Assembly: GCA_014382535.1 (NCBI GenBank)
Contig: JACNJN010000077.1
Span: forward strand, 516-64,515
Source: Candidatus Desulfolinea nitratireducens
GTDB lineage: Bacteria > Chloroflexota > Anaerolineae > Anaerolineales > Villigracilaceae
Length of the DNA stretch: 64,000 bases
Direction of reading: 5' to 3'
In this document: piece after piece, positions 1-64,000 of the stretch
Position numbering within the stretch: position 1 is the stretch's first letter
Layout: every line of letters starts with the position of its first letter
Notes under the pieces: model-generated
The model's input: the letters and a program-made list of their open reading frames with translations, nothing else
What the model was told of the DNA's origin: nothing
The model's database searches: none
Translations under genes and position numbers: made by a program

Positions 1-1410
1 CGCTCCACGGGCGGGCTGCTCTCCGTCATCAATAACGATGTCAATCAGCTCGAACGTTTTTTGAATGGCGGCGTCAATGATATTTGGCAGGTCACCACTA
101 CGGTAATTGTTATAGGCGGAATTTTCTTCTATACTGCCCCCTCTGTAGCATGGATGGCGATGCTTCCGATGCCATTCATCATCTGGGGATCAATCCGTTT
201 TCAACATACCCTTGCACCCAAATATGCTGCCGTTCGTGAGCAGGTCGGTGTTCTGAACGGGCAGCTCGCCAATAATCTCAGTGGTATCGCGACCATCAAA
301 AGCTTCACTGCTGAAAATCACGAATTGGAGCGCGTTACCCATGAGAGCAATCTCTATCGGATTGCCAATAAAGCTGCGATCAAGTTCAGCTCCGCTTTTG
401 TGCCCCTCATCCGCATGATCATCATGTCTGGCTTTATCGCCATTCTCATTTTTGGGGGACGGATGGCACTTTCAGGCGAAATTGCGATTGGTGTTTATTC
501 GGTGCTGATCTTTATCACACAGCGCCTGCTTTGGCCCCTTACCCACCTAGGAGAAACCCTGGATTTGTATCAGCGTTCGATGGCCTCCACCGATAGGGTT
601 TTGGATTTGCTGGATGCGGATGCCCTGCTTCCCGACGGCGAAACGCCCCTGGACTTGAGCGTGGTACGCGGGGAAATCAGATTGGATTCGGTTTCATTCG
701 AATACGATAACACCGATAACCTCTCCGTTATCGATGATCTATCCCTAAAAATACCAGCTGGGGAAACGGTCGGCATTGTCGGCTCGACAGGCGCAGGCAA
801 AACAACGCTGGTCAAATTGCTTTTACGCTTCTACGATGTCCAGAAGGGCTCTCTTTCCCTCGATGGACTTGATCTGCGCGATATTCAGGTGGAATATCTG
901 CGCAAGGCGATTGGCTTTGTCAGTCAGGACGTTTATCTTTTCCACGGCACAGTCCGTGAAAATATTGCTTATGGCACATTTGATGCCAGCGATGAAGAGA
1001 TCATCGAGGCCGCCAAAATTGCCGAAGCCCATGATTTTATTATGGATTTACCACAGGGATACAACACCATTGTCGGTGAGCGCGGACAAAAGCTCTCTGG
1101 TGGGCAGCGTCAGCGTGTCTCGATTGCGCGCGCAGTGCTCAAGAATCCGCCCGTACTGATTCTCGATGAAGCAACCTCCTCAGTCGATAATGAAACCGAA
1201 GCTCTGATCCAACGCTCCCTTGAGCAGATCGCGATCGGACGTACGACCATCGTTATCGCTCATCGTCTATCCACCATCCGCAATGCAGACAGGATCTTTG
1301 TCCTTGAGCACGGGAAGTTGAAAGAACAGGGCCGCCACGATGAGTTGGTTGCAGAGGGTGGTATCTATGCCCGTCTTTGGGGTGTCCAGACTGGTGTGCG
1401 GAGAGACTAA
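1..1410 (+). CDS. ABC exporter, fused permease/ATP-binding protein (MsbA-like); 5' end lies outside the window
   Basis: Frame 1 is open from base 1 ([20 protein letters not shown]...). A TM region is followed by Walker [13 protein letters not shown] signature LSGGQRQR, Walker B LILDEATS and H-loop AHRLST. Confidence 0.9.
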
Positions 1411-1416
1411 TGATCC

Positions 1417-1506
1417 GTCGTTGCGAGGAGCATACTCCTGCGACGTGGCAATCTCCTTTACTGTTATGGAGATTGCTTTGTCGGGAAATATCCTCCTCGC
1501 AATGAC
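1417..1506. repeat. Palindromic dispersed repeat, family C (GTCGTTGCGAGGAGCAT...CCTCGCAATGAC), copy 1
   Basis: Terminal inverted arms TTGCGAGGA/TCCTCGCAA. Its left half closely matches the reverse complement of 53500-53541. Confidence 0.75.
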
Positions 1507-1514
1507 AAGAAATT

Positions 1515-1688
1515 AACAGTTCCTCCCGAAGGATACCGGGACGGTGTGAGCGGAGCGATGACCGAAGGGAAGAATGCAGTCGAAGGACGGGTAATCCAGA
1601 GCTGCTCTTCACTTTGTCGAGCACAGGCGACTGCGCCTTCGCTACACCCTTCGGGTACCATGTCGCTACGGCTTCGCTCAGAGACTGA
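1515..1688. repeat. Dispersed repeat, family D (about 170 nt), copy 1
   Basis: TTCCTCCCGAAGGATACCGGGACGGTGTGAGCGGAG matches the reverse complement of 54527-54562 with 1 mismatch. The distal end CAGGCGACTGCGC...CGCTCAGAGACTG is also shared. Confidence 0.8.
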
Positions 1689-1694
1689 GATTTC

Positions 1695-4529
1695 TCAGCG
1701 CGTAGCACGTTCAACCAGGTACGCGATGCTGACATAATCCATCCCGGTCGCCTCTGACATCCCCATTTCACAGGGGATATTGGATGAATAGTAACCGCCG
1801 TAGTCGCGTTCGGTGACTTCGGCGGATTCTTTTTGAGTAGCAGAGGCGGTCAATTCGGGATAAAGCAAACCCCGGTCACCGGCAAAAGCGCAGCAGTCCA
1901 GGTTGAGCGGAATGGTTGCTGAGCGAGCGCATTGCTTCGCTATCGAGAGCAGTTTTTCATCCAGTCCCAGCTTGCGCGCTGAGCAATTCGGATGCAGAAC
2001 CACGTCCTCATCTAAGGGGTAGATGTCCAGGTGAGGCAGGAGCGTATCATGGATGAATTCGAGGCTGTCCAGGAGGGTCATTTGCTGGAAGAAAACCTGG
2101 TCATCCCTGGAAAGCGCCTCCGTACAATTCCGCAGGGAATGCAGACAAGAAGTTGTGTCAATCACGATGGGGAGTTTTCCCTGTTCACTCCACTCCCAGA
2201 ATTTGAGAATGGTCTTATGCAGGGTTTCTTTATAGGAGGATGAATACCCTTTTGATGAGAAGGGCATCCCGCAACATGTGCCCAAAACCCTGGTGGGAAT
2301 TTTTAGATTGATATCAGCCCGTTGAGCAATTGTGATAAGTGTTTCGGCAAGTGAGCTTTGCTGGTCGCTTGCGGGTTGGCCAAGTTGTCTGGATATGCAG
2401 GATGGAAAATAAATATAATCTTTTCCGGCAATTTCAGCCTCTCCCTGCGGCAGTTTTCCGGTGGGATATGGAATCGAATTATTCCACTTTGGCAGGGGCG
2501 CGCCAGCAATTTTCTCAAGTATTTCAGCTGCTGAGGCCAGAAAAGGTTTTTCCTTTGTGCTCCTGTGTGTCCTTTGGGGTGAAAGCATATGCCCGATTTT
2601 CACTCCCAGGCCTACCGATTTTTCAACCAATCCAAAGTTATTCGCAATCCAGCCCGCAGTCTTTTCTCCTTTGAGAGACTCGGCACGCAGATGCTTGGTC
2701 AACTCACCGGTGTCGATCGAGACCGGACAGGCGCTGGCGCATAAGCCGTCCACGGCGCAGGTTTCAATCCCATCATAGACGTAATCCTTTACCAGGAAAG
2801 CGGCCGACTGACCGAGTGCCCTGAGTCTGGAAATCTCGCGCTGCACAACGATCCTCTGTCGCGGGGTCAGAGTTAGGCGTCTGCTCGGGCATTTCGATTC
2901 GCAGAAACCGCATTCTATGCAGGCGTCCACGATCGGCGATACGGGCGCGATATTCTTGACATGGGTCACATGCGCTTGCGGGTCCGCGTTGATGAGCACG
3001 CCGGGGTTGAGCATCCCATCCGGGTCAAGCAGGGATTTCAGGTCACGCATGATACCGTATGCCTCTGTCCCCCACTCAGTTTCGACAAAAGGCGCCATAT
3101 TGCGTCCGGTTCCGTGTTCGGCTTTTAGGGCGCCGTCGTATTTGCCGCTGACTACCTTCACCAGATCACAGATAAACCCGTCGAAGCGATAAACTTCATC
3201 TTGCGTATTGAAGGACTGGTTGACCAGAAAATGCAGGTTGCCATCCTTGGCGTGCCCGAATATGACGCCTTCCGGATAACCATGCGTTGCAAATAATGCT
3301 TGCAGGTCTGTGACAGCATCGGCCAAACGCGGGACGGGGAAGGCGATATCTTCTATCAGTGAAGTAGTACCGGGTGCGCGCATAGCCCCAACCGAGGCGA
3401 TGATTCCCTTCCGCACCTTCCAGAGTGCTGCTTGCCGGGCGGGGTCTCGCGTGAATTCCGGGTCATGCAGCAAACGCAATTTTTTGAGGGTGCGCGAAGC
3501 TTCCTTTTGGAAATGAACGAGTGATTCAGCGTCAGGGGTCTGATACTCGACAAGGATGGCGGCGGCACTCCCGGGCAATTCCCGCAGGATGGCCGGAACG
3601 CCTGGCGCGGCTTCCACTGAACGGAGGGAGGCGCGGTCCATGATCTCTGCCGCCCGCGCGCCTGACTCCCTCAGCGGAGCGATGGCATCTGCCGCATCCT
3701 GGACGGTCTTGAAATATAATTGAGCGGTGTACCTGTGCTCCAGGACGGGCAAGGTGTGCAGGGCGGCTTCGGCGATAAATCCCAGCGTCCCTTCAGAGCC
3801 GATCATCAGGTGAGTCAGGATGTCGAGCGGGGTATCGAAATCGAGAAAAGCATTCAGTGAGTAGCCATTGGTATTCTTCATCTGGTAGCGGTGGCGGACT
3901 CGCTCGGCCAGATCGGGATTGGCGAGCAACCTTTTTCTGAGATCGAGCAAGCCCTGGGCGATTTGCGCTTGTTCGCTCTCAAAGATGCGGTCAGCTTCCG
4001 GCGATGCTGTATCAAGCACAAATCCATTTGGCAGAATGATGGTCATGCTGTGAAGAGTCTGATATGCGTTCTCGGTCACCCCACAACACATCCCGGCAGA
4101 ATTATTGGCCAGAATACCGCCCAGCATGGCCGCGTCGATCGAGGCAGGATCAGGACCAATTCGGCGTCCATAGGGTTTGAGCACCTTATTCAGAAATCCG
4201 CCAACGATGCCCGGTTTGGCCCGCAGGAGTGCGCCGTCATTTTCCACGCTGTAATCCCCCCAATCCTTTGAGATGTCCACCAGAATCCCATCCGTAACAG
4301 CCTGTCCTGAAAGACTTGTTCCGGCTGCTCGAAAGGTCATTGGAACGCGCTGCTGCTGGCTGAAGCGGAGCAAGGCCTGGATCTCGTCAATCGAATTTGG
4401 CTGTACCACCGCTTGTGGAACGAGCCTGAAATAGGAGGCGTCATTGGCATAGGCGATGCGGTCAATTTCGCGGGTTTTTACTCGATTTTCTGGAAGAATG
4501 CTGGTCAGATGTTCTGAAAGATTATTCAT
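1695..4529 (-). CDS. FAD-binding / 4Fe-4S / CCG-domain oxidoreductase (GlcD-GlcF fusion type; D-lactate or glycolate dehydrogenase-like)
   Basis: 954-aa ORF. The N-terminus is a GlcD-like FAD domain. Ferredoxin motifs CIECGFCESKCP and CAVDGLCASACP are present, and the C-terminus is Cys-rich (GTCCG, LDCCAF). Start preferred at 4529 (MNNLSEHL) because AAGAGG lies 8 nt upstream; the 4559 ATG has no RBS. Confidence 0.85.
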   Translation of the reverse strand: MNNLSEHLTSILPENRVKTREIDRIAYANDASYFRLVPQAVVQPNSIDEIQALLRFSQQQRVPMTFRAAGTSLSGQAVTDGILVDISKDWGDYSVENDGALLRAKPGIVGGFLNKVLKPYGRRIGPDPASIDAAMLGGILANNSAGMCCGVTENAYQTLHSMTIILPNGFVLDTASPEADRIFESEQAQIAQGLLDLRKRLLANPDLAERVRHRYQMKNTNGYSLNAFLDFDTPLDILTHLMIGSEGTLGFIAEAALHTLPVLEHRYTAQLYFKTVQDAADAIAPLRESGARAAEIMDRASLRSVEAAPGVPAILRELPGSAAAILVEYQTPDAESLVHFQKEASRTLKKLRLLHDPEFTRDPARQAALWKVRKGIIASVGAMRAPGTTSLIEDIAFPVPRLADAVTDLQALFATHGYPEGVIFGHAKDGNLHFLVNQSFNTQDEVYRFDGFICDLVKVVSGKYDGALKAEHGTGRNMAPFVETEWGTEAYGIMRDLKSLLDPDGMLNPGVLINADPQAHVTHVKNIAPVSPIVDACIECGFCESKCPSRRLTLTPRQRIVVQREISRLRALGQSAAFLVKDYVYDGIETCAVDGLCASACPVSIDTGELTKHLRAESLKGEKTAGWIANNFGLVEKSVGLGVKIGHMLSPQRTHRSTKEKPFLASAAEILEKIAGAPLPKWNNSIPYPTGKLPQGEAEIAGKDYIYFPSCISRQLGQPASDQQSSLAETLITIAQRADINLKIPTRVLGTCCGMPFSSKGYSSSYKETLHKTILKFWEWSEQGKLPIVIDTTSCLHSLRNCTEALSRDDQVFFQQMTLLDSLEFIHDTLLPHLDIYPLDEDVVLHPNCSARKLGLDEKLLSIAKQCARSATIPLNLDCCAFAGDRGLLYPELTASATQKESAEVTERDYGGYYSSNIPCEMGMSEATGMDYVSIAYLVERATR

Positions 4530-4651
4530 GGAAAACCTCTTAATCTCAGGAATAATCATATTGTACAGTCTTTTTTACCCTTTCCAAAGGATATCAACCC
4601 TTCTCGCCACAGGATGGTCTGTAACAATGAGAAGATATTCTTGACAGTTCG

Positions 4652-4660
4652 TGTTAAAAT
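4652..4660 (+). promoter_or_regulatory. Extended -10 box TGtTAAAAT, 6 nt upstream of the 4667 ATG (leaderless-type promoter candidate)
   Basis: TG at 4652-4653 and TAAAAT at 4655-4660. No Shine-Dalgarno sequence between the box and the ATG. Confidence 0.45.
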
Positions 4661-4666
4661 CACTTT

Positions 4667-4906
4667 ATGAAAATCAGCATTAGATTGATCGCCACCTTTA
4701 TGGAATTATTGCCACCCGGCACGAAAGGGAATAAGATCGAGATCGAGGTGCCAGAAGGCACAACGGCCTCGGTTGTGATGGCGCAATTTAACGTCCCGCA
4801 GGATGCATCCAGCGTGATCGTTGTCAACGGGCTGACTGTGCCGCTCTCCACGCTTTTGGTGGAGGGAGATGTGGTCAGCGCCTTCTCAGCAGTTGCTGGT
4901 GGATAG
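4667..4906 (+). CDS. MoaD/ThiS-family ubiquitin-like sulfur-carrier protein
   Basis: 79 aa ending in ...AVAGG-stop (C-terminal Gly-Gly). Size is typical and it lies directly upstream of the AOR gene. Confidence 0.75.
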   Translation: MKISIRLIATFMELLPPGTKGNKIEIEVPEGTTASVVMAQFNVPQDASSVIVVNGLTVPLSTLLVEGDVVSAFSAVAGG

Positions 4907-4909
4907 AGA

Positions 4910-4998
4910 ATTCACCACGAAGAACACAAAGAGCACAAAGTTTTTAATCTTTGTGTCCACAAAGAAATCCTTTGTGTTCCTTTGTGACTTTTTGGTAA
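4910..4998. repeat. Dispersed repeat, family A (TTCACCACGAAGAACACAAAG ... CTTTGTG units), copy 1
   Basis: Repeated CACAAAG/CTTTGTG inverted units. Related copies at 52562-52636 and 56719-56755. Confidence 0.7.
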
Positions 4999-5015
4999 AA
5001 AAATAGGAGAAAAAC

Positions 5016-6836
5016 ATGTACGGATGGCACGGAAAAATCTTACGCATAGACCTGACCAATCAGAAAACCTCCGTTGAGGATGTGGATCCTCAGATCGCCA
5101 GAGATTATCTTGGCGGGCGTGGCTGGGCGATTCGCTATCTCTATAATGAAGTAGATCCCCAGGTTGATCCTTTGGGCCCGGATAATAAATTGATCTTCGC
5201 CACGGGCCCCCTCACGGCAACCACTGCCCCGACGGGCAACCGTTACATGGTCGTCACCAAATCCCCATTGACCGGTGCATTGGCGCATTCGAATTCGGGC
5301 GGTGATTTCCCGACATGGATGAAGCGCACCGGTTTCGATCTGTTCATCTTTGAGGGCAAGGCGGAAAAACCCGTCTACTTGTGGGTGAACGAAGACGAGG
5401 TGGAAATCCGCTCGGCTGAGCATCTTTGGGGGCAGGATGTTCCTTCCACAACCGATGCTCTTTTGGCGGAAACAAATCCAAAGGCGAAAGCTGCGTGCAT
5501 TGGTCCCGCAGGTGAAAATCTCGTCCTGATGGCAGCTGTGATGAACGATAAAGACCGCGCTGCAGCCCGATCCGGTGTTGGGGCTGTCATGGGCAGTAAA
5601 AATCTGAAGGGTGTGGTCGCCTACGGACGAAAGAATCCTATATTTGCCGATGATAAAAAGATGCGTGAACTCAGCCTGATCATTGCCAAAGAGGTTGGCG
5701 CGGATATGCTGGCTGGCTCATCACTGCGTGAATATGGAACGGCCTATGTGCCGCAAGTGACGAATACACTTGGTATTTTACCGACCCGCAACTGGCAAAC
5801 CGGCACCTTTGAAGGTGTTGATGAGATCGATGGCGTGGCGCTTAAAGAAAAATATTTGATCAAGCCGAAGCCCTGCTACCGTTGCCCGATCGCCTGTGGC
5901 CGTCTGACGGAAGTTCCCGATGGCAAATATGCAGGCAAAGGTGAAGGCCCCGAATACGAGACCATTTCAGCTTTTGGAAGTGGCTGCGGAGTCGATAATC
6001 TTGCGGCCGTGACCAAGGCAAATTATTGGTGTAATGAATTAGGATTGGATACCATTTCGACCGGGATGACGATTGCCGCCGCAATGGAAATGTATGAAAA
6101 AGGCTATATCTCTGAAGAGGAGATCGGACAGCCGCTCCGCTTTGGTGATCCTGATGCAATGATCGACATGGTCCAAAAGATGGCTTATCGCGATGGGTTC
6201 GGGAACGAACTTGCGGAGGGTAGCTACCGTTTAGCGGAAAAATACGGCCACCCCGAAATTGCCGTTACAACTCGTAAACAGGAATTTCCTGGCTATGATC
6301 CTCGCGGCTCGCAGGGAATGGGTCTGCTTTATGCAACATCCAATAAAGGCGCTTCCCACATGGAAGGTGACGTGGCCTACGAAGAAGTCTTTGGTGTCCC
6401 GATCAAGGATGACCCGCTGACCACGGATGGCAAAGGGGAGTTGGTCGCCCGTTTCCAGGATGCCTTTGCGCTGATCGATGCTTCTGGCTTATGCGTTTTT
6501 CTGGCGGTGCGCTACGTATTCAATACAGACCGGATGATCTGGCCAACCAGACTTTCGCAACTGATGGAATATACCACTGGTGTGGCCTATACTCCCGCAG
6601 AGGTTTTAAAGGCTGCTGACCGTGTCTACACCCTTGAGCGGATGTTCCTCCTCAAAGCCGGATCGACAGAGGACACCCTTCCTCCACGCATGCTCAATGA
6701 GCCATTGCCGGATGGCCCGGCCAAAGGACACGTCGCCGAGCTGGATAAAATGTTGCCCGAATTTTATGAAGTCCGTGGTTGGGATGAGAAAGGTTTTCCG
6801 ACCGAGGAGAAATTAAAGGATTTGGGATTGCAGTAA
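5016..6836 (+). CDS. aor: Aldehyde:ferredoxin oxidoreductase (tungstopterin AOR family)
   Basis: 606 aa. AOR-type N-terminus MYGWHGKILRIDLT and 4Fe-4S ligand motif CYRCPIACGR. RBS AGGAGA 7 nt upstream. Confidence 0.9.
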   Translation: MYGWHGKILRIDLTNQKTSVEDVDPQIARDYLGGRGWAIRYLYNEVDPQVDPLGPDNKLIFATGPLTATTAPTGNRYMVVTKSPLTGALAHSNSGGDFPTWMKRTGFDLFIFEGKAEKPVYLWVNEDEVEIRSAEHLWGQDVPSTTDALLAETNPKAKAACIGPAGENLVLMAAVMNDKDRAAARSGVGAVMGSKNLKGVVAYGRKNPIFADDKKMRELSLIIAKEVGADMLAGSSLREYGTAYVPQVTNTLGILPTRNWQTGTFEGVDEIDGVALKEKYLIKPKPCYRCPIACGRLTEVPDGKYAGKGEGPEYETISAFGSGCGVDNLAAVTKANYWCNELGLDTISTGMTIAAAMEMYEKGYISEEEIGQPLRFGDPDAMIDMVQKMAYRDGFGNELAEGSYRLAEKYGHPEIAVTTRKQEFPGYDPRGSQGMGLLYATSNKGASHMEGDVAYEEVFGVPIKDDPLTTDGKGELVARFQDAFALIDASGLCVFLAVRYVFNTDRMIWPTRLSQLMEYTTGVAYTPAEVLKAADRVYTLERMFLLKAGSTEDTLPPRMLNEPLPDGPAKGHVAELDKMLPEFYEVRGWDEKGFPTEEKLKDLGLQ

Positions 6837-7018
6837 ACCATCAAAAAATAATCTATTGTTGGTTTTCAGCCCCCATGAGTTTTTAGGACTTATGGGGGTT
6901 TCCATTTGCCAAAGAGCCTGTTGAATTTGCAATTGAATTAATATACAATAAAAAGGATAAATCTGGCAAAATTAGCCGTGTTGCGCTCGTGAAAACAGGG
7001 AGAGGAGTTTCGAGAATT

Positions 7019-9577
7019 ATGAACCGAAAAATTTTTAGAAACTGCATAATAATCGGAATTCTTGGCCTCCTGATTGTAGGAGTCGCTGGGGGTATTTGGT
7101 ATTTATTCTCCGAACCAAGTGGCGGAGCGTTACCGATTGTCCAATTCATCCAACCTAAGGCCAGCCACGCCATATATTCCGGACAGGGATTGGTGCTGAT
7201 TGTCGAAGGTCAGTCCGAGGCTGGCCTGGACCGCATCGAATTGTTCGTGGACGGCCAACTGGAGCGCAGCGCATCAGCGTTTGGCGAATTAACCTTCCAG
7301 GCGGTCGTCCCGTGGTTTGGTTCTGCTCTGGGGAATCACGAGATCAGCGCTATCGGATATGACCGCGGCGGACACGCCAGTCAACCTGCTTCCATTTTAG
7401 TAACCGTGCAGGGCGCGGACATACCCACCGTTATTCAAGACGCGCAACCGCTGGATGTGAACCAAACCATCGAGGAAATAGTTGCCGGGGCAGGCGCTGG
7501 TGCGGGACATCCTGTTGGCGCAGCCCAGCCTGATGAAGCCGCTCAGCCGCTTCCCGCCGGGGACGAACCGCCAGTGGCAGAATTGCTGGTTACTCCCATG
7601 CAGGATGGAGATTCGGTTATCGCACATGTACAGGTCCGTGCCAGTGATAATACGGGGGTGACCCAAATGCGGCTGATCATCCAATCTCCAGGTGGAAACC
7701 CTGAACTTACTGAATACGACTGCGAGGGCAATCTGGAATGCAGCCGTGAATTTGATCGCCCCCTGGCAGAATCCGGGAAGTGGGTCTTCATCCTGACTGC
7801 TGTGGATCTGTCGGGGCAGATTGCGCAGCAGCAGTTTGCATCGGTGGATGTGATTTGTAATGCTGGGGTAGATGCAAACAATCAACCGTTCATGAATTGC
7901 GCGGCAGACGGTGAAAACATCCCCGTACCTGGCGGTCCGATTCTAGGAGAACCTCCTCAGCTCGATGATGAAGCACCTACGGCTGAATTGAAGGTAACCC
8001 CTATCCGAAATGGGGATTTGGTTGCCGCGATCGTGGAAATGAGCGGCCACGATAATGTAGGGTTGGGGCTGCTGCGATTGGAAATACAGACTCCTGTGGG
8101 CGTATTTGATAATTTCGCAGTTGGTTGTGAAGCCAATCCGGATTGCAGTTTCGAATTCGTGCATCCATTGGCGGAGCCGGGAGTGTGGATATTTATTCTT
8201 CAGTCCGTGGATCTTGCCGGGCAGGTATCGTTACCCCATTGGGCCGATGTTCAGGTTATTTGTAATATGGGGGTGGATGAAAACAACCAGCCGCTCATGC
8301 AGTGTGCAGTGGCAGATGAGGCTCCCCCGGCGCCGGGTAACGATCCTGGAAACCAACCTGGCTGGGAAATTCCTGCGGAGCGGGGATTCTGGAATCCGGA
8401 CGAGGATCCGGTCATCGAGCCGCTGGATGTGGCTACTCCGCTCCTGTGCCGCGGTGCTCCTCCCCAACAGGAATCGTTTGAAATCGACGGTTGCCAGATT
8501 ATTCTACCGGTTAATGTACCTGGTGGACCATTCACGTCTTGTTCTTTTTCTACTTTACTGAGAGCGGATTTACGCGGAGTCGATCTGCGGAATGCCAATC
8601 TGTATGATACCAATATGATTGAAGCAAACCTGACCTGTGGCGCAGATTTGCGAAACGCGGATTTGAGACTGGTAAATTTCTATAATACGAGAATTGATAA
8701 TAGTACAAAGATGGACATAAAATCGAAACTGGTCTGGGAGCTGGTCAACCAGGGTGGTTATAGTCGTGATTTTCCCGGCGCTGATCTGAGCGAGTCTCGC
8801 CTGTTCCAAGCTGATTTAGTTTGGGCAGGTTTTCGTGATGCGAATTTGAGCGGTTCATGGTTTGATCTAACCAATTTCTTCGGAGCTGATCTGAATAGCG
8901 CTGACTTGACGGACACAACCTGGAGAAATGTTACCTGCCCGGATGGTACAAAAAGCCAGGACCACGGCGATACGTGTATAAACAATCTTCAACCAGGGCT
9001 TCCCAGATTGGAAAACTTCACGATTGGGGATTGTTTAATTATTCAGCCTGTGCCTTTGGCTGGTCCATATACCGAGTGTGTGGGGGCGGACCTTTCAAAC
9101 CAGGATCTTCGACAAGTGAATTTGACGAATGCCAACCTGTTTAGAGCCAGCCTGAGTTATTCAGACTTGCGAGATACCAACTTCGAGGGTGCCGATCTAC
9201 GATTGGTTGATATGCTCGGGTCTAGAATCGATCAGGGCACAACGGTAGACGACAAATGGCTTTTAGTCTGGAGCCTGGTAAACCGTGGCGGCCGCAGTCG
9301 AGATTTAAGTGGGGCAGATCTAAGCTGGGCGAACTTGGATAGCGCAAACCTGGCAGAAGCTATACTTACCAATGCAGATTTGAGCTCTGCAAGTATGAAT
9401 AGCGTGGATTTTTCTGGCGCTACATTAAATGGTGCAAATTTGACTCTCGCAGATTTTCGAAATACAAATCTCGAAAATGTACAATTAGAAGGTGTAATTT
9501 GGTCAGGCACCTGGTGCCCCGATGGCAGCAATAGCCATGATGTTGGCGGCACATGCGAAGGTCATTTAAGCCCCTGA
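7019..9577 (+). CDS. Secreted or membrane-anchored surface protein: Ig-like domain, 2x Cys-containing about 120-aa module, 2x pentapeptide-repeat domain
   Basis: Signal-anchor MNRKIFRNCIIIGILGLLIVGVAGG. There are internal duplications (see findings). Long runs of A(D/N)LxX pentapeptides. Start at 7019 preferred (GGAGAGGAG upstream) over the GTG at 6989. Confidence 0.8.
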   Translation: MNRKIFRNCIIIGILGLLIVGVAGGIWYLFSEPSGGALPIVQFIQPKASHAIYSGQGLVLIVEGQSEAGLDRIELFVDGQLERSASAFGELTFQAVVPWFGSALGNHEISAIGYDRGGHASQPASILVTVQGADIPTVIQDAQPLDVNQTIEEIVAGAGAGAGHPVGAAQPDEAAQPLPAGDEPPVAELLVTPMQDGDSVIAHVQVRASDNTGVTQMRLIIQSPGGNPELTEYDCEGNLECSREFDRPLAESGKWVFILTAVDLSGQIAQQQFASVDVICNAGVDANNQPFMNCAADGENIPVPGGPILGEPPQLDDEAPTAELKVTPIRNGDLVAAIVEMSGHDNVGLGLLRLEIQTPVGVFDNFAVGCEANPDCSFEFVHPLAEPGVWIFILQSVDLAGQVSLPHWADVQVICNMGVDENNQPLMQCAVADEAPPAPGNDPGNQPGWEIPAERGFWNPDEDPVIEPLDVATPLLCRGAPPQQESFEIDGCQIILPVNVPGGPFTSCSFSTLLRADLRGVDLRNANLYDTNMIEANLTCGADLRNADLRLVNFYNTRIDNSTKMDIKSKLVWELVNQGGYSRDFPGADLSESRLFQADLVWAGFRDANLSGSWFDLTNFFGADLNSADLTDTTWRNVTCPDGTKSQDHGDTCINNLQPGLPRLENFTIGDCLIIQPVPLAGPYTECVGADLSNQDLRQVNLTNANLFRASLSYSDLRDTNFEGADLRLVDMLGSRIDQGTTVDDKWLLVWSLVNRGGRSRDLSGADLSWANLDSANLAEAILTNADLSSASMNSVDFSGATLNGANLTLADFRNTNLENVQLEGVIWSGTWCPDGSNSHDVGGTCEGHLSP

Positions 9578-9629
9578 TGGAGGGCGACATGAAAAAAACT
9601 TCTTATAATTTCAAAAATCAACGGTTGTC

Positions 9630-10613
9630 TTGATTCTGGTCGCCCTGTTGGTGGGTTGTAGCCTGCCAGCCTCGGTCAGTGAGGTTGGTGCTGCGAGTGT
9701 GCAGATCGGCCAACCGCAGGAGGGTGCGCAGTTAAAAGTTGGCGGAGTGGTCTCTGTGATATCAAGCTTCTCGGATCCGGGCGGTGCACAAGGGATGATC
9801 CTGGAAGTCAACGGGGTGGGCGTGCGCGAGGACAAATTTCACCTGCCGATGTTCGAGGGCAGGATGAACCAGCCTTGGCGACCGACCCAAAATGGCCCGG
9901 CAACCTTGTGCGTCTACCTGACTACTTCTAGCGGCCAGGTTGTCCGCTCGAATTGCGTCACAGTCATGATTGGCTCCGTTGTCAGGGCGACCTTTACACC
10001 CGGTTTCACAAACACGCCTTTCACAGAGCTAACTTTTACTCCAACGCCCACCTTCACACCGGGCGCGCCAACTGCAACCGCCACCCAGGACGCAAATTGC
10101 CGTCAGGGTCCCCGCGTGGATTATGCGGTGACGAGCAGCCTGGCCACGGGCAGGACAGCCCCCATTGTTGGCCGGAATACAGATCAATCCTGGTGGGTGA
10201 TCCGGATTCCCGGCAGTGCCGATTGCTGGATTTGGGATGGCACCGTCACGGTCGAAGGTGACATCAGCGCTGTGCCCGTGATCACGCCTCCGCCTGCCCC
10301 AATCGTAACCGTAACCCAGCCTGCTCCACTGACAGCCCCAAATCTGATCTCGCCAAGCGGAACATTAAACTGTGTTGATGTAACCGGTGGTGTAACTTTA
10401 AGCTGGTCAGTTGTCAGCCACGCAAACGGCATTGATCATTACGAGTGGGAATTAAACGGTTCTCCAAGCGATTCTGGCAATACGGGTAACGCACAGGCCT
10501 CAACATCTGGCTTAAGCTGCGCCGGAGCAATTTACCAATGGCGTGCCAGGGCAGTTGATGGAAAAGGAAATATTGGCCCTTGGTCAGGCTATATGCAATT
10601 TAATGTCCCGTAA
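9630..10613 (+). CDS. Putative lipoprotein with Ig-like N-domain, SH3b-like domain and FN3-like C-terminal module
   Basis: TTG start gives MILVALLVGCS (lipobox LVGC). NCRQGPRVDY...GRNTDQSWW is an SH3b-like signature. The C-terminal about 170 aa are paralogous to the end of the next gene. The start codon is uncertain. Confidence 0.65.
   Translation: MILVALLVGCSLPASVSEVGAASVQIGQPQEGAQLKVGGVVSVISSFSDPGGAQGMILEVNGVGVREDKFHLPMFEGRMNQPWRPTQNGPATLCVYLTTSSGQVVRSNCVTVMIGSVVRATFTPGFTNTPFTELTFTPTPTFTPGAPTATATQDANCRQGPRVDYAVTSSLATGRTAPIVGRNTDQSWWVIRIPGSADCWIWDGTVTVEGDISAVPVITPPPAPIVTVTQPAPLTAPNLISPSGTLNCVDVTGGVTLSWSVVSHANGIDHYEWELNGSPSDSGNTGNAQASTSGLSCAGAIYQWRARAVDGKGNIGPWSGYMQFNVP
10386..10579 (+). repeat. 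194-bp tract identical to 12418-12611 (gene-conversion tract inside the paralogous C-terminal modules)
   Basis: Offset 2032. Flanking mismatches at 10385/12417 and 10580/12612. The sense translation is identical across the whole tract and the overlapping antisense ORFs share their first 19 residues, which lie inside the tract. Confidence 0.85.
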
Positions 10614-10644
10614 GGACAATGTTCCATAAGAAATCGAGGTTCTC

Positions 10645-12645
10645 ATGCTAAAAGCACTCACAAAATTTCTTCTTCTATTTGTCCTGCTGAGTATCATCCC
10701 TGCTTGTAATTTCCAGCGAGAAAATGTCTGGTATGTGGCAATGGATGGCGATGACAACAATTCCTGTCGAGCGCGAGCGAATGCTTGCCGCACGATTCAG
10801 GCGGCCATCAACAAAGCCCACCCAGAGGGTACTGTCATTATCGGGCCTGGAAGCTATGAAGAGTCAATTGGCATCGCTAACCATAACCTGGAATTGCGTG
10901 GCTCAGGCGCTGACCAGACCATTCTGGATGGCGCGGGTCAGACAAATGTTGTCTATATTTTGGACAGTACGGTCATCATCACCGATATGACGATCACGAA
11001 TACCACTGATTATGGAAATGGGATCTTTAGCGAGGAAAGCACTTTGGCCCTCAATAATTCTCACTTGACTGACAATGGGATCGGTCTTTACCTCGACGGG
11101 GGGATTGCTACTGTTAGCAACAGCAGGTTTACGAGCAACGAGGGCTCTGCCGTTTTCATTGACCACGCGCAAGGACGAATCGTCAACAGCGTATTTGCAG
11201 GAAATGTTGGGAAAGGTATTCAAACATCCGACAGTCTGGCACACAGCGAGATTAATGTATCTAACAGCACGATAAGCGGCAACTTGCAGGAGGGGATATA
11301 CATCTACGGTGATGTTACGGCGACGATCTCCGACAGCACAATCGAGGGCAATAGTTTTGGTGGCATCTCAATAACAGCGCGCGTGCAGGGCGCCCTCGCC
11401 GGCGACCCGCCTGCAGCAGAACCTCCAGACTGGAGTACCTTTCCAACCACGGGTTGTCCGCAGGTGGTCATCATAAACAGCCTTTTCAGAAACAATCAAG
11501 CCTCCCCACCGCAGGATCACGCTGGGGGGGGGATTCACGCGGCTGGTTGCAGTACCACTGTCGTGACCAACACCACGATCTCGGGCAATCAAGCCGGCAG
11601 GGGTGGCGGCATATATGCTGACCTTGCTCCCAATGGCTCGATCACGATCGCAAACAGCACAATTACAGGCAATATTGCTACCCAAATCGGTGGCGGTATC
11701 TACAACTCAGAGAGCGGAACTGTGACGCTCACGGGGTCCATCGTGAGTTCAAATCGAGATGGAAACTGCAGTGGTCCTATTAACAGTGCTGGTTTCAACC
11801 TGGATAGTAGTAACACCTGTGGCTTCAGAAACGCAGGAGATCAGAGCAACACAAATCCAATTCTGGACGCCCATTTGAGAGATAATGGTGGGCCTACCTT
11901 GACCCATCAATTGTTCCCAGGCAGCCCTGCTATCGACACCATGCAAGGGTCGGACTGCCCGGTAAAGGACCAGCGTGGCGTAGCGCGCCCACAGGGGATA
12001 GCCTGTGACATCGGCGCATACGAGACCGAGGAATTGGCACTTGAGCCCCCTCCTCCAATTGGAGTAGTCCCAACCCTTCCCACCCTTACCCTGTCAGAGC
12101 CGCCTTCTGTCACATCCACGCAAGATTCCAATTGCCGCCTAGGACCAGGCCCAGACTATGAGGTCAGGAGCAGCCTGCTCACCGGTCAGACCGCCCCAAT
12201 CACCGGACGCAACACGGATTCCAGTTGGTGGATGATCAAGCTTGGCGGGAGCGAGTGCTGGATCTGGGGGCAAATCGTGACCGTGACCGGCGACTCCAGC
12301 CAGGTATCCGTAAAAACACCCCCGCCGCTTCCCATCGTAACCGTAACCGAGCCTGTTCCATTGACAGCGCCTTCACCGACCTCGCCGAGCGGCACGCTGA
12401 ATTGCGCCGATGTAACTGGTGGTGTAACTTTAAGCTGGTCAGTTGTCAGCCACGCAAACGGCATTGATCATTACGAGTGGGAATTAAACGGTTCTCCAAG
12501 CGATTCTGGCAATACGGGTAACGCACAGGCCTCAACATCTGGCTTAAGCTGCGCCGGAGCAATTTACCAATGGCGTGCCAGGGCAGTTGATGGAAAAGGA
12601 AATATTGGCCCCTGGTCAAGTTTTATGCAATTTAATGTGCCGTAG
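10645..12645 (+). CDS. Lipoprotein with right-handed parallel beta-helix repeats, choice-of-anchor-Q-like segment, SH3b-like and FN3-like modules
   Basis: Lipobox IIPAC. Repeated SGN/GGGIY beta-helix units. The motif NLDSSNTCGF...DNGGPTLTHQLFPGSPAIDT...CPVKDQRGVARPQGIACDIGAYE matches the choice-of-anchor Q pattern recalled from memory. RBS GAGG. Confidence 0.8.
   Translation: MLKALTKFLLLFVLLSIIPACNFQRENVWYVAMDGDDNNSCRARANACRTIQAAINKAHPEGTVIIGPGSYEESIGIANHNLELRGSGADQTILDGAGQTNVVYILDSTVIITDMTITNTTDYGNGIFSEESTLALNNSHLTDNGIGLYLDGGIATVSNSRFTSNEGSAVFIDHAQGRIVNSVFAGNVGKGIQTSDSLAHSEINVSNSTISGNLQEGIYIYGDVTATISDSTIEGNSFGGISITARVQGALAGDPPAAEPPDWSTFPTTGCPQVVIINSLFRNNQASPPQDHAGGGIHAAGCSTTVVTNTTISGNQAGRGGGIYADLAPNGSITIANSTITGNIATQIGGGIYNSESGTVTLTGSIVSSNRDGNCSGPINSAGFNLDSSNTCGFRNAGDQSNTNPILDAHLRDNGGPTLTHQLFPGSPAIDTMQGSDCPVKDQRGVARPQGIACDIGAYETEELALEPPPPIGVVPTLPTLTLSEPPSVTSTQDSNCRLGPGPDYEVRSSLLTGQTAPITGRNTDSSWWMIKLGGSECWIWGQIVTVTGDSSQVSVKTPPPLPIVTVTEPVPLTAPSPTSPSGTLNCADVTGGVTLSWSVVSHANGIDHYEWELNGSPSDSGNTGNAQASTSGLSCAGAIYQWRARAVDGKGNIGPWSSFMQFNVP
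12418..12611 (+). repeat. 194-bp tract identical to 10386-10579
   Basis: See the partner feature. Confidence 0.85.
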
Positions 12646-12728
12646 AATTATTGCCGGAGATAATAAGGGCTATCCCACTGAGGAGCACCAGAACGAGTTG
12701 GGATTAGATTGGTATTCTAATCATTACA

Positions 12729-12785
12729 AATGACAAAGAAGGCTGCCCTCTAAAGGACAGCCTTCTTTGTCATTTCTGTTTTTTA
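12729..12785. terminator. Bidirectional intrinsic terminator between convergent genes
   Basis: Stem GACAAAGAAGGCTG(CC) / (GGA)CAGCCTTCTTTGTC, with a T-run on the + strand and an A-rich run (ACAAA) on the left. Confidence 0.75.
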
Positions 12786-12797
12786 GCGTTTTATATA

Positions 12798-14075
12798 TTA
12801 GTCAGCTGCGACAGGTTCCATTTTAAGTTTGTCAGATGCTGCTTTCTTTGCTTGTGGGGAATTTAGCGAAAAGGTCAGGCCTGCGGCGAGAATTAACATA
12901 GTGGCAGCCAGGAGGTAAGCCTTATCAAAAGAGCCTGTGGTATCTTTGATCGTGCTAGCAACTTGGGAAACCATGAAGCCACCGAGACCCCAGGCTGTAT
13001 AGGCGATACCATAATTGGTTGCAAGGTTCTTGGGTCCATAAAAAACTTTCATCAATGCAGGGAATACGGCCAGGTTAGCACCATAATTGGCACCGATCAA
13101 AGCAACGAAGACGAGCAAAACAGGGGGATTAGCGAGAACACTATTTGCACCCATAAAGAATAAAGCACTGATCAGTACTGCCTGTGCAAGGAATGCAATG
13201 ATAAGCACATTCGTGCGACCAATTTTGTCGGAGAGCATCCCGTATAAAACACGGCCGCCACCATTGCCGATCGCTAGGGCAGAAACAGCGATAGCTGTCA
13301 GCGCAGGGAGGCCGATCTGATCCTTGACGATAGATGCAAGATTTCCGATGATCATCAGCCCAGCACCACTGCCAAAGGCAAAAGCGACCCAGATGACGTA
13401 GAATTGCCAGGTGCGGGTGGTTTCACGCACGGTGAAGTCAATCAAGGGGATTTTGGCAGTTGTTTCTACTGTGTCCTCTTCTTCAAGGACAAAATCTTTG
13501 GGCGGGAATTTGATGAACTGAGCAAAGCTAACAACAACAACGAGCATACCGATGCCGAGATAGAGCATGGTTGTTTGCAAACCAAGCGATTCCATCAATG
13601 CGCGAGCCAGGGGGGCCACCCAGGCACTGCCCATCCCGAAACCAGCAACGACGATTCCTGAAATTAATCCTGTTTTAGAGGTGGGGAACCATTTGAGTGC
13701 AGCAGGACCAGCTGAGCCATAGACAAAGCCGATTCCGGAGCCCAAGAGGACGCCAAAAGCGAGGGTGAAGATCCAAGGGGAACTAGAGAAACTGGAAATG
13801 ATCACGCCGAGACCAGCCATCACGCCACCAGCGCTAACAATTGCGCGTGGGCCAAAACGGTGCAACAAGCGGGCGCCGACGAAGGTCATGACTGAAAAGA
13901 CTACGCAGGCTACAGCATAGGGTAGAGATTGTTGTGTTTCTGTCCAACCCCATTCGATGGGAATGTTGGCTTTAAAGATGCTCCATGCGTAAAGAACGCC
14001 TAAAGCCAGCAGGGCGCCAGTCCCTGCGAAGGTGACCATCCAACCCTTATTTTTCACAGTGTGTGTGTTTTGCAT
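12798..14075 (-). CDS. MFS transporter, oxalate/formate antiporter (OFA)-like family
   Basis: 425 aa, about 12 TM segments. N-terminal GALLALGVLYAWSIFK is typical of the OFA family. RBS GAGGAG upstream. Confidence 0.85.
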   Translation of the reverse strand: MQNTHTVKNKGWMVTFAGTGALLALGVLYAWSIFKANIPIEWGWTETQQSLPYAVACVVFSVMTFVGARLLHRFGPRAIVSAGGVMAGLGVIISSFSSSPWIFTLAFGVLLGSGIGFVYGSAGPAALKWFPTSKTGLISGIVVAGFGMGSAWVAPLARALMESLGLQTTMLYLGIGMLVVVVSFAQFIKFPPKDFVLEEEDTVETTAKIPLIDFTVRETTRTWQFYVIWVAFAFGSGAGLMIIGNLASIVKDQIGLPALTAIAVSALAIGNGGGRVLYGMLSDKIGRTNVLIIAFLAQAVLISALFFMGANSVLANPPVLLVFVALIGANYGANLAVFPALMKVFYGPKNLATNYGIAYTAWGLGGFMVSQVASTIKDTTGSFDKAYLLAATMLILAAGLTFSLNSPQAKKAASDKLKMEPVAAD

Positions 14076-14102
14076 AATCTTTTGAAACTCCTCTTGGATA
14101 CA

Positions 14103-14175
14103 ATTTTTCTGACAACTTTGAAGGCGAAATTATACGAAGTTGTCAGACAACTGTCAAGGAGTTGTCTGACAACTT
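14103..14175 (-). promoter_or_regulatory. Consensus sigma70 promoter (TTGACA-17-TATAAT) overlapped by three copies of the palindrome AGTTGTC-N-GACAACT
   Basis: On the minus strand the -35 TTGACA is at 14152-14157 and the -10 TATAAT at 14129-14134, with a 17-nt spacer. Palindromes are centred at 14167, 14145 (both perfect 7-1-7) and 14110 (13/15). Confidence 0.7.
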
Positions 14176-14281
14176 GAACAGACAAGCGGCTGGAGTGAGA
14201 AGGGTTTCCAGACCGAATAGAAATTGAAGGATTTGGGGTAGAATTGAAAAACCCCTCGATTCTTTCAATGGAATCGAGGGG

Positions 14282-16334
14282 TTTTGTGTATAATCATATA
14301 AATATTTCATAAGTAAAGTTGATTTATTCATATTTGCGTGTCTTGGGAAAATGGTAACAAGGAATAAACAATGAGGAAATCCAAATCTACAAAGATCCTT
14401 GCACAATCCCGGGGTAAGCGGTTTCTGCTATTGATTACTCTGTTCCTGACGGGCTTCACCTCACTGGCTTATGAATTGATTTGGACCAGAAAACTGTCCC
14501 TGGTTTTCGGCGCGAATGCCCTTGCGGTCAGCACTGTGCTCAGTATATTTTTGGCTGGTTTAGCATGGGGTAGTTTTTATGGTGGAAAATTAATTGAAAA
14601 ATCCAAAAACCCTTATAAATTCCTCGGTATTGTTGAAATCCTTATAGGGGCAGGATGTTTGCTGACCCTGATCCTGATTGATGGTATCAAATTCGCATAT
14701 CTAAGTCTCTTTACATACTTTGGTGGAAACTTAATTCTTGTAAACCTGGTCCATTTTCTAATTAGTGCAGTGATTCTGATTGTCCCCACATTTTTAATTG
14801 GTGTCGTATTTCCTGTAGCTGTGAAATTATATTATCAGGAATCCAATGATATCGGGGATAGCGTCAGCTGGGTCTATATGGCCGATACTGTCGGGGGAGC
14901 AATAGGGTTATTAGCAACTGGACTGGTATTGATTTGGAAGATGGGTTTTTGGAATACTTCGCTGTGGTCCTCAATAGTGAACATCACCCTGGGTATCTCC
15001 ATATTAGCTTTGTTGAGGGCCAATTTATTGGCGCCACAACAACAATCTCCTCAGAAGAGCAGGAAAAAGAAAAAAGGAAACCGGAAGGAAAATCGTCAGG
15101 AAATAAACGAGCCCCGGAAAACATCAGGCAAGCTTGTCCTCGCACTTTTCTTCTTCTCAGGATTCGCAGCCTTAATCTTAGAAAATGTTTGGATTCGTTA
15201 TTTTGAAATGATCTACGGTAACAATATGATCTCATTTTCTCTTGTTGTTGCTTCTTTTCTGATTGGTCTCGGTCTCGGAAGTTTTGCAGCAAAATATCTC
15301 ACTCGTTCAGTAAAGAATAAAATCTTTTTATTCTCTATGATTGAAATGGGTATCGGGCTTTCAAGTTTATTACTTATGCTGATGTTCCCTTATATCGAGA
15401 ATATATACCTTTCCATCTTTTTCGATGTGGACAATTACAATGAGTTTCTCATTCTGTTGGGCCTTTTAGTATTTTTTATGTTGCTTATCCCCACACTATT
15501 AATGGGCATGACACTTCCGGTAATTAGTGAAATATACACAAATGGGAAAACGATAGGTTCGGATATTGGCAGGTTGTACTCATTTAATTCTTTCGGTTCC
15601 ATATTAGGTTCCTTTTTGTCAGGATTTGTGTTCTTCTATTTATTTGGCCTCCAGAATACCGCAATTATGGCAGCCCTGATTTATATTCTAATAGCCTTTA
15701 TTTTTATTTTTTTCTATGAAAAATCCAGATTGAAGACCTTTCTGACTGTTTTTGTTAATTTATTATTCCTTATTTTAGTGTTGTACGAGTTTTATTATCA
15801 GCCCGAATACCTTTATATTGGTGCCTATTACCATGGGACCCAATTTGACAATCCCTCCGATTTTTATCGTACAAAAGAAGAGTACGAAGTTTTGTTTGAA
15901 AAACAAAGCCCGTATTCATTTGTTAGCGTTGTTTCAGCAAGAGGAAATACTCTACTCAAAATAAACGGCAGAACAGAGGGGTCAACATATAATATTGTTC
16001 AAAATATGCTGGCAAACCTGCCTCTCTTATTCCATCCATCCCCGGATGAAGTTGCCAGTATTGGTCATGGTGGTGGTTATACCTTAAACACGATCACAAA
16101 ATATTCTGCCGTAAAAACTATTGACAATATTGAGATCGACCAGGTAATTATTGAAGCGGATCAATATATTCAAGACAATGGGAGACCATTATCTGACCCA
16201 AGAGTTAATCTGATCGTCGCTGATGCCAGAAATTATCTTTATACCAATCCCAAAAAATACGATGTGATCATTTCCGAGCCATCGCATATTTGGGCATCAT
16301 CTCCTTTGTTTACCAAAGAATTTTTCGAGATCAT
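14282..16334 (+). repeat. Left copy of a 2,053-bp perfect direct repeat (offset 2706)
   Basis: Covers the promoter region plus the first 1,964 nt of the CDS. Sense and antisense ORF translations are identical in both copies. The first mismatches are at 14281/16987 and 16335/19041. Confidence 0.85.
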
Positions 16335-16770
16335 TGATAATAGCCTGGAAGAGGGAGGAATTTATACCATTTGGGTGCCTGTATATGAGATGAATAATTA
16401 TGATTACGGGGTCATTATTGAAACGATAAAATCTGTTTTTCCTTATTTTATTGAATTTGATTATAGCGGTGATGCAATCATACTTGCCTCACGTCACAAG
16501 ATCGATATTGCCAAGGATCTGAATATTTCACACCTTGATGATATTGAAGTTATGAAGGAGATGGAAATCGTAAGGCAATTAGACGGTGAGAATCATGTGG
16601 ACTTGCCCGCATTTTTAATTGACCATCATTATCCAAATGATATTGTTGATGATTATATCCAGGAACATGTTGGTGAGGTTACCCAAATCAATACCGATGA
16701 TTTTCCTATCCTGGAATATACCACTCGCAGGAATGCATATAAGAAATTTAGAAGCGAAGATACTCCATAA
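14371..16770 (+). CDS. Polytopic membrane domain fused to a spermidine-synthase-like (class I SAM-fold) domain, paralog 1
   Basis: 799 aa. About 13 predicted TM helices, a K/R-rich loop (KSRKKKKGNRKENR), then a C-terminal domain with IGHGGGYT, NIEID, ADARNY and DVIISEPSHIW. Confidence 0.85.
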   Translation: MRKSKSTKILAQSRGKRFLLLITLFLTGFTSLAYELIWTRKLSLVFGANALAVSTVLSIFLAGLAWGSFYGGKLIEKSKNPYKFLGIVEILIGAGCLLTLILIDGIKFAYLSLFTYFGGNLILVNLVHFLISAVILIVPTFLIGVVFPVAVKLYYQESNDIGDSVSWVYMADTVGGAIGLLATGLVLIWKMGFWNTSLWSSIVNITLGISILALLRANLLAPQQQSPQKSRKKKKGNRKENRQEINEPRKTSGKLVLALFFFSGFAALILENVWIRYFEMIYGNNMISFSLVVASFLIGLGLGSFAAKYLTRSVKNKIFLFSMIEMGIGLSSLLLMLMFPYIENIYLSIFFDVDNYNEFLILLGLLVFFMLLIPTLLMGMTLPVISEIYTNGKTIGSDIGRLYSFNSFGSILGSFLSGFVFFYLFGLQNTAIMAALIYILIAFIFIFFYEKSRLKTFLTVFVNLLFLILVLYEFYYQPEYLYIGAYYHGTQFDNPSDFYRTKEEYEVLFEKQSPYSFVSVVSARGNTLLKINGRTEGSTYNIVQNMLANLPLLFHPSPDEVASIGHGGGYTLNTITKYSAVKTIDNIEIDQVIIEADQYIQDNGRPLSDPRVNLIVADARNYLYTNPKKYDVIISEPSHIWASSPLFTKEFFEIIDNSLEEGGIYTIWVPVYEMNNYDYGVIIETIKSVFPYFIEFDYSGDAIILASRHKIDIAKDLNISHLDDIEVMKEMEIVRQLDGENHVDLPAFLIDHHYPNDIVDDYIQEHVGEVTQINTDDFPILEYTTRRNAYKKFRSEDTP

Positions 16771-16987
16771 TAAGCTTTGAAATTTCAATCTGAATATTTG
16801 GATGACGAAAAACAATCGCATGATATATCATGCGACTGTTTTTTTCTCTTCCGCCTCCGGATCACGAATACGCATTCGATATTTTATGTGGTCCGCGGCT
16901 GGGATGAAAAATGATTCCCGACTGAGGTGAAATTGAAGGAATTGGGGTTGAATAAAATCCCTCGTCTCATTTATAAGAAACGAGGGA

Positions 16988-19040
16988 TTTTGTGTATAAT
17001 CATATAAATATTTCATAAGTAAAGTTGATTTATTCATATTTGCGTGTCTTGGGAAAATGGTAACAAGGAATAAACAATGAGGAAATCCAAATCTACAAAG
17101 ATCCTTGCACAATCCCGGGGTAAGCGGTTTCTGCTATTGATTACTCTGTTCCTGACGGGCTTCACCTCACTGGCTTATGAATTGATTTGGACCAGAAAAC
17201 TGTCCCTGGTTTTCGGCGCGAATGCCCTTGCGGTCAGCACTGTGCTCAGTATATTTTTGGCTGGTTTAGCATGGGGTAGTTTTTATGGTGGAAAATTAAT
17301 TGAAAAATCCAAAAACCCTTATAAATTCCTCGGTATTGTTGAAATCCTTATAGGGGCAGGATGTTTGCTGACCCTGATCCTGATTGATGGTATCAAATTC
17401 GCATATCTAAGTCTCTTTACATACTTTGGTGGAAACTTAATTCTTGTAAACCTGGTCCATTTTCTAATTAGTGCAGTGATTCTGATTGTCCCCACATTTT
17501 TAATTGGTGTCGTATTTCCTGTAGCTGTGAAATTATATTATCAGGAATCCAATGATATCGGGGATAGCGTCAGCTGGGTCTATATGGCCGATACTGTCGG
17601 GGGAGCAATAGGGTTATTAGCAACTGGACTGGTATTGATTTGGAAGATGGGTTTTTGGAATACTTCGCTGTGGTCCTCAATAGTGAACATCACCCTGGGT
17701 ATCTCCATATTAGCTTTGTTGAGGGCCAATTTATTGGCGCCACAACAACAATCTCCTCAGAAGAGCAGGAAAAAGAAAAAAGGAAACCGGAAGGAAAATC
17801 GTCAGGAAATAAACGAGCCCCGGAAAACATCAGGCAAGCTTGTCCTCGCACTTTTCTTCTTCTCAGGATTCGCAGCCTTAATCTTAGAAAATGTTTGGAT
17901 TCGTTATTTTGAAATGATCTACGGTAACAATATGATCTCATTTTCTCTTGTTGTTGCTTCTTTTCTGATTGGTCTCGGTCTCGGAAGTTTTGCAGCAAAA
18001 TATCTCACTCGTTCAGTAAAGAATAAAATCTTTTTATTCTCTATGATTGAAATGGGTATCGGGCTTTCAAGTTTATTACTTATGCTGATGTTCCCTTATA
18101 TCGAGAATATATACCTTTCCATCTTTTTCGATGTGGACAATTACAATGAGTTTCTCATTCTGTTGGGCCTTTTAGTATTTTTTATGTTGCTTATCCCCAC
18201 ACTATTAATGGGCATGACACTTCCGGTAATTAGTGAAATATACACAAATGGGAAAACGATAGGTTCGGATATTGGCAGGTTGTACTCATTTAATTCTTTC
18301 GGTTCCATATTAGGTTCCTTTTTGTCAGGATTTGTGTTCTTCTATTTATTTGGCCTCCAGAATACCGCAATTATGGCAGCCCTGATTTATATTCTAATAG
18401 CCTTTATTTTTATTTTTTTCTATGAAAAATCCAGATTGAAGACCTTTCTGACTGTTTTTGTTAATTTATTATTCCTTATTTTAGTGTTGTACGAGTTTTA
18501 TTATCAGCCCGAATACCTTTATATTGGTGCCTATTACCATGGGACCCAATTTGACAATCCCTCCGATTTTTATCGTACAAAAGAAGAGTACGAAGTTTTG
18601 TTTGAAAAACAAAGCCCGTATTCATTTGTTAGCGTTGTTTCAGCAAGAGGAAATACTCTACTCAAAATAAACGGCAGAACAGAGGGGTCAACATATAATA
18701 TTGTTCAAAATATGCTGGCAAACCTGCCTCTCTTATTCCATCCATCCCCGGATGAAGTTGCCAGTATTGGTCATGGTGGTGGTTATACCTTAAACACGAT
18801 CACAAAATATTCTGCCGTAAAAACTATTGACAATATTGAGATCGACCAGGTAATTATTGAAGCGGATCAATATATTCAAGACAATGGGAGACCATTATCT
18901 GACCCAAGAGTTAATCTGATCGTCGCTGATGCCAGAAATTATCTTTATACCAATCCCAAAAAATACGATGTGATCATTTCCGAGCCATCGCATATTTGGG
19001 CATCATCTCCTTTGTTTACCAAAGAATTTTTCGAGATCAT
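16988..19040 (+). repeat. Right copy of the 2,053-bp perfect direct repeat
   Basis: See 14282-16334. Confidence 0.85.
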
Positions 19041-19470
19041 AGATAATAGTTTGGCAGAGGGAGGAATTTATACAATTTGGCTGCCTGCTTATGAAATGAA
19101 GGGATACGATTTTGGCGTCATTATCGAAACAATAAAATCTGTTTTTCCAAATATAAAAGCATTTGATTATAGGGGTGTAATGATCATACTTGCCTCGCAC
19201 CATCAGATCGACATAGCTGAGGATCTTAATCTAACCCACCTTGAAGATAGTGAGGTAATAAAAGAGTTGGGTATAGTCAAAGAACTGGATGGTGAGGAAA
19301 ATATGGATCTCCCCGCATTTATAAAAAAACACCATTTTTCCGAGATCGAAGAATTTGTCCAGGATCAGATTGGAGAAGTAAATCAGCTCAACACCGATGA
19401 TCTTCCGATTCTGGAGTACTCAACCCTAAAGAACCTATATCGCAAATTCAACATTGAAGGGACTCCTTAG
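17077..19470 (+). CDS. Membrane/spermidine-synthase-like fusion protein, paralog 2
   Basis: 797 aa. Identical to paralog 1 through ...FFEIIDNSL, then diverges. Confidence 0.85.
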   Translation: MRKSKSTKILAQSRGKRFLLLITLFLTGFTSLAYELIWTRKLSLVFGANALAVSTVLSIFLAGLAWGSFYGGKLIEKSKNPYKFLGIVEILIGAGCLLTLILIDGIKFAYLSLFTYFGGNLILVNLVHFLISAVILIVPTFLIGVVFPVAVKLYYQESNDIGDSVSWVYMADTVGGAIGLLATGLVLIWKMGFWNTSLWSSIVNITLGISILALLRANLLAPQQQSPQKSRKKKKGNRKENRQEINEPRKTSGKLVLALFFFSGFAALILENVWIRYFEMIYGNNMISFSLVVASFLIGLGLGSFAAKYLTRSVKNKIFLFSMIEMGIGLSSLLLMLMFPYIENIYLSIFFDVDNYNEFLILLGLLVFFMLLIPTLLMGMTLPVISEIYTNGKTIGSDIGRLYSFNSFGSILGSFLSGFVFFYLFGLQNTAIMAALIYILIAFIFIFFYEKSRLKTFLTVFVNLLFLILVLYEFYYQPEYLYIGAYYHGTQFDNPSDFYRTKEEYEVLFEKQSPYSFVSVVSARGNTLLKINGRTEGSTYNIVQNMLANLPLLFHPSPDEVASIGHGGGYTLNTITKYSAVKTIDNIEIDQVIIEADQYIQDNGRPLSDPRVNLIVADARNYLYTNPKKYDVIISEPSHIWASSPLFTKEFFEIIDNSLAEGGIYTIWLPAYEMKGYDFGVIIETIKSVFPNIKAFDYRGVMIILASHHQIDIAEDLNLTHLEDSEVIKELGIVKELDGEENMDLPAFIKKHHFSEIEEFVQDQIGEVNQLNTDDLPILEYSTLKNLYRKFNIEGTP

Positions 19471-19496
19471 AAATTGCGATTCAAATTCCATAAAAA

Positions 19497-21860
19497 ATGG
19501 CCATGAGGAATTTTATGAAAAATTCGGATATAGTAAAAGCGCCTTTTCAGTCTCGCGGAAAAAGGTTCTTGCTATTATTTACTCTCTTTTTTACAGGCTT
19601 AACATCTCTGGCTTATGAATTAATTTGGACCAGAAAGCTTACCCTGGTATTCGGTGCAAATGCATTGGCTGTAAGTACCGTGCTCAGTATATTTTTAGCC
19701 GGTTTGGCGCTTGGTAGTTTATATGGAGGAAAACTAATCGAAAGATCCAAAACCCCGTATAAATTTCTCGGTTCTCTTGAGATTCTTATTGGAGCGAGCT
19801 GTTTACTCACATTATTCCTGATTGATAGCATCAAATATGCTTACCTACCCCTTTTCACTCTATTTGGAGGGAACCTATTTTTAGTAAACGTTATTCAATT
19901 TATTATCAGCGCTTTTATTCTAATTATTCCGACATTTCTTATTGGCGTTGCATTTCCTTCAGTTGTAAAGTTGTATTACCATGAAGATAAAGATATAGGA
20001 GGCAGTGTCAGTTGGTGCTATGCAGCTGATACATTGGGTGGTGCTGTTGGGCTATTGATCACTGGGTTAGTGTTAGTTTGGGTAATTGGTTTTTTAAATA
20101 CATCCCTTATCGCATCGGTGGTAAATATAACCTTAGGAATTTTTATTCTTACCTTTATTAGAGTCGAAAAAAATAATGATTTAAGAATACCTGAAAATGA
20201 GAATGTAAAGAAACAGAAAACAGACACACTAATCCTGGTTCTTTTCTTCTTTTCGGGTTTTGCAGCTTTAATCTTAGAGAATGTTTGGATCCGTTTTTTT
20301 GACATGATCTATGGGAACAGTATTCTTTCATTTTCTCTGGTCGTTGCCTCCTTTCTTTTTGGTTTGGGTATTGGAAGTTTTGCCGCAAAATTTATTGCCC
20401 GTTCAATTAAAAACAAAATATTACTTTTTTCTGTCATTGAATTAAGCATTGGGTTGACCAGCTTGATCCTTTTACTTGTTTTCCCGAATATTGAAAGGAT
20501 CTTTCTGGAGCTCTTTTTTGGCGAAGACAGCTATTCCCGGTTTGTTTTTCTCCTCGGAGCTGTTGCAATAGCTGTGTTGTTAATCCCTACTACCCTAATG
20601 GGAATGACTCTCCCGATACTAAGCACAATATACACCAAAGGAGAAACGATTGGATCTGATATGGGCAGGTTATATTCTCTTAATTCATTTGGCTCTATTT
20701 TGGGCTCATTCCTTTCAGGATTTGTGTTATTCTACACAATTGGCCTCCACAATACTGCACTTTTGGGGTCTTTAATTTATATCGCAATAGCCTTTGTTTT
20801 TATATATTTTTATGGCAGGCTCCAATTAAAGATTTTCATGGCAGTATTCATAAATTTTCTTTTTTTAGTATTAATTTTATTCAATTATTTTTATCGGCCT
20901 GATTTTCTGTACAACGGTGTTTATTATCATGGAACACGCTATAGGGACGCAGATAGATATTTCGAAGTTAAAGGAGATGATGAAGTTGTTTTTCAAAAAC
21001 AAAGTCCCTATTCTTTTGTCAGTGTAATCAAATCAGCGGGACGCACATATCTAAAAATTAATGGCAGGACAGAAGCCGCTACGGATGCGACGGTACAAAA
21101 TATGTTGAGTGATTTGCCTCTCATCTTTCATGCATCGCCTGATGAGGTGGCGATTATAGGCCACGGCGGTGGTTATACTTTAGAAGCGGTGACAAAGTTT
21201 TCTGCAGTTGCATCAATCGATGATATTGAAATTGATCAAGTGATTATCGAAGCAAATCAGTATATTCACGATAATGGAGATGCCTTATCTGACCCCAGAG
21301 TAAATTTAGTCATTGCTGATGCCAGAAATTATCTCTTTACCGGAACAAAAAAATATGATGTCATCATTTCTGAGCCTTCACATATTTGGGCATCTTCACC
21401 ATTGTTTACCAAGGATTTTTTTGAAATAACCAAAAAAAGCCTAAAAGAAGATGGTATTTATGCAACCTGGCTTCCTGTGTACGAAATGAGTGATTACGAT
21501 TACGGTGTCATTATCAAAACGATCACTTCAGTCTATCCACATCTACTTATTTTTAAATATAGTGGGGCCGAAGTATTTTTGGCCTCAAATCACAAGATAG
21601 ACCCCTCGTCTGATATATATCTTCCACACCTTGATGATAATGCAGTATCGGATGAGATGGACTATGTCAGGAGACTGGAATATGAAGAGGACCTGGATGT
21701 CCAGGAATTCATACTCGAGCATTACATTTCCGGTGACGAAGGATATATCACAAATCGCGTAGGGGATGACATCCAAATTAATACCGATGATTTGCCTATC
21801 CTGGAATATACGACACGCAGAAATGCATATAAAAAATTTAGAAGTGAAGAAGTTCCTTGA
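19497..21860 (+). CDS. Membrane/spermidine-synthase-like fusion protein, paralog 3 (diverged)
   Basis: 787 aa with the same architecture. It lacks the K/R-rich loop. It starts only 26 nt after paralog 2. Confidence 0.85.
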   Translation: MAMRNFMKNSDIVKAPFQSRGKRFLLLFTLFFTGLTSLAYELIWTRKLTLVFGANALAVSTVLSIFLAGLALGSLYGGKLIERSKTPYKFLGSLEILIGASCLLTLFLIDSIKYAYLPLFTLFGGNLFLVNVIQFIISAFILIIPTFLIGVAFPSVVKLYYHEDKDIGGSVSWCYAADTLGGAVGLLITGLVLVWVIGFLNTSLIASVVNITLGIFILTFIRVEKNNDLRIPENENVKKQKTDTLILVLFFFSGFAALILENVWIRFFDMIYGNSILSFSLVVASFLFGLGIGSFAAKFIARSIKNKILLFSVIELSIGLTSLILLLVFPNIERIFLELFFGEDSYSRFVFLLGAVAIAVLLIPTTLMGMTLPILSTIYTKGETIGSDMGRLYSLNSFGSILGSFLSGFVLFYTIGLHNTALLGSLIYIAIAFVFIYFYGRLQLKIFMAVFINFLFLVLILFNYFYRPDFLYNGVYYHGTRYRDADRYFEVKGDDEVVFQKQSPYSFVSVIKSAGRTYLKINGRTEAATDATVQNMLSDLPLIFHASPDEVAIIGHGGGYTLEAVTKFSAVASIDDIEIDQVIIEANQYIHDNGDALSDPRVNLVIADARNYLFTGTKKYDVIISEPSHIWASSPLFTKDFFEITKKSLKEDGIYATWLPVYEMSDYDYGVIIKTITSVYPHLLIFKYSGAEVFLASNHKIDPSSDIYLPHLDDNAVSDEMDYVRRLEYEEDLDVQEFILEHYISGDEGYITNRVGDDIQINTDDLPILEYTTRRNAYKKFRSEEVP

Positions 21861-21912
21861 AAGACTTTGGAATGTCAATACTATTTCAGACACGTTTAAA
21901 GATCATTATTGA

Positions 21913-24222
21913 TCATACCACCCAGTCTGGTTCTGAAACGTGAAAGTGTTTTCGATACGCTACCGTCTCAGCTAATAGCCCCTTGATGGCAAGAAAGAGC
22001 TCAGCTTGCGCATATTTCCCCGAGTTTTCTGAAGTCTGAGGTCTAATTTCTGAAGTCTGTGAAAGCATAACTTCATCACCTTCCACTTCCACCTCAACCT
22101 GCCCCCCCGCAGCCAGCCACTCCAGTCCCAGGCGGATGGTCGCCTCGCGCTGGGCAGTGACGGCGGCTAAGGTTGAGATCCTGGTTTGCCCTTCTTTCTT
22201 CGCCAGCGCATATTTCACCAACCCTGCCAAATGGGAAAGAAATCCCTGTGGCGTGATTGCTGGTGGATCAATCCCGATCAAATAAATGGTTGTGGGCTTA
22301 ACTCTTTCAATGATGTCACGCAGTTCGCTTGATCCTGGCGGGGAAGTGTAAATTGCCAGGGCTGATGATTCACCCAGTTCATACCGGTTCTTTCCCTTAA
22401 TCTCCGATTTCCCTTCCACAAAAACTTGCGCTCCTCCACTTTCAACCTTCCAACCTTCAACTTTCAACCGAATAACTTCAACCTTCTTTCCTCTTTCCTC
22501 TTTCCTAACCTCTTCCGTAATCCGAAAATCAACCATTTCCAATGTCAACTGTGGCTGACCCTGATATTCACCTGTGCGCATCTTGAAAGCCAGGTCAAAG
22601 CGACTGCCTTCAGATGGTAACTCTTCATAGGCAGCATTCCACCATAAAATGGATTGAAAATTTTCTTGGCGATCTTTGACCGTCAGGCGCAGATGCTCTT
22701 TATTGCGCCCCATCTTGGCGACACTGCTGATCTCAAGGTCACGACAAGCGAGCGTTAAGGTCGGGTTGCGGGGGCCGAAGGGAGCCAGCTTTGAAAGTGT
22801 TGCACTCAGTTCAAGGCTGAGTTCATTCATTGCCATCCATGCATCAATTTGGAGAGTCCCTTCGGGGGGCGCTTCTTCCCCCAAGCTTGCATTGATTGTC
22901 TGGCTGATCCGTCGTCTAAATGCAGGGATTTTTTCCGCGTCCAAAGCCATTCCGGCTGCCATCGGGTGACCCCCAAATCCGTGCAATATATCCTTTTGGG
23001 CGGCGATTGCCTGGGTGATATGGATGCCTGCTACCGAACGGGCCGAACCACGCGCCTGGCCATCTTCGCCAATCGAGAGCAATATGACGGGCTTGTGATA
23101 ACGCTCCCCAAGTCGGCTGGCAGTGATGCCGATCACACCGGCGGGCCAATCTTTTTGGGCCAGAACGAGCGCGGCGGTCTCCTTGAGTTTGGGATCATTG
23201 CTCAATTGGCTCTCGGCAGCCTGATAAACCTGGCTGGTGAGCAGCCTGCGCTGGGTATTCAGCCCTTCGAGTTGGGTCGCGATGACCCGGGCCTGGGAAG
23301 GATTTTCGGTGGTTAGAAAATCGACCATTATATTGGCATCTCCCAGCCGTCCAATGGCGTTCATCCGTGGGGCGATCCCAAAGCCAATATCACCTTCGTT
23401 AACTGTCAATGGGTAGATACCAGCCAGCTCGTAAAGTGTTTGCAACCCGATCCGTTTAGTCTGCCGCAATTCTATCAATCCGCATTGGAGCAGGTATCGC
23501 GCGTCGCCATACAGATCGGCTACATCGGCGGTGATGCCGAGGGCAACAAGGTCCAGTAAATCTGTTGTGGCGACTTCAGTCGCTGAAGGGCTAAAACCCT
23601 TACTACTGAGCAATTTTTCTGCCAACTTATAGGCCACACCTACACCCGGAAGGGTCGAAAGCGGATGGCCCACCGGCAGGCGTTTAGGGTCAACGATGGC
23701 CAGAGCATTGGGCAGCGTTTCAGGCAGGTCATGGTGGTCAGTGACGACAACATCCACACCGCGTGAATTCGCATAATCAATTGCTTCATTTTCTCCCACA
23801 CCTGTGTCGCAGGTCAGGATCAGTTGTGCGCCATTGTCAATGATTTCTTTTAAATAGGGAATTTTGATTCCGTGTGATTCAGTTGCACGCACCGGAATAT
23901 GCCAGAGCACATCTGCTTTGAGAGCGCGTAAAGTTTGGACGAGCAATGCTGTGGAGGTTTGCCCGTCCACGTCGAAATCACCCCAGACGCAGATCGATTC
24001 TCCCGTGCGAATGGCATGCTCGATCCGCTCCACCGCGATGCGCAGATCGGGCAGATCCCACGCGTCGGTGGGAGTGTATTCCTCCGGGTCAAGAAATGCT
24101 TTTGCGGCAGAGAGTTCGGAGATTCCGCGCCGGACAAGAGTCTCTGCGGCGAGCGGGTGCAAGCCCAGGGTGGAGAACGAATCGGGAATATCAACTGGAG
24201 TGGGGTCAAGCCATATTGTCAT
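21913..24222 (-). CDS. recJ: Single-stranded-DNA-specific exonuclease RecJ (long form)
   Basis: 769 aa. DHH-family motifs GDFDVDGQTS and VVVTDHHDL, plus a DHHA1-like GGHPMAAG. Confidence 0.9.
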   Translation of the reverse strand: MTIWLDPTPVDIPDSFSTLGLHPLAAETLVRRGISELSAAKAFLDPEEYTPTDAWDLPDLRIAVERIEHAIRTGESICVWGDFDVDGQTSTALLVQTLRALKADVLWHIPVRATESHGIKIPYLKEIIDNGAQLILTCDTGVGENEAIDYANSRGVDVVVTDHHDLPETLPNALAIVDPKRLPVGHPLSTLPGVGVAYKLAEKLLSSKGFSPSATEVATTDLLDLVALGITADVADLYGDARYLLQCGLIELRQTKRIGLQTLYELAGIYPLTVNEGDIGFGIAPRMNAIGRLGDANIMVDFLTTENPSQARVIATQLEGLNTQRRLLTSQVYQAAESQLSNDPKLKETAALVLAQKDWPAGVIGITASRLGERYHKPVILLSIGEDGQARGSARSVAGIHITQAIAAQKDILHGFGGHPMAAGMALDAEKIPAFRRRISQTINASLGEEAPPEGTLQIDAWMAMNELSLELSATLSKLAPFGPRNPTLTLACRDLEISSVAKMGRNKEHLRLTVKDRQENFQSILWWNAAYEELPSEGSRFDLAFKMRTGEYQGQPQLTLEMVDFRITEEVRKEERGKKVEVIRLKVEGWKVESGGAQVFVEGKSEIKGKNRYELGESSALAIYTSPPGSSELRDIIERVKPTTIYLIGIDPPAITPQGFLSHLAGLVKYALAKKEGQTRISTLAAVTAQREATIRLGLEWLAAGGQVEVEVEGDEVMLSQTSEIRPQTSENSGKYAQAELFLAIKGLLAETVAYRKHFHVSEPDWVV

Positions 24223-24250
24223 GAAAGGAATTCTATCAGGAAAAAATTAA

Positions 24251-24331
24251 TGCGAATTACACGAATGAACAGATGGCGAGAATAAATCTTAAAAAAATTC
24301 GCGTCATTCGTCTATTCGTGCCATTCGTGTT
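24251..24331. repeat. Palindromic repeat built from CACGAATG/CATTCGTG units
   Basis: ACACGAATGAAC ... CATTCGTCTATTCGTGCCATTCGTGT. Only one copy in the window. Confidence 0.5.
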
Positions 24332-24457
24332 AAAAAACTATGGCAAACAATTTTCCATTACTCACCAGACCTCCCCAACCCCTTCATAATTCCTTCACAG
24401 GTTGATGAGAAACTAAGAATATAAAATACTACTCTATCAATATAAAAGGAGAATTTA

Positions 24458-24871
24458 ATGAAGGTAAGTATTTGGAAAGTTGTTTTATTTTTAGGGCTGA
24501 TCGCCCTGCTTGTTGGCGGTGGTGCAATGCTCTATCGCGCTGGATTTTCCCAGGGCGTAATGTCGGATATGACCTTTCCTGAAGGTGGTTTTGAGCAAAT
24601 GATGCCCTACCGCGGATTTGGTCACGGATACGGTTATGGCTACGGTCATATGGGCTTTTTCTCATTTGGAAGAATGCTCTTTACCGGATTCTTTTTCTTG
24701 ATGATCTTTGGTCTCTTTTTCCGTCTTATCATGGGACGTCGATTTGGGCCTCCATGGGCTTATCGGATGCATCCTGAAGGCAGGGGCGGCCCTTGGGGTC
24801 ACCATCCTTACTGGAGCAAAATGCCTCCTGAGGGTGAAGATGCAGACGAAGAAGAAAAATCTGAAAAATAA
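24458..24871 (+). CDS. Small membrane protein, Gly/Tyr/His/Pro-rich with an acidic tail (function unknown)
   Basis: 137 aa, two hydrophobic segments, GHGYGYGYGH motif. RBS AAAGGAG 8 nt upstream. A strong terminator follows. Confidence 0.7.
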   Translation: MKVSIWKVVLFLGLIALLVGGGAMLYRAGFSQGVMSDMTFPEGGFEQMMPYRGFGHGYGYGYGHMGFFSFGRMLFTGFFFLMIFGLFFRLIMGRRFGPPWAYRMHPEGRGGPWGHHPYWSKMPPEGEDADEEEKSEK

Positions 24872-24885
24872 GGTCGAATGATAAA

Positions 24886-24927
24886 CTTTCATTGCAGAGA
24901 AAACTCTCTCTGCAATGAAAGTTTTAA
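24886..24927 (+). terminator. Intrinsic terminator
   Basis: Perfect 15-bp stem CTTTCATTGCAGAGA / TCTCTGCAATGAAAG, 6-nt loop, then TTTTAAAT. Confidence 0.85.
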
Positions 24928-25091
24928 ATCTGGAAAAGAAAGGTGTCCCGCAGGTTTCCATAATTCAGTTTCTTCAGCACCATAAACCTTCGGGACGATC
25001 ATATTCAATAGCCCTTAATTATAAGGTGATGGAAATCGCATAAGTATGGAAAAGAATGGTGGTAAAAGGTAAGTGATGGAAAACGCTCGAA

Positions 25092-25115
25092 GGGGATTTG
25101 TAATCCCCGTTTTTT
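25092..25115 (+). terminator. Orphan intrinsic terminator 110 nt upstream of the response-regulator gene
   Basis: GGGGATT-TGT-AATCCCC followed by GTTTTTT. There is no T-run on the opposite strand. Confidence 0.7.
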
Positions 25116-25226
25116 AGAAGAAATCCAGCGGGAGCATCAATTAGTACCTGGCACTACCTTGAAAAGATTGGTTACAATAAAGGGCAAAGTCCTGACTTTG
25201 GATTTAGGGAATGAGCAGATGAAAAT

Positions 25227-25913
25227 ATGAGTGAAACCATCCTGATCGTTGAAGACGAACCGAAAATTGCCCGGCTGGCCCGCGATTATCTTGAAAAAAA
25301 TGGGTATCGTGTATTGGTCGCCGGGGATGGAGATAGCGGCCTGGCAATGGCGCGACGCGAAAAGCCGGACCTTCTCGTACTTGACCTGATGCTCCCCGGT
25401 ATGGATGGCTTGGATGTCTGCCGTGCAATCCGCCGTGAATCAGATCTGCCGATCATCATGCTGACTGCCCGTGCAGAAGAAACCGATCGTCTGATCGGTT
25501 TGGAGCTTGGGGCAGATGATTATATTTCCAAGCCTTTTTCGCCACGCGAACTGGTTGCCCGAGTTCGGGCCTTGTTACGCCGGGCCAAGGGAAATGTTTA
25601 TGTTCCGGGCGTGATTAGAGTTGGAGATCTTGAGTTGAATACCGAGAGTCATAGCGTTAATCTTGCGGGAGAATCCCTTCACCTGACGAGGATCGAGTTC
25701 AGCCTATTGCAAACCCTGGCGCAACATCCTGGTCAAATATTTTCACGGGCGCAATTATTGGAGAATTTACATGGTGTGGCTTATATTGGTTATGACCGCA
25801 GCATCGATGCGCATATTAAAAATCTGCGCCGTAAAATAGAAGCCGACCCAGCCAACCCGCGCTATATTCTTACCGTCTATGCTGTGGGATATAGATTTAA
25901 CGACGAGCTATAA
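25227..25913 (+). CDS. OmpR-family response regulator
   Basis: Receiver domain (DLLVLDLMLPGMDG) plus a winged-helix C-terminus (LTVYAVGYRF). Confidence 0.92.
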   Translation: MSETILIVEDEPKIARLARDYLEKNGYRVLVAGDGDSGLAMARREKPDLLVLDLMLPGMDGLDVCRAIRRESDLPIIMLTARAEETDRLIGLELGADDYISKPFSPRELVARVRALLRRAKGNVYVPGVIRVGDLELNTESHSVNLAGESLHLTRIEFSLLQTLAQHPGQIFSRAQLLENLHGVAYIGYDRSIDAHIKNLRRKIEADPANPRYILTVYAVGYRFNDEL

Positions 25914-25915
25914 AT

Positions 25916-27085
25916 ATGCCTCCACGACAAAGTAGATTTTCAGAAAAAGAAAACTGGGCAGACGAAAGATGGATGGGAAGGGGCCATTTTCTTCATCACC
26001 GCCTGCGCCATAGTAGCAAAAGACGGTTTTTATGGATTCGCTTTATCGGCTTTTTTCTATTTTTAGCGCTCCCATTATTGATGGCGGGCGCCTTTTTGGG
26101 GGCTTTATTCCGTTCCGGGGATTTTACATTTGACGGCTCGCATATGCCCTTGCCTCTGTTCTTATCTCATAATCCGGGCATTTTTGTTCCCCTTTTCTTT
26201 TGCGGGATCCCGATTTTGATCATTGCAACGCTTGGCTATTTTGGTTCGCGTGCTTTTCGAAAAATGGGAACCCCCCTTGCAGACGTGATGACCGCCGCGG
26301 ATGCAGTTGCGGATGGCGATCTCACTGTTCGTGTCCCCGAGCGAGGCCCGAGCGAGATTCGCAGATTATCCGAATCCTTCAATCGGATGGTGGATGAACT
26401 GGCACACGCTGATAAACAACGCCGGAATATGACCGCCGATGTTGCCCATGAATTGCGCACCCCTCTCCATATTTTGCGTGGAAACCTGGAAGGGCTGCTG
26501 GATGGTGTTTACGAGGCGACTCCGGAGCAGATCGAATCGATGCTTGACGAAACCCGACTTTTATCCAGGTTGGTGGATGATCTTCAAACGATCTCACTCG
26601 CGGAGGGTGGGCAGTTGTACTTGAATCTGGATGAAGTAAATATCCCCGAGTTATTGGAGGATGTGCGGACCAGTTTTCTCGGTCAGGCGGATGAGGCGAC
26701 TGTTGAAATGATCGTGAATGTGGAGGACGAAGGACTTTCTATCACCGCTGATGCTGGACGTCTTGACCAGGTTTTAGGCAATCTGGTCGGGAACGCGTTG
26801 CGGTACTCACCTGCGGACAGTTGCATCCGTTTGGAAGCGGAATCCAGCCCGATGGGCGTCCGTCTCCGAATCCGCGATGAGGGAGAGGGAATCCCGTCTG
26901 AAGACATCCCCTATATTTTTGATCGTTTCTACCGTGTCGACAAATCCCGCCTTCGAACGGAGGGTGGTGGCAGCGGACTTGGGTTAGCGATAGCAAGGCA
27001 GCTGGTTCAATTGCACCATGGAACGATCAAGGTAGAGAGTGAGTTGGGGAAAGGGACGACATTTATTATTGATCTCCCCAAATAA
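25916..27085 (+). CDS. Sensor histidine kinase (2 TM, very short external loop, HAMP, HisKA, HATPase)
   Basis: H-box AHELRTPL, N-box NLVGNALRY, G-boxes IRDEGEGI and GGSGLGLAIA. It starts 2 nt after the response-regulator stop. Confidence 0.9.
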   Translation: MPPRQSRFSEKENWADERWMGRGHFLHHRLRHSSKRRFLWIRFIGFFLFLALPLLMAGAFLGALFRSGDFTFDGSHMPLPLFLSHNPGIFVPLFFCGIPILIIATLGYFGSRAFRKMGTPLADVMTAADAVADGDLTVRVPERGPSEIRRLSESFNRMVDELAHADKQRRNMTADVAHELRTPLHILRGNLEGLLDGVYEATPEQIESMLDETRLLSRLVDDLQTISLAEGGQLYLNLDEVNIPELLEDVRTSFLGQADEATVEMIVNVEDEGLSITADAGRLDQVLGNLVGNALRYSPADSCIRLEAESSPMGVRLRIRDEGEGIPSEDIPYIFDRFYRVDKSRLRTEGGGSGLGLAIARQLVQLHHGTIKVESELGKGTTFIIDLPK

Positions 27086-27086
27086 G

Positions 27087-27122
27087 AAAAAGGCTGGACT
27101 TCATCATGAAATCCAGCCTTTT
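27087..27122. terminator. Bidirectional terminator between convergent genes
   Basis: AAAAGGCTGGACTTC / GAAATCCAGCCTTTT (1 mismatch), flanked by A- and T-runs. Confidence 0.75.
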
Positions 27123-27126
27123 GGTA

Positions 27127-27588
27127 TTACTCCCCAGTCACAGTTGGATGTCCAGCTGCGTCCCAACCTTTGATACCGCCGGCAATACTGGTGACACTTC
27201 TATGCCCGGCTGCTAGCAAAATATCACGCCCAACCTGGCTGCGATTTCCAGACCGGCAGATAATTATCACTTCCTGATCGAAGGGTACCTCGCTGACGCG
27301 GGCTTCGAGCTGATCCAATGTGATCAAGGTCGCGCCGGGGACATGGTACTCAGCCCATTCTTCGGGAGTGCGTACATCAAGCAGGAAAGCGCCCTCTTCA
27401 TATTTCTCAAAAGCCAGCCCGGTATTGATCTCGGCAGGGAGCGCGTTGATCGTTGCCGGGGTTGTTGGTGATTGGGTAGCTATAAAAATTGCGATAATTG
27501 CGATTGTGACAATGGCAAGAACAATCCAAAGTTGTTGCTGATTATTCTTGGCTTTCTTGCGCAGAGCTTTCTTTTGTTTTTTTGTCAT
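27127..27588 (-). CDS. Membrane-anchored rhodanese-domain sulfurtransferase
   Basis: 153 aa. Lys-rich N-terminus plus one TM. Active-site loop IICRSGNRS. Confidence 0.85.
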   Translation of the reverse strand: MTKKQKKALRKKAKNNQQQLWIVLAIVTIAIIAIFIATQSPTTPATINALPAEINTGLAFEKYEEGAFLLDVRTPEEWAEYHVPGATLITLDQLEARVSEVPFDQEVIIICRSGNRSQVGRDILLAAGHRSVTSIAGGIKGWDAAGHPTVTGE

Positions 27589-27838
27589 AGGTTATCTCCT
27601 TTATCTATTGGATGATTAAAGAAATGAAAAAGTTGCATCAAAATTGAAGGATTTACACTTGATTATTTCTTCAGCATCACAAATTGTATTTGAGATCTAG
27701 AAAATAAAAAGATGCCCCGAACAATGCTAAAATATGCCATTGAAAAATTCAGCAAAGAAGAGCGACAGAGATATCTGAGCGGCACTGCATAATCCCAAAA
27801 TTAATTAAGATTTCCCAATAGGCCTAGGGCTTAGTCTC

Positions 27839-29092
27839 ATGAAAAACAAAAATCTGATCCGGATTTTTACTTTTAATCAAAGTTTTCACTGGTTTATGAC
27901 CGGGTTGATGATTCCCATCCTGACCTTGTTGTTATTGAAAAAAGGATTGGATTTGTTTCAGATCGGGATTGCCCTGGGTCTTTACTCAGGCATTGTGATC
28001 TTATTCGAATTACCGACGGGAGGGCTGGCAGATTCTATCGGGAGAAAACGTGTTTACCTGATTTCCTTGGTTGCTTCTATTACTGCAATGACATTTCTGC
28101 TTTTTGCGCGGAGCTTTATCACCCTTTCCACAGGGTTTGTTTTTATGGGGATCGCACGCGCTCTATCATCCGGAACCATGGATGCCTGGTTTGTGGATGA
28201 GTTCCGCAAAAATGATATCAATGGAAATTTACAGGCAGCCTTTGCCAAAGTTGGTATATTTATTCCACTTGGATTGGGAGCGGGGGCGATTTTGGGGGGT
28301 GTCTTGCCAATGTCCCTGGGAAAGATGACAGCTCGCTTACCAAATTTCGATATTTATTCCGCCAATATCCTGGTTGTTCTTTTTTTGGGAATACTTCAAA
28401 TTTACCTTACTTCCAAGTTAATTCATGACCCCAGATCTGAAGCCAGTCATTCAGGTATATTAAATGGACTCAAAGAATTTCCGCGCGTGATTTCAGATTC
28501 CATTCAATATGGTTTTAAAAATCGAATTGTTTTGTTGCTGGCTCTTTCAACTGGTGCATGGGGGTTGGGCATTTCCGGCGTTGAATTATTATGGCAGCCA
28601 CAGACCAAAATTATTCTTGGATCCGATTCGCAAACGTGGATTTTCGGCTTGATGAGCGCTGGATATTTTGTGGCCAGTGCCCTGGGCAGTTTTATCGCCT
28701 CCCCGCTCTGTAAATTTTTCAATAACAACTATCAAGGTGTATTGGCAGGAGCCCGTTTTTTGATGGGAGGCACTTTATTTATCCTCGCTTTGCAAGCGGA
28801 GATCATCGGCTTTATCGGATTTTATTGGGGACTCTTTATCTTCAATGGCATTATGAATTCCCCGCATGCGGCAATATTTAACGATAATATCCCCGAAGAA
28901 CAGCGGTCAACACTGCTTTCTTTTGAATCTGTAGTCATGCAAATGGGGGGAGTATTGGGGTCAATAGGATTGGGCTATTTATCGCAAAGTTTCTCTATTG
29001 CAATTGCGTGGTTTGTAGGCGCTGGAGTTTTGGCGTTTTCGAGTTTATTTTATATCTTTCTTCCGAAACAAACTGCGAAAATACCGGTTTGA
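27839..29092 (+). CDS. MFS transporter
   Basis: 417 aa, about 12 TM. Loop motif GGLADSIGRKRV between TM2 and TM3. Confidence 0.85.
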   Translation: MKNKNLIRIFTFNQSFHWFMTGLMIPILTLLLLKKGLDLFQIGIALGLYSGIVILFELPTGGLADSIGRKRVYLISLVASITAMTFLLFARSFITLSTGFVFMGIARALSSGTMDAWFVDEFRKNDINGNLQAAFAKVGIFIPLGLGAGAILGGVLPMSLGKMTARLPNFDIYSANILVVLFLGILQIYLTSKLIHDPRSEASHSGILNGLKEFPRVISDSIQYGFKNRIVLLLALSTGAWGLGISGVELLWQPQTKIILGSDSQTWIFGLMSAGYFVASALGSFIASPLCKFFNNNYQGVLAGARFLMGGTLFILALQAEIIGFIGFYWGLFIFNGIMNSPHAAIFNDNIPEEQRSTLLSFESVVMQMGGVLGSIGLGYLSQSFSIAIAWFVGAGVLAFSSLFYIFLPKQTAKIPV

Positions 29093-29178
29093 TATTATTG
29101 CTGAAAGAATAAAATTTGATACAAAACGCCCCCTTGCCTGATAATTCAAAGGGGCATTTTTGTTTTGCAGAAACTTGC

Positions 29179-29907
29179 TTATGATTGCCTGTCAGCCTCC
29201 TGTACCAGCGCATCAAAAAGCCTTTGTTGTGTCGGGTCGCTGGCGGCTGTGATTTCGGGGTGCCACTGGACGCCAAAGATCCAGGGCAATTCAGAGTGTT
29301 CGACTGCTTCAATAACGCCATCGGGAGCAATGGCTGAAACGCGCAGGTCAGGAGCCAGTTCTTTGATTGCCTGATGATGACCGGAATATGTAGAGACTAG
29401 ATCGGTTTGCATTGCTTTTGCTGGTAATGAGGCCGGTAGAACTATTACTGAATGGGTTGTCCAGCCGCCATCTTCCCCACGGTGGATATCCTCGGTCAGC
29501 GAATCCGCTATATGTTCATGGAGTGTCCCGCCCAGGGCAACATTGAGGACCTGCATCCCACGGCAAATGCAGAGGGTGGGTAATTCGCTTTCATCCACCA
29601 AATAATGGATCAGGGCAAGCTCCGTTTCGTCCCGCTCAGCATCAAGCTCTGTCAGTTCTGGATGCTCTGAATTACCAAAATATTCCGTTGGATAAATATC
29701 GGCTCCGCCAGTCACCAGAACGCCATCCACTCTGGCCAAAACCTTCGCTATATATTTCTCACCGGGTGGTAACAGAAGGGGAATCCCGCCTGCCCGCCGA
29801 ACTGCATCAACATAGAGCGCGGGGAGTGAGTAATGTTCTTTATACCAGGCGGTTGAGATATCCTTTTCGAAGCGTCCGTAAGTTGTCACAGCTATGATTG
29901 GTTTCAT
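29179..29907 (-). CDS. Class I glutamine amidotransferase / gamma-glutamyl-GABA hydrolase-like (peptidase C26, PuuD family)
   Basis: 242 aa. Nucleophile motif ICRGMQVLN and GVQWHPE. Confidence 0.85.
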   Translation of the reverse strand: MKPIIAVTTYGRFEKDISTAWYKEHYSLPALYVDAVRRAGGIPLLLPPGEKYIAKVLARVDGVLVTGGADIYPTEYFGNSEHPELTELDAERDETELALIHYLVDESELPTLCICRGMQVLNVALGGTLHEHIADSLTEDIHRGEDGGWTTHSVIVLPASLPAKAMQTDLVSTYSGHHQAIKELAPDLRVSAIAPDGVIEAVEHSELPWIFGVQWHPEITAASDPTQQRLFDALVQEADRQS

Positions 29908-29951
29908 TTTTGATCCTGTATTTTGACTAAATATCCATCCTAAAAATATCC

Positions 29952-29998
29952 CGTAGTGGCGACTTTAGTCGCTCTTTACGGCTGAAGCCGTTACTACA
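29952..29998. repeat. Short palindromic repeat (GTAGTGGCGACTTTAGTCGC...GGCTGAAGCCGTTACTAC)
   Basis: Nested hairpins GCGAC/GTCGC and ACGGC/GCCGT, closed by GTAGT/ACTAC. Single copy in the window. Confidence 0.5.
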
Positions 29999-30038
29999 AA
30001 AGAATTTTAGGATAGAAACAAAGGAAAACTGATCTTTT

Positions 30039-30171
30039 ATAGGTATTGGACTTACGCATTTCTACAAGCCTTGTCCCAATGCTCTGCGTTGGGGTATTGT
30101 AGTCTAAACGCAACGCAGAGCATTGCTACTAGGCATAAAAATAATTTTTGCCGATACCTATGTTAATAGCA
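30039..30171. repeat. MITE-like repeat, family B, copy 1
   Basis: Core 15-bp hairpin CAATGCTCTGCGTTG ... CAACGCAGAGCATTG with outer inverted ends ATAGGTAT/ATACCTAT. Related copies at 46681-46795 and 53295-53398. Confidence 0.8.
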
Positions 30172-30184
30172 TTCAAAAGTATAT

Positions 30185-30221
30185 CAAAAAAGAGCGCCAT
30201 ATTTATAGTGTATGGCGCTCT
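30185..30221 (-). terminator. Intrinsic terminator of the lyase gene
   Basis: AGAGCGCCATA / TATGGCGCTCT. The A-run on + gives a T-run on the minus strand. Confidence 0.75.
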
Positions 30222-30243
30222 TTCCTTTTAGACTTTAGCTGGC

Positions 30244-31659
30244 TTATTTAATTTGCTCAAATTTTGCCTGGAAGAAGCGTAAATATTCGGGTTCGTACAC
30301 CATTTTCAACCCTTTGGTTTGCTTGCGGGTGTCAAAAATATTTTTAATGCTTTCGGCAACAACATCCATATGAGCCTGGGTATAAACACGGCGCGGGATG
30401 GTCAGGCGGGTCAGTTCCAGGGCGGGATAGCGATGCTTGCCGGTTTCAGGGTTGCGGCCAGCGCTGACGACACCGCGTTCCATGGCGCGAACGCCGGAGT
30501 CGATATAAAGTTCAGCGGCCAGGGTTTGGGCGGGGAACAAATCCTGAGAGAGATGATCATAAAAACGTTTGGCATCCAGGAAAATGGCATGTCCGCCGAT
30601 GGGTTCCATGATCGGGATATCCCAGTCGAGAAGGAGTTTGCCCAAATAGCGCACCTGGCGCACACGAGAGGCGATATGATCGTCATCCACGCCCTCGGCA
30701 ATCCCGATTGCGAGGGCTTCCATATCGCGCCCGGCCATACCGCCATAGGTGTGGAGACCTTCATAGACCACGACCATATTGCGGGCCTTTTCGGCCACAT
30801 CAGCCTGGTTGACGGCCAGCCAGCCGCCGATATTGACCAGATTATCCTTCTTGGCACTCATCCAGGCCCCATCGGTGTAGGAGCAGAACTCGAGCAGGAT
30901 TTCGGCGATGGTTTTATCCTGATAGCCTGCTTCGCGCTCCTGGATGAAGAAGCAATTTTCATACATTCTGGTGGCATCCAGGTAGACCCGGATTCCAAGT
31001 TTATTGCAGAACTCGCGTAATTCTTTGGCATTGGCCATGCTAACGGGCTGACCACCGGCCATGTTGACTGTTCCGGCCAGAGAGACATAGGGAATATTTT
31101 TCGCGCCGACCTTGTCAACCAGGGCCTGCAATTTGTCGAGATCGACGTTGCCTTTGAAGGGATGCTGGGCGGTGGGATTGTGGGCCTCGTCGATGATCAC
31201 ATCCACGAAGGTTCCCCCGGCCAGTTCCTGGTGCAAACGGGTGGTCGTAAAATACATATTTCCGGGGATATAGTCGCCTTTTTTAATGATGGCCTGACTG
31301 ATCAGGTGCTCGGCGCCGCGGCCCTGGTGGGTGGGGATGATAAATTTATAGCCATAATAGGTTTGGATGGCGTTTTCCAGATGGTAAAAGTTTCGGCTTC
31401 CCGCATAGGCTTCGTCGCCCATCATGATGCCGGACCATTGACGGTCGCTCATTGCGCCAGTGCCGCTGTCGGTCAGCAGGTCAATATAAACATCTTCTGA
31501 GCGCATCAGAAAGGTGTTGTAACCCGCCTCGGCTGCGGCTTTTTGACGATCTTCTTTTGAGATCATGCGGATCGGTTCGACCATCTTGATCTTCCACGGT
31601 TCGGCCCAGGAACGGCGGCCAAATTGCTGCCCCATGGTTTGATATTTTGATTTAGACAT
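30244..31659 (-). CDS. Beta-eliminating lyase (tryptophanase / tyrosine phenol-lyase family), paralog 1
   Basis: 471 aa. EPWKIKMVEPI, DLLTDSGTGAMS and the PLP-lysine motif MSAKKD. Confidence 0.88.
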   Translation of the reverse strand: MSKSKYQTMGQQFGRRSWAEPWKIKMVEPIRMISKEDRQKAAAEAGYNTFLMRSEDVYIDLLTDSGTGAMSDRQWSGIMMGDEAYAGSRNFYHLENAIQTYYGYKFIIPTHQGRGAEHLISQAIIKKGDYIPGNMYFTTTRLHQELAGGTFVDVIIDEAHNPTAQHPFKGNVDLDKLQALVDKVGAKNIPYVSLAGTVNMAGGQPVSMANAKELREFCNKLGIRVYLDATRMYENCFFIQEREAGYQDKTIAEILLEFCSYTDGAWMSAKKDNLVNIGGWLAVNQADVAEKARNMVVVYEGLHTYGGMAGRDMEALAIGIAEGVDDDHIASRVRQVRYLGKLLLDWDIPIMEPIGGHAIFLDAKRFYDHLSQDLFPAQTLAAELYIDSGVRAMERGVVSAGRNPETGKHRYPALELTRLTIPRRVYTQAHMDVVAESIKNIFDTRKQTKGLKMVYEPEYLRFFQAKFEQIK

Positions 31660-31702
31660 AAAACCTCCGGAGGTAAGAATTGGGATATAGGAAATTGCTT
31701 TA

Positions 31703-32161
31703 TTACGGAATTGGAATTGCGGACGAGGATTTTACTTCGCTAAGCACAACCCTGGTATGGATGCGATCCACGCCATCGATAGGGGTCAGGCGATGAACGA
31801 GAAAATGCTCAAGATCGACCGTGTTTTTTGCGACGACTTTGAGCAGATAGTCATGATCTCCGGTGAGATGATGACATTCCAGCACTTCGGGCATTCCCTG
31901 GATCGCCTCGTGAAAATTTTCCACCTGGCTGACTTGATGGCGCTGCAGGCTGACGCTGACAAAACATAACAGATCGTAGCCAATCTGCTGTCGATTGATC
32001 TCGGTGGCATAACCCTTGATATATTCGCTTTCCTCAAGTCTTTTGACGCGCGTCAGGGTGGCCGAGGGGGATAGGCCCACCGAGCGGGCCAGATCAGCGT
32101 TGCTGACGCGTGCATCCAGTTGAAGCTCTCGCAGAATGATCTTATCCAGGTTGTCAAGCAT
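31703..32161 (-). CDS. Lrp/AsnC-family transcriptional regulator
   Basis: Start taken at MLDNLDKIILRELQ (32161). HTH SNADLARSVGLSPSATLTRVKRLE. The C-terminus is a RAM-like domain. Confidence 0.88.
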   Translation of the reverse strand: MLDNLDKIILRELQLDARVSNADLARSVGLSPSATLTRVKRLEESEYIKGYATEINRQQIGYDLLCFVSVSLQRHQVSQVENFHEAIQGMPEVLECHHLTGDHDYLLKVVAKNTVDLEHFLVHRLTPIDGVDRIHTRVVLSEVKSSSAIPIP

Positions 32162-32347
32162 ACAGAAGAATATACAGTAAATGAATCTATTTGTCAATGT
32201 ATGTGCTGAAGAAAAGCTTAAATACAAAATAAAATTCAGAATATTATGTATTTCACAGCTTATCCCCGGTGAGAAAATAGCACCTTAAAAGTATCTTTTC
32301 GTAGAAATTGTTGCGATAAACATCTTTAAAACATACTGTAATATATG

Positions 32348-32385
32348 TAAAAATGACTTCCGAAGTCTCGCAGACTTCGGAAGTC
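32348..32385 (-). terminator. Intrinsic terminator after lyase paralog 2
   Basis: Perfect 13-bp stem GACTTCCGAAGTC / GACTTCGGAAGTC, followed by ATTTTTA on the minus strand. Confidence 0.75.
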
Positions 32386-32393
32386 TGGCTGAC

Positions 32394-33770
32394 CTACAGC
32401 GGCTCAAACCTCGCCGTGAAGTGCTTCAAAAATTGCGGGGCGTAGGTAAATTTATAGCCACCAATTTGATCTGCGTGGGTGATGATCTTCCTGACTGTCT
32501 TGATGATATAGTCCAGATGGCTTTGGGTATAGGTGCGGCGCGGAATTGCGAGGCGGACCAATTCCAGATCGGGGTAAACCATCTCGCCTGTATCGGGGTC
32601 TTCGTAGGAGAACATCACTGACCCAAGTTCAACGCCGCGGATGCCGCCCTCGCGGTAAAGCTCCACGACCAGGGCCTGATCGGGGAATTCGGCGTGAGAA
32701 AGGTGGGGCAGCAATTTGCCCGCATCCAGATAAACCGCATGTCCGCCCGCAGGCTGGATCACGGGGACACCCGCTTCAAGCAGGCCCTTATTTAGATATT
32801 CGGTTTGACCAAGACGAGATTTCAAATATTCCTCGTTAAGTCCCTCGCGCAGACCGACCGCCATCGCATCCAGGTCTCGACCGGCGAGACCGCCATAGGT
32901 GGGGAAACCCTCGCGCATGATCAATTCGTTGCGAGCATTTTGGAAAAGTGACTCATCATTCATGCAGAGCAGGCCGCCAATATTGACGATGGCATCCTTT
33001 TTCGCAGACATGGTCATTCCGTCGGCGAGGGCAAATAATTCCCGGGTGATTTCTGTGGGGGACTTATCTTCATAGCCTGGTTCCCGCATTTTGACGAAAT
33101 ATGCGTTTTCGGCGTAGCGGGCAGCATCGATAAAGAAGGGGATCTGATTAGATCTGTAAACTTTCGCAACAGCACGCATATTTTCCATCGAGACTGGTTG
33201 CCCGCCACCGGCATTATTGGTGACGGTCATCATCCCGAAGGGGATATTCTCCGCGCCGGTCTCTTCGATAAATTTGACCAACTTCTCAATATCCATATTC
33301 CCTTTAAATGGATGCAGATTGGACGGATCGTAGGCCTCTTCAATGACCAAGTTGGTCGGGCGCCCGCCGCGCGAGCGGATATTTGCATCCGTGGTGTCAA
33401 AATGCATATTCGAGGGGATATATTGCCCCTGCTTGACGAGCAGCGTGCTCAAAATTCCCTCGGCGGCCCGTCCCTGATGGGTGGGGAGGAAATGTTGAAA
33501 ACCGAATATATCTTTTACCACCTCAGCAAGTCGAAAATAAGAGCGTGCTCCTGCGTAAGATTCATCTCCGATCATGATCGCTGCCCATTGGAAATGGCTC
33601 ATCGCACCGGTCCCCGAATCTGTCAGCATATCAATAAATATATCTTCGGCCTTTAGCGCAAAGACATTATAGCCAGCCTCTATCAGCGCAGCCTCACGTG
33701 CCTCGCGATTGATCAGGCGGATCGGTTCAATCATTTTGATGCGAAAAGGTTCGGGAATATATTCGGGCAT
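32394..33770 (-). CDS. Beta-eliminating lyase (tryptophanase / tyrosine phenol-lyase family), paralog 2
   Basis: Start taken at MPEYIPEPFRIKMIEPI (33770), with AGGAGA 7 nt upstream. DMLTDSGTGAMS and MSAKKD are present. The 85-aa N-terminal extension in the ORF track has no family counterpart. Confidence 0.88.
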   Translation of the reverse strand: MPEYIPEPFRIKMIEPIRLINREAREAALIEAGYNVFALKAEDIFIDMLTDSGTGAMSHFQWAAIMIGDESYAGARSYFRLAEVVKDIFGFQHFLPTHQGRAAEGILSTLLVKQGQYIPSNMHFDTTDANIRSRGGRPTNLVIEEAYDPSNLHPFKGNMDIEKLVKFIEETGAENIPFGMMTVTNNAGGGQPVSMENMRAVAKVYRSNQIPFFIDAARYAENAYFVKMREPGYEDKSPTEITRELFALADGMTMSAKKDAIVNIGGLLCMNDESLFQNARNELIMREGFPTYGGLAGRDLDAMAVGLREGLNEEYLKSRLGQTEYLNKGLLEAGVPVIQPAGGHAVYLDAGKLLPHLSHAEFPDQALVVELYREGGIRGVELGSVMFSYEDPDTGEMVYPDLELVRLAIPRRTYTQSHLDYIIKTVRKIITHADQIGGYKFTYAPQFLKHFTARFEPL

Positions 33771-33873
33771 TATCTCTCCTTGATTAGCTGCTCGGTACAT
33801 TTTATGATGATGGCCTTTGAAGAAAAGCGAAACAAGTTTAACACAAGTGCCCTGTCCCATGTATAATGAACTC

Positions 33874-34044
33874 ATGATCAAAAAACTGCGTTTAATTCTC
33901 GCTGTGCTGGTTTTGCTGGCCTCAATAAGTTTGCTGATCTGGGCTTCGTGGCCCTTGCTTTCTGAAAGCCGCGTAGTGCCCATCCCTCCAAATGATTTGC
34001 AGCTGCCAACGCCCAGCGCCTTCATCTATTTTTGGACGGTATGA
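33874..34044 (+). CDS. Small single-TM protein (56 aa), candidate leaderless gene
   Basis: MIKKLRLILAVLVLLASISLLIWASW. TATAAT at 33862-33867 lies 6 nt upstream of the ATG. The stop is followed 1 nt later by the start of the next gene. Confidence 0.45.
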   Translation: MIKKLRLILAVLVLLASISLLIWASWPLLSESRVVPIPPNDLQLPTPSAFIYFWTV

Positions 34045-34045
34045 G

Positions 34046-34828
34046 ATGATCCGAAATTTGAAGATCCCCTATATATTATTAATTGGATTGGGATTATTCT
34101 TCCTGGTTCAGGCTTGTGGCGCACCGATGTCCGGAGAAGCAGAATCTGCGCCGGAGGAACCAGCCGCAGAAGCTCCAGCGGAGGAGGAACCCATTGCGCC
34201 AATGGCTACAGAAATGCCTCTCCCCGTTCCGACCGCGACCCTGATCTTGCCTCCGCCAACACAGGCTGTGACAGTCTCTCCAGCCATTCCTGAGCAGCGC
34301 CGCCTGACACTGGAGTGGCCGCCCCGCATCCGTACCGGAGATTCAGATATCGTTCGTTTAACCCTCGAAATAGATGATTCGGGCAATATCGTCCCCACGG
34401 CAGAAATCGAGGGTCATGCAGTCAGCGGGGAGGTCGTCAGCATTCCCAATCTGTACGAGACACATCAGGTACTTGCCGAGGCGCGCATGGATATGGCAGG
34501 TGTGCAGGTGATCCCTGCCGAGATCGTCAGCGAGCCACTCCTTCCGGGAGAGACAGTTACCTTTTACTGGAGCGTCAGCCCGGCCGAATCCGGGGAATAT
34601 CGGGGGACAATCTGGCTTTATTTGCGATATATCCCCAGGCAGGGCGGAGAAGAGATCGTGAAAACAATTTCGGCGCAATTTATCGAAATCCGCGCGACGA
34701 CATTTCTGGGTGCCAAAGCTGGGCCAGCCCGTGTTGCAGGAGCGATCGGCTCTTTTATCGGAGCGGTGCTGGGATTCCCCTTTGTGGACGATTTTTTGAA
34801 ATTTCTGTGGAAGCGATTTAAACGGTAA
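34046..34828 (+). CDS. Putative lipoprotein with a C-terminal TM segment (function unknown)
   Basis: Start at MIRNLKIPYILLIGLGLFFLVQAC (lipobox). An Ala/Glu/Pro-rich linker follows. C-terminal hydrophobic AGAIGSFIGAVLGFPFV. Confidence 0.7.
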   Translation: MIRNLKIPYILLIGLGLFFLVQACGAPMSGEAESAPEEPAAEAPAEEEPIAPMATEMPLPVPTATLILPPPTQAVTVSPAIPEQRRLTLEWPPRIRTGDSDIVRLTLEIDDSGNIVPTAEIEGHAVSGEVVSIPNLYETHQVLAEARMDMAGVQVIPAEIVSEPLLPGETVTFYWSVSPAESGEYRGTIWLYLRYIPRQGGEEIVKTISAQFIEIRATTFLGAKAGPARVAGAIGSFIGAVLGFPFVDDFLKFLWKRFKR

Positions 34829-35087
34829 GACCCCAACAATATAGGTACTCTTCAAGGTGGAAACAAGCCAGATTTCGGGAGTGATGTCGGAAAAAACCAT
34901 CCACAGTGCAACTTCCTGATATCGTGGGGGTTAGCTGTGGTGAAATGCAAAGTATTGTGCATATATTCACAATTGGATATATATGACAAACATCATGCGA
35001 AATACAGACGTGGGTTAGTAGGGTAAAAATATTCCCTATGGTAAAATTTTTTTGCTATATTTGATATATTAAAAAAATGGAGTATTT

Positions 35088-35444
35088 ATGCAAAATCCAT
35101 GGATTTACGTTGGTATATTTGTTTTGGTCGGACTCTTAATTCCGATCGCCGCGATCGCGATTGCAGCGATTTTGGGACCCAAGAAACCTAATGCGATCAA
35201 GCAGAGCACCTATGAGTGTGGTATTGAGACAGTAGGGGATAGCTGGGTACAGTTCAAGGCTCAATATTATATTTTTGGCCTCGTCTTTCTGGTCTTTGAT
35301 GTGGAAACTGTATTTTTGTTCCCGTGGGCGGTATCTTTGAATAGCCTGCCCTTATTCGCTGTTTTTGAAGGGATAATTTTTGTTCTCATTTTGCTTGCCG
35401 GGCTGGTTTATGCCTGGAAAAAAGGAATGTTGGAGTGGGTATAA
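35088..35444 (+). CDS. nuoA: NADH-quinone oxidoreductase subunit A
   Basis: 118 aa, YECGIE motif, 3 TM, RBS GGAG. Confidence 0.92.
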   Translation: MQNPWIYVGIFVLVGLLIPIAAIAIAAILGPKKPNAIKQSTYECGIETVGDSWVQFKAQYYIFGLVFLVFDVETVFLFPWAVSLNSLPLFAVFEGIIFVLILLAGLVYAWKKGMLEWV

Positions 35445-35461
35445 ATCCTGCAAAATAATTT

Positions 35462-35510
35462 AAAAGGCTGATGGAAAAGGGATTTCCACAGCCTTTTTTG
35501 TGTGTGTGTG
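35462..35510 (+). terminator. Terminator-like hairpin plus (TG)6 microsatellite between nuoA and nuoH
   Basis: AAAAGGCTG / CAGCCTTTT stem with a 17-nt loop, a T6 run, then TGTGTGTGTGTG. Confidence 0.45.
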
Positions 35511-35521
35511 AGGAGTAACTC

Positions 35522-36718
35522 ATGGAATTTTGGAAAGATCCAATTACCACTATCTTTGACTCGCTTCTGAAATCCTTCACGAGCGGGGGGATGACAGAGG
35601 ATTTGGCGACAGTCCTGATTTATTTGATCGGCATTTTGGCTTTTATATCCTTCGCGATGGTTCTGGATATTTTCCTCGTCTGGGTGGAGCGCAAAGTGGT
35701 GGCACGTTTTCAGGATCGTTTGGGTCCCAATCGGATTGGTCCCTTTGGCATCTTCCAGCCTTTTGCAGATATTGTTAAATTGCTGATCAAGGAAGATATC
35801 ACCCCATTTGGAGCGGACGTAGTCCTGTTCAACCTGGCTCCGATTTTCTCGCTGATGTCTGTCCTTTTGCTCTGGGCGATCATGCCCTTTGCCCCGAAAA
35901 TGGTTGGCGTCGATTTGAACGTCGGGATGCTTTATCTGGTTGCCGCTGGTTCGATCGGGACCCTCTCTGTGATCATGGCTGGCTGGTCGTCGAATAACAA
36001 ATACGCGCTGATGGGCGCCTTCCGCACCGTCGCACAGATGGTCTCCTACGAGATCCCGATGGTTGCCGCCTTATTGGTCGTCACCGTATTGGCCGGAACA
36101 ATGGGTGCAGTCGGGATCGTCGAGGCGCAGGAAGCAGTTCCCTTTATCATCCTTTCGCCGCTGGCATTCCTGATCTTCCTGATCTCTGCTATCGCGGAGC
36201 TGGGACGTTCGCCTTTCGATCTGAACGAAGCTGAATCTGAAATCGTGGCCGGTTTCCATACTGAATATACGGGGATGAAATTTGGCCTCTTCTACGCAGG
36301 TGAGTTGCTCCACTCTTTCACTTTCGGCGGTTTCATTGCCCTCCTGTTCTTTGGCGGCCACCGTCTCTTTGGTCTCGAGAATCTGGGCCCCCTTGTGGGC
36401 GCACTGATCTTCATGGGGAAGGCTCTCTTCTTCTATTGGGTGATCATGTGGGTCAAGTACACAGTTCCGCGTATCCGTGTTGACCATATGCTGGCTTTCA
36501 ACTGGAAGTTCCTGACCCCTCTCGCCTTCATTTTGCTGATGGTGACAGCCCTGGTCGGGCGAATTTTCCTGCATAGTCCGTGGCTTGCGCCCGCCCTGTT
36601 CATCTCAAATATTCTAATTGCCTGGTTGACGATCGAATATCTGAAGTCTCACGCCCGCAAAGAACGCGATCAGGCAGAGGCTTCTGGTTCAGCGCCTGCC
36701 ACTGCAACCCAACACTAA
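35522..36718 (+). CDS. nuoH: NADH-quinone oxidoreductase subunit H
   Basis: 398 aa. VERKVVARFQDRLGPNRIGPFGIFQPFADIVKLLIKED. RBS GAGGAG. Confidence 0.92.
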   Translation: MEFWKDPITTIFDSLLKSFTSGGMTEDLATVLIYLIGILAFISFAMVLDIFLVWVERKVVARFQDRLGPNRIGPFGIFQPFADIVKLLIKEDITPFGADVVLFNLAPIFSLMSVLLLWAIMPFAPKMVGVDLNVGMLYLVAAGSIGTLSVIMAGWSSNNKYALMGAFRTVAQMVSYEIPMVAALLVVTVLAGTMGAVGIVEAQEAVPFIILSPLAFLIFLISAIAELGRSPFDLNEAESEIVAGFHTEYTGMKFGLFYAGELLHSFTFGGFIALLFFGGHRLFGLENLGPLVGALIFMGKALFFYWVIMWVKYTVPRIRVDHMLAFNWKFLTPLAFILLMVTALVGRIFLHSPWLAPALFISNILIAWLTIEYLKSHARKERDQAEASGSAPATATQH

Positions 36719-36734
36719 ACGGAGGAGAAATCAT

Positions 36735-37250
36735 ATGACCTTTACGCAAGTTCTCTTTCTGATTTTCGCCGCGATCATTCTTGGATCCGCCTTTATGGTC
36801 GTGACCACGAAGAAAATGATCCACGCGGCATTCTGGCTGATCACAACCCTTTTCGGGGTAGCGGCTCTTTATGCCATGCTCAATGCTGGTTTTTTGGCGA
36901 TGGTGCAGATCGTCGTTTATGTCGGCGCGATTGCGATCCTCTTCATCTTCGCGATCATGCTCACCCGTAAAGACCTGCGTGATTCTGACACCCCATTGAA
37001 TAAAAATTGGGGCGTCGCAGCCTTGATCGGATTTTTGTCCTTCGGTGGGCTTTTGACAATCTTGAATAATTGGACAGGTCTTCTAAAAGAGGCCCCCGAA
37101 CTTTCCTCAGGTATGGATACGATCAGCGATCTCGGTGTTGCCCTGCTTTCCCCGAATGCTTATCTCCTGCCCTTTGAAGTTGCTTCCGTTTTGCTCCTGG
37201 CTGCGCTGATTGGTTCAGTCTATGTGGCAAATCAGGCAAAGAGCGAGTAG
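36735..37250 (+). CDS. nuoJ: NADH-quinone oxidoreductase subunit J
   Basis: 171 aa. VVYVGAIAILFIFAIMLTR. Confidence 0.9.
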   Translation: MTFTQVLFLIFAAIILGSAFMVVTTKKMIHAAFWLITTLFGVAALYAMLNAGFLAMVQIVVYVGAIAILFIFAIMLTRKDLRDSDTPLNKNWGVAALIGFLSFGGLLTILNNWTGLLKEAPELSSGMDTISDLGVALLSPNAYLLPFEVASVLLLAALIGSVYVANQAKSE

Positions 37251-37259
37251 GAGGCTGAG

Positions 37260-37568
37260 ATGATCCCTATTTCCTGGTATTTGATTTTAGCTGCTGCCCT
37301 CTTTAGCATTGGTCTCTTTGGCGTTTTGGCCCGCAAAAATGCGGTTGCCATTTTGCTGGGTGTCGAGTTGATGCTGAACGCAGTCAATATTAACCTGGTT
37401 ACATTTTGGCGCTATAACGCTCCAGCCGAAGTTACCGGACAAGTTTTTGCAATCATCGTTTTTGCAGTCGCAGCCGCAGAAGTGGCCGTCGGTTTGGCAT
37501 TGATCATTTCGATCTACCGCAACCGCAACACCATCGTGGCTGATGATCTCGATCTGATGAAGTGGTAG
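37260..37568 (+). CDS. nuoK: NADH-quinone oxidoreductase subunit K
   Basis: 102 aa. LLGVELMLNAVNINLV. Confidence 0.92.
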   Translation: MIPISWYLILAAALFSIGLFGVLARKNAVAILLGVELMLNAVNINLVTFWRYNAPAEVTGQVFAIIVFAVAAAEVAVGLALIISIYRNRNTIVADDLDLMKW

Positions 37569-37577
37569 GAAAAAAAT

Positions 37578-39746
37578 ATGGCAACTGAAAACCTTATTTG
37601 GTTACTTCCCCTCCCACCGCTGCTGGCTTTCTTCATTATTGTTTTATTTACCAATAAAAGCAAGAAGACAAGCCATATTGTTGGTGTAGGCGCAGCCGCC
37701 CTCTCATGGGCAGGTGCAATGACCGTTTTCTTTCGCGCGTTGGCAGACGATCATTTTGTCGCCTTTACGAGTAAGATCGAATGGATTCCGCTGGGTGAGG
37801 AATGGCTGGAAATCGGTGTCCGCATCGACCCTCTCTCAGCAGCGGTACTATTCTTTGTAGGGATCACCGTCTTTATGATCTTCCTTTACTCGGTTGGTTA
37901 TCATAATTACGGCCAGCCCAAGGGCGATCATGACACCTTTGGTCTTCCCCCGCATGGTGCGACCACTAAAGATGAGCATGGGCATTCGCATACCGTTCCC
38001 TCCGTGGAGCCGATGTATTCGCGCTTCTTCGCCTTTATCGGTCTCTTCGCGGCCGGGATGTATACCCTTGTTATCTCTGATAACCTGCTGACCCTTTTTG
38101 TAGGTTGGGAGATCATGGGCTTATGCTCCTATTTGCTGATCGGTTTCTGGTTTGCAAAGAAATCCGCCCGCGATGCAGGCATCAAGGCCTTTATGACCAC
38201 CCGTATCGGTGATGTCTTCATGCTTTTGGGCCTGGCTTTCCTTTATACAACAACCGGCTCTCTTTCATATGAAGTGATCTTCTCCGAAGAGACCCTCCAC
38301 GCCCTGGCCTCTGTCAATGTGGGCTTCCTCGGTCTTTCCGCTGCAGGTGCGATTGGATTGCTGCTCTTCATCGGTGCCGTGGGTAAATCTGCGCAATGGC
38401 CGCTGCACGTCTGGCTTCCTGACGCAATGGAAGGTCCTACCCCTGTTTCGGCGATGATCCATGCCGCGACAATGGTTTCGGCTGGCGTTTATATGACCAT
38501 CCGGATCTTCCCACTTTTCTCCGCTGGCTGGGATGGACATGGTCTGACGACAGCGATGAGCGTAATCGCCTTTATCGGAGCATTTACGGCCATTTTTGCT
38601 GCAACGATCGCTATTGCCCAAAATGATGTCAAGGGTGTTCTTGCTTATTCGACTATTTCGCAATTGGGTTTCATGATGGCGGCCATCGGTATCGGTGCTT
38701 ATGTTGCCGCCGCCTTCCATCTCGTGACCCACGCCTTCTTCAAAGCGCTGCTCTTCCTCGGTTCCGGCTCGGTCATTCACGGCATGGAACATGGCGTCCT
38801 GCATACGGGCGACCATAGCGTGGACCCCCAGGACATGCGCAATATGGGTGGTCTTCGCAAGAAAATGCCGATCACCTTCTGGACATTCCTGATCGGCGGT
38901 TTTGCCCTTTCCGGTTTCCCAATTGTGACGGCAGGCTTCTGGTCAAAGGATGAAATCTTTGCGGACGCCTTCGCCCATGGTCATATGGCTGTCTTCATTA
39001 CGTTGGCGGTAGCAGCATTCCTGACAGCTTTTTACACCATGCGCCAAATTTCGATGACCTTCCTTGGGAAACCACGCACTCCTGAAGCTGAACACGCTCA
39101 CGAAACAAACTGGACGATGACCACACCCCTTGTTGTTTTGTCGATTTTCGCTGTTGGATATGGCTGGGTCGGCATTCCCGAACATTTCCCTGTACTGGGT
39201 GGATTATTGCCCAACTGGTTCCACGATTTTGTCGGACATACCCTCGAGCATCCTCCCGCAGCCGTTGAATTTAGCTGGATTCCGCTGATCACATCTTTAG
39301 CGGTAGCACTCGGTGGGCTGGGACTCGGTTGGTTGGTTTATCGCAACTTCAAAGCAGGGGCGGTTGATCCCATGAAAAAGGTTTTGGGACCAGTTCACAC
39401 CCTTCTGGCAAATAAATACTATTTCGACGAAGCCTACGATTTCTTATTCGTCAAACCTGCCATCTGGATTTCGGAAGTCTTCACCAATAAGATGGATCAG
39501 GGCGTGATCGACGGCATCCTGCACTCCTTTGGAAAAGTTGCTCTCGCGGTTGGCACCTTCCTTCGCACCAAAATTGATGCGCCGATCATCAATGAATTTG
39601 TTGGTGATGGCTCTGCCGAAGTTGTGCAAATTTTCGGACGCTGGCTGCGCAAGGCGCAGACCGGTCGCATTCAGCAATATATGCTGTCTGCACTGGGCGT
39701 TTTGTTCATTATCTTTATTGCGCTGTACTATCTGGTGCTGGCGTAG
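37578..39746 (+). CDS. nuoL: NADH-quinone oxidoreductase subunit L (long form, 722 aa)
   Basis: Antiporter-like core (GKSAQWPLHVWLPDAMEGPTPVSA). The C-terminal lateral-helix region has an extra segment before LRKAQTGRIQQY. Confidence 0.9.
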   Translation: MATENLIWLLPLPPLLAFFIIVLFTNKSKKTSHIVGVGAAALSWAGAMTVFFRALADDHFVAFTSKIEWIPLGEEWLEIGVRIDPLSAAVLFFVGITVFMIFLYSVGYHNYGQPKGDHDTFGLPPHGATTKDEHGHSHTVPSVEPMYSRFFAFIGLFAAGMYTLVISDNLLTLFVGWEIMGLCSYLLIGFWFAKKSARDAGIKAFMTTRIGDVFMLLGLAFLYTTTGSLSYEVIFSEETLHALASVNVGFLGLSAAGAIGLLLFIGAVGKSAQWPLHVWLPDAMEGPTPVSAMIHAATMVSAGVYMTIRIFPLFSAGWDGHGLTTAMSVIAFIGAFTAIFAATIAIAQNDVKGVLAYSTISQLGFMMAAIGIGAYVAAAFHLVTHAFFKALLFLGSGSVIHGMEHGVLHTGDHSVDPQDMRNMGGLRKKMPITFWTFLIGGFALSGFPIVTAGFWSKDEIFADAFAHGHMAVFITLAVAAFLTAFYTMRQISMTFLGKPRTPEAEHAHETNWTMTTPLVVLSIFAVGYGWVGIPEHFPVLGGLLPNWFHDFVGHTLEHPPAAVEFSWIPLITSLAVALGGLGLGWLVYRNFKAGAVDPMKKVLGPVHTLLANKYYFDEAYDFLFVKPAIWISEVFTNKMDQGVIDGILHSFGKVALAVGTFLRTKIDAPIINEFVGDGSAEVVQIFGRWLRKAQTGRIQQYMLSALGVLFIIFIALYYLVLA

Positions 39747-39763
39747 GCTGACAGGAGTGAAAC

Positions 39764-41293
39764 ATGGATTTTCTTTCTAGTCACTTACTGAGCGTAATTC
39801 TCTTCTTCCCCGTTTTCGCGGCGATCTTGATCCTTTTCCTGCCAAAAGGAGAGGACAAGCTCGTCCGCTGGACGGCACTGATCGCCAGTCTGGTTCCCTT
39901 TGTACTCACTGTGGTGCTTTGGTTGAACTTTGATGCAAGCGCGAGCAGCGTATTTCAATTCGAAGAGAGTTATATTTGGTACGCAGCCATTAACTCGAAT
40001 TTCCACCTCGGTGTTGATGGCATCTCTCTCAGCATGGTTCTGCTTACAACCCTGCTGACCCCCCTGGCAATCCTGGCCTCCTTCAGCATTAAAGAGAAGG
40101 TCAAGGCCTATATGATGCTCTTCCTTTTCCTTGAAATGGGAATGTTGGGTGTCTTTATGTCGATGGATTTGCTGATCTTCTTCGTTTTCTGGGAAATTGG
40201 TCTTGTCCCGATGTATTTCCTCATCAACCAATGGGGTTCATCAAACCGCAACTATGCCTCCCTCAAGTTCATGATCTACACAGTAGGTGGATCCCTGGGC
40301 TTGCTGCTGGCGATCCAATTGCTGGGTGTTTCTTTTGGAACCTACGATATCGGAGAGCTGATTTCACATTTTAATTATTCCGCTGTTCTCCATAATATTC
40401 CTTTGAATATGGATATTAATGCGGTCAAGGCAATTTCATTCTGGGCCTTTGTGGTTGCCTTTGCGATCAAGGTCCCGGTTTGGCCCTTCCACACCTGGCT
40501 TCCGGATGCACATACCGAAGCGCCCACGGCCGGATCAATGATCCTGGCCGGTGTCCTGCTCAAATTGGGAGCGTACGGTTTTATCCGTCTCGTCCTACCG
40601 CTTTATCCTGCTGAATCCGCTCATTTCGCTGGTTGGCTGGCATTCCTTGCTGTCATGGCGATTGTTTTTGGCGCCTTCGGCGCTTACGGTCAGACAGATT
40701 TCAAACGTTTGGTCGCCTATTCATCCGTAAACCACATGGGATTTGTGCTCCTCGGTATCGCTGCTGCGGCTAAGGCCATAGGCACCGCCAATGCGCATAT
40801 CGCAATGAACGGCGCGATCCTGCAGATGTTCAATCACGGTCTTTCTGCGGCGGGAATGTTCTTCCTGGTCGGTGTGATCTACGAACGAACCCATACGCGT
40901 GATCTGAGAGAGTTCGGTGGTTTATTCCCTCTGGTGCCCGTTTATGGCGGCATCTTGATCTTCACCAGCATGGCCTCCCTTGGTTTACCCGGTTTGAACG
41001 GCTTTGTTTCTGAGTTCCTCGTTGTTCGAGGGGCGTGGGGCGAGCTGGCTGGGTACACCGCTGCTGCGATGCTCGGCTTGCTCTTTACCGGTGCCTATAT
41101 TCTGAAAGGTGTCAAGAATGTGCTCCACGGCCCAATGAACGAAGAATGGGCGCATGGTGAGCATAAATTGACCGATATCAATACGCGCGAGATCGTTGTT
41201 ATGGTTCCCTTGATGGCCCTGATGCTTTCCCTTGGTATTTGGCCAGGCTGGTTGCTGACCGTCATCAATAATGCTGTAACAGCGTTGTTCTAA
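39764..41293 (+). CDS. nuoM: NADH-quinone oxidoreductase subunit M, copy 1
   Basis: 509 aa. HLGVDGISLSMVLLT and WLPDAHTEAPTAGS. Confidence 0.9.
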   Translation: MDFLSSHLLSVILFFPVFAAILILFLPKGEDKLVRWTALIASLVPFVLTVVLWLNFDASASSVFQFEESYIWYAAINSNFHLGVDGISLSMVLLTTLLTPLAILASFSIKEKVKAYMMLFLFLEMGMLGVFMSMDLLIFFVFWEIGLVPMYFLINQWGSSNRNYASLKFMIYTVGGSLGLLLAIQLLGVSFGTYDIGELISHFNYSAVLHNIPLNMDINAVKAISFWAFVVAFAIKVPVWPFHTWLPDAHTEAPTAGSMILAGVLLKLGAYGFIRLVLPLYPAESAHFAGWLAFLAVMAIVFGAFGAYGQTDFKRLVAYSSVNHMGFVLLGIAAAAKAIGTANAHIAMNGAILQMFNHGLSAAGMFFLVGVIYERTHTRDLREFGGLFPLVPVYGGILIFTSMASLGLPGLNGFVSEFLVVRGAWGELAGYTAAAMLGLLFTGAYILKGVKNVLHGPMNEEWAHGEHKLTDINTREIVVMVPLMALMLSLGIWPGWLLTVINNAVTALF

Positions 41294-41304
41294 GAGGTGC
41301 GCAA

Positions 41305-42777
41305 ATGACATTTCCTATACTTAGTGTAATCATTTTTAGTCCAATTGTAGGCGCTCTGATCCTTTTGTTGATGCCTGCCGAGCGCAAGACGGAAATCCGA
41401 GTAGTGGCGTTGATGACTGCGACCTTTGCCCTGATCCTGTCATTTTGGGTCTATCTGAATTATGACCAGGTTGCTGCAGGATATCAATTTATCGAGAAAT
41501 ACGCCTGGATGCCTCAGCTTGGTATCAGCCTACACCTGGGTGTCGATGGGATCAGCACTCCGCTGCTTCTCCTGACTGGTGTCGTCATGTTCACGGGAGT
41601 GATCATTTCCTGGGGCATTGATGACCGTCCTCGTGAGTTTTTCGCCTTCCTTTTTCTCCTGGCGAGCGGCGTCTTCGGCGTTTTTGTTGCGCTTGATCTC
41701 TTCATGCTCTTCTTCTTCTACGAGATCGCCGTTTTCCCGATGTACTTGCTGATCGCAATTTGGGGCTGGGTCAAGACCCGCGAATACGCGGCCATGAAGC
41801 TGACCCTTTATCTCTTCATTGGTTCAGTTGTCGCGCTGATCGGCGCATTGGCAATGTATTTCAACAGTGGATTTGAAACATTTAATATGCTGGTTCTGGA
41901 AACCGCGAATTTCTCCCCTGAATTTCAGAAAATCTGGTTCCTCCCAGTCTTTTTGGGATTTGCAGTTTTGGGCGGTATTTGGCCTTTTCACAACTGGTCA
42001 CCAGATGGGCATGTTGCTGCGCCTACTGCAGTCTCCATGTTCCACGCGGGTGTGTTGATGAAGTTGGGTGCTTTTGCGGCATTGCGCGTTGGGATCATGC
42101 TTTTGCCTGAAGGCGCAAAATTCTGGGCACCGCTTATTCTGATGCTGGCTACCGTCAATGTAGTTTACGGTGCATTTATCGCCATGATCCAAAAAGATTT
42201 GAAATATATGATCGGCTTCTCCTCCGTTTCTCATATGGGGTTGGTCATGCTTGGATTCGCCACCCTTACAAAAGCCGGAATGACTGGGGCAGGTGTGCAG
42301 ATGTTCTCGCACGGTGTGATGACGGCTCTCTTCTTTGCTGCAACAGGTATGGTCTACGATCGAGCGCACACCCGCCAAATTCCCGAGCTGGGCGGGATGA
42401 TGAAGCCCCTTCCGTGGGTTGGCGTCACATTCATTATTGGTGGTCTTGTCTCCATGGGTATGCCGGGCTTCTCAGGTTTTGTGGCCGAGTTCCCCATTTT
42501 TATGGGTGTCTGGCAGGTGAAACCCTGGGTGGCCATTCTCGCGGTTATCTCCATTGTAATCACTGCCGCATATATTATGCTGGCTATCCGTCGGACCTTC
42601 TTTGGCGAAATGCCCAAAGAGCTTGAAGGGCATATCACCCCGATCTCTGCAATGGATAAAGTTGCTCTCGGTCTATTAAGCGGACTGATGATCGCTTTGG
42701 GCGTCTTCCCTTCAATTATGGTGCCGATGGTAGAAACGGGCATTGAAAACGTGCTCCGTCTTCTGGGAGGTGCATAA
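41305..42777 (+). CDS. nuoM: NADH-quinone oxidoreductase subunit M-like, copy 2
   Basis: 490 aa. HLGVDGISTPLLLLT and WSPDGHVAAPTAVS. Confidence 0.85.
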   Translation: MTFPILSVIIFSPIVGALILLLMPAERKTEIRVVALMTATFALILSFWVYLNYDQVAAGYQFIEKYAWMPQLGISLHLGVDGISTPLLLLTGVVMFTGVIISWGIDDRPREFFAFLFLLASGVFGVFVALDLFMLFFFYEIAVFPMYLLIAIWGWVKTREYAAMKLTLYLFIGSVVALIGALAMYFNSGFETFNMLVLETANFSPEFQKIWFLPVFLGFAVLGGIWPFHNWSPDGHVAAPTAVSMFHAGVLMKLGAFAALRVGIMLLPEGAKFWAPLILMLATVNVVYGAFIAMIQKDLKYMIGFSSVSHMGLVMLGFATLTKAGMTGAGVQMFSHGVMTALFFAATGMVYDRAHTRQIPELGGMMKPLPWVGVTFIIGGLVSMGMPGFSGFVAEFPIFMGVWQVKPWVAILAVISIVITAAYIMLAIRRTFFGEMPKELEGHITPISAMDKVALGLLSGLMIALGVFPSIMVPMVETGIENVLRLLGGA

Positions 42778-44217
42778 ATGTTTAACTCCTCTATGATTTT
42801 GGCAATCCTGCCAGAAATTCTTCTACTGTTACTTGGATTATTGATCCTGATCCTGGATATTGTATTGAAAGGTAAGGACGGACGTAATTTGGGCTGGGTC
42901 GCCGCTGGTGGGCTTCTTTTCATCCTCGTCCTGAATGTCTTCCTTGCCAAACCAACAATGCCGACAGATGTTTTTGGGGGTATGATCCGCTACGATATGC
43001 TGGGCTACGTTTTCAAGATGCTCTTCATCTTTGGTGCCATGCTGACCTCGCTCTTTATGATGGACTCTGAGAAACTCGGCAATCGGGGTGAATCTTATAT
43101 TCTTTTGCTGGTCGCGACCATTGGTATGAACCTGATGGCTTCCGCTACCGATCTGATCATGCTCTATCTCGCCATTGAGACCACCTCCATCCCGATGTAT
43201 ATCCTCGCTGGCTTTATGCGTGACGATAAAAAATCTACCGAAGCCGGTCTCAAATACCTGCTCTTCGGCGCGATGGCCTCCACAGTCATGCTCTATGGCT
43301 TCAGCCTGATCTTTGGATTCACCGGCACAACAGCGCTCGGAGCTATTTCAGGCTTCTCATTACCTTTGGCCCTGGGTGTGATTGTTCTCATCCTGGTCGG
43401 GATCGCCTTCAAAATTTCACTGGCTCCCTTCCACTTCTGGGCACCCGATGTTTACGAAGGCGCACCAACCCCGATCACGGGCTTCCTTTCGACAGCTTCC
43501 AAAGCGGCTGGCTTTGCGGTCCTGATGCGCTTATTTATTGGGTTATTCCCACCCGCCAGCGCATATGCACCCTCCTGGACGCTGATCATGGCTGTCCTTG
43601 CAACCATCACAATGACTGTTGGTAACGTCGTTGCGCTATCCCAGTCTAATATCAAGCGCATGTTGGCTTACTCCTCCATCGCTCACGCGGGATATGCCCT
43701 CGTCGGTGTTGTATCCCTCTCTGAGTTGGGTGTTGGCAGTGTGACCTTCTACTTGATCGCTTATGTACTGACAAATCTCGCCGCATTTGGGATTATCGCC
43801 GCCTTCTCCAAAGTGACTGGCTCGGAAAAAATCTCCGATTTCGCTGGGATGAGCAGACGGAATTCCGGGCTTGCCCTTGCTATGTTGGTCGCCTTCCTGT
43901 CGTTGACAGGGATGCCGCCATTTGGCGGATTTGTTGCAAAGGTTTTTGTCTTTGCAGCTGCCGTCAAAGCAGATATGGTCTGGCTTGCCATCGTGGGTAT
44001 CCTGAATTCGATTGTCGGTCTTTACTACTATCTGACCGTGCTAAAAGTTGTTTATTTGCACCGCATGGAAGGCGAGAACGAAGAGGCACATCCAATCCCC
44101 TTGAGCCGTCCATACGCCATCGCATTGTCAGTCTTATCTGCTGGCATTTTGCTGATCGGTATCATCTTTGGGCCCTGGTTCAATATTGCCAGTTCAGCGG
44201 CTGCGGGTCTCTTCTAA
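42778..44217 (+). CDS. nuoN: NADH-quinone oxidoreductase subunit N
   Basis: 479 aa. APFHFWAPDVYEGAPTPITGF. The start abuts the stop of the previous gene. Confidence 0.9.
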   Translation: MFNSSMILAILPEILLLLLGLLILILDIVLKGKDGRNLGWVAAGGLLFILVLNVFLAKPTMPTDVFGGMIRYDMLGYVFKMLFIFGAMLTSLFMMDSEKLGNRGESYILLLVATIGMNLMASATDLIMLYLAIETTSIPMYILAGFMRDDKKSTEAGLKYLLFGAMASTVMLYGFSLIFGFTGTTALGAISGFSLPLALGVIVLILVGIAFKISLAPFHFWAPDVYEGAPTPITGFLSTASKAAGFAVLMRLFIGLFPPASAYAPSWTLIMAVLATITMTVGNVVALSQSNIKRMLAYSSIAHAGYALVGVVSLSELGVGSVTFYLIAYVLTNLAAFGIIAAFSKVTGSEKISDFAGMSRRNSGLALAMLVAFLSLTGMPPFGGFVAKVFVFAAAVKADMVWLAIVGILNSIVGLYYYLTVLKVVYLHRMEGENEEAHPIPLSRPYAIALSVLSAGILLIGIIFGPWFNIASSAAAGLF

Positions 44218-44237
44218 TTGACCCATTAAAATCGCTG

Positions 44238-44246
44238 TGATATAAT
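44238..44246 (+). promoter_or_regulatory. Perfect extended -10 box TGaTATAAT, 8 nt upstream of the atpZ-like ATG
   Basis: TG at 44238-44239 and TATAAT at 44241-44246. No Shine-Dalgarno sequence before the ATG at 44255. Confidence 0.5.
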
Positions 44247-44254
44247 CCGCAACC

Positions 44255-44560
44255 ATGAGTGAAGGCGAAAAGCAGGGTAAAAACAACCTGCAATATGCTT
44301 ACAATCTAACCCTGGCCAGCATAGCTGGTCAGGTTGGCTGTTTGACACTAATTATTATTTTTGCCGCTCTCTTTGCTGGCCTCTGGCTCGACGGACGCAT
44401 GGATAGCAAACCGATGTTTACCATCATTTTGCTGGTCGGAAGTGTCCCGGTGACCTTATTATTAATGTTTCGGGTTGTCAAATCAGCTACGAAACGAATC
44501 AAACCAATAGAGAAAAAAGAAACCCCTGAGGAGGAACAGAATAGTGGAAAATACTCCTGA
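44255..44560 (+). CDS. AtpZ/AtpI-like small membrane protein of the ATP synthase operon
   Basis: 101 aa, two TM. Positioned immediately upstream of atpB. Confidence 0.7.
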   Translation: MSEGEKQGKNNLQYAYNLTLASIAGQVGCLTLIIIFAALFAGLWLDGRMDSKPMFTIILLVGSVPVTLLLMFRVVKSATKRIKPIEKKETPEEEQNSGKYS

Positions 44561-45524
44561 AAAGAAAGGCTGGTGGCGCTGGGGCTTTAATCGCTGGCTC
44601 GTGCTGCTCTTTATGATTGGCAGTGGCGTTGCCGCAAGCTATTATGCGCCAGTTCGACCACATGTGCAACTGCCTGCGGAGAATGTTAGTCATTATCCCT
44701 TGTTCGGAAATGTCTACCTGACCAATACAATGATCGCAGTTTTGATCGCAGATGTGCTATTAATTTGGATGGCATTTAGCTTTTATCGAGCCACAAAAGG
44801 CGGAAAATCCCTGATTCCCAAAGGTTTTTCCGGTGCGGTTGAAGGCTTTCTGGAAGTCATTTACAACCTGACCGAAGGCACTGCCGGTAAATGGACCCGC
44901 TTCATCTTCCCATGGTTTGCGACGATCACATTGCTGGTACTCGTGATCAACTGGACAGAATTGATCCCTGGTGTAGATAGCATTGGGATCATTCACGAAG
45001 CAGAAGGTCATGGGCAAGCGATCCAGGATTTGGGTTGGGCAACAACCCTGATTGCTGAAGAACCTGCCCATGGCGAACATGGTTACGGGCTGATCCCCTT
45101 TGTCCGTGTTACCTCTACTGACTTGAACTTTACCCTCGCTTTGGCACTCATTGCTGTATTTATGGTCCAGTTCATAGGGATCAAGGCCCAAGGTGGTGCA
45201 TATTTCAAGAAATTCTGGTTTACTGAGACAATGTTTACCAAACCCATGCTGGGTGTGATCGATTTTGGTGTTGGTCTTCTTGAGTTGGTCTCGGAATTCT
45301 CGAAAGTTCTTTCCTTTGCTTTTCGTCTTTTTGGGAATATCTTCGCCGGTTCGGTTCTTCTGTTCGTTATCGGTACCCTTGTCCCCGTTTTCGCCCAGTC
45401 CATGTTCCTGATGCTGGAATTCTTTGTCGGGATGATCCAGGCTGTAGTTTTTGGCCTCCTGACAATGACCTTTATGGCGCAGGCCACCCAGGGTCACGGC
45501 GACCACGAAGAAGCGCACGCCTAA
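44544..45524 (+). CDS. atpB: F-type ATP synthase Fo subunit a
   Basis: 326 aa. GTG start with GAGGAGG upstream. Conserved SFAFRLFGNIFAG (essential Arg). Confidence 0.9.
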   Translation: MENTPEKKGWWRWGFNRWLVLLFMIGSGVAASYYAPVRPHVQLPAENVSHYPLFGNVYLTNTMIAVLIADVLLIWMAFSFYRATKGGKSLIPKGFSGAVEGFLEVIYNLTEGTAGKWTRFIFPWFATITLLVLVINWTELIPGVDSIGIIHEAEGHGQAIQDLGWATTLIAEEPAHGEHGYGLIPFVRVTSTDLNFTLALALIAVFMVQFIGIKAQGGAYFKKFWFTETMFTKPMLGVIDFGVGLLELVSEFSKVLSFAFRLFGNIFAGSVLLFVIGTLVPVFAQSMFLMLEFFVGMIQAVVFGLLTMTFMAQATQGHGDHEEAHA

Positions 45525-45624
45525 GTTTATATTTATACATTTCGGGCAAAAAATCGCCCGGGTTAAACCAATGAAGTGGCGGCCCGTCCCGCCCGAAAAA
45601 ATTTGATACGGAGGTATTTTCAAA

Positions 45625-45864
45625 ATGGAATTAGAAGCTGCAACTATGCTTGGCAAGTTGATTGGCGCAGGATTGGCAATGATCGGGGCCATTGGCGCAG
45701 GTGCTGGTATCGGTATCGTTACAAGCGGTGCTGTACAGGCCATGGGACGTAACCCAGACGCGGCAGGCAATATCCAGACAAACATGATCCTCGGCATTGC
45801 GTTTGCCGAAGCGGTCGCGATTTACTGTCTTGTTGTCGCCCTTTTGATCCTGTTCGTATTCTAA
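45625..45864 (+). CDS. atpE: F-type ATP synthase Fo subunit c
   Basis: 79 aa hairpin. GRNP loop and carboxylate in AFAEAVAIY. RBS GGAGG. Confidence 0.92.
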   Translation: MELEAATMLGKLIGAGLAMIGAIGAGAGIGIVTSGAVQAMGRNPDAAGNIQTNMILGIAFAEAVAIYCLVVALLILFVF

Positions 45865-45880
45865 ACCGGAGGAGGCTCCT

Positions 45881-46615
45881 ATGGATAAACTAGGACTTAA
45901 TCTGGGTTATTTACTCGTCCAGATTTTCAACTTCCTGATTATTTTTGTTGTGCTAAAAAAATGGGTTTATGGACCTGTTTTGACCATGCTCGACAAACGT
46001 CGCGAGACTATTGCACAGGGTATGGAAGACGCCCGTGTTGCTTCAGAGGCTCGCGCAAATGCTGAAAAAGAAGCTGCCAAGATCAAGGCGGATGCGCAAG
46101 CAGAAGCCAGCAAGATCGTCAGTGAGGCAACCTCACGCGCCCAGACCGCTGGCAAAGATGTTCAGGCTGCTGCTGAAGCAGATGCTGCCAAGGCCGCTGA
46201 AAAATCTCTTGCGAATGTTGAAGCAGAGCGCAATCAGATGCTTGGCGATCTTCGTGGACAAGTTGCCGCGCTCGCGATTGCAGGTGCCCAGAAATTGGTT
46301 GGCGAAGCTCTCGACGAGAAACGTCAGCATGCCCTTCTGAGCGATTTCTTTGCTGGTGTCAAATCCGGCAAAGTCCTCGTCCTCGATAGCGCAGACTTCA
46401 AAGGCGATGCCGCTGAAGTCACCAGCGCATTGCCCCTAACAGATGCAGAGCAGGCGACTGTCAAAAAAGACGTGCTCGCAAAATCTGGAGCACAGGCTGT
46501 CTCCTTCCGCGTTGACCCCGCTATCCTTGGTGGATTGGTCATAAAAATTGGGGATAAAGTCGTTGATGGCTCCGTCGCAGGCAAGCTCGAAGGTTTACGC
46601 CAGAACATGCGCTAA
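45881..46615 (+). CDS. atpF: ATP synthase subunit b fused to the C-terminal domain of subunit delta (OSCP)
   Basis: 244 aa. N-terminal TM plus an Ala/Glu/Lys coiled coil ending ...LDEKRQHALLSDFF (b-type end). This is followed by AEVTSALPLTDAEQ...VSFRVDPAILGGLVIKIGDKVVDGSVAGKLEGL (delta C-terminal signature). Confidence 0.8.
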   Translation: MDKLGLNLGYLLVQIFNFLIIFVVLKKWVYGPVLTMLDKRRETIAQGMEDARVASEARANAEKEAAKIKADAQAEASKIVSEATSRAQTAGKDVQAAAEADAAKAAEKSLANVEAERNQMLGDLRGQVAALAIAGAQKLVGEALDEKRQHALLSDFFAGVKSGKVLVLDSADFKGDAAEVTSALPLTDAEQATVKKDVLAKSGAQAVSFRVDPAILGGLVIKIGDKVVDGSVAGKLEGLRQNMR

Positions 46616-46640
46616 ATCTTCCAGAATGATAAAATCTAAA

Positions 46641-46672
46641 AGGGTTTTGATACTTGCTGTCAAAACCCTTTT
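46641..46672 (+). terminator. Intrinsic terminator after the atp cluster
   Basis: AGGGTTTTGA / TCAAAACCCT stem with a 9-nt loop, then TTTTAATTT. Confidence 0.7.
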
Positions 46673-46680
46673 AATTTACC

Positions 46681-46795
46681 ATAGGACTAATGCATTTTTA
46701 TAATCCTTATCCCAATGTTCTGCGTTGAGGTATTGTAGACAAGCCGCAAAGCAGAGCATTGCGGCGAGAAAGAAAGTGGATTGCGTAGGTCCTAT
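46681..46795. repeat. MITE-like repeat, family B, copy 2
   Basis: Ends ATAGGACTAATGCA / TGCGTAGGTCCTAT. Core CAATGTTCTGCGTTG...CAAAGCAGAGCATTG. Confidence 0.8.
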
Positions 46796-46808
46796 ACTAT
46801 TTACTTTA

Positions 46809-48410
46809 ATGACTCTCTCAAGTTTATTCTCTGAATTCCCGCGAAAGATCATCTCTGGGCAACCCACAGATATCACCATCCGTGAAATTGCTTCGGATTC
46901 CCGCAAGGTTCAACCGGGTGATCTTTTTGTCGCCATGGCCGGTGAATATTTCGACGGGCATCAATATATCCCTAAGGCGATTGAGCAGGGTGCCGTCGCG
47001 GTCGTGGGGGAGCAGGAGATTTCGGATCTTCCTGTGCCTTATATTCAAGTATCAAACGCACGTCAGGCAATCGCTCATCTTGCCGCGGCATTTTACGATC
47101 ATCCTGGCCGCAAGCTGACTATGATCGGGGTGACAGGTACCGATGGCAAGACCACCACCAGTAATATCCTGTATCAAATACTCCTCGCGGCTGACCTTAA
47201 AGCTGGCATGATCTCAACCGTCAATGCCGTTATCGGTGATAGAACTCTGGATACGGGTTTTCACGTCACCACGCCCGATGCGTTGGATACCCAGCGCTAT
47301 CTTCTGAAAATGGTTGAGGCAGGGTTGACGCATGTCATCCTGGAAACCACTTCGCATGGCTGGGCGCAGTATCGGGTGGATGCCTGTGAATTCGATATTG
47401 GGATCGTCACCAATATCACCCATGAACATCTGGACTATCACGGTTCCTACGAAGCCTATAGAGCCGCCAAGGGACGTCTATTTGAAAGTCTGAAGGATAC
47501 AATGGATAAGCCGCACGGCAATCCACGGTTAGCAATCCTTAATCGGGATGATTCTTCCTACGAATTTTTGACCCGTCTCGCCCCCGGACCTCAGGCCTGC
47601 TACAGCGTGGATAGATCTGCCGATGCCCTTGCAGCGGATATCAACTATCTCCCTGATGGAATTGAATTTACGATTGTCGGAAATCTTGTTCTCGGCGGAG
47701 TCCCCGCCGCCGAGAACGGCGACAAAAACTTCTTTCGTGTAGCGACAAAAACAAATCTGGTTGGTTCCTATAATATCTCCAACTGCCTGGCAGCCTTCTC
47801 GGCAGCAGTCTATGGCCTTGGGATTGACCCTGAAACTGCCGCGCGTGGTATCGCCGCATTGGAGGGCATCCCTGGACGGATGGAGCGGATTGATCTCGGG
47901 CAGAATTTCACCGCCATTGTCGATTTTGCCCACACGCCCAATGCCCTCAAGGTTGCGATCGAATCTGCCCGCGAAATGACACAGGGGCGGGTGATCGCTC
48001 TCTTTGGCTCGGCCGGACTGCGCGACAAGGAAAAACGCCGCCTGATGGCAGAAATTTCTGCTGACCTGGCAGATCTTACCATTCTAACGGCTGAAGATCC
48101 ACGCACAGAATCTCTGGATGATATTTTGTCCGAAATGGCTGCAGGAGCGAAATCACGTGATGGCGAGGAAGGAGAAAGTTTTTGGCGCGTTTCAGATCGC
48201 GGCGAAGCGATTTTGTTTGCCCTAAAACTGGCAAATCCTGATGATATCGTATTGATTTGCGGAAAGGGGCACGAGCAATCGATGTGTTTTGGCGAGATAG
48301 AATATCCCTGGGATGATCGCGTTGCGACACGCGCAGCGCTCGCAAAATTTCTGGGAGTCGAGGGCCCGGATATGCCTTATCTCCCGACGCAAAATACAAA
48401 TGAAAATTGA
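46809..48410 (+). CDS. murE: UDP-N-acetylmuramoyl-L-alanyl-D-glutamate--2,6-diaminopimelate ligase
   Basis: Start taken at MTLSSLFSEF (46809), downstream of the repeat. GVTGTDGKTT P-loop and Mur ligase middle and C-terminal domains. Confidence 0.88.
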   Translation: MTLSSLFSEFPRKIISGQPTDITIREIASDSRKVQPGDLFVAMAGEYFDGHQYIPKAIEQGAVAVVGEQEISDLPVPYIQVSNARQAIAHLAAAFYDHPGRKLTMIGVTGTDGKTTTSNILYQILLAADLKAGMISTVNAVIGDRTLDTGFHVTTPDALDTQRYLLKMVEAGLTHVILETTSHGWAQYRVDACEFDIGIVTNITHEHLDYHGSYEAYRAAKGRLFESLKDTMDKPHGNPRLAILNRDDSSYEFLTRLAPGPQACYSVDRSADALAADINYLPDGIEFTIVGNLVLGGVPAAENGDKNFFRVATKTNLVGSYNISNCLAAFSAAVYGLGIDPETAARGIAALEGIPGRMERIDLGQNFTAIVDFAHTPNALKVAIESAREMTQGRVIALFGSAGLRDKEKRRLMAEISADLADLTILTAEDPRTESLDDILSEMAAGAKSRDGEEGESFWRVSDRGEAILFALKLANPDDIVLICGKGHEQSMCFGEIEYPWDDRVATRAALAKFLGVEGPDMPYLPTQNTNEN

Positions 48411-49014
48411 ACCTGTTATTTTAGAGGGAAATACATATCGTCTTGAGCCACTTTCAGAGGCCCATATTTCTGCGCTGACATTGGCTGGCAGCTACGAATC
48501 AATATGGCAACATATGCGTTATGGGATGGTGACAACTGAGGAGAAGATGAGGGCCTGGGTGCTGGATATGCTAGCGCGTCAGGAACGCGAAGGCGATCTC
48601 CCTTTTGCGGTTTGCCATCTTCAGAGCGAACAGGCTATTGGGGCAACCCGATTTATGAATATTGACCATCCTGAGCGTGGCCTGGAAATAGGTGGAACGT
48701 GGTATACGCCCTCTTTTCAGGGATCGGGCGTTAATACAGAGGCAAAGTATTTGCTGCTAAAATATGCCTTTGAAGAACTTGGCTGCATCCGTGTTCAGAT
48801 CAAAACAGATATACGGAATATTAAATCTCAGCGTTCGATCGAGCGTTTGGGCGCAGTAAGAGAGGGGATGCTGAGAAATCATGTCATTCGACAGGATGGT
48901 AGCTATAGGGATTCGGTTTTTTATAGCATCATCGAAAGTGAATGGACTGAGATTAAATACAGACTGGAAGAGTTGCTTCTAAACAGGGATGGGGATAGAA
49001 AAGCCTCAGATTAA
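48400..49014 (+). CDS. GNAT-family N-acetyltransferase (RimJ/RimL-like)
   Basis: Start at MKIEPVILEG, overlapping the murE end by 11 nt. Family pattern LRPL-type N-terminus and ...IRSQRSIERLGAVREG. Confidence 0.8.
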   Translation: MKIEPVILEGNTYRLEPLSEAHISALTLAGSYESIWQHMRYGMVTTEEKMRAWVLDMLARQEREGDLPFAVCHLQSEQAIGATRFMNIDHPERGLEIGGTWYTPSFQGSGVNTEAKYLLLKYAFEELGCIRVQIKTDIRNIKSQRSIERLGAVREGMLRNHVIRQDGSYRDSVFYSIIESEWTEIKYRLEELLLNRDGDRKASD

Positions 49015-50231
49015 ACGGTTTGAAGCTCTTTTTGCCTCTGACGCATGGCAAGCAGTAGCAGGCCAAAGGCTGAGATTGAACCGACAAACAATCCGCCGTA
49101 CCAGATAGTGACCGGACCAAAAGAGTCGCTTAGCCATCCGCCCATCACTGGTCCTACACCGCGCGCAAAACTCCATGCCAGGTTATAAAGTCCCATATAA
49201 CGACCACGCATATCGGGGTGGGCGAGGTTGGCTACGTATGCACTGGAGGTCGGAACAATGATTAACTCGCCAATCGTGATGATGACGATGCTCGTCCAAA
49301 AACCCCAGAAACCGCTGCCGAGTGCGACGCTGCCGGTGCCAATGGCATAAAAAGCCATCCCGAGTGCCATGATTGGCAATGGCCTGTAGCGTTTTGTTTT
49401 TCTTGAAACAGTCACTTGAAAAAATATCACTATCAGTGCATTGGTGGTTGGGATCAGGCCATAGATATTTTCGGGGATGCCGTAATTTTGGTTGGCATAA
49501 ACGGGGAGTATGACCCACATGAGAGCGGCTGTAGTCCACCCCAAAGAGTAGATCGCGATCATGGCAATAAAGGCTTTGTCACGCAGGATATACCGATAAC
49601 CTAATTTCCCGGTACTATCTTCCGATATTGTTGACGAGGTTTCGTGGGCAGGCAGGGTCTCTTTGGCAAAAAATACAAGGAGAAGACCAAAGATGGTCAT
49701 GCCAACTGCAGCGCTGATAAAAGTGATGTCATACGATATGGCTGCAAGGATCCCGCCTATGGCTGGACCCATTGAGACTCCAACATTTTTAGCCATCCGA
49801 ATCAGCGCAAAGGCTTCGAGGCGTTCGAGTTCAGGGATCAGGTCGGCGATCATGGCATCCGCGCCGATGCGGTAGAGGGGAGTGGCAGCGCCACTGAAGG
49901 CCATTAGAATCGCAAAAATGGCATAGCTATCGGCTCTCATCATGAAGAGATACATGGAGGCGTTGATCAACAGACCAAAAACCATAACCCATTTCCGTCC
50001 GAATTTATCGGTGACAGGACCCGCGACGAAGGTGAAGGCCACCCCCACTACCGCATTGATCGTCATCAATGTCGCGATCTGGGTCAGAGGCATAGCGAGG
50101 CGTTTGCTGGCGTAGATCAGAAGGAAAGGCCAGATCATGGTTGCGCCAAGCATGCTGATCAACATACCGCCGACGAGCAGCCAGAACTGTTTGGGATAAC
50201 GATTGAGGGTTGCTTGCAGCTTTGTGAACAT
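49011..50231 (-). CDS. MFS transporter
   Basis: 406 aa, 12 TM. GPVTDKFGRKWV loop motif. Confidence 0.85.
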   Translation of the reverse strand: MFTKLQATLNRYPKQFWLLVGGMLISMLGATMIWPFLLIYASKRLAMPLTQIATLMTINAVVGVAFTFVAGPVTDKFGRKWVMVFGLLINASMYLFMMRADSYAIFAILMAFSGAATPLYRIGADAMIADLIPELERLEAFALIRMAKNVGVSMGPAIGGILAAISYDITFISAAVGMTIFGLLLVFFAKETLPAHETSSTISEDSTGKLGYRYILRDKAFIAMIAIYSLGWTTAALMWVILPVYANQNYGIPENIYGLIPTTNALIVIFFQVTVSRKTKRYRPLPIMALGMAFYAIGTGSVALGSGFWGFWTSIVIITIGELIIVPTSSAYVANLAHPDMRGRYMGLYNLAWSFARGVGPVMGGWLSDSFGPVTIWYGGLFVGSISAFGLLLLAMRQRQKELQTV

Positions 50232-50256
50232 GGTTATTGAATTGTCTTGCTTATAC

Positions 50257-50287
50257 TAAAAACGGGCGACCAATGGGCCGCCCGTTT
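50257..50287 (-). terminator. Intrinsic terminator downstream of pnp
   Basis: AACGGGCG / CGCCCGTT stem. A5 on + gives T5 on the minus strand. Confidence 0.65.
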
Positions 50288-50305
50288 TGGTTTCTTCTTA
50301 GGGAT

Positions 50306-52510
50306 TTAGCGTCGGTTACTATTACGTCCGCCGCTGCGATTACCGCCGCCGCGATTTCCGCCACCTCGGTTTCCACCGCCACCACGAGGTTGGTCGTTGG
50401 CAATAGCCTCTTCAACGGTCCAGCCTTCGAGTACGGCTTTGCGTGAGAGTCTGATCTTGCCGCCCGCGTCAATATTGGTCACCATTACGGTGATCTCATC
50501 GCCAACTTTGGCAACATCTTCGACGCTGTTGATGCGGACGCTGTCCAATTGCGAGATATGAACCAATCCGTCCATATTGGGGAGGATTTCGATAAAGGCG
50601 CCAAAATCGGTCACACGGACAACGCGTCCGGTGTAGATCCGTCCAAGCTCTGCGCTCTCGGTCAGGGATTCGATCCGCTGACGTGCCATGGCTTCGGCCT
50701 CGCCATCAGTGGCCGAGATGAAGATGGTACCATCCTCTTCAATATCGAGGCGTACGCCGGTTTCATCTTGAATGGCGCGGATTGTTTTTCCGCCAGGGCC
50801 AATGATCGCGCCGATCTTGCCGACGGGGATGGTCATGGTTGTCACACGCGGAACATGTCTTTTCAATTCCGGGCGAGGAGCGTCGATCGTTTTCATCATT
50901 TCGCCCATGATATGCATACGCCCTTCATGCGATTGCGTCAGTGCTTCGGCCATCAGTTCTGCACTCAATCCGCTGACTTTTATATCCATTTGCAGGGCAG
51001 TAATGCCCTTTTCGGTGCCGGTTACTTTGAAATCCATATCACCGAGATGATCTTCGGTGCCCAAGATATCGCTCAGGATGTGGTAACGCTTACCATCAGT
51101 CACCAGGCCCATCGCTATGCCTGATACAGGCGCTTTGATCGGGACACCGGTTGCCATCAGTGAAAGCGTCGAACCACAAACGGAAGCCATCGAAGATGAT
51201 CCGTTTGAATCCATGATCTCGGAGACGAGACGGATCGAGTAAGGGAAATCCTCTTTGGCGGGGATGACTGGTAATAGCGCACGTTCTGCCAATGAACCAT
51301 GGCCTACTTCGCGGCGGGAGGTGCCACGCATCATGCGAACCTCGCCGGTGCAGAAGGGCGGGAAATTGTAGTGATGCATATAGCGGCGTTCTTTTTCAGG
51401 GGTCAGGTTGTCGAGCGCCTGCGCATCTCGCAATGTACCGAGGGTGGCAACGGTCAGCGCCTGGGTTTCACCGCGTGTGAAGATGGCAGAACCATGGGCA
51501 CGTGGGCTGATATCCAACTCACACCAGATCGGGCGGATATCCTTCGGGCCACGTCCGTCTGGACGCTTGCCCGCACTTAAAATACGTTCACGAACGATCT
51601 TCTTTTCTGCTGTGCCAAAGGCATTCTTGATATCTTTTTCCGCCAATTCTTTGTCTTCGGCGAGCATTGCCTCGACGGTTTGAGCTTTCAGATCATCCAT
51701 GCCGCTGTAGAACTCATCTTTGCTGAGTGGCTTGGCGACCAGCTCGGTCATGGGGCCGCTAATATAATCGTAGACTTTGACTTCAAGAGCTTCATCTGTA
51801 ACAGAAACGATTGGCTCATCCTTGGGCTTGCCAACTTCGGCAGCCATCCTGGATTGGGCTTCGATCAAGGGTTGGATGGATGCATGTCCCAGCTCAAGGG
51901 CTTTGACCATCACATCTTCGGGGACTTCATCTGCACCACATTCGACCATCAGGATGGCTTCTTTTGTTCCGGCCAGACGAAGGTCAAGATCGGATACTTC
52001 CATCTCGGCAAAGGTCGGGTTGATAACAAATTCCTCATTCACTCGTCCAATGCGTACTGCGCCAACAGGGCCATCCCAGGGGATATTTGAAATGGTCAAT
52101 GCAGCCGAGGATGCATTGAGCGCCAAAATATCGAGGGGGTTATCATCCGCAGAAAGCGAATAGATCAAGACCTGAATATCGTTGCGCATTCCTTTTGGGA
52201 AGAGAGGCCGTAGCGGACGGTCGATGAGGCGCGATGTCAGGATGGCTTCGTTGTGGGGACGTCCCTCACGACGGAAGAAGGAACCGGGGATCCGCCCACC
52301 GGCGTACATCCGTTCCTCATAGTTTACACTCATCGGAAGGAAGTCAATTCCCTCGCGAGCTTTATCGCTCATCGTTGTGGCAGCAAAGACCATTGCTTCG
52401 TCGAGCTCTACGGTCACGGCGCCGCCAGCCTGATGTGCGAGCTTGCCTGTCTCAAATGTGACAGTACGCCCGCCCACCTCTGCGGTGTAGCGTTTAATTT
52501 CTGGTTTCAT
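50306..52510 (-). CDS. pnp: Polyribonucleotide nucleotidyltransferase (PNPase) with a C-terminal Arg/Gly-rich tail
   Basis: 734 aa. Two RNase PH domains, KH, S1 (GRIYTGRVVRVTDFGAFIEI). Tail GGGGNRGGGNRGGGNRSGGRNSNRR. Confidence 0.93.
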   Translation of the reverse strand: MKPEIKRYTAEVGGRTVTFETGKLAHQAGGAVTVELDEAMVFAATTMSDKAREGIDFLPMSVNYEERMYAGGRIPGSFFRREGRPHNEAILTSRLIDRPLRPLFPKGMRNDIQVLIYSLSADDNPLDILALNASSAALTISNIPWDGPVGAVRIGRVNEEFVINPTFAEMEVSDLDLRLAGTKEAILMVECGADEVPEDVMVKALELGHASIQPLIEAQSRMAAEVGKPKDEPIVSVTDEALEVKVYDYISGPMTELVAKPLSKDEFYSGMDDLKAQTVEAMLAEDKELAEKDIKNAFGTAEKKIVRERILSAGKRPDGRGPKDIRPIWCELDISPRAHGSAIFTRGETQALTVATLGTLRDAQALDNLTPEKERRYMHHYNFPPFCTGEVRMMRGTSRREVGHGSLAERALLPVIPAKEDFPYSIRLVSEIMDSNGSSSMASVCGSTLSLMATGVPIKAPVSGIAMGLVTDGKRYHILSDILGTEDHLGDMDFKVTGTEKGITALQMDIKVSGLSAELMAEALTQSHEGRMHIMGEMMKTIDAPRPELKRHVPRVTTMTIPVGKIGAIIGPGGKTIRAIQDETGVRLDIEEDGTIFISATDGEAEAMARQRIESLTESAELGRIYTGRVVRVTDFGAFIEILPNMDGLVHISQLDSVRINSVEDVAKVGDEITVMVTNIDAGGKIRLSRKAVLEGWTVEEAIANDQPRGGGGNRGGGNRGGGNRSGGRNSNRR

Positions 52511-52561
52511 ATTTTCTCCTTTTCCCGCCTGTTAGGGACTGAAAGCTGGTGATAAAAAGTT

Positions 52562-52636
52562 TTACCACGAAGACACAAAGTTCACAGAGCTTTTCTTTGT
52601 GGACACTAAGAGATTCTTAGTGCTCTGGGTGTCTTC
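52562..52636. repeat. Dispersed repeat, family A, copy 2 (in the pnp leader)
   Basis: TTACCACGAAGACACAAAG...CTTTGTGGACAC. Confidence 0.65.
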
Positions 52637-52754
52637 ATCTGCACTTGCATCGCAGGTACAAGTGTGTGGTGAGAGATTTTTCTCTCGGTTTATCGGCACC
52701 TTTCAATTCCCAACCGACGGAGCGAATATGGCAGACAGTTAGGTCTGCCTATAT

Positions 52755-52783
52755 AAAAAAAGTAGATGGTGATGACCATCTAC
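52755..52783 (-). terminator. Intrinsic terminator/attenuator between rpsO and pnp
   Basis: GTAGATGGT / ACCATCTAC stem with a 4-nt loop. A7 on + gives T7 on the minus strand. Confidence 0.8.
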
Positions 52784-52803
52784 CCGGTCAAACTAGTAAA
52801 TAT

Positions 52804-53076
52804 TTACTTACGACGTAGGCTCAATTCGTCGGTTAGTGCAAGGTAACGACTATAATTTTCGCGTCGCATATAAGCCAATAAGCGGCGACGGCGACCAACC
52901 ATTTTTAGCAGCCCAAGCCGACAGGATTCATCATACTTGTTGGTGCGCAGGTGATCGGTCAGGGCAAGAATGCGCTTGGTTAAAATTGCGATCTGGACCT
53001 CAGGTGAACCGGTGTCCTTCTCGTGCCGGTGAAACTCTTCAATTACCTTTGTTTTTGCTTCTTTTGTAATGGACAT
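52804..53076 (-). CDS. rpsO: 30S ribosomal protein S15
   Basis: 90 aa. GSPEVQIAILTKRILALTDHLRTNKYDESCRLGLLKMVGRRRRLLAYM. Confidence 0.95.
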   Translation of the reverse strand: MSITKEAKTKVIEEFHRHEKDTGSPEVQIAILTKRILALTDHLRTNKYDESCRLGLLKMVGRRRRLLAYMRRENYSRYLALTDELSLRRK

Positions 53077-53160
53077 GACGTATGCTCCTAAATATATTTT
53101 TTTGCAGGTCTCCGTGACCGCAGCCGAAACCGCGAGACAGGACCAGTCATAGCGGAGCAG

Positions 53161-53188
53161 ATTATACCAGATATGGAGGAGGTGGCAA
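53161..53188 (-). promoter_or_regulatory. rpsO promoter candidate: TTGCCA-16-(TGg)TATAAT
   Basis: On the minus strand the -35 is at 53183-53188 and the extended -10 TGGTATAAT ends at 53161. This leaves about an 80-nt GC-rich leader before the rpsO ATG. Confidence 0.5.
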
Positions 53189-53294
53189 GCGGAAAATCAA
53201 GCGTTTTTTTAGAATAACTGATCTGAAGGTGCTCAAGGTGTACTTGATTTCGCGCTACCATTTTTGCTATTATCACTGGCATTATTAATATTGT

Positions 53295-53398
53295 TAGGAC
53301 TTACGAAATTTTATAGTCCTAGTCCCAATGCTCTGCGTTGGGGTATTGTAGACAAGCTACAACGCAGCGAGAAAAAAGGTATTTTTGCGTAAGTCCTG
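53295..53398. repeat. MITE-like repeat, family B, copy 3 (core partly deleted)
   Basis: Ends TAGGACTTACGAAA / TGCGTAAGTCCTGA. Core CAATGCTCTGCGTTGGGGTATTGTAGACAAGC. Confidence 0.75.
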
Positions 53399-53452
53399 AT
53401 TGTGATAAAGATGATCGCCTGTTATTTCAAATTTTAGAAACTACTCAAGCAT

Positions 53453-53541
53453 GTCTTTGCGAGGCAGTTATATCGCCGGAGCAATCTCTCAGACAGTCGT
53501 GAAGACTGCCACGTCGCCTGAGCATGCTCCTCGCAGAGACG
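53453..53541. repeat. Palindromic dispersed repeat, family C, copy 2
   Basis: GTCTTTGCGAGG ... CCTCGCAGAGAC. The right half is the reverse complement of the 1417-1456 type sequence. Confidence 0.75.
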
Positions 53542-53605
53542 TTCCTGATGATGACTGAGTAGTAACAAAATTTATATGAAGAGAAGCCATCTTTGCTCCT
53601 TCTTT

Positions 53606-54403
53606 TTAATTTGCCTTCAATCCTTCTTGCAAACTGATTTGTAAATCTGTGGGGAGTGTGGGCAGGATTCGGCGTATCAGCAGGCTGGTTTTCGGGTTCT
53701 TCTTTCTTTCCAATATATTTTTGATGAAATAAGTGGTTTCAGTTGGAGAGGCCTTATAAAGTGCTCTGATAATATTTTCTATATCACCTTGCAGGAAGGT
53801 GGGCGCGGCTTCGATGATCGGGTCAATAATATCGAAAATGGAAGGCAGGTTTTCAAAGTCTTGAGCCTTTATCAGTGGTAATAAAGCCTGCAAGCCATTA
53901 CTCCAGAATTGTTGACGGTAAGGATAGAGCCATTCAGTAACCAGAATTAAGAATTGATCGGGTGTTTCCTTTCGCAAGCGGGCAAGACTATTGGTTAGCA
54001 GGGATGTGCGCACGTTGGGGTCGCGTACCTTTTGTGTCCAGGCGGTTAAGCGGGCGAGGAGGCGATCCTCTTCAGGAGAAATATGGCCCAGGAGAAAGGC
54101 TGCGAGTAGACGGGTTTCAAGATAGCCTGTATCCCAGAGTTCGTCGGCAAGCTCCAGGGCCTGGTTTGCATTTTGGGAGGCCAGTGGCGATAATTCACTT
54201 TCGATCCGCTGCAGGATCTCTGTTGGGGTGCGATAGGTTGGCAGCACTGACGAGGGGGCAACAGATTTTCTTGTTCGCAGGCTGTGATTGACATAGAGAT
54301 CAAGGATCTCCTGCAAGGCAGGAATAAAAACCGCGGGTTGGTCGAAGAGATCGGCCAACCGAGCGGTTTGTTTTTTGAGTCGAGCCAGGTCAATTGCGGG
54401 CAT
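53606..54403 (-). CDS. All-alpha hypothetical protein (possibly HEAT-like / DNA-alkylation-repair-like; family not recognised with confidence)
   Basis: 265-aa ORF with leucine-rich helical repeats and clean ORF boundaries. No motif I can name securely. Confidence 0.6.
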   Translation of the reverse strand: MPAIDLARLKKQTARLADLFDQPAVFIPALQEILDLYVNHSLRTRKSVAPSSVLPTYRTPTEILQRIESELSPLASQNANQALELADELWDTGYLETRLLAAFLLGHISPEEDRLLARLTAWTQKVRDPNVRTSLLTNSLARLRKETPDQFLILVTEWLYPYRQQFWSNGLQALLPLIKAQDFENLPSIFDIIDPIIEAAPTFLQGDIENIIRALYKASPTETTYFIKNILERKKNPKTSLLIRRILPTLPTDLQISLQEGLKAN

Positions 54404-54413
54404 TTGATTATTT

Positions 54414-54566
54414 CCAGTCTCTGAGCGGAGCGCAGTCGCCTGTACCCGTAAGGGTGAAGAGCGGTTCTTGGAAACCCGTCCTTCACCCTTCGAGTACAGG
54501 CGACTACATGCTCATTTCATTCGCCCTCCGCTCACACCGTCCCGGTATCCTACGGGAGGAATTGTT
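54414..54566. repeat. Dispersed repeat, family D, copy 2 (inverted relative to copy 1, with an internal deletion)
   Basis: See 1515-1688. It fills the gap between the proS stop and the start of the downstream gene. Confidence 0.8.
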
Positions 54567-54575
54567 TAGTGGTAT

Positions 54576-56015
54576 TTAATACGCCTTTGCGAAATATACT
54601 TTCTTCTCAGCCTTCTCTCCACAAACGATACATTTTCCTTCGTCTTCGGGCTGGTCAAGGGGAATTACACGGGTGGTGGCCTTGGTATCCTCTTTTACCT
54701 TGGCCTCGCATTCAGCAGATTCGCACCACCAGGAGAGAGCCCATCCTTTTTTGACGACTTCCTTCAGCTCGTCGTAATCTTTGGGTTCGTGGATATTGGC
54801 GTCCCGAAATGCGGTCGCTTTTTCAAGCAGGGATGCCTGGATCGTTTCCAGCATTTCGGTAACGACAGCAGGTAAGCCATCCTGTGAGACGAAGGACTTT
54901 CCGTCACGCCCGGGGAGATCCCGTCTTGCCAGCGCGACCGATCCTTTTTCCACATCCTTGGGGCCGATATCCATCCGGAGGGGCACTCCGCGCATCTCCC
55001 AATCATTGAACTTGAATCCGGGGGAAACCTGGTCGCGGTCATCCACTTTTACGCGAATGCCGGCCTCTTTGAGTTCGGCAAATACCTTATCAACAATAGG
55101 CATAACCTTCTCGCGCTCTTCGTCTTTGCGGAAGATGGGTACGATCACAACCTGGAAGGGGGCGATCTTGGGAGGGATGATCAGACCCTGGTCGTCGCCG
55201 TGTACCATGATGAGTGCGCCGATCATGCGTGTAGACAAGCCCCATGAAGTCGTATAGCAATGCTCTAATTCATTTTCCTTGTTCAGGAAATCGATATCAA
55301 AGGCTTTGGCAAAATTTTGCCCAAAGTAATGGGATGTGCCAGATTGTAGGGCTTTGGTGTCGCCCATCATCGCCTCAATGCCTGTTGTCATTTGTGCGCC
55401 AGCAAACCGTTCAGTTTCAGATTTTCGCCCCTTTATCACGGGGATCGCGCAATCATTAATCGCAAAATCTGCGTAGACATCCAGCATTTTATAGGTTTCT
55501 TCCATCGCTTCATCAGATGTTGCATGGGCAGTATGCCCTTCTTGCCAGTAAAATTCCGCAGTGCGCAGGAAAAGTCTTGTGCGTAATTCCCAACGCAAGA
55601 CGGAGCCCCATTGATTGATCAGTACGGGCAGATCACGCCATGATTGGATCCATTTACTGTACATGTAACCGATGATTGTTTCGGAGGTGGGGCGAAAGGC
55701 CAATTTTTCTTCCAGTTCATTTCCGCCGCCATGAGTAACGACAGCCAATTCAGGAGAGAAACCTTCGACATGATCTTTTTCTTTTTCAAAGAACGACATA
55801 GGTATCAGCGTTGGGAATGCCGCATTAACATGCCCGGTTTCCTTGAAACGGCGGTCGAGGCCAGCTTGCATATTTTCCCAGAGCGTCCAGCCATAGGGGC
55901 GTACAACCATGCAACCGCGCACAGGGGCGTAGTCGGCCAGCTCTGATTTCAGGACGAGCTGGTTGTACCACTCGGAGAAGTTTTCAGATTGGGGGGTAAG
56001 TTTATCGTCAGCCAT
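54576..56015 (-). CDS. proS: Proline--tRNA ligase (archaeal/eukaryote-like class IIa form)
   Basis: 479 aa. FSEWYNQLVLKSELADYAPVRGCMVVRPYG and a C-terminal Zn-type CIVCGEKA. Confidence 0.92.
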   Translation of the reverse strand: MADDKLTPQSENFSEWYNQLVLKSELADYAPVRGCMVVRPYGWTLWENMQAGLDRRFKETGHVNAAFPTLIPMSFFEKEKDHVEGFSPELAVVTHGGGNELEEKLAFRPTSETIIGYMYSKWIQSWRDLPVLINQWGSVLRWELRTRLFLRTAEFYWQEGHTAHATSDEAMEETYKMLDVYADFAINDCAIPVIKGRKSETERFAGAQMTTGIEAMMGDTKALQSGTSHYFGQNFAKAFDIDFLNKENELEHCYTTSWGLSTRMIGALIMVHGDDQGLIIPPKIAPFQVVIVPIFRKDEEREKVMPIVDKVFAELKEAGIRVKVDDRDQVSPGFKFNDWEMRGVPLRMDIGPKDVEKGSVALARRDLPGRDGKSFVSQDGLPAVVTEMLETIQASLLEKATAFRDANIHEPKDYDELKEVVKKGWALSWWCESAECEAKVKEDTKATTRVIPLDQPEDEGKCIVCGEKAEKKVYFAKAY

Positions 56016-56023
56016 TATTTCCT

Positions 56024-56100
56024 CTTTAGTTTTAAGGTTTGCAGTTTGAATGTTCGAAGGTTGTCAGCTTGAAATTGTTAACTTTCAAACCTTTCAACTT
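56024..56100. repeat. Low-complexity repeat built from (T)TTCAAC(C)TT / AAGGTTG units
   Basis: GAAGGTTGTCAGCTTGAA...CTTTCAAACCTTTCAACTTGCGAACCTTC. It overlaps the last 7 codons and the stop of the LOG-family gene. Similar units occur at 22437-22510 and 61172-61192. Confidence 0.5.
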
Positions 56101-56635
56101 GCGAACCTTCTAGCAGGGTTACAGCAGATTGAACATCGGGAGCGAATTGGAGCAGGTCACGTTGAGATTGTGCGACGTAATCACCCAATTCGGTATAGAA
56201 AGCCTGATTGAAAAGGGTCTGCCAGCCCTTCCCGATCAGGATCAGTGGTGTAGGAGGCAAGACTTTGATGATCAGTTGATTCCACATCAGCGAAATTTCA
56301 GTCAGTGTTCCGGGACCGCCGGGTAGCGCAAAGGCGGCGTCACAGCGTTCGATGAGGGCGTTCAGCCGCTCTTTGAGCGTTGGGAAGCGCCATTCTTCCT
56401 CAACCCAATGATTGGGACGCACATCCCGCCAGGCCTCGATCTCATCGCAAACGACACCGATGACATGTCCGCCCGCTTCGGATGCGCCCCGGCTGACGGC
56501 TTCCATCGTGCCGATATATCCGCCTGTCATCACGCTATGACCCTGATTTGCGAGGAGACGACCAAGCTGCTGAGCGTCAGAATAGGCTTTTTCTTCGGGT
56601 TTTGGCACTGATCCGCCAAAGACAGTTATTTTCAT
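56078..56635 (-). CDS. LOG-family (TIGR00730) nucleotide-binding protein / cytokinin-riboside-5'-monophosphate phosphoribohydrolase-like
   Basis: 185 aa. GGYIGTMEAVSRGA and PGGPGTLTE motifs. Confidence 0.85.
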   Translation of the reverse strand: MKITVFGGSVPKPEEKAYSDAQQLGRLLANQGHSVMTGGYIGTMEAVSRGASEAGGHVIGVVCDEIEAWRDVRPNHWVEEEWRFPTLKERLNALIERCDAAFALPGGPGTLTEISLMWNQLIIKVLPPTPLILIGKGWQTLFNQAFYTELGDYVAQSQRDLLQFAPDVQSAVTLLEGSQVERFES

Positions 56636-56641
56636 TTTTAA

Positions 56642-56683
56642 TACTCGTTACTCGTTATTCGTTATTCGATATTCGTTGTTCGT
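56642..56683. repeat. Tandem heptanucleotide repeat x6 (TACTCGT TACTCGT TATTCGT TATTCGA TATTCGT TGTTCGT)
   Basis: Read directly. It starts 7 nt upstream of the LOG-family start codon. Confidence 0.85.
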
Positions 56684-56718
56684 CTGTTAGGGCGTTCTTA
56701 GAATCGCCTTATAAAAAT

Positions 56719-56755
56719 GCTTTTCTTTGTGTTCTTTGAGCTTTTGTGGTGAATT
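56719..56755. repeat. Dispersed repeat, family A, copy 3 (short, inverted)
   Basis: GCTTTTCTTTGTGTTCTTTGAGCTTTTGTGGTGAA is the reverse complement of the TTCACCAC...CACAAAG type. Confidence 0.6.
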
Positions 56756-56761
56756 ATTGAA

Positions 56762-57058
56762 CTAATCCCAATCGCGGGATGCGTTCACTTTCAGTTTATC
56801 CAAAATCGCCTGCTCTAAATCTATCTCAGCAATTGACGCCAATTGTAGCAGGTAAAGTGCAACATCGGCGAGTTCTTCCGAAAGTTCTTCCTTATCGAAA
56901 GCCTCGTTCCATTGAAAATGTTCCAGGATCTCCGCGGCTTCCAAAGCCAATGAGATGGATAGATTACGCGGAGTCTGCGGGCGTTTGCTGTCAGCCTTGT
57001 ACCAGCCCTTTGAGCGGACAAAATTATGCATTAATTCTGTGAGTTCAGAAATTTCCAT
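56762..57058 (-). CDS. MazG-like nucleotide pyrophosphohydrolase (small, all-alpha)
   Basis: Start taken at MEISELTELM (57058). EAAEILEHFQW and ELADVALYLLQLA motifs. The upstream 43 codons of the tracked ORF run through a repeat element. Confidence 0.8.
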   Translation of the reverse strand: MEISELTELMHNFVRSKGWYKADSKRPQTPRNLSISLALEAAEILEHFQWNEAFDKEELSEELADVALYLLQLASIAEIDLEQAILDKLKVNASRDWD

Positions 57059-57108
57059 TAAGTTCTCTCTTAAATCCCTCCCCCGTCTGTCACTTTGCCT
57101 AAGATTCC

Positions 57109-57141
57109 CTCTCCCTGTGGGAGAGGGGTAGGGTGAGGGAA
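57109..57141. repeat. Palindromic repeat, family F (CCCTCTCCCTGTGGGAGAGGGGTAGGGTGAGGG), intergenic copy
   Basis: Hairpin CCCTCTCCC/GGGAGAGGG. A near-identical copy lies inside the CDS at 60344-60384. Confidence 0.8.
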
Positions 57142-57175
57142 AATAAAAAGGGCTCACCATTTCCGGGAGCCCTTG
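57142..57175 (-). terminator. Intrinsic terminator downstream of the toxin-antitoxin pair
   Basis: AGGGCTC / GAGCCCT stem, followed on the minus strand by TTTTATTTT. Confidence 0.6.
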
Positions 57176-57277
57176 GTTGATATGCAAAAGTGGACCTATC
57201 CAGAGATGGCAAGTGAAATATGATGCGAGGTAGGGACCGGTGGTTTAAACATGGCGAGATTATAACCGAAAAACGTA

Positions 57278-57580
57278 TTAATCCTGAGCGATGGGACGCA
57301 CAACATCCCAGACAGCTTCGGGATGTTTATCCGCTATTTGTAATAAAACCCTCGCGGTGCCTTCAGGTTTTCTACGTCCCTGCTCCCAATTTTGGAGAGT
57401 TCGCACGCTGATACCTAGCAATGCGGCAAATTCCCTTTGCGAAAGTTGGTATCCAGATCGGATCCGCTTCACATTCAGTCCATCCACTTCAAACGCGCGA
57501 GCAGGTGGGGTCTCCCCGCGTAAAATCGCACCACCTTCTCGAACGCTTTCTACCAATTCATCGAATAATTCATCTTTCAT
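57278..57580 (-). CDS. XRE-type HTH antitoxin (HigA/NadS-like)
   Basis: 100 aa. HTH QREFAALLGISVRTLQNWEQGRR. It overlaps the toxin stop by 4 nt. Confidence 0.85.
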   Translation of the reverse strand: MKDELFDELVESVREGGAILRGETPPARAFEVDGLNVKRIRSGYQLSQREFAALLGISVRTLQNWEQGRRKPEGTARVLLQIADKHPEAVWDVVRPIAQD

Positions 57581-57894
57581 GGGTATTCTTCCTTTACTAT
57601 TTCTCTTAATACTTTAAGCTGAGATGGGGTCAAGTCGCTTGTCCTGGTTTTAGTGTAAATGAAAAGCATAAGCAATTTATCTTCTTCAACAGCCCAGTAA
57701 TAAATAACGCGAACGCCACCACGCTTCCCCTTTCCCCTCACCAACCAACGGATTTTACGTAACCCTCCGCTTCCTTTGATAATTGGTGCAGAATTAGGAC
57801 GATTTACCAATAGTGTTTGAAGCTTTCGGTACTCATCGTCTGTGAGGAAGTTCTGTACTTGTTTTGTAAAAACAGAGGTTTCAACGATTATCAT
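57577..57894 (-). CDS. RelE/ParE-superfamily toxin (HigB-like)
   Basis: Start at MIIVETSVFTKQV (57894). GGLRKIRW...GKRGGVRVIYYW pattern. Toxin-first gene order. Confidence 0.8.
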   Translation of the reverse strand: MIIVETSVFTKQVQNFLTDDEYRKLQTLLVNRPNSAPIIKGSGGLRKIRWLVRGKGKRGGVRVIYYWAVEEDKLLMLFIYTKTRTSDLTPSQLKVLREIVKEEYP

Positions 57895-57904
57895 GGATAA
57901 ATAA

Positions 57905-57933
57905 AATATACGCCAATGGCGTATATTTGTCAA
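57905..57933 (-). promoter_or_regulatory. TA promoter TTGACA-17-TATATT with an 11-1-11 perfect palindrome (AATATACGCCA-T-TGGCGTATATT on the minus strand) covering the spacer and the -10
   Basis: The -35 is at 57928-57933, the -10 at 57905-57910 and the palindrome at 57905-57927. The ATG is 10 nt after the -10. Confidence 0.65.
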
Positions 57934-58272
57934 GGTAATATGAAATATTATTTAATGGCTCGCTAGGTATGGGAGTCGCAATTGACGAGGCGAGATAAAA
58001 CTGAATAGGGAACTTTGAGATATTAGCTGATTGAATTTATATTAATGGGGGCAAGGGATCTCATCGGCAATTTCATTAAAATTAATATGTCGTAAAAAGA
58101 AATAAAACGTGGAATCAACAATTTGTAGCATTTTGCTAGTCTAGTCATAGTCAAACATAGATGGCGAGATGTTCTAATTGCTTTGCAGATTTACCAAATT
58201 AGGAAGCAGGTTACTAATATCTGATGCGCGAACATCTGCCCAAGTGTCACGATCACAAAGACGACCGGTTAA

Positions 58273-59034
58273 CTACCCTCTCAAATAACTCGCTCCATTC
58301 ACGTCAATGATCGTCCCCGTCGAGAAGCGCGATTCTTCCGCCGCGAGGAAAATGACCGCATAGGCAACTTCCTCGGGCTGTGCGACTCTCCCGAGAGGAC
58401 TCTGATTGCGGATAAAATCTCCCTGGGGGCCAGATAACTTGCTTGCAGCCATGTCTGTTTCCACAAATCCAGGGGCAACCACACCAAGATAGATATTCTC
58501 TGTAGCCAGTTTTTGGGCCAGGGATTGGGTCATTGCATTCAGGCCGGCCTTGCTTGCGCCGTAGGCAGGCATTTCAGGCTCACCCCGAAATGCGCCGCGC
58601 GAGGAGACGTTTACGATCCGCCCGCCGCCGTTTGCACGCATAAATTGAGAAGCCCAATAGATCACATTTGCCGGTGCGACCAGGTTGACTGACAAGATCA
58701 GTTGCCAGGTATCCTGCCATTCTTCGTAGCTGACTTTATCGATCGGGTGAACCTGCGAAATCCCGGCGTTATTGACGACGATGTCCAAACCGCCCAAACC
58801 TTTGACGGTTTCCACGATCATCCCCTCGATCAGGGCAGGGTTTGAGACATCCGCCTGAACAAGAATATGCGGTCCACCTTTCAGGGTGGCCTGTGTTTCT
58901 TTGGCAGCCTCTGCATTGTGAAGGTAATTGATCGCCACCTTTGCACCCCGCTCTGCGAAAGCCTGTGCGCAAGCCTTGCCAATTCCACGTGAACCGCCGG
59001 TGATCAGTACTCGTTTTCCTTGAAAATTCATCAA
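58273..59034 (-). CDS. SDR-family oxidoreductase (FabG-like)
   Basis: 253 aa. TGGSRGIGKA, NNAG and catalytic YGASK. Confidence 0.9.
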   Translation of the reverse strand: MMNFQGKRVLITGGSRGIGKACAQAFAERGAKVAINYLHNAEAAKETQATLKGGPHILVQADVSNPALIEGMIVETVKGLGGLDIVVNNAGISQVHPIDKVSYEEWQDTWQLILSVNLVAPANVIYWASQFMRANGGGRIVNVSSRGAFRGEPEMPAYGASKAGLNAMTQSLAQKLATENIYLGVVAPGFVETDMAASKLSGPQGDFIRNQSPLGRVAQPEEVAYAVIFLAAEESRFSTGTIIDVNGASYLRG

Positions 59035-59043
59035 AATCTCCTT

Positions 59044-59271
59044 TTAGTTATTGGCACTTTTCAAAGCTTCTAATTCTTTGGCTTTCTTCTCGCTCAGCCT
59101 CATCCGGATAATATTGAAACCGATAATTAAGAACAGGATAATAATCCTGTAGATGGGTTTAACTGGCAGAAGTAATCCCACTGCCAGGATGCCAACCCCA
59201 ACCAGTCCATGAGATAGCCAGTTTCACCAATCTTTCAAATAAGTCCAAATTGATTCAAGTACATTTTTCAT
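59044..59271 (-). pseudogene. Small membrane-protein ORF interrupted by one in-frame TGA (codon 16)
   Basis: MKNVLESIWTYLKDW-TGA-NWLSHGLVGVGILAVGLLLPVKPIYRIIILFLIIGFNIIRMRLSEKKAKELEALKSANN-TAA. The TGA is at 59224-59226. No in-frame ATG/GTG/TTG restart before the hydrophobic part. Confidence 0.45.
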
Positions 59272-59301
59272 TGTTATTTGTTCCCTTAAGCCTTTCTATA
59301 C

Positions 59302-59413
59302 TAGACCTCTTGCATATTTGCTCCCAGCGGCGTCCCCGCCGCCGCCCTAAAGGATGCGACGCAAAGGACGGCGGCTAGAGCAATGTGAAAAAGGGACTTT
59401 TGTAAGAAGTCTA
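59302..59413. repeat. Palindromic element with GC-rich core (single copy in the window)
   Basis: Arms TAGACCTCTTGCA...TTGCTC and GAGCAA...TGTAAGAAGTCTA. The core GCCGCCGCCC...GGACGGCGGC is self-complementary. Confidence 0.55.
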
Positions 59414-59481
59414 ATTTAGTTTTCAGGAAATATGTTCTTTTCCAGTTTCTAAATTTCGAATATTCTTCATCCCATTCTACA

Positions 59482-59490
59482 TGATAAAAT
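59482..59490 (+). promoter_or_regulatory. Extended -10 box TGaTAAAAT, 6 nt upstream of the 59497 ATG
   Basis: TG at 59482-59483 and TAAAAT at 59485-59490. No Shine-Dalgarno sequence. Confidence 0.45.
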
Positions 59491-59496
59491 CAACTC

Positions 59497-62193
59497 ATGC
59501 ACGTTATTCTGACCCACGAACAGGCCGATTTCGACGCCCTGGCCTCCCTCTTTTGCGCCTCCTTGCTCGATGAGCAGGCCGTGCCTGTTTTGCCGCGTCG
59601 GCTTAATCGCAATTTGCGGGCCTTTCTCACCCTCTATGGGCGTGAATTTCCTTTTGTTGACCCTCGTGACCTCTCAGGTGAAAAGATAGAATCCGCTTTA
59701 CTTGTGGATACCCAATCCCTTGTGACCCTAAAAGGTATGGGAAAGAAGACGCGCATTCGGGTTGTCGATCATCATCCGCTTCGTGAAAATCTTTCTGCCG
59801 ATTGGGAAGTGATCGTGGAAGATGTCGGCGCGACGGTCACCCTCCTGACCGAAAGTTTGCGTCAGACCGATGAGCATCTTTCTGTGCCCCATGCAACTTT
59901 GCTCCTGGTCGGCATATATGAAGATACGGGATCATTATCCTATGTCAGCACAACTCCTCGGGATGTCCGCGCGGCAGGCTGGCTCCTGGAGCAAGGCGCC
60001 AGCCTGAAAATTGCCTCAGAATTTCTCAACCCGCCTCTCTCGCCAAAGCAGCGCATCATTTACGATATCCTCAGTGCAAACGCGGAAACTCACGAGATCA
60101 ATGGACATCAGATCATCATTGCCTGCGCCGACGCTGAAGATTTGGAAGAGGAGGTATCCACGCTGGCGCATAAGCTTCGCGATCTGCTTGATCCCGATGC
60201 CCTTTTCATCCTTGTATCAACTGTTGAAGGGATTCGCCTTGTTGCCCGTTCTAGAACCGATCATATCGATGTCGGGAAGATTGCTGCTGAATTTGGTGGT
60301 GGTGGACACCCCCGTGCGGCGGCTGCGCTCATTCGTCAGGAATCCCCCTCTCCCTCAGGGAGAGGGGGCAGGGGTGAGGGTAGCAGGCCGAATTCCACAC
60401 GCGTGCCCTGCCGACAACTCCTTGAGCTGCTCCCGGCCAGGGTCCAGCCTCCAATCACGGTTGCCGAGATCATGTCTCGTGGTCCGCAGGTTATTTCCCC
60501 TGATACCCCGGTTGAAGAAGCTGCCCAGCAAATGCAGCGGTTTGGCTATGAGGGCTATCCTGTAGTGGACAATGGGAAAGTGGTTGGGCTGCTCAACCGA
60601 CGTTCGGTGGATCGGGCAATAGCCCATCACCTCACGCTGACCGCTGCCAGTCTGATGGAGGCTGGAGAGGTGATCGTTGCTCCGGATGATTCTCTTCCGA
60701 CTCTCCAAACCCTGATGATGGATAGCGGCTGGGGACAGATTCCCGTGGTTGAGGAGGGTGAGGTGATCGGGATCGTGACCCGCACCGATTTGCTCAAAAC
60801 CCTCGCCCCGCACTCTCCCCGCGCTGCAGAAGCTGACTTTGGAAAACTCCTTAAAAAATCTCTGCCTCCTTTGCGGCTTGATCTGATTCGGAAAGTAGCC
60901 GAAGCTGCCGCCGGTGAACAAGTGGCCCTGTATGTGGTTGGCGGATTTGTGCGTGATCTTTTGCTTGACCGTCCCAGCCTTGATTTTGATATTGTTGTGG
61001 AAGGGGATGCGATATCGCTGGCCCATAAACTGGCTGAAAAATACGGCGGACGGGTGACCACTCACTCCCGCTTTGGGACGGCAAAATGGTTTCTTAAGGG
61101 GTCAAAGTTTGAAAGTGATGCTCAAGCCGCCGTCCTCGGCGGCGAGGACTCCACCGAGAGCAAAATTAAGGCTTCCAACCTTCCAACCTTTCTTGATTTC
61201 ATCACCGCCCGGACAGAGTTTTATAAAAGTCCTACCGCCCTTCCGACCGTTTCACAGGGGAGCATTAAACTAGATTTGCATCGCCGTGACTTCACGATTA
61301 ATACGCTTGCCCTGCGTCTTGACGGGACACATTATGGCGAGCTGCACGATCATTGGGGCGGCCTGGCCGACCTTGAGCGTGGTCTTGTGCGCGTGTTGCA
61401 TTCGCTCTCATTTGTCGATGACCCCACCCGCATGTTGCGCGCCGTCCGATTTGAGCAGCGCTTTAGTTTTTCCCTTGGCGTGCGCACGCAAGAGTTGATG
61501 GATGAAGCTCGCCCGCTTTTGGGCAAATTAAGCGGACAACGTATCCGCCATGAACTGGATTTGATCCTGAATGAGCCACGCGCTGTAGCGATGTTTTCCC
61601 GTCTTTCAGATTTGGGGTTGCTGGAAGCAATTTCTCCCTCACTGACACGGGATCAGGGGCTTGCTGGCCGTTTAAATAACGCCCTCAACTCCCCGACGCC
61701 AGGTGATTTTGGTGATTTGCCTAACATTGCGAATCTTCCCAGGCGCGAGGCCCTGGGATATCTGGTATGGTTGTTGCCTCTTCCCGTAAAAGGATTGCAT
61801 GCCGTGAGCAAAAAGCTCCGCTTTCAAGCTGCGTTGAAATCCGCCTTGCTTTCCGTGGGGGAACTTTTCGACGATTCACCGGCCCTCAAAGATGCAAAGA
61901 TCAGCGAATGGACCTCTCGTCTGGATGGGATTTCACCTCTCGCACTTTACGCGGCTTTCCTTTGCCCCGCCGATGACACGCTGCATGATTCGATCGGTCA
62001 ATATCTTGCCAAATGGAGATATGTCCAGCCGACCCTGGGTGGTGACGATCTCCAGGAACGCGGCCTCAAACCGGGACCGCGTTATCGCGAGATCCTTACC
62101 CGTCTCCGCGCTGCCTGGCTGGATGGGGAGATCAAGACACCGAAAGAAGAAATTACCCTGTTGGAGAGGTTGCTCAAAAAAAGCGATAACTGA
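59497..62193 (+). CDS. DHH/DHHA1 phosphoesterase - CBS pair - tRNA nucleotidyltransferase/poly(A) polymerase-family fusion (CCA-adding-enzyme type)
   Basis: 898 aa. N-terminal HEQADFDALAS (DHH family) and GGGHPRAAAA (DHHA1). Two CBS motifs. LYVVGGFVRDLLL...DFDIVVEGDA (pol-beta NTase head). Confidence 0.85.
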   Translation: MHVILTHEQADFDALASLFCASLLDEQAVPVLPRRLNRNLRAFLTLYGREFPFVDPRDLSGEKIESALLVDTQSLVTLKGMGKKTRIRVVDHHPLRENLSADWEVIVEDVGATVTLLTESLRQTDEHLSVPHATLLLVGIYEDTGSLSYVSTTPRDVRAAGWLLEQGASLKIASEFLNPPLSPKQRIIYDILSANAETHEINGHQIIIACADAEDLEEEVSTLAHKLRDLLDPDALFILVSTVEGIRLVARSRTDHIDVGKIAAEFGGGGHPRAAAALIRQESPSPSGRGGRGEGSRPNSTRVPCRQLLELLPARVQPPITVAEIMSRGPQVISPDTPVEEAAQQMQRFGYEGYPVVDNGKVVGLLNRRSVDRAIAHHLTLTAASLMEAGEVIVAPDDSLPTLQTLMMDSGWGQIPVVEEGEVIGIVTRTDLLKTLAPHSPRAAEADFGKLLKKSLPPLRLDLIRKVAEAAAGEQVALYVVGGFVRDLLLDRPSLDFDIVVEGDAISLAHKLAEKYGGRVTTHSRFGTAKWFLKGSKFESDAQAAVLGGEDSTESKIKASNLPTFLDFITARTEFYKSPTALPTVSQGSIKLDLHRRDFTINTLALRLDGTHYGELHDHWGGLADLERGLVRVLHSLSFVDDPTRMLRAVRFEQRFSFSLGVRTQELMDEARPLLGKLSGQRIRHELDLILNEPRAVAMFSRLSDLGLLEAISPSLTRDQGLAGRLNNALNSPTPGDFGDLPNIANLPRREALGYLVWLLPLPVKGLHAVSKKLRFQAALKSALLSVGELFDDSPALKDAKISEWTSRLDGISPLALYAAFLCPADDTLHDSIGQYLAKWRYVQPTLGGDDLQERGLKPGPRYREILTRLRAAWLDGEIKTPKEEITLLERLLKKSDN

Positions 62194-62249
62194 GGAATTA
62201 TTAATTTCCTTAGATCCGTATTAAAGTAAGATTCTCCCATAATAAACCC

Positions 62250-63359
62250 ATGAAAAACTATAAACGTATCATCATCAAAATTGGGACGAGTGTTCTCACC
62301 AGCGGCAGCCCAAAATTAGACCGCCCCAAAATGATCAATATTGTCAGCGAATGCGCAGAGTTGCATCGCAAGGGCATTGAGATAATCATTGTTAGCTCTG
62401 GTGCAGTTGCGGTTGGCAAAGAACGGCTGGGATTTCCTGAACTCCCTGCTACTATGGCAAGTAAGCAGTTATTCGCTGCTGTTGGCCAGAGTCGCCTAAT
62501 GCAGGTGTGGGAGCAACTCTTCGAAATATATGATATTCAGGTTGGGCAGATTTTGCTGACCCGATCCGATATAGAAGGACGATCTCGTTATCTCCATGCG
62601 CGAGATACCATGGACGCCTTGCTGGGGCAGAGGGTTATTCCCATAATCAATGAGAATGACGCAGTCGCCACTGAGGAGATCAAACTGGGTGATAATGATA
62701 ATCTCTCTGCAATGGTGACTATGCTGGCAGATGCAGACCTTCTTGTTATGTTAACTGACCAGCCAGGTTTATTCACCTCTGATCCGCGAAAAAATCCAGA
62801 TGCCAAACTGATCGCCGAAGTTAGCAATATAGATGAAATTGCGGATGTTGAGATCAGTCCAAGCCACACAGGGTTGGGGACCGGCGGCATGATCACAAAA
62901 TTAAAAGCCGCGGACTACGCTCGTCGCGCCGGTGCGGATGTTGTTATCGCAGCGGGAGGCGCGCCAAAAATCATCACGCGCATTTTTCGGGAAGAATCGG
63001 TTGGGACACGTTTCCGCGCACTATCCACACCGCTCGAGAGTCGAAAACGCTGGATATTGACCCGCTCTTCTCCGGGAAAGCTGATCATTGATAAGGGCGC
63101 GGCTCAGGCACTCATTCAAAATGGACGGAGCTTGCTGCCTGCCGGTATTCTGAGTGTAGAAGGGGATTTCCGGCGTGGAGAAACGATATCCATCCTTACT
63201 ATTGACGGTGAAGAATTAGCACGTGGTATTGCCAGATATGGGAGCGACGACCTCGATCATATTAAAGGGAAACGTTCAGAGCAGATCACGGAAATTTTAG
63301 GATATTTTTATGGTGCTGTTGCCGTTCATCGCAACGATTTAATTTTATTGAGTGAATAA
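62250..63359 (+). CDS. proB: Glutamate 5-kinase (with PUA domain)
   Basis: 369 aa. [10 protein letters not shown] and VSSGAVAVG. The C-terminus is a PUA-like region. Confidence 0.92.
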
Positions 63360-63375
63360 TAGTAAAGGAAAGAAT

Positions 63376-64000
63376 ATGGCAAATCTAATAGAAATGGGTA
63401 AAAATGCAAAAGCTGCTAGTCGCGTATTGGCAACAATGAAAACTGAGCAGAAAAATGCTGTCTTACACCTGATTGCTGATGAAATAGAAGCGCAAGCAGA
63501 TTTTGTATTGGCTCAAAATGAAAAAGATATTGCTGACGGGAAAGCTGCTGGTTTGAGCCCGGCCATATTGGATAGGTTGCTTCTTACAAAAAAACGCGTC
63601 GGTGCGCTCGCTGATGATACACGCGGCGTTGCGGAACTATCTGACCCGGTCGGATCTGTTATCGAAGCGCGTGTTCTTCCGAATGGTCTCCGTTTGAGCA
63701 AACGCCGCATCCCAATTGGGGTTTTGGGTGTCATCTACGAGGCAAGACCTAACGTGACCATTGATATTGCCGCGCTCAGCTTGAAAACAGGGAATGCTGC
63801 TATTTTGCGAGGTGGCAAAGAAACCTTGCGGAGCAATTTGGCCCTCGTAAAAATAATCCAAACCGCGTTGGAAAAAGCGGGCTTGCCCCCGTCAATAGTT
63901 CAAATTATTGATGATCCAGATCGCGCGCTAGTGCCACAATTTTTAAAATTGGATCAATATATAGATATGATTATTCCCCGTGGTGGGGCAGGATTGCACC
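63376..64000 (+). CDS. proA: Gamma-glutamyl phosphate reductase, 3' end outside the window
   Basis: Open frame from the ATG at 63376 (RBS AAAGGAAAG): [18 protein letters not shown]...[37 protein letters not shown]. Not in the ORF track because no stop is reached. Confidence 0.88.

Follow-up and report, generated by a model that had tools for sequence, protein, structure and literature searches.

A tandem array of three fused MFS/spermidine-synthase-fold proteins in Candidatus Desulfolinea nitratireducens, possibly outward-facing SAM-dependent transferases

Results

The locus and its composition

The stretch of DNA analysed here, which we call the window, is 64,000 nucleotides long and comes from Candidatus Desulfolinea nitratireducens (Anaerolineales, Chloroflexota; assembly GCA_014382535.1, contig JACNJN010000077.1, positions 516 to 64,515). 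The PNPase, which an Anaerolineales MAG encodes with 100% identity, identifies the host. Between a gene for an L-lactate-type MFS transporter and recJ, flanks already named in a preliminary description of the window and now supported by profile matches, lies a block of three co-oriented genes whose intergenic content consists of promoters and terminators only:

14371..16770, + strand, gene A, 799 aa (open reading frame, Pfam and NCBIfam matches, AlphaFold2 model)
17077..19470, + strand, gene B, 797 aa
19497..21860, + strand, gene C, 787 aa (781 aa in public gene calls, where the start lies 18 bp later, at 19515)
14248..14294, + strand, putative promoter of A: a hairpin, then an extended -10, TGTGTATAAT, at 14285-14294
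16952..17000, + strand, putative promoter of B and C: a paralogous hairpin, then the same extended -10 at 16991-17000
16808..16843, + strand, intrinsic-terminator-like hairpin and T-run, beginning 38 bp past the stop codon of A

From these signals gene A appears to be a separate transcription unit. The hairpin before A (an A-run, a 16-bp stem and a T-run, -26.7 kcal/mol) stands directly 5' of the extended -10, and in the hairpin before B (-21.4 kcal/mol) the stem is preserved by compensatory changes. Since C starts just 26 bp past B, we expect that B and C are probably co-transcribed.

The AT-richness of the block, previously judged by eye, is confirmed by measurement: each 1-kb interval from 14 to 22 kb has a GC content of 0.355-0.41, against about 0.50-0.54 in adjacent intervals, and GC3 is 0.33-0.40 in A, B and C, against 0.435-0.60 in 17 other genes of the window (at least 0.485 in 16 of the 17). 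Because the polytopic nuoL/M/N and the MFS gene next to the block are among those 17, the low GC3 does not merely reflect the amino-acid bias of membrane proteins. Gene GC was also set against flank GC in 27 other genomes. No tRNA was found across the whole window, and neither Rfam nor PADLOC gave a match, which agrees with the earlier statement that the block holds no other genes or partners.

Domain architecture and predicted topology

Each of the three proteins has an N-terminal Pfam MFS_1 match and a Spermine_synth match at about residues 540-690 (E 1e-24), and each scores 112-117 bits against the NCBIfam model NF037959, 'fused MFS/spermidine synthase', for which the cutoff is 40. Thirteen transmembrane (TM) helices are found both in hydropathy and in two AlphaFold2 models, and the full-length model of A (pLDDT 89.4, pTM 0.89) has these helices followed by a beta/Rossmann domain. 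Gene A is laid out as an MFS-fold domain (aa 1-475) and a spermidine-synthase-fold, or PABS-fold, domain (aa 476-799):

14371..15795, + strand, membrane domain of A: two homologous 6-helix repeats (aa 1-220 and aa 250-450) and a 13th helix
15031..15132, + strand, predicted K/R-rich disordered cytoplasmic linker of A (aa 221-254)
15721..15795, + strand, 13th helix of A (aa 451-475)
15796..16767, + strand, PABS-fold domain of A, predicted outside the cytoplasmic membrane: beta-hairpin subdomain, Rossmann core and C-terminal helical extension

The two membrane repeats of A align with each other at 30% identity (E 3e-21). In Foldseek searches the best 50 matches of the membrane-domain model were all MFS transporters (target-normalised TM-score 0.51-0.74), while the best 50 matches of the whole protein were all spermidine or thermospermine synthases. 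The predicted structures thus show in A, B and C a complete 12-helix MFS fold, a 13th helix and then the PABS-fold domain. That three co-oriented genes of about 790 codons share one architecture, and that this architecture joins 13 TM helices to a spermidine-synthase-fold domain, had been proposed before; open reading frames, Pfam, NCBIfam, hydropathy and AlphaFold2 now agree on both points.

The loops are strongly asymmetric in charge, the mean number of Lys plus Arg being 21 on the N-terminal/linker side and 5.2 on the opposite side, with the excess on the 'in' side in every one of the 69 homologs. Because of the 13 helices and this strong K/R bias we place the catalytic domain on the outer face of the membrane. 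In the MFS fold both termini of the 12-helix core are cytoplasmic, and one added helix would therefore put the PABS-fold domain outside. By the positive-inside rule, then, we infer that residues 476-799 (A numbering) are extracytoplasmic. Outside prokaryotic cells SAM is not known to be available, and an outward-facing SAM enzyme would therefore need a supply route.

Cofactor and acceptor pocket

Searches of the PABS-fold domain against the PDB (phmmer and profile search) return spermidine synthases at E 1e-17 to 4e-38, and Foldseek comparison with SpeE structures gives target-normalised TM-scores of 0.63-0.73. The N-terminal methyltransferase METTL13 is a detectable relative through its C-terminal domain (5WCJ; E 7e-8), to which the domain is by sequence much less near than to aminopropyltransferases (E 4e-38). 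Four conserved segments of the domain in A are:

16063..16083, + strand, cofactor motif G-H-G-G-G-Y-T (aa 565-571), aligning with GGGDGGx of spermidine synthases
16222..16230, + strand, D618-A-R620: D618 is equivalent to the adenine-binding Asp, and R620 is family-specific and near-invariant
16273..16287, + strand, S-E-P-S-H (aa 635-639), in place of the D-S-S-D-P catalytic/putrescine-binding loop
16690..16716, + strand, conserved C-terminal motif N-T-D-D-x-P-x-L-E, with D776 invariant across the family

With SpeE (PF01564, TIGR00417; 1INL, 2O06, 3O4F) the window proteins share the fold, including the N-terminal beta-hairpin subdomain, and the adenosine-binding residues, that is the glycine loop, the ribose-binding Glu (E588) and the adenine-binding Asp (D618); E588, D618 and R620 are essentially invariant family-wide. 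They differ from SpeE in being fused to 13 TM helices and in several residues of the pocket. When aligned to solved spermidine synthases, IGHGGGYT stands against IGGGDGG and SEPSH against DSSDP, so that the cofactor motif of A carries Gly in place of the Asp, with Thr at +3. In the canonical motif, GxG(D/E)G, the acid binds the aminopropyl amine of decarboxylated SAM (dcSAM) and repels the carboxylate of SAM. Asp or Glu occurs at this position in none of 69 aligned homologs, 86 domains taken from GTDB genomes that span over 20 phyla and 148 representatives of 50%-identity clusters, these roughly 300 family members having G, S, T or another non-acidic residue instead; the +3 position is Thr or Ser in 68/69, 81/84 and 146/148, respectively. 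Other residues stand in for the putrescine-binding Tyr79 and Asp176, the family keeps the Gln that corresponds to Q79/Q80, and the catalytic-base position has a conservative Glu where spermidine synthase has Asp. This Glu, E636, probably acts as general base towards an amine (or imidazole) acceptor.

Scores against the speE and PRK equivalog models are all far under the cutoffs, 2-3-fold or more (3-fold for SpeE). The preliminary description's 'spermidine synthase type' is therefore apt for the fold alone, since neither the dcSAM acid nor the putrescine-binding residues occur anywhere in the family and the speE models do not recognise these proteins. The name 'spermidine synthase' borne by the family is probably wrong.

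Family and neighbourhood

NF037959 has 18,733 cluster representatives at E<=1e-30, and A, B and C are new members of this already known, uncharacterised family, with which they share the signatures YExxWxR (in both repeats), GxGxGxT, DxR, SEPSH/N and NTDDxPxLE. Most representatives carry a C-terminal TPR extension (129/148 are longer than 860 aa), which the window proteins, at about 790 aa, do not have. In a neighbour-joining tree the latter fall in a small clade with Ca. Abyssobacteria and archaea, their nearest relatives. The searchable literature yielded nothing on NF037959, in line with the earlier remark that such proteins are widely annotated and functionally undescribed; as a candidate for undescribed biology, it is the family, with more than 10^4 sequence clusters, that qualifies rather than this locus in particular. 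At the loci examined we found no conserved gene neighbour pointing to a substrate.

Paralog relations and history

Proteins A and B are identical over residues 1-654 and first differ at residue 655, whereas C is 64% identical to both. The features on which the history of the array rests are as follows:

14282..16334, + strand, gene-conversion tract, copy 1: promoter, 5' UTR and codons 1-654
16988..19040, + strand, gene-conversion tract, copy 2
16366..16680, + strand, variable C-terminal module of A (aa 666-770), about 60% identical to B
16654..16789, + strand, 3' end of A and 19 nt beyond its stop, matching the 3' end of C (21744-21879) at 78% identity

The two copies of the tract are 100% identical over 2,053 bp, while on both sides identity drops to just about 60-80%. 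Between A and B the variable module has a dS of 1.38, near saturation, and an omega of 0.17. Moreover, the C-terminal ~130 aa of B are the ortholog of the single A-type gene of a sister species, and gene C is orthologous to that species' second copy. The sister species carries a syntenic, equally AT-rich two-gene tandem array at the same site; dS against it is 1.04 for A and 0.70 for C, similar to the 0.58-1.05 of flanking genes, with omega of 0.12-0.16. These relations indicate that the A-type and C-type copies are older than the split from the sister species, that the array is old and not expanding, and that A and B are old duplicates recently homogenised by gene conversion, as opposed to a fresh amplification. 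The 3' end of A appears in addition to be the trace of an older A-C exchange, as elsewhere A and C are about 68% identical and dS, 0.55 for codons 771-799, is otherwise saturated.

The preliminary description had seen an array still being remodelled under dosage or diversification pressure. Remodelling is visible as recombination, in the A/B tract and in the C-like 3' end of A. The supposed pressure finds no such backing: omega is 0.05-0.38 in every segment, indicating purifying selection throughout, and the A/C pair predates the sister-species split.

Discussion

Our analysis gives a slight overall preference to the explanation that these proteins are outward-facing membrane SAM transferases distinct from spermidine synthases, encoded by an old and partly converted array. 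Judged by motifs and by two analogies, with the plant putrescine N-methyltransferase (PMT) and the fungal N-terminal histidine methyltransferase (NHMT), A, B and C are most likely membrane-integral SAM-dependent transferases of the N-methyltransferase kind, and the best reading of their activity would be SAM-dependent N-methyl (or alkyl) transfer onto an envelope or secreted substrate. With the catalytic domain outside, the acceptor would be an exported protein or other envelope component, and the MFS domain might supply the catalytic domain with SAM (or the acceptor).

PMT of the Solanaceae is a methyltransferase that evolved from spermidine synthase, and PMT-type changes at the Asp position and at +3 switch aminopropyl transfer from dcSAM to methyl transfer from SAM: in Datura SPDS1, D103I abolished aminopropyl transfer and conferred methyltransferase activity, and V106T, at the +3 position, improved the use of SAM (PMC3725402). 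Both PMT and the window family are non-acidic at the Asp position and have Thr (in the window family Thr or Ser) at +3. PMT is a soluble plant enzyme, however, and the likeness is one of convergence rather than common ancestry: PMT changed Q79 to T and kept the putrescine site, whereas the window family kept the Gln and lost the putrescine site. The retained Gln (Q79/Q80), the conservative Glu base and the closeness to aminopropyltransferases count against a methyltransferase reading.

NHMT of Aspergillus nidulans (AN4663) is a 7-TM enzyme that methylates the N-terminal histidine of secreted LPMOs; it too was auto-annotated as 'spermidine synthase', the missing GxG(D/E)G acid was taken to argue for a methyltransferase, and knockout and mutagenesis confirmed this (PMC10349129 and its preprint). 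Like the window proteins it places, after an odd-numbered set of TM helices, a spermidine-synthase-like domain that is extended by C-terminal helices and lacks the acid, and it works on secreted proteins in the ER, the topological equivalent of the cell exterior. Its 7 helices, 'unique to filamentous fungi' according to the authors (PMC10349129), contrast with the 12+1 MFS fold. A further comparison is offered by the membrane-bound 'SpeE' proteins of PRK03612/NF002956 (e.g. M. tuberculosis Rv2601). Residues 240-690 of the window proteins, from the second 6-helix repeat through helix 13 into the catalytic domain, align to their 522-position model at 186-203 bits, short of its cutoff of 472; the window proteins add an N-terminal 6-helix repeat, which completes the MFS fold in one chain. 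PRK03612 proteins presumably retain GGGDG. MprF and LplT-Aas follow the same design logic, a polytopic translocating domain covalently joined to an enzyme that modifies envelope molecules, with domains that are unrelated to those of the window proteins and an enzyme domain that is cytoplasmic.

Could these be genuine membrane-bound aminopropyltransferases, making spermidine, thermospermine or long-chain polyamines coupled to MFS export, or aminopropylating envelope amines? The top sequence and structure matches, the retained ribose- and adenine-binding residues and acidic base position, and the partial match to NF002956, 'polyamine aminopropyltransferase', all speak for it. We nevertheless consider it quite unlikely, since the dcSAM-selecting acid, whose mutation in enzymes from plants and Thermotoga kills aminopropyl transfer (PMC3725402), is missing in every one of the ~300 members, the putrescine-site residues are replaced, the equivalog cutoffs are missed by a wide factor, and no SAM decarboxylase or other polyamine gene adjoins any examined locus. 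Only slightly better is the case for a cytoplasmic catalytic domain, for example because helix 13 does not span the membrane. The protein would then be an ordinary inward-facing SAM methyltransferase anchored to an MFS domain that handles lipids or metabolites; it might, for instance, N-methylate the head-group amine of a phospholipid for subsequent flipping by the MFS part, in the manner of MprF or LplT-Aas. SAM is available in the cytoplasm only, fusions of flippases or transporters to lipid-modifying enzymes are established, and at two planctomycete loci family genes appear to share an operon with a phosphatidylserine-decarboxylase-like gene, a maker of amine lipids. That neighbour is limited to planctomycetes, however, and the 13 helices of hydropathy and of both AlphaFold2 models, the K/R bias consistent in all 69 homologs and the cytoplasmic termini of the MFS core make this reading unlikely.

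No more probable than the cytoplasmic variant is a non-enzymatic PABS-fold domain, a module outside the cytoplasm that binds a ligand (polyamines, MTA or nucleosides) or serves as a gate and thereby controls a functioning MFS transporter. It would explain a domain predicted where SAM is not expected and with altered canonical catalytic residues, and the MFS domain does look intact, its consensus having a motif-A-like G-x-x-x-(D/E)-(R/K) loop behind both helix 2 and helix 8. Yet the cofactor-binding set, the acidic/polar base, R620, T648, W668 and D776 are near-invariant across hundreds of diverged sequences, and we therefore see the pattern of an active site rather than decay. As for the array itself, an exact 2,053-bp repeat is difficult for short reads, and allelic variants of B occur in other samples (P0002, 97%/99%), so that a metagenome assembly artefact merging strain variants might be suspected. 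The chance of this is very small: the identical three-gene order was recovered in three independent ENA metagenome assemblies (contigs 73-75 kb) and is therefore no accident of assembly, the junction from the A 3' end through the terminator to the B promoter is unique sequence possible only in tandem, diverged sequence borders the identical tract on both sides, and at the corresponding site the sister species carries two of the genes in tandem.

Returning to outward-facing transferases in an old array, we picture a block of foreign composition, with closest relatives in Ca. Abyssobacteria and archaea, of which at least one A-type and at least one C-type gene would already have been present in the common ancestor with the sister species and would have been inherited vertically since. 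The promoter and first 654 codons of A and B would have been homogenised recently, their last ~130 residues having diverged anciently. Since conversion spared these C-terminal ~130 residues, the array would encode three enzymes with a shared membrane and cofactor core and different C-terminal modules.

The array and its composition

The three co-oriented reading frames that the preliminary description had placed between 14371 and 21860 were found exactly there:

14371-16770, + strand, gene A, open reading frame of 799 aa
17077-19470, + strand, gene B, open reading frame of 797 aa
19497-21860, + strand, gene C, open reading frame of 787 aa; public gene calls on identical contigs start at 19515 and give 781 aa

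Protein A occurs verbatim on contigs of 73-75 kb in three ENA metagenome assemblies, with the order A-B-C in all of them. Moreover, the junction that leads from the 3' end of A through its terminator to the promoter of B is a unique sequence, possible only in a tandem arrangement, which makes an assembly artefact very unlikely. The host is bacterial, as MurE, NuoLMN and a RecJ of bacterial type confirm; the PNPase of the window shares 100% identity with the one in a MAG labelled Anaerolineales bacterium, and the relatives that come next are Chloroflexota.

That the block is more AT-rich than its flanks had been judged by eye, and both the sliding-window GC and the GC at third codon positions (GC3) agree. 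Every 1-kb window between 14 and 22 kb has a GC content of 0.355-0.41, compared with about 0.50-0.54 on both sides, and GC3 is 0.33-0.40 in A, B and C against 0.435-0.60 in 17 other genes of the window (at least 0.485 in 16 of them). Could the AT-richness simply follow from the amino acids that membrane proteins use? We can rule this out, since GC3 is low too and since the polytopic nuoL/M/N and the adjoining MFS transporter, all among the 17 comparison genes, are not AT-rich; the compositional departure is thus a true one and not a by-product of hydrophobic residues.

The block was said to contain nothing else, and indeed it holds no Rfam family, no PADLOC family and no integrase-sized open reading frame, nor is there a tRNA anywhere in the window. 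A defence island is ruled out as well, there being no PADLOC match, integrase, tRNA or flanking repeats. The neighbours had been named correctly, as an L-lactate-type MFS transporter (NF049980, 385 bits) and recJ (TIGR00644, 497 bits).

Architecture of the proteins

All three proteins match the NCBIfam family NF037959, 'fused MFS/spermidine synthase' (A 115, B 117.3 and C 112.1 bits; cutoff 40 bits). Pfam MFS_1 (cutoff 33.4 bits) gives 49 bits for A, 47.3 for B and 28.5 for C, and the Spermine_synth profile PF01564 (PABS) gives 83-88 bits for each of them (E about 1e-24; cutoff 22.9 bits). The full-length AlphaFold2 model, built on a 69-sequence alignment (pLDDT 89.4, pTM 0.89), runs from six helices through a disordered K/R-rich linker (residues 222-248) to seven further helices, a beta-hairpin subdomain, a Rossmann core and a helical C-terminal extension. 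Compared as a whole protein with the PDB by Foldseek, its top 50 matches are all spermidine or thermospermine synthases, at target-normalised TM-scores of 0.63-0.73. For residues 1-478, modelled separately (AlphaFold2, pLDDT 84.4), the top 50 are all MFS transporters over 439-526 aligned columns, among them OxlT, SfMCT, G6PT, VAChT, NorA and MCT1. The two halves of this membrane domain are homologous to each other (30% identity, E 3e-21), and it has the 12-helix fold, the two 6-helix repeats and the predicted cytoplasmic termini and central loop of an MFS protein. Taking the models, the Foldseek matches and the homologous repeats together, each protein as modelled is a complete MFS fold followed by a 13th helix and a PABS-fold domain. 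The architecture first read from the DNA, about 13 TM helices with a C-terminal SAM-fold domain, is therefore upheld by HMMs, AlphaFold2 and Foldseek alike.

A catalytic domain that departs from spermidine synthases

The catalytic domain had been described as of the spermidine synthase type, which holds for its fold but not for the GxG(D/E)G acid, the putrescine-binding residues or the scores against speE equivalogs. Every equivalog of speE or polyamine aminopropyltransferase is missed by a factor of 2-3 or more: the proteins reach only 85.7-93.9 bits with TIGR00417 (cutoff 249.6) and NF002010 (cutoff 260), and 186-203 bits, over residues 235-689, with the membrane-bound SpeE model NF002956 (PRK03612; cutoff 472). 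In a residue-level alignment with solved enzymes, IGHGGGYT stands opposite IGGGDGG and SEPSH opposite DSSDP. Where those enzymes have the GxG(D/E)G acid, A, B and C have Gly. In 69 aligned homologs (G/S/T plus isolated other residues), 86 domains of GTDB genomes (S/G/T/M/A/F/C/L) and 148 representatives of 50%-identity clusters (S/T/A/G/C/N), this position is occupied neither by D nor by E. The +3 position, Thr571 in A, is T or S in 68/69, 81/84 and 146/148 family sequences. Both putrescine-binding residues are replaced: the equivalent of human Tyr79 by Val in these proteins and by Thr in most of the family, and that of human Asp176 by His in these proteins and by Asn or His in most of the family. 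At the position of the catalytic base (human D173), A, B and C have Glu, and the family mostly E, then Q or D.

What SpeE and these proteins have in common is the PABS fold together with the ribose-binding Glu (E588 in A) and the adenine-binding Asp (D618). As these two residues are essentially invariant across the family, the domain, judged by its sequence, still binds a SAM-like cofactor; two residues past D618, R620 is near-invariant and specific to the family. When a profile of the domain is run against the PDB, it matches genuine aminopropyltransferases (4e-38) far better than the N-terminal methyltransferase METTL13 (7e-8). The domain looks like an offshoot of the aminopropyltransferase lineage in which cofactor and acceptor have changed.

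How should the loss of the acid be read? In GGGDG the Asp serves both to bind the amine of the aminopropyl group of decarboxylated SAM and to repel SAM through its carboxylate. With this Asp replaced, by D103I in Datura SPDS1 or by D101I in the enzyme from Thermotoga, the transfer of aminopropyl groups is lost or severely impaired (PMC3725402). In the plant enzyme D103I gives rise to methyl transfer from SAM, and V106T, three positions further along, improves the use of SAM, whose carboxylate a hydroxyl residue at this +3 position, as in plant putrescine N-methyltransferase (PMT), can hydrogen-bond (PMC3725402). The missing acid was also an argument against the automatic annotation of fungal AN4663 as a spermidine synthase, and knockout and mutagenesis identified that protein as NHMT, a 7-TM enzyme that methylates secreted LPMOs at their N-terminal histidine (PMC10349129). 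A, B and C share the non-acidic position with PMT, NHMT and METTL13-C, a likeness of functional class and not of clade. Protein A also shares the +3 Thr with PMT; the Q79T change found in PMT is absent from it, Gln544 being kept as in the majority of the family. From these residues and scores, A, B and C are very probably not canonical aminopropyltransferases.

Topology and a proposed mechanism

In MFS proteins the 12-helix core has its two ends, like its central loop, in the cytoplasm, and with 13 helices the N-terminus and the catalytic domain lie on opposite sides of the membrane. Protein A carries 7 K/R within its N-terminal 18 residues and 12 in the central linker. Over the 69-sequence alignment, the loops on the N-terminal and linker side contain a mean of 21.0 K+R and those on the other side 5.2, with 'in' exceeding 'out' in 69/69 sequences. 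Together with the MFS rule, this bias yields a strong prediction that the PABS-fold domain is extracytoplasmic throughout the family, which recalls NHMT, whose catalytic domain is non-cytoplasmic with respect to the ER.

As the most likely mechanism, we propose that the proteins would act as SAM-dependent N-methyl (or other alkyl) transferases exposed on the outer side of the membrane and supplied by their own MFS domain, which would bring the cofactor SAM or, alternatively, the acceptor to the active site. This composite draws on the logic of the motif, with experimental precedent in two other lineages, and on the strong topology prediction, and we regard it as slightly favoured. Since SAM is cytoplasmic, a SAM enzyme facing outward would need delivery, for which the MFS domain offers the most economical solution. 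Taken as a claim in its own right, that the catalytic domain both faces outward and is fed through the MFS domain is tentative and rather doubtful. One might go further and picture a self-supplying extracytoplasmic methylation, where the MFS domain carries SAM into an outward active site that N-methylates amines of secreted proteins or envelope polymers; this specific version we consider unlikely.

To our knowledge, the modification of envelope or secreted proteins by an MFS transporter capped on the outside with a SAM-type transferase has not been described in prokaryotes. The predicted arrangement would also suggest how an outward-facing methyltransferase such as NHMT obtains its cofactor. 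Were the self-supplying version true, SAM-dependent modification would for the first time be placed beyond the cytoplasm of a prokaryote, and fungal NHMT would have a prokaryotic equivalent. In that case the three paralogs, whose core is identical but whose C-terminal modules diverged long ago, would each act on their own surface substrates. More than 10,000 clusters, from most bacterial phyla and several archaeal lineages, bear the annotation (fused MFS/) spermidine synthase; if our main proposal is right, this name is wrong for all of them and distorts the polyamine pathways reconstructed from genomes and MAGs. The earlier wording, an envelope-associated transferase of unknown substrate in an uncharacterised family, seems reasonable as a cautious reading.

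Distribution and gene context

A profile search of the family against 1.84 billion cluster representatives gave 61,000 matches at E<=1e-3 and 18,733 at E<=1e-30. The best 150 are all full-length, and 129 of 148 sequences drawn from them exceed 860 aa, largely through C-terminal TPR repeats. Scanning the GTDB species genomes with a profile of the 21-sequence near clade, we found matches in several archaeal lineages and in bacteria of more than 20 phyla. Nearly all of these genomes are MAGs; the cultured hosts include Ectothiorhodospira (E. magna), Halorhodospira (H. abdelmalekii) and Spirosoma (S. lacussanchae). Our literature search found no relevant publication on membrane-bound or MFS-fused spermidine synthases, and that on Rv2601 merely repeats the annotation. 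The family is, as had been stated, widely annotated and, as far as this search reaches, not functionally characterised. The locus had been put forward as a candidate for undescribed biology; what is unexplained about it belongs to a very large family (the 18,733 representatives at E<=1e-30) rather than to this locus.

Tandem copies of the family occur in Pirellulales too. We compared gene neighbourhoods in Abyssobacteria, Woesearchaeota, Methanotrichaceae, Pirellulales, Planctomycetota, Ectothiorhodospira, Halorhodospira, Spirosoma and two archaeal metagenome contigs. Across them we saw no SAM decarboxylase or polyamine gene and, except for an operon confined to planctomycetes, no conserved partner gene. 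In the two planctomycete genomes that have this apparent operon (L015 7396-16923 and L023 10016-16976), one or more family genes come first, and downstream of them lie genes for a phosphatidylserine-decarboxylase-like protein, for a small TPR protein and for another member of the family, 1030-1063 aa long and bearing TPR repeats; the phosphatidylserine-decarboxylase-like neighbour hints at an amine-lipid substrate. In Methanotrichaceae the homolog (locus L019, 9965-13521) is split in two by a 342-aa open reading frame on the opposite strand, possibly an insertion sequence. The closest non-bacterial homologs (loci L007 and L008/L014; 40-43% identity) lie on archaeal contigs with Alba, ribosomal protein S17e and archaeal-type PEP carboxylase, which suggests that genes of the family have been exchanged between the two domains, bacteria and archaea.

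Origin and age of the block

In a neighbour-joining tree the genes of the window and those of the sister species group with Ca. Abyssobacteria (52% identity), next with a clade of Woesearchaeota, Methanotrichaceae and Methanosarcinales (39-43%) and then with planctomycetes, all of these standing apart from the TPR-bearing bacterial majority. A deficit of gene against flank GC of 0.13-0.15 is found only in this species and its sister species. In 27 other genomes the GC of the family genes lies within about 0.07 of the flanks and is nowhere as low as 0.37, so that no donor lineage could be identified among them by GC.

Is the block then a recent insertion? The sister species, known from JGI metagenomes 3300017527 and 3300017613, rules this out, having the block at the same site in the order ThiS-AFOR-[A-type]-[C-type]-AF_0692-recJ, with dS equal to that of the flanks. 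Between the two species dS is 1.04 for A, 0.70 for C and 0.58-1.05 for flanking genes, the flanking proteins are 79-97% identical, and omega for the array genes is 0.12-0.16, like that of recJ and the histidine kinase. These comparisons indicate that the block is foreign-looking but old, vertically inherited since before the two species split and held under ordinary purifying selection, its donor being unsampled. As such, it is a clean example of an inter-domain-looking acquisition that is still compositionally foreign after a speciation event.

The two loci differ in some of their other genes. Relative to the sister species (locus L004, 8154-8299), the window at 6989-14075 has four extra genes between AFOR and the block, encoding an 862-aa pentapeptide-repeat protein, a Big_7 protein, a beta-helix 'choice-of-anchor Q' protein and an MFS lactate transporter. 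Near recJ, the sister species has AF_0692-family and PEMT/ICMT-like methyltransferase genes, both absent from the window genome.

Gene conversion and putative transcription units

Over 2,053 bp (14282-16334 and 16988-19040) A and B do not differ at a single position (100% identity). This tract begins in the T-run of the upstream hairpin, takes in an extended -10 element, TGTGTATAAT, as well as the 5' UTR, and reaches codon 654. Just upstream, identity falls to about 78% (14186-14244 versus 16895-16953), and downstream it is 60-82%; over codons 666-770 the synonymous sites of A and B are near saturation (dS 1.38, omega 0.17). A core that is identical although its flanks are old and diverged bears the mark of recent gene conversion between long-standing duplicates, and not that of a fresh duplication. 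B has a tail orthologous to the A-type tail of the sister species (66.7% identity, dS 0.62), and the tail of A represents a different, older lineage. The 3' end of A (the last ~136 nt and 19 nt past the stop codon) resembles the 3' end of C at 78%, with dS 0.55 over codons 771-799.

Omega nowhere exceeds 0.4 in any segment and thus gives no sign of diversifying selection, and positive selection on the variable C-terminal module is ruled out by values of 0.15-0.38. The dosage or diversification pressure first suggested for the array is not supported: the array is ancient, and what has moulded it is gene conversion, not continuing amplification or positive selection. We see in the locus a clean example of concerted evolution, with a 2-kb conversion tract stopping short of the C-terminal module.

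Three hairpins accompany the genes:

14248-14285, hairpin before the A promoter, -26.7 kcal/mol, A-run/stem/T-run, z about -6
16808-16843, terminator-like hairpin after A
16952-16993, hairpin before the B promoter, -21.4 kcal/mol, A-run/stem/T-run, z about -6

The terminator-like hairpin after A, together with a gap of only 26 bp between B and C, suggests that A is transcribed by itself and B together with C, in two units. The stems of the two promoter-proximal hairpins differ by compensatory changes, so that the structure itself seems conserved, and these hairpins could be insulating bidirectional terminators.

Other features of the window

Beside the block, a perfect sigma-70 promoter on the - strand (TTGACA-17-TATAAT, 14157-14129) lies within a 16-nt perfect palindrome, AAGTTGTCAGACAACT / AGTTGTCTGACAACTT (14137-14175), immediately upstream of which is a third half-site (region 14105-14175). 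The palindrome is probably an operator of the divergent gene for the L-lactate-type MFS transporter (12798-14075). Milder low-GC patches (0.43-0.44) are found at 27000-29100, 35000-36000 and 53000-54000, the first holding another MFS gene (27839-29092; GC 0.425, GC3 0.435). On the - strand, 30244-31659 and 32394-34025 are neighbouring paralogs of the tyrosine phenol-lyase/tryptophanase type; one passes the tyrosine phenol-lyase equivalog (760 bits), and the other, with an N-terminal extension of ~85 aa, best fits the general tryptophanase subfamily. Finally, 59497-62193 encodes a fusion protein of 898 aa that joins a DHH/NrnA-like phosphoesterase part, at its N-terminus, to an A-adding/CCA tRNA nucleotidyltransferase; the protein scores 462 bits with NF041569, well under the cutoff of 1440.
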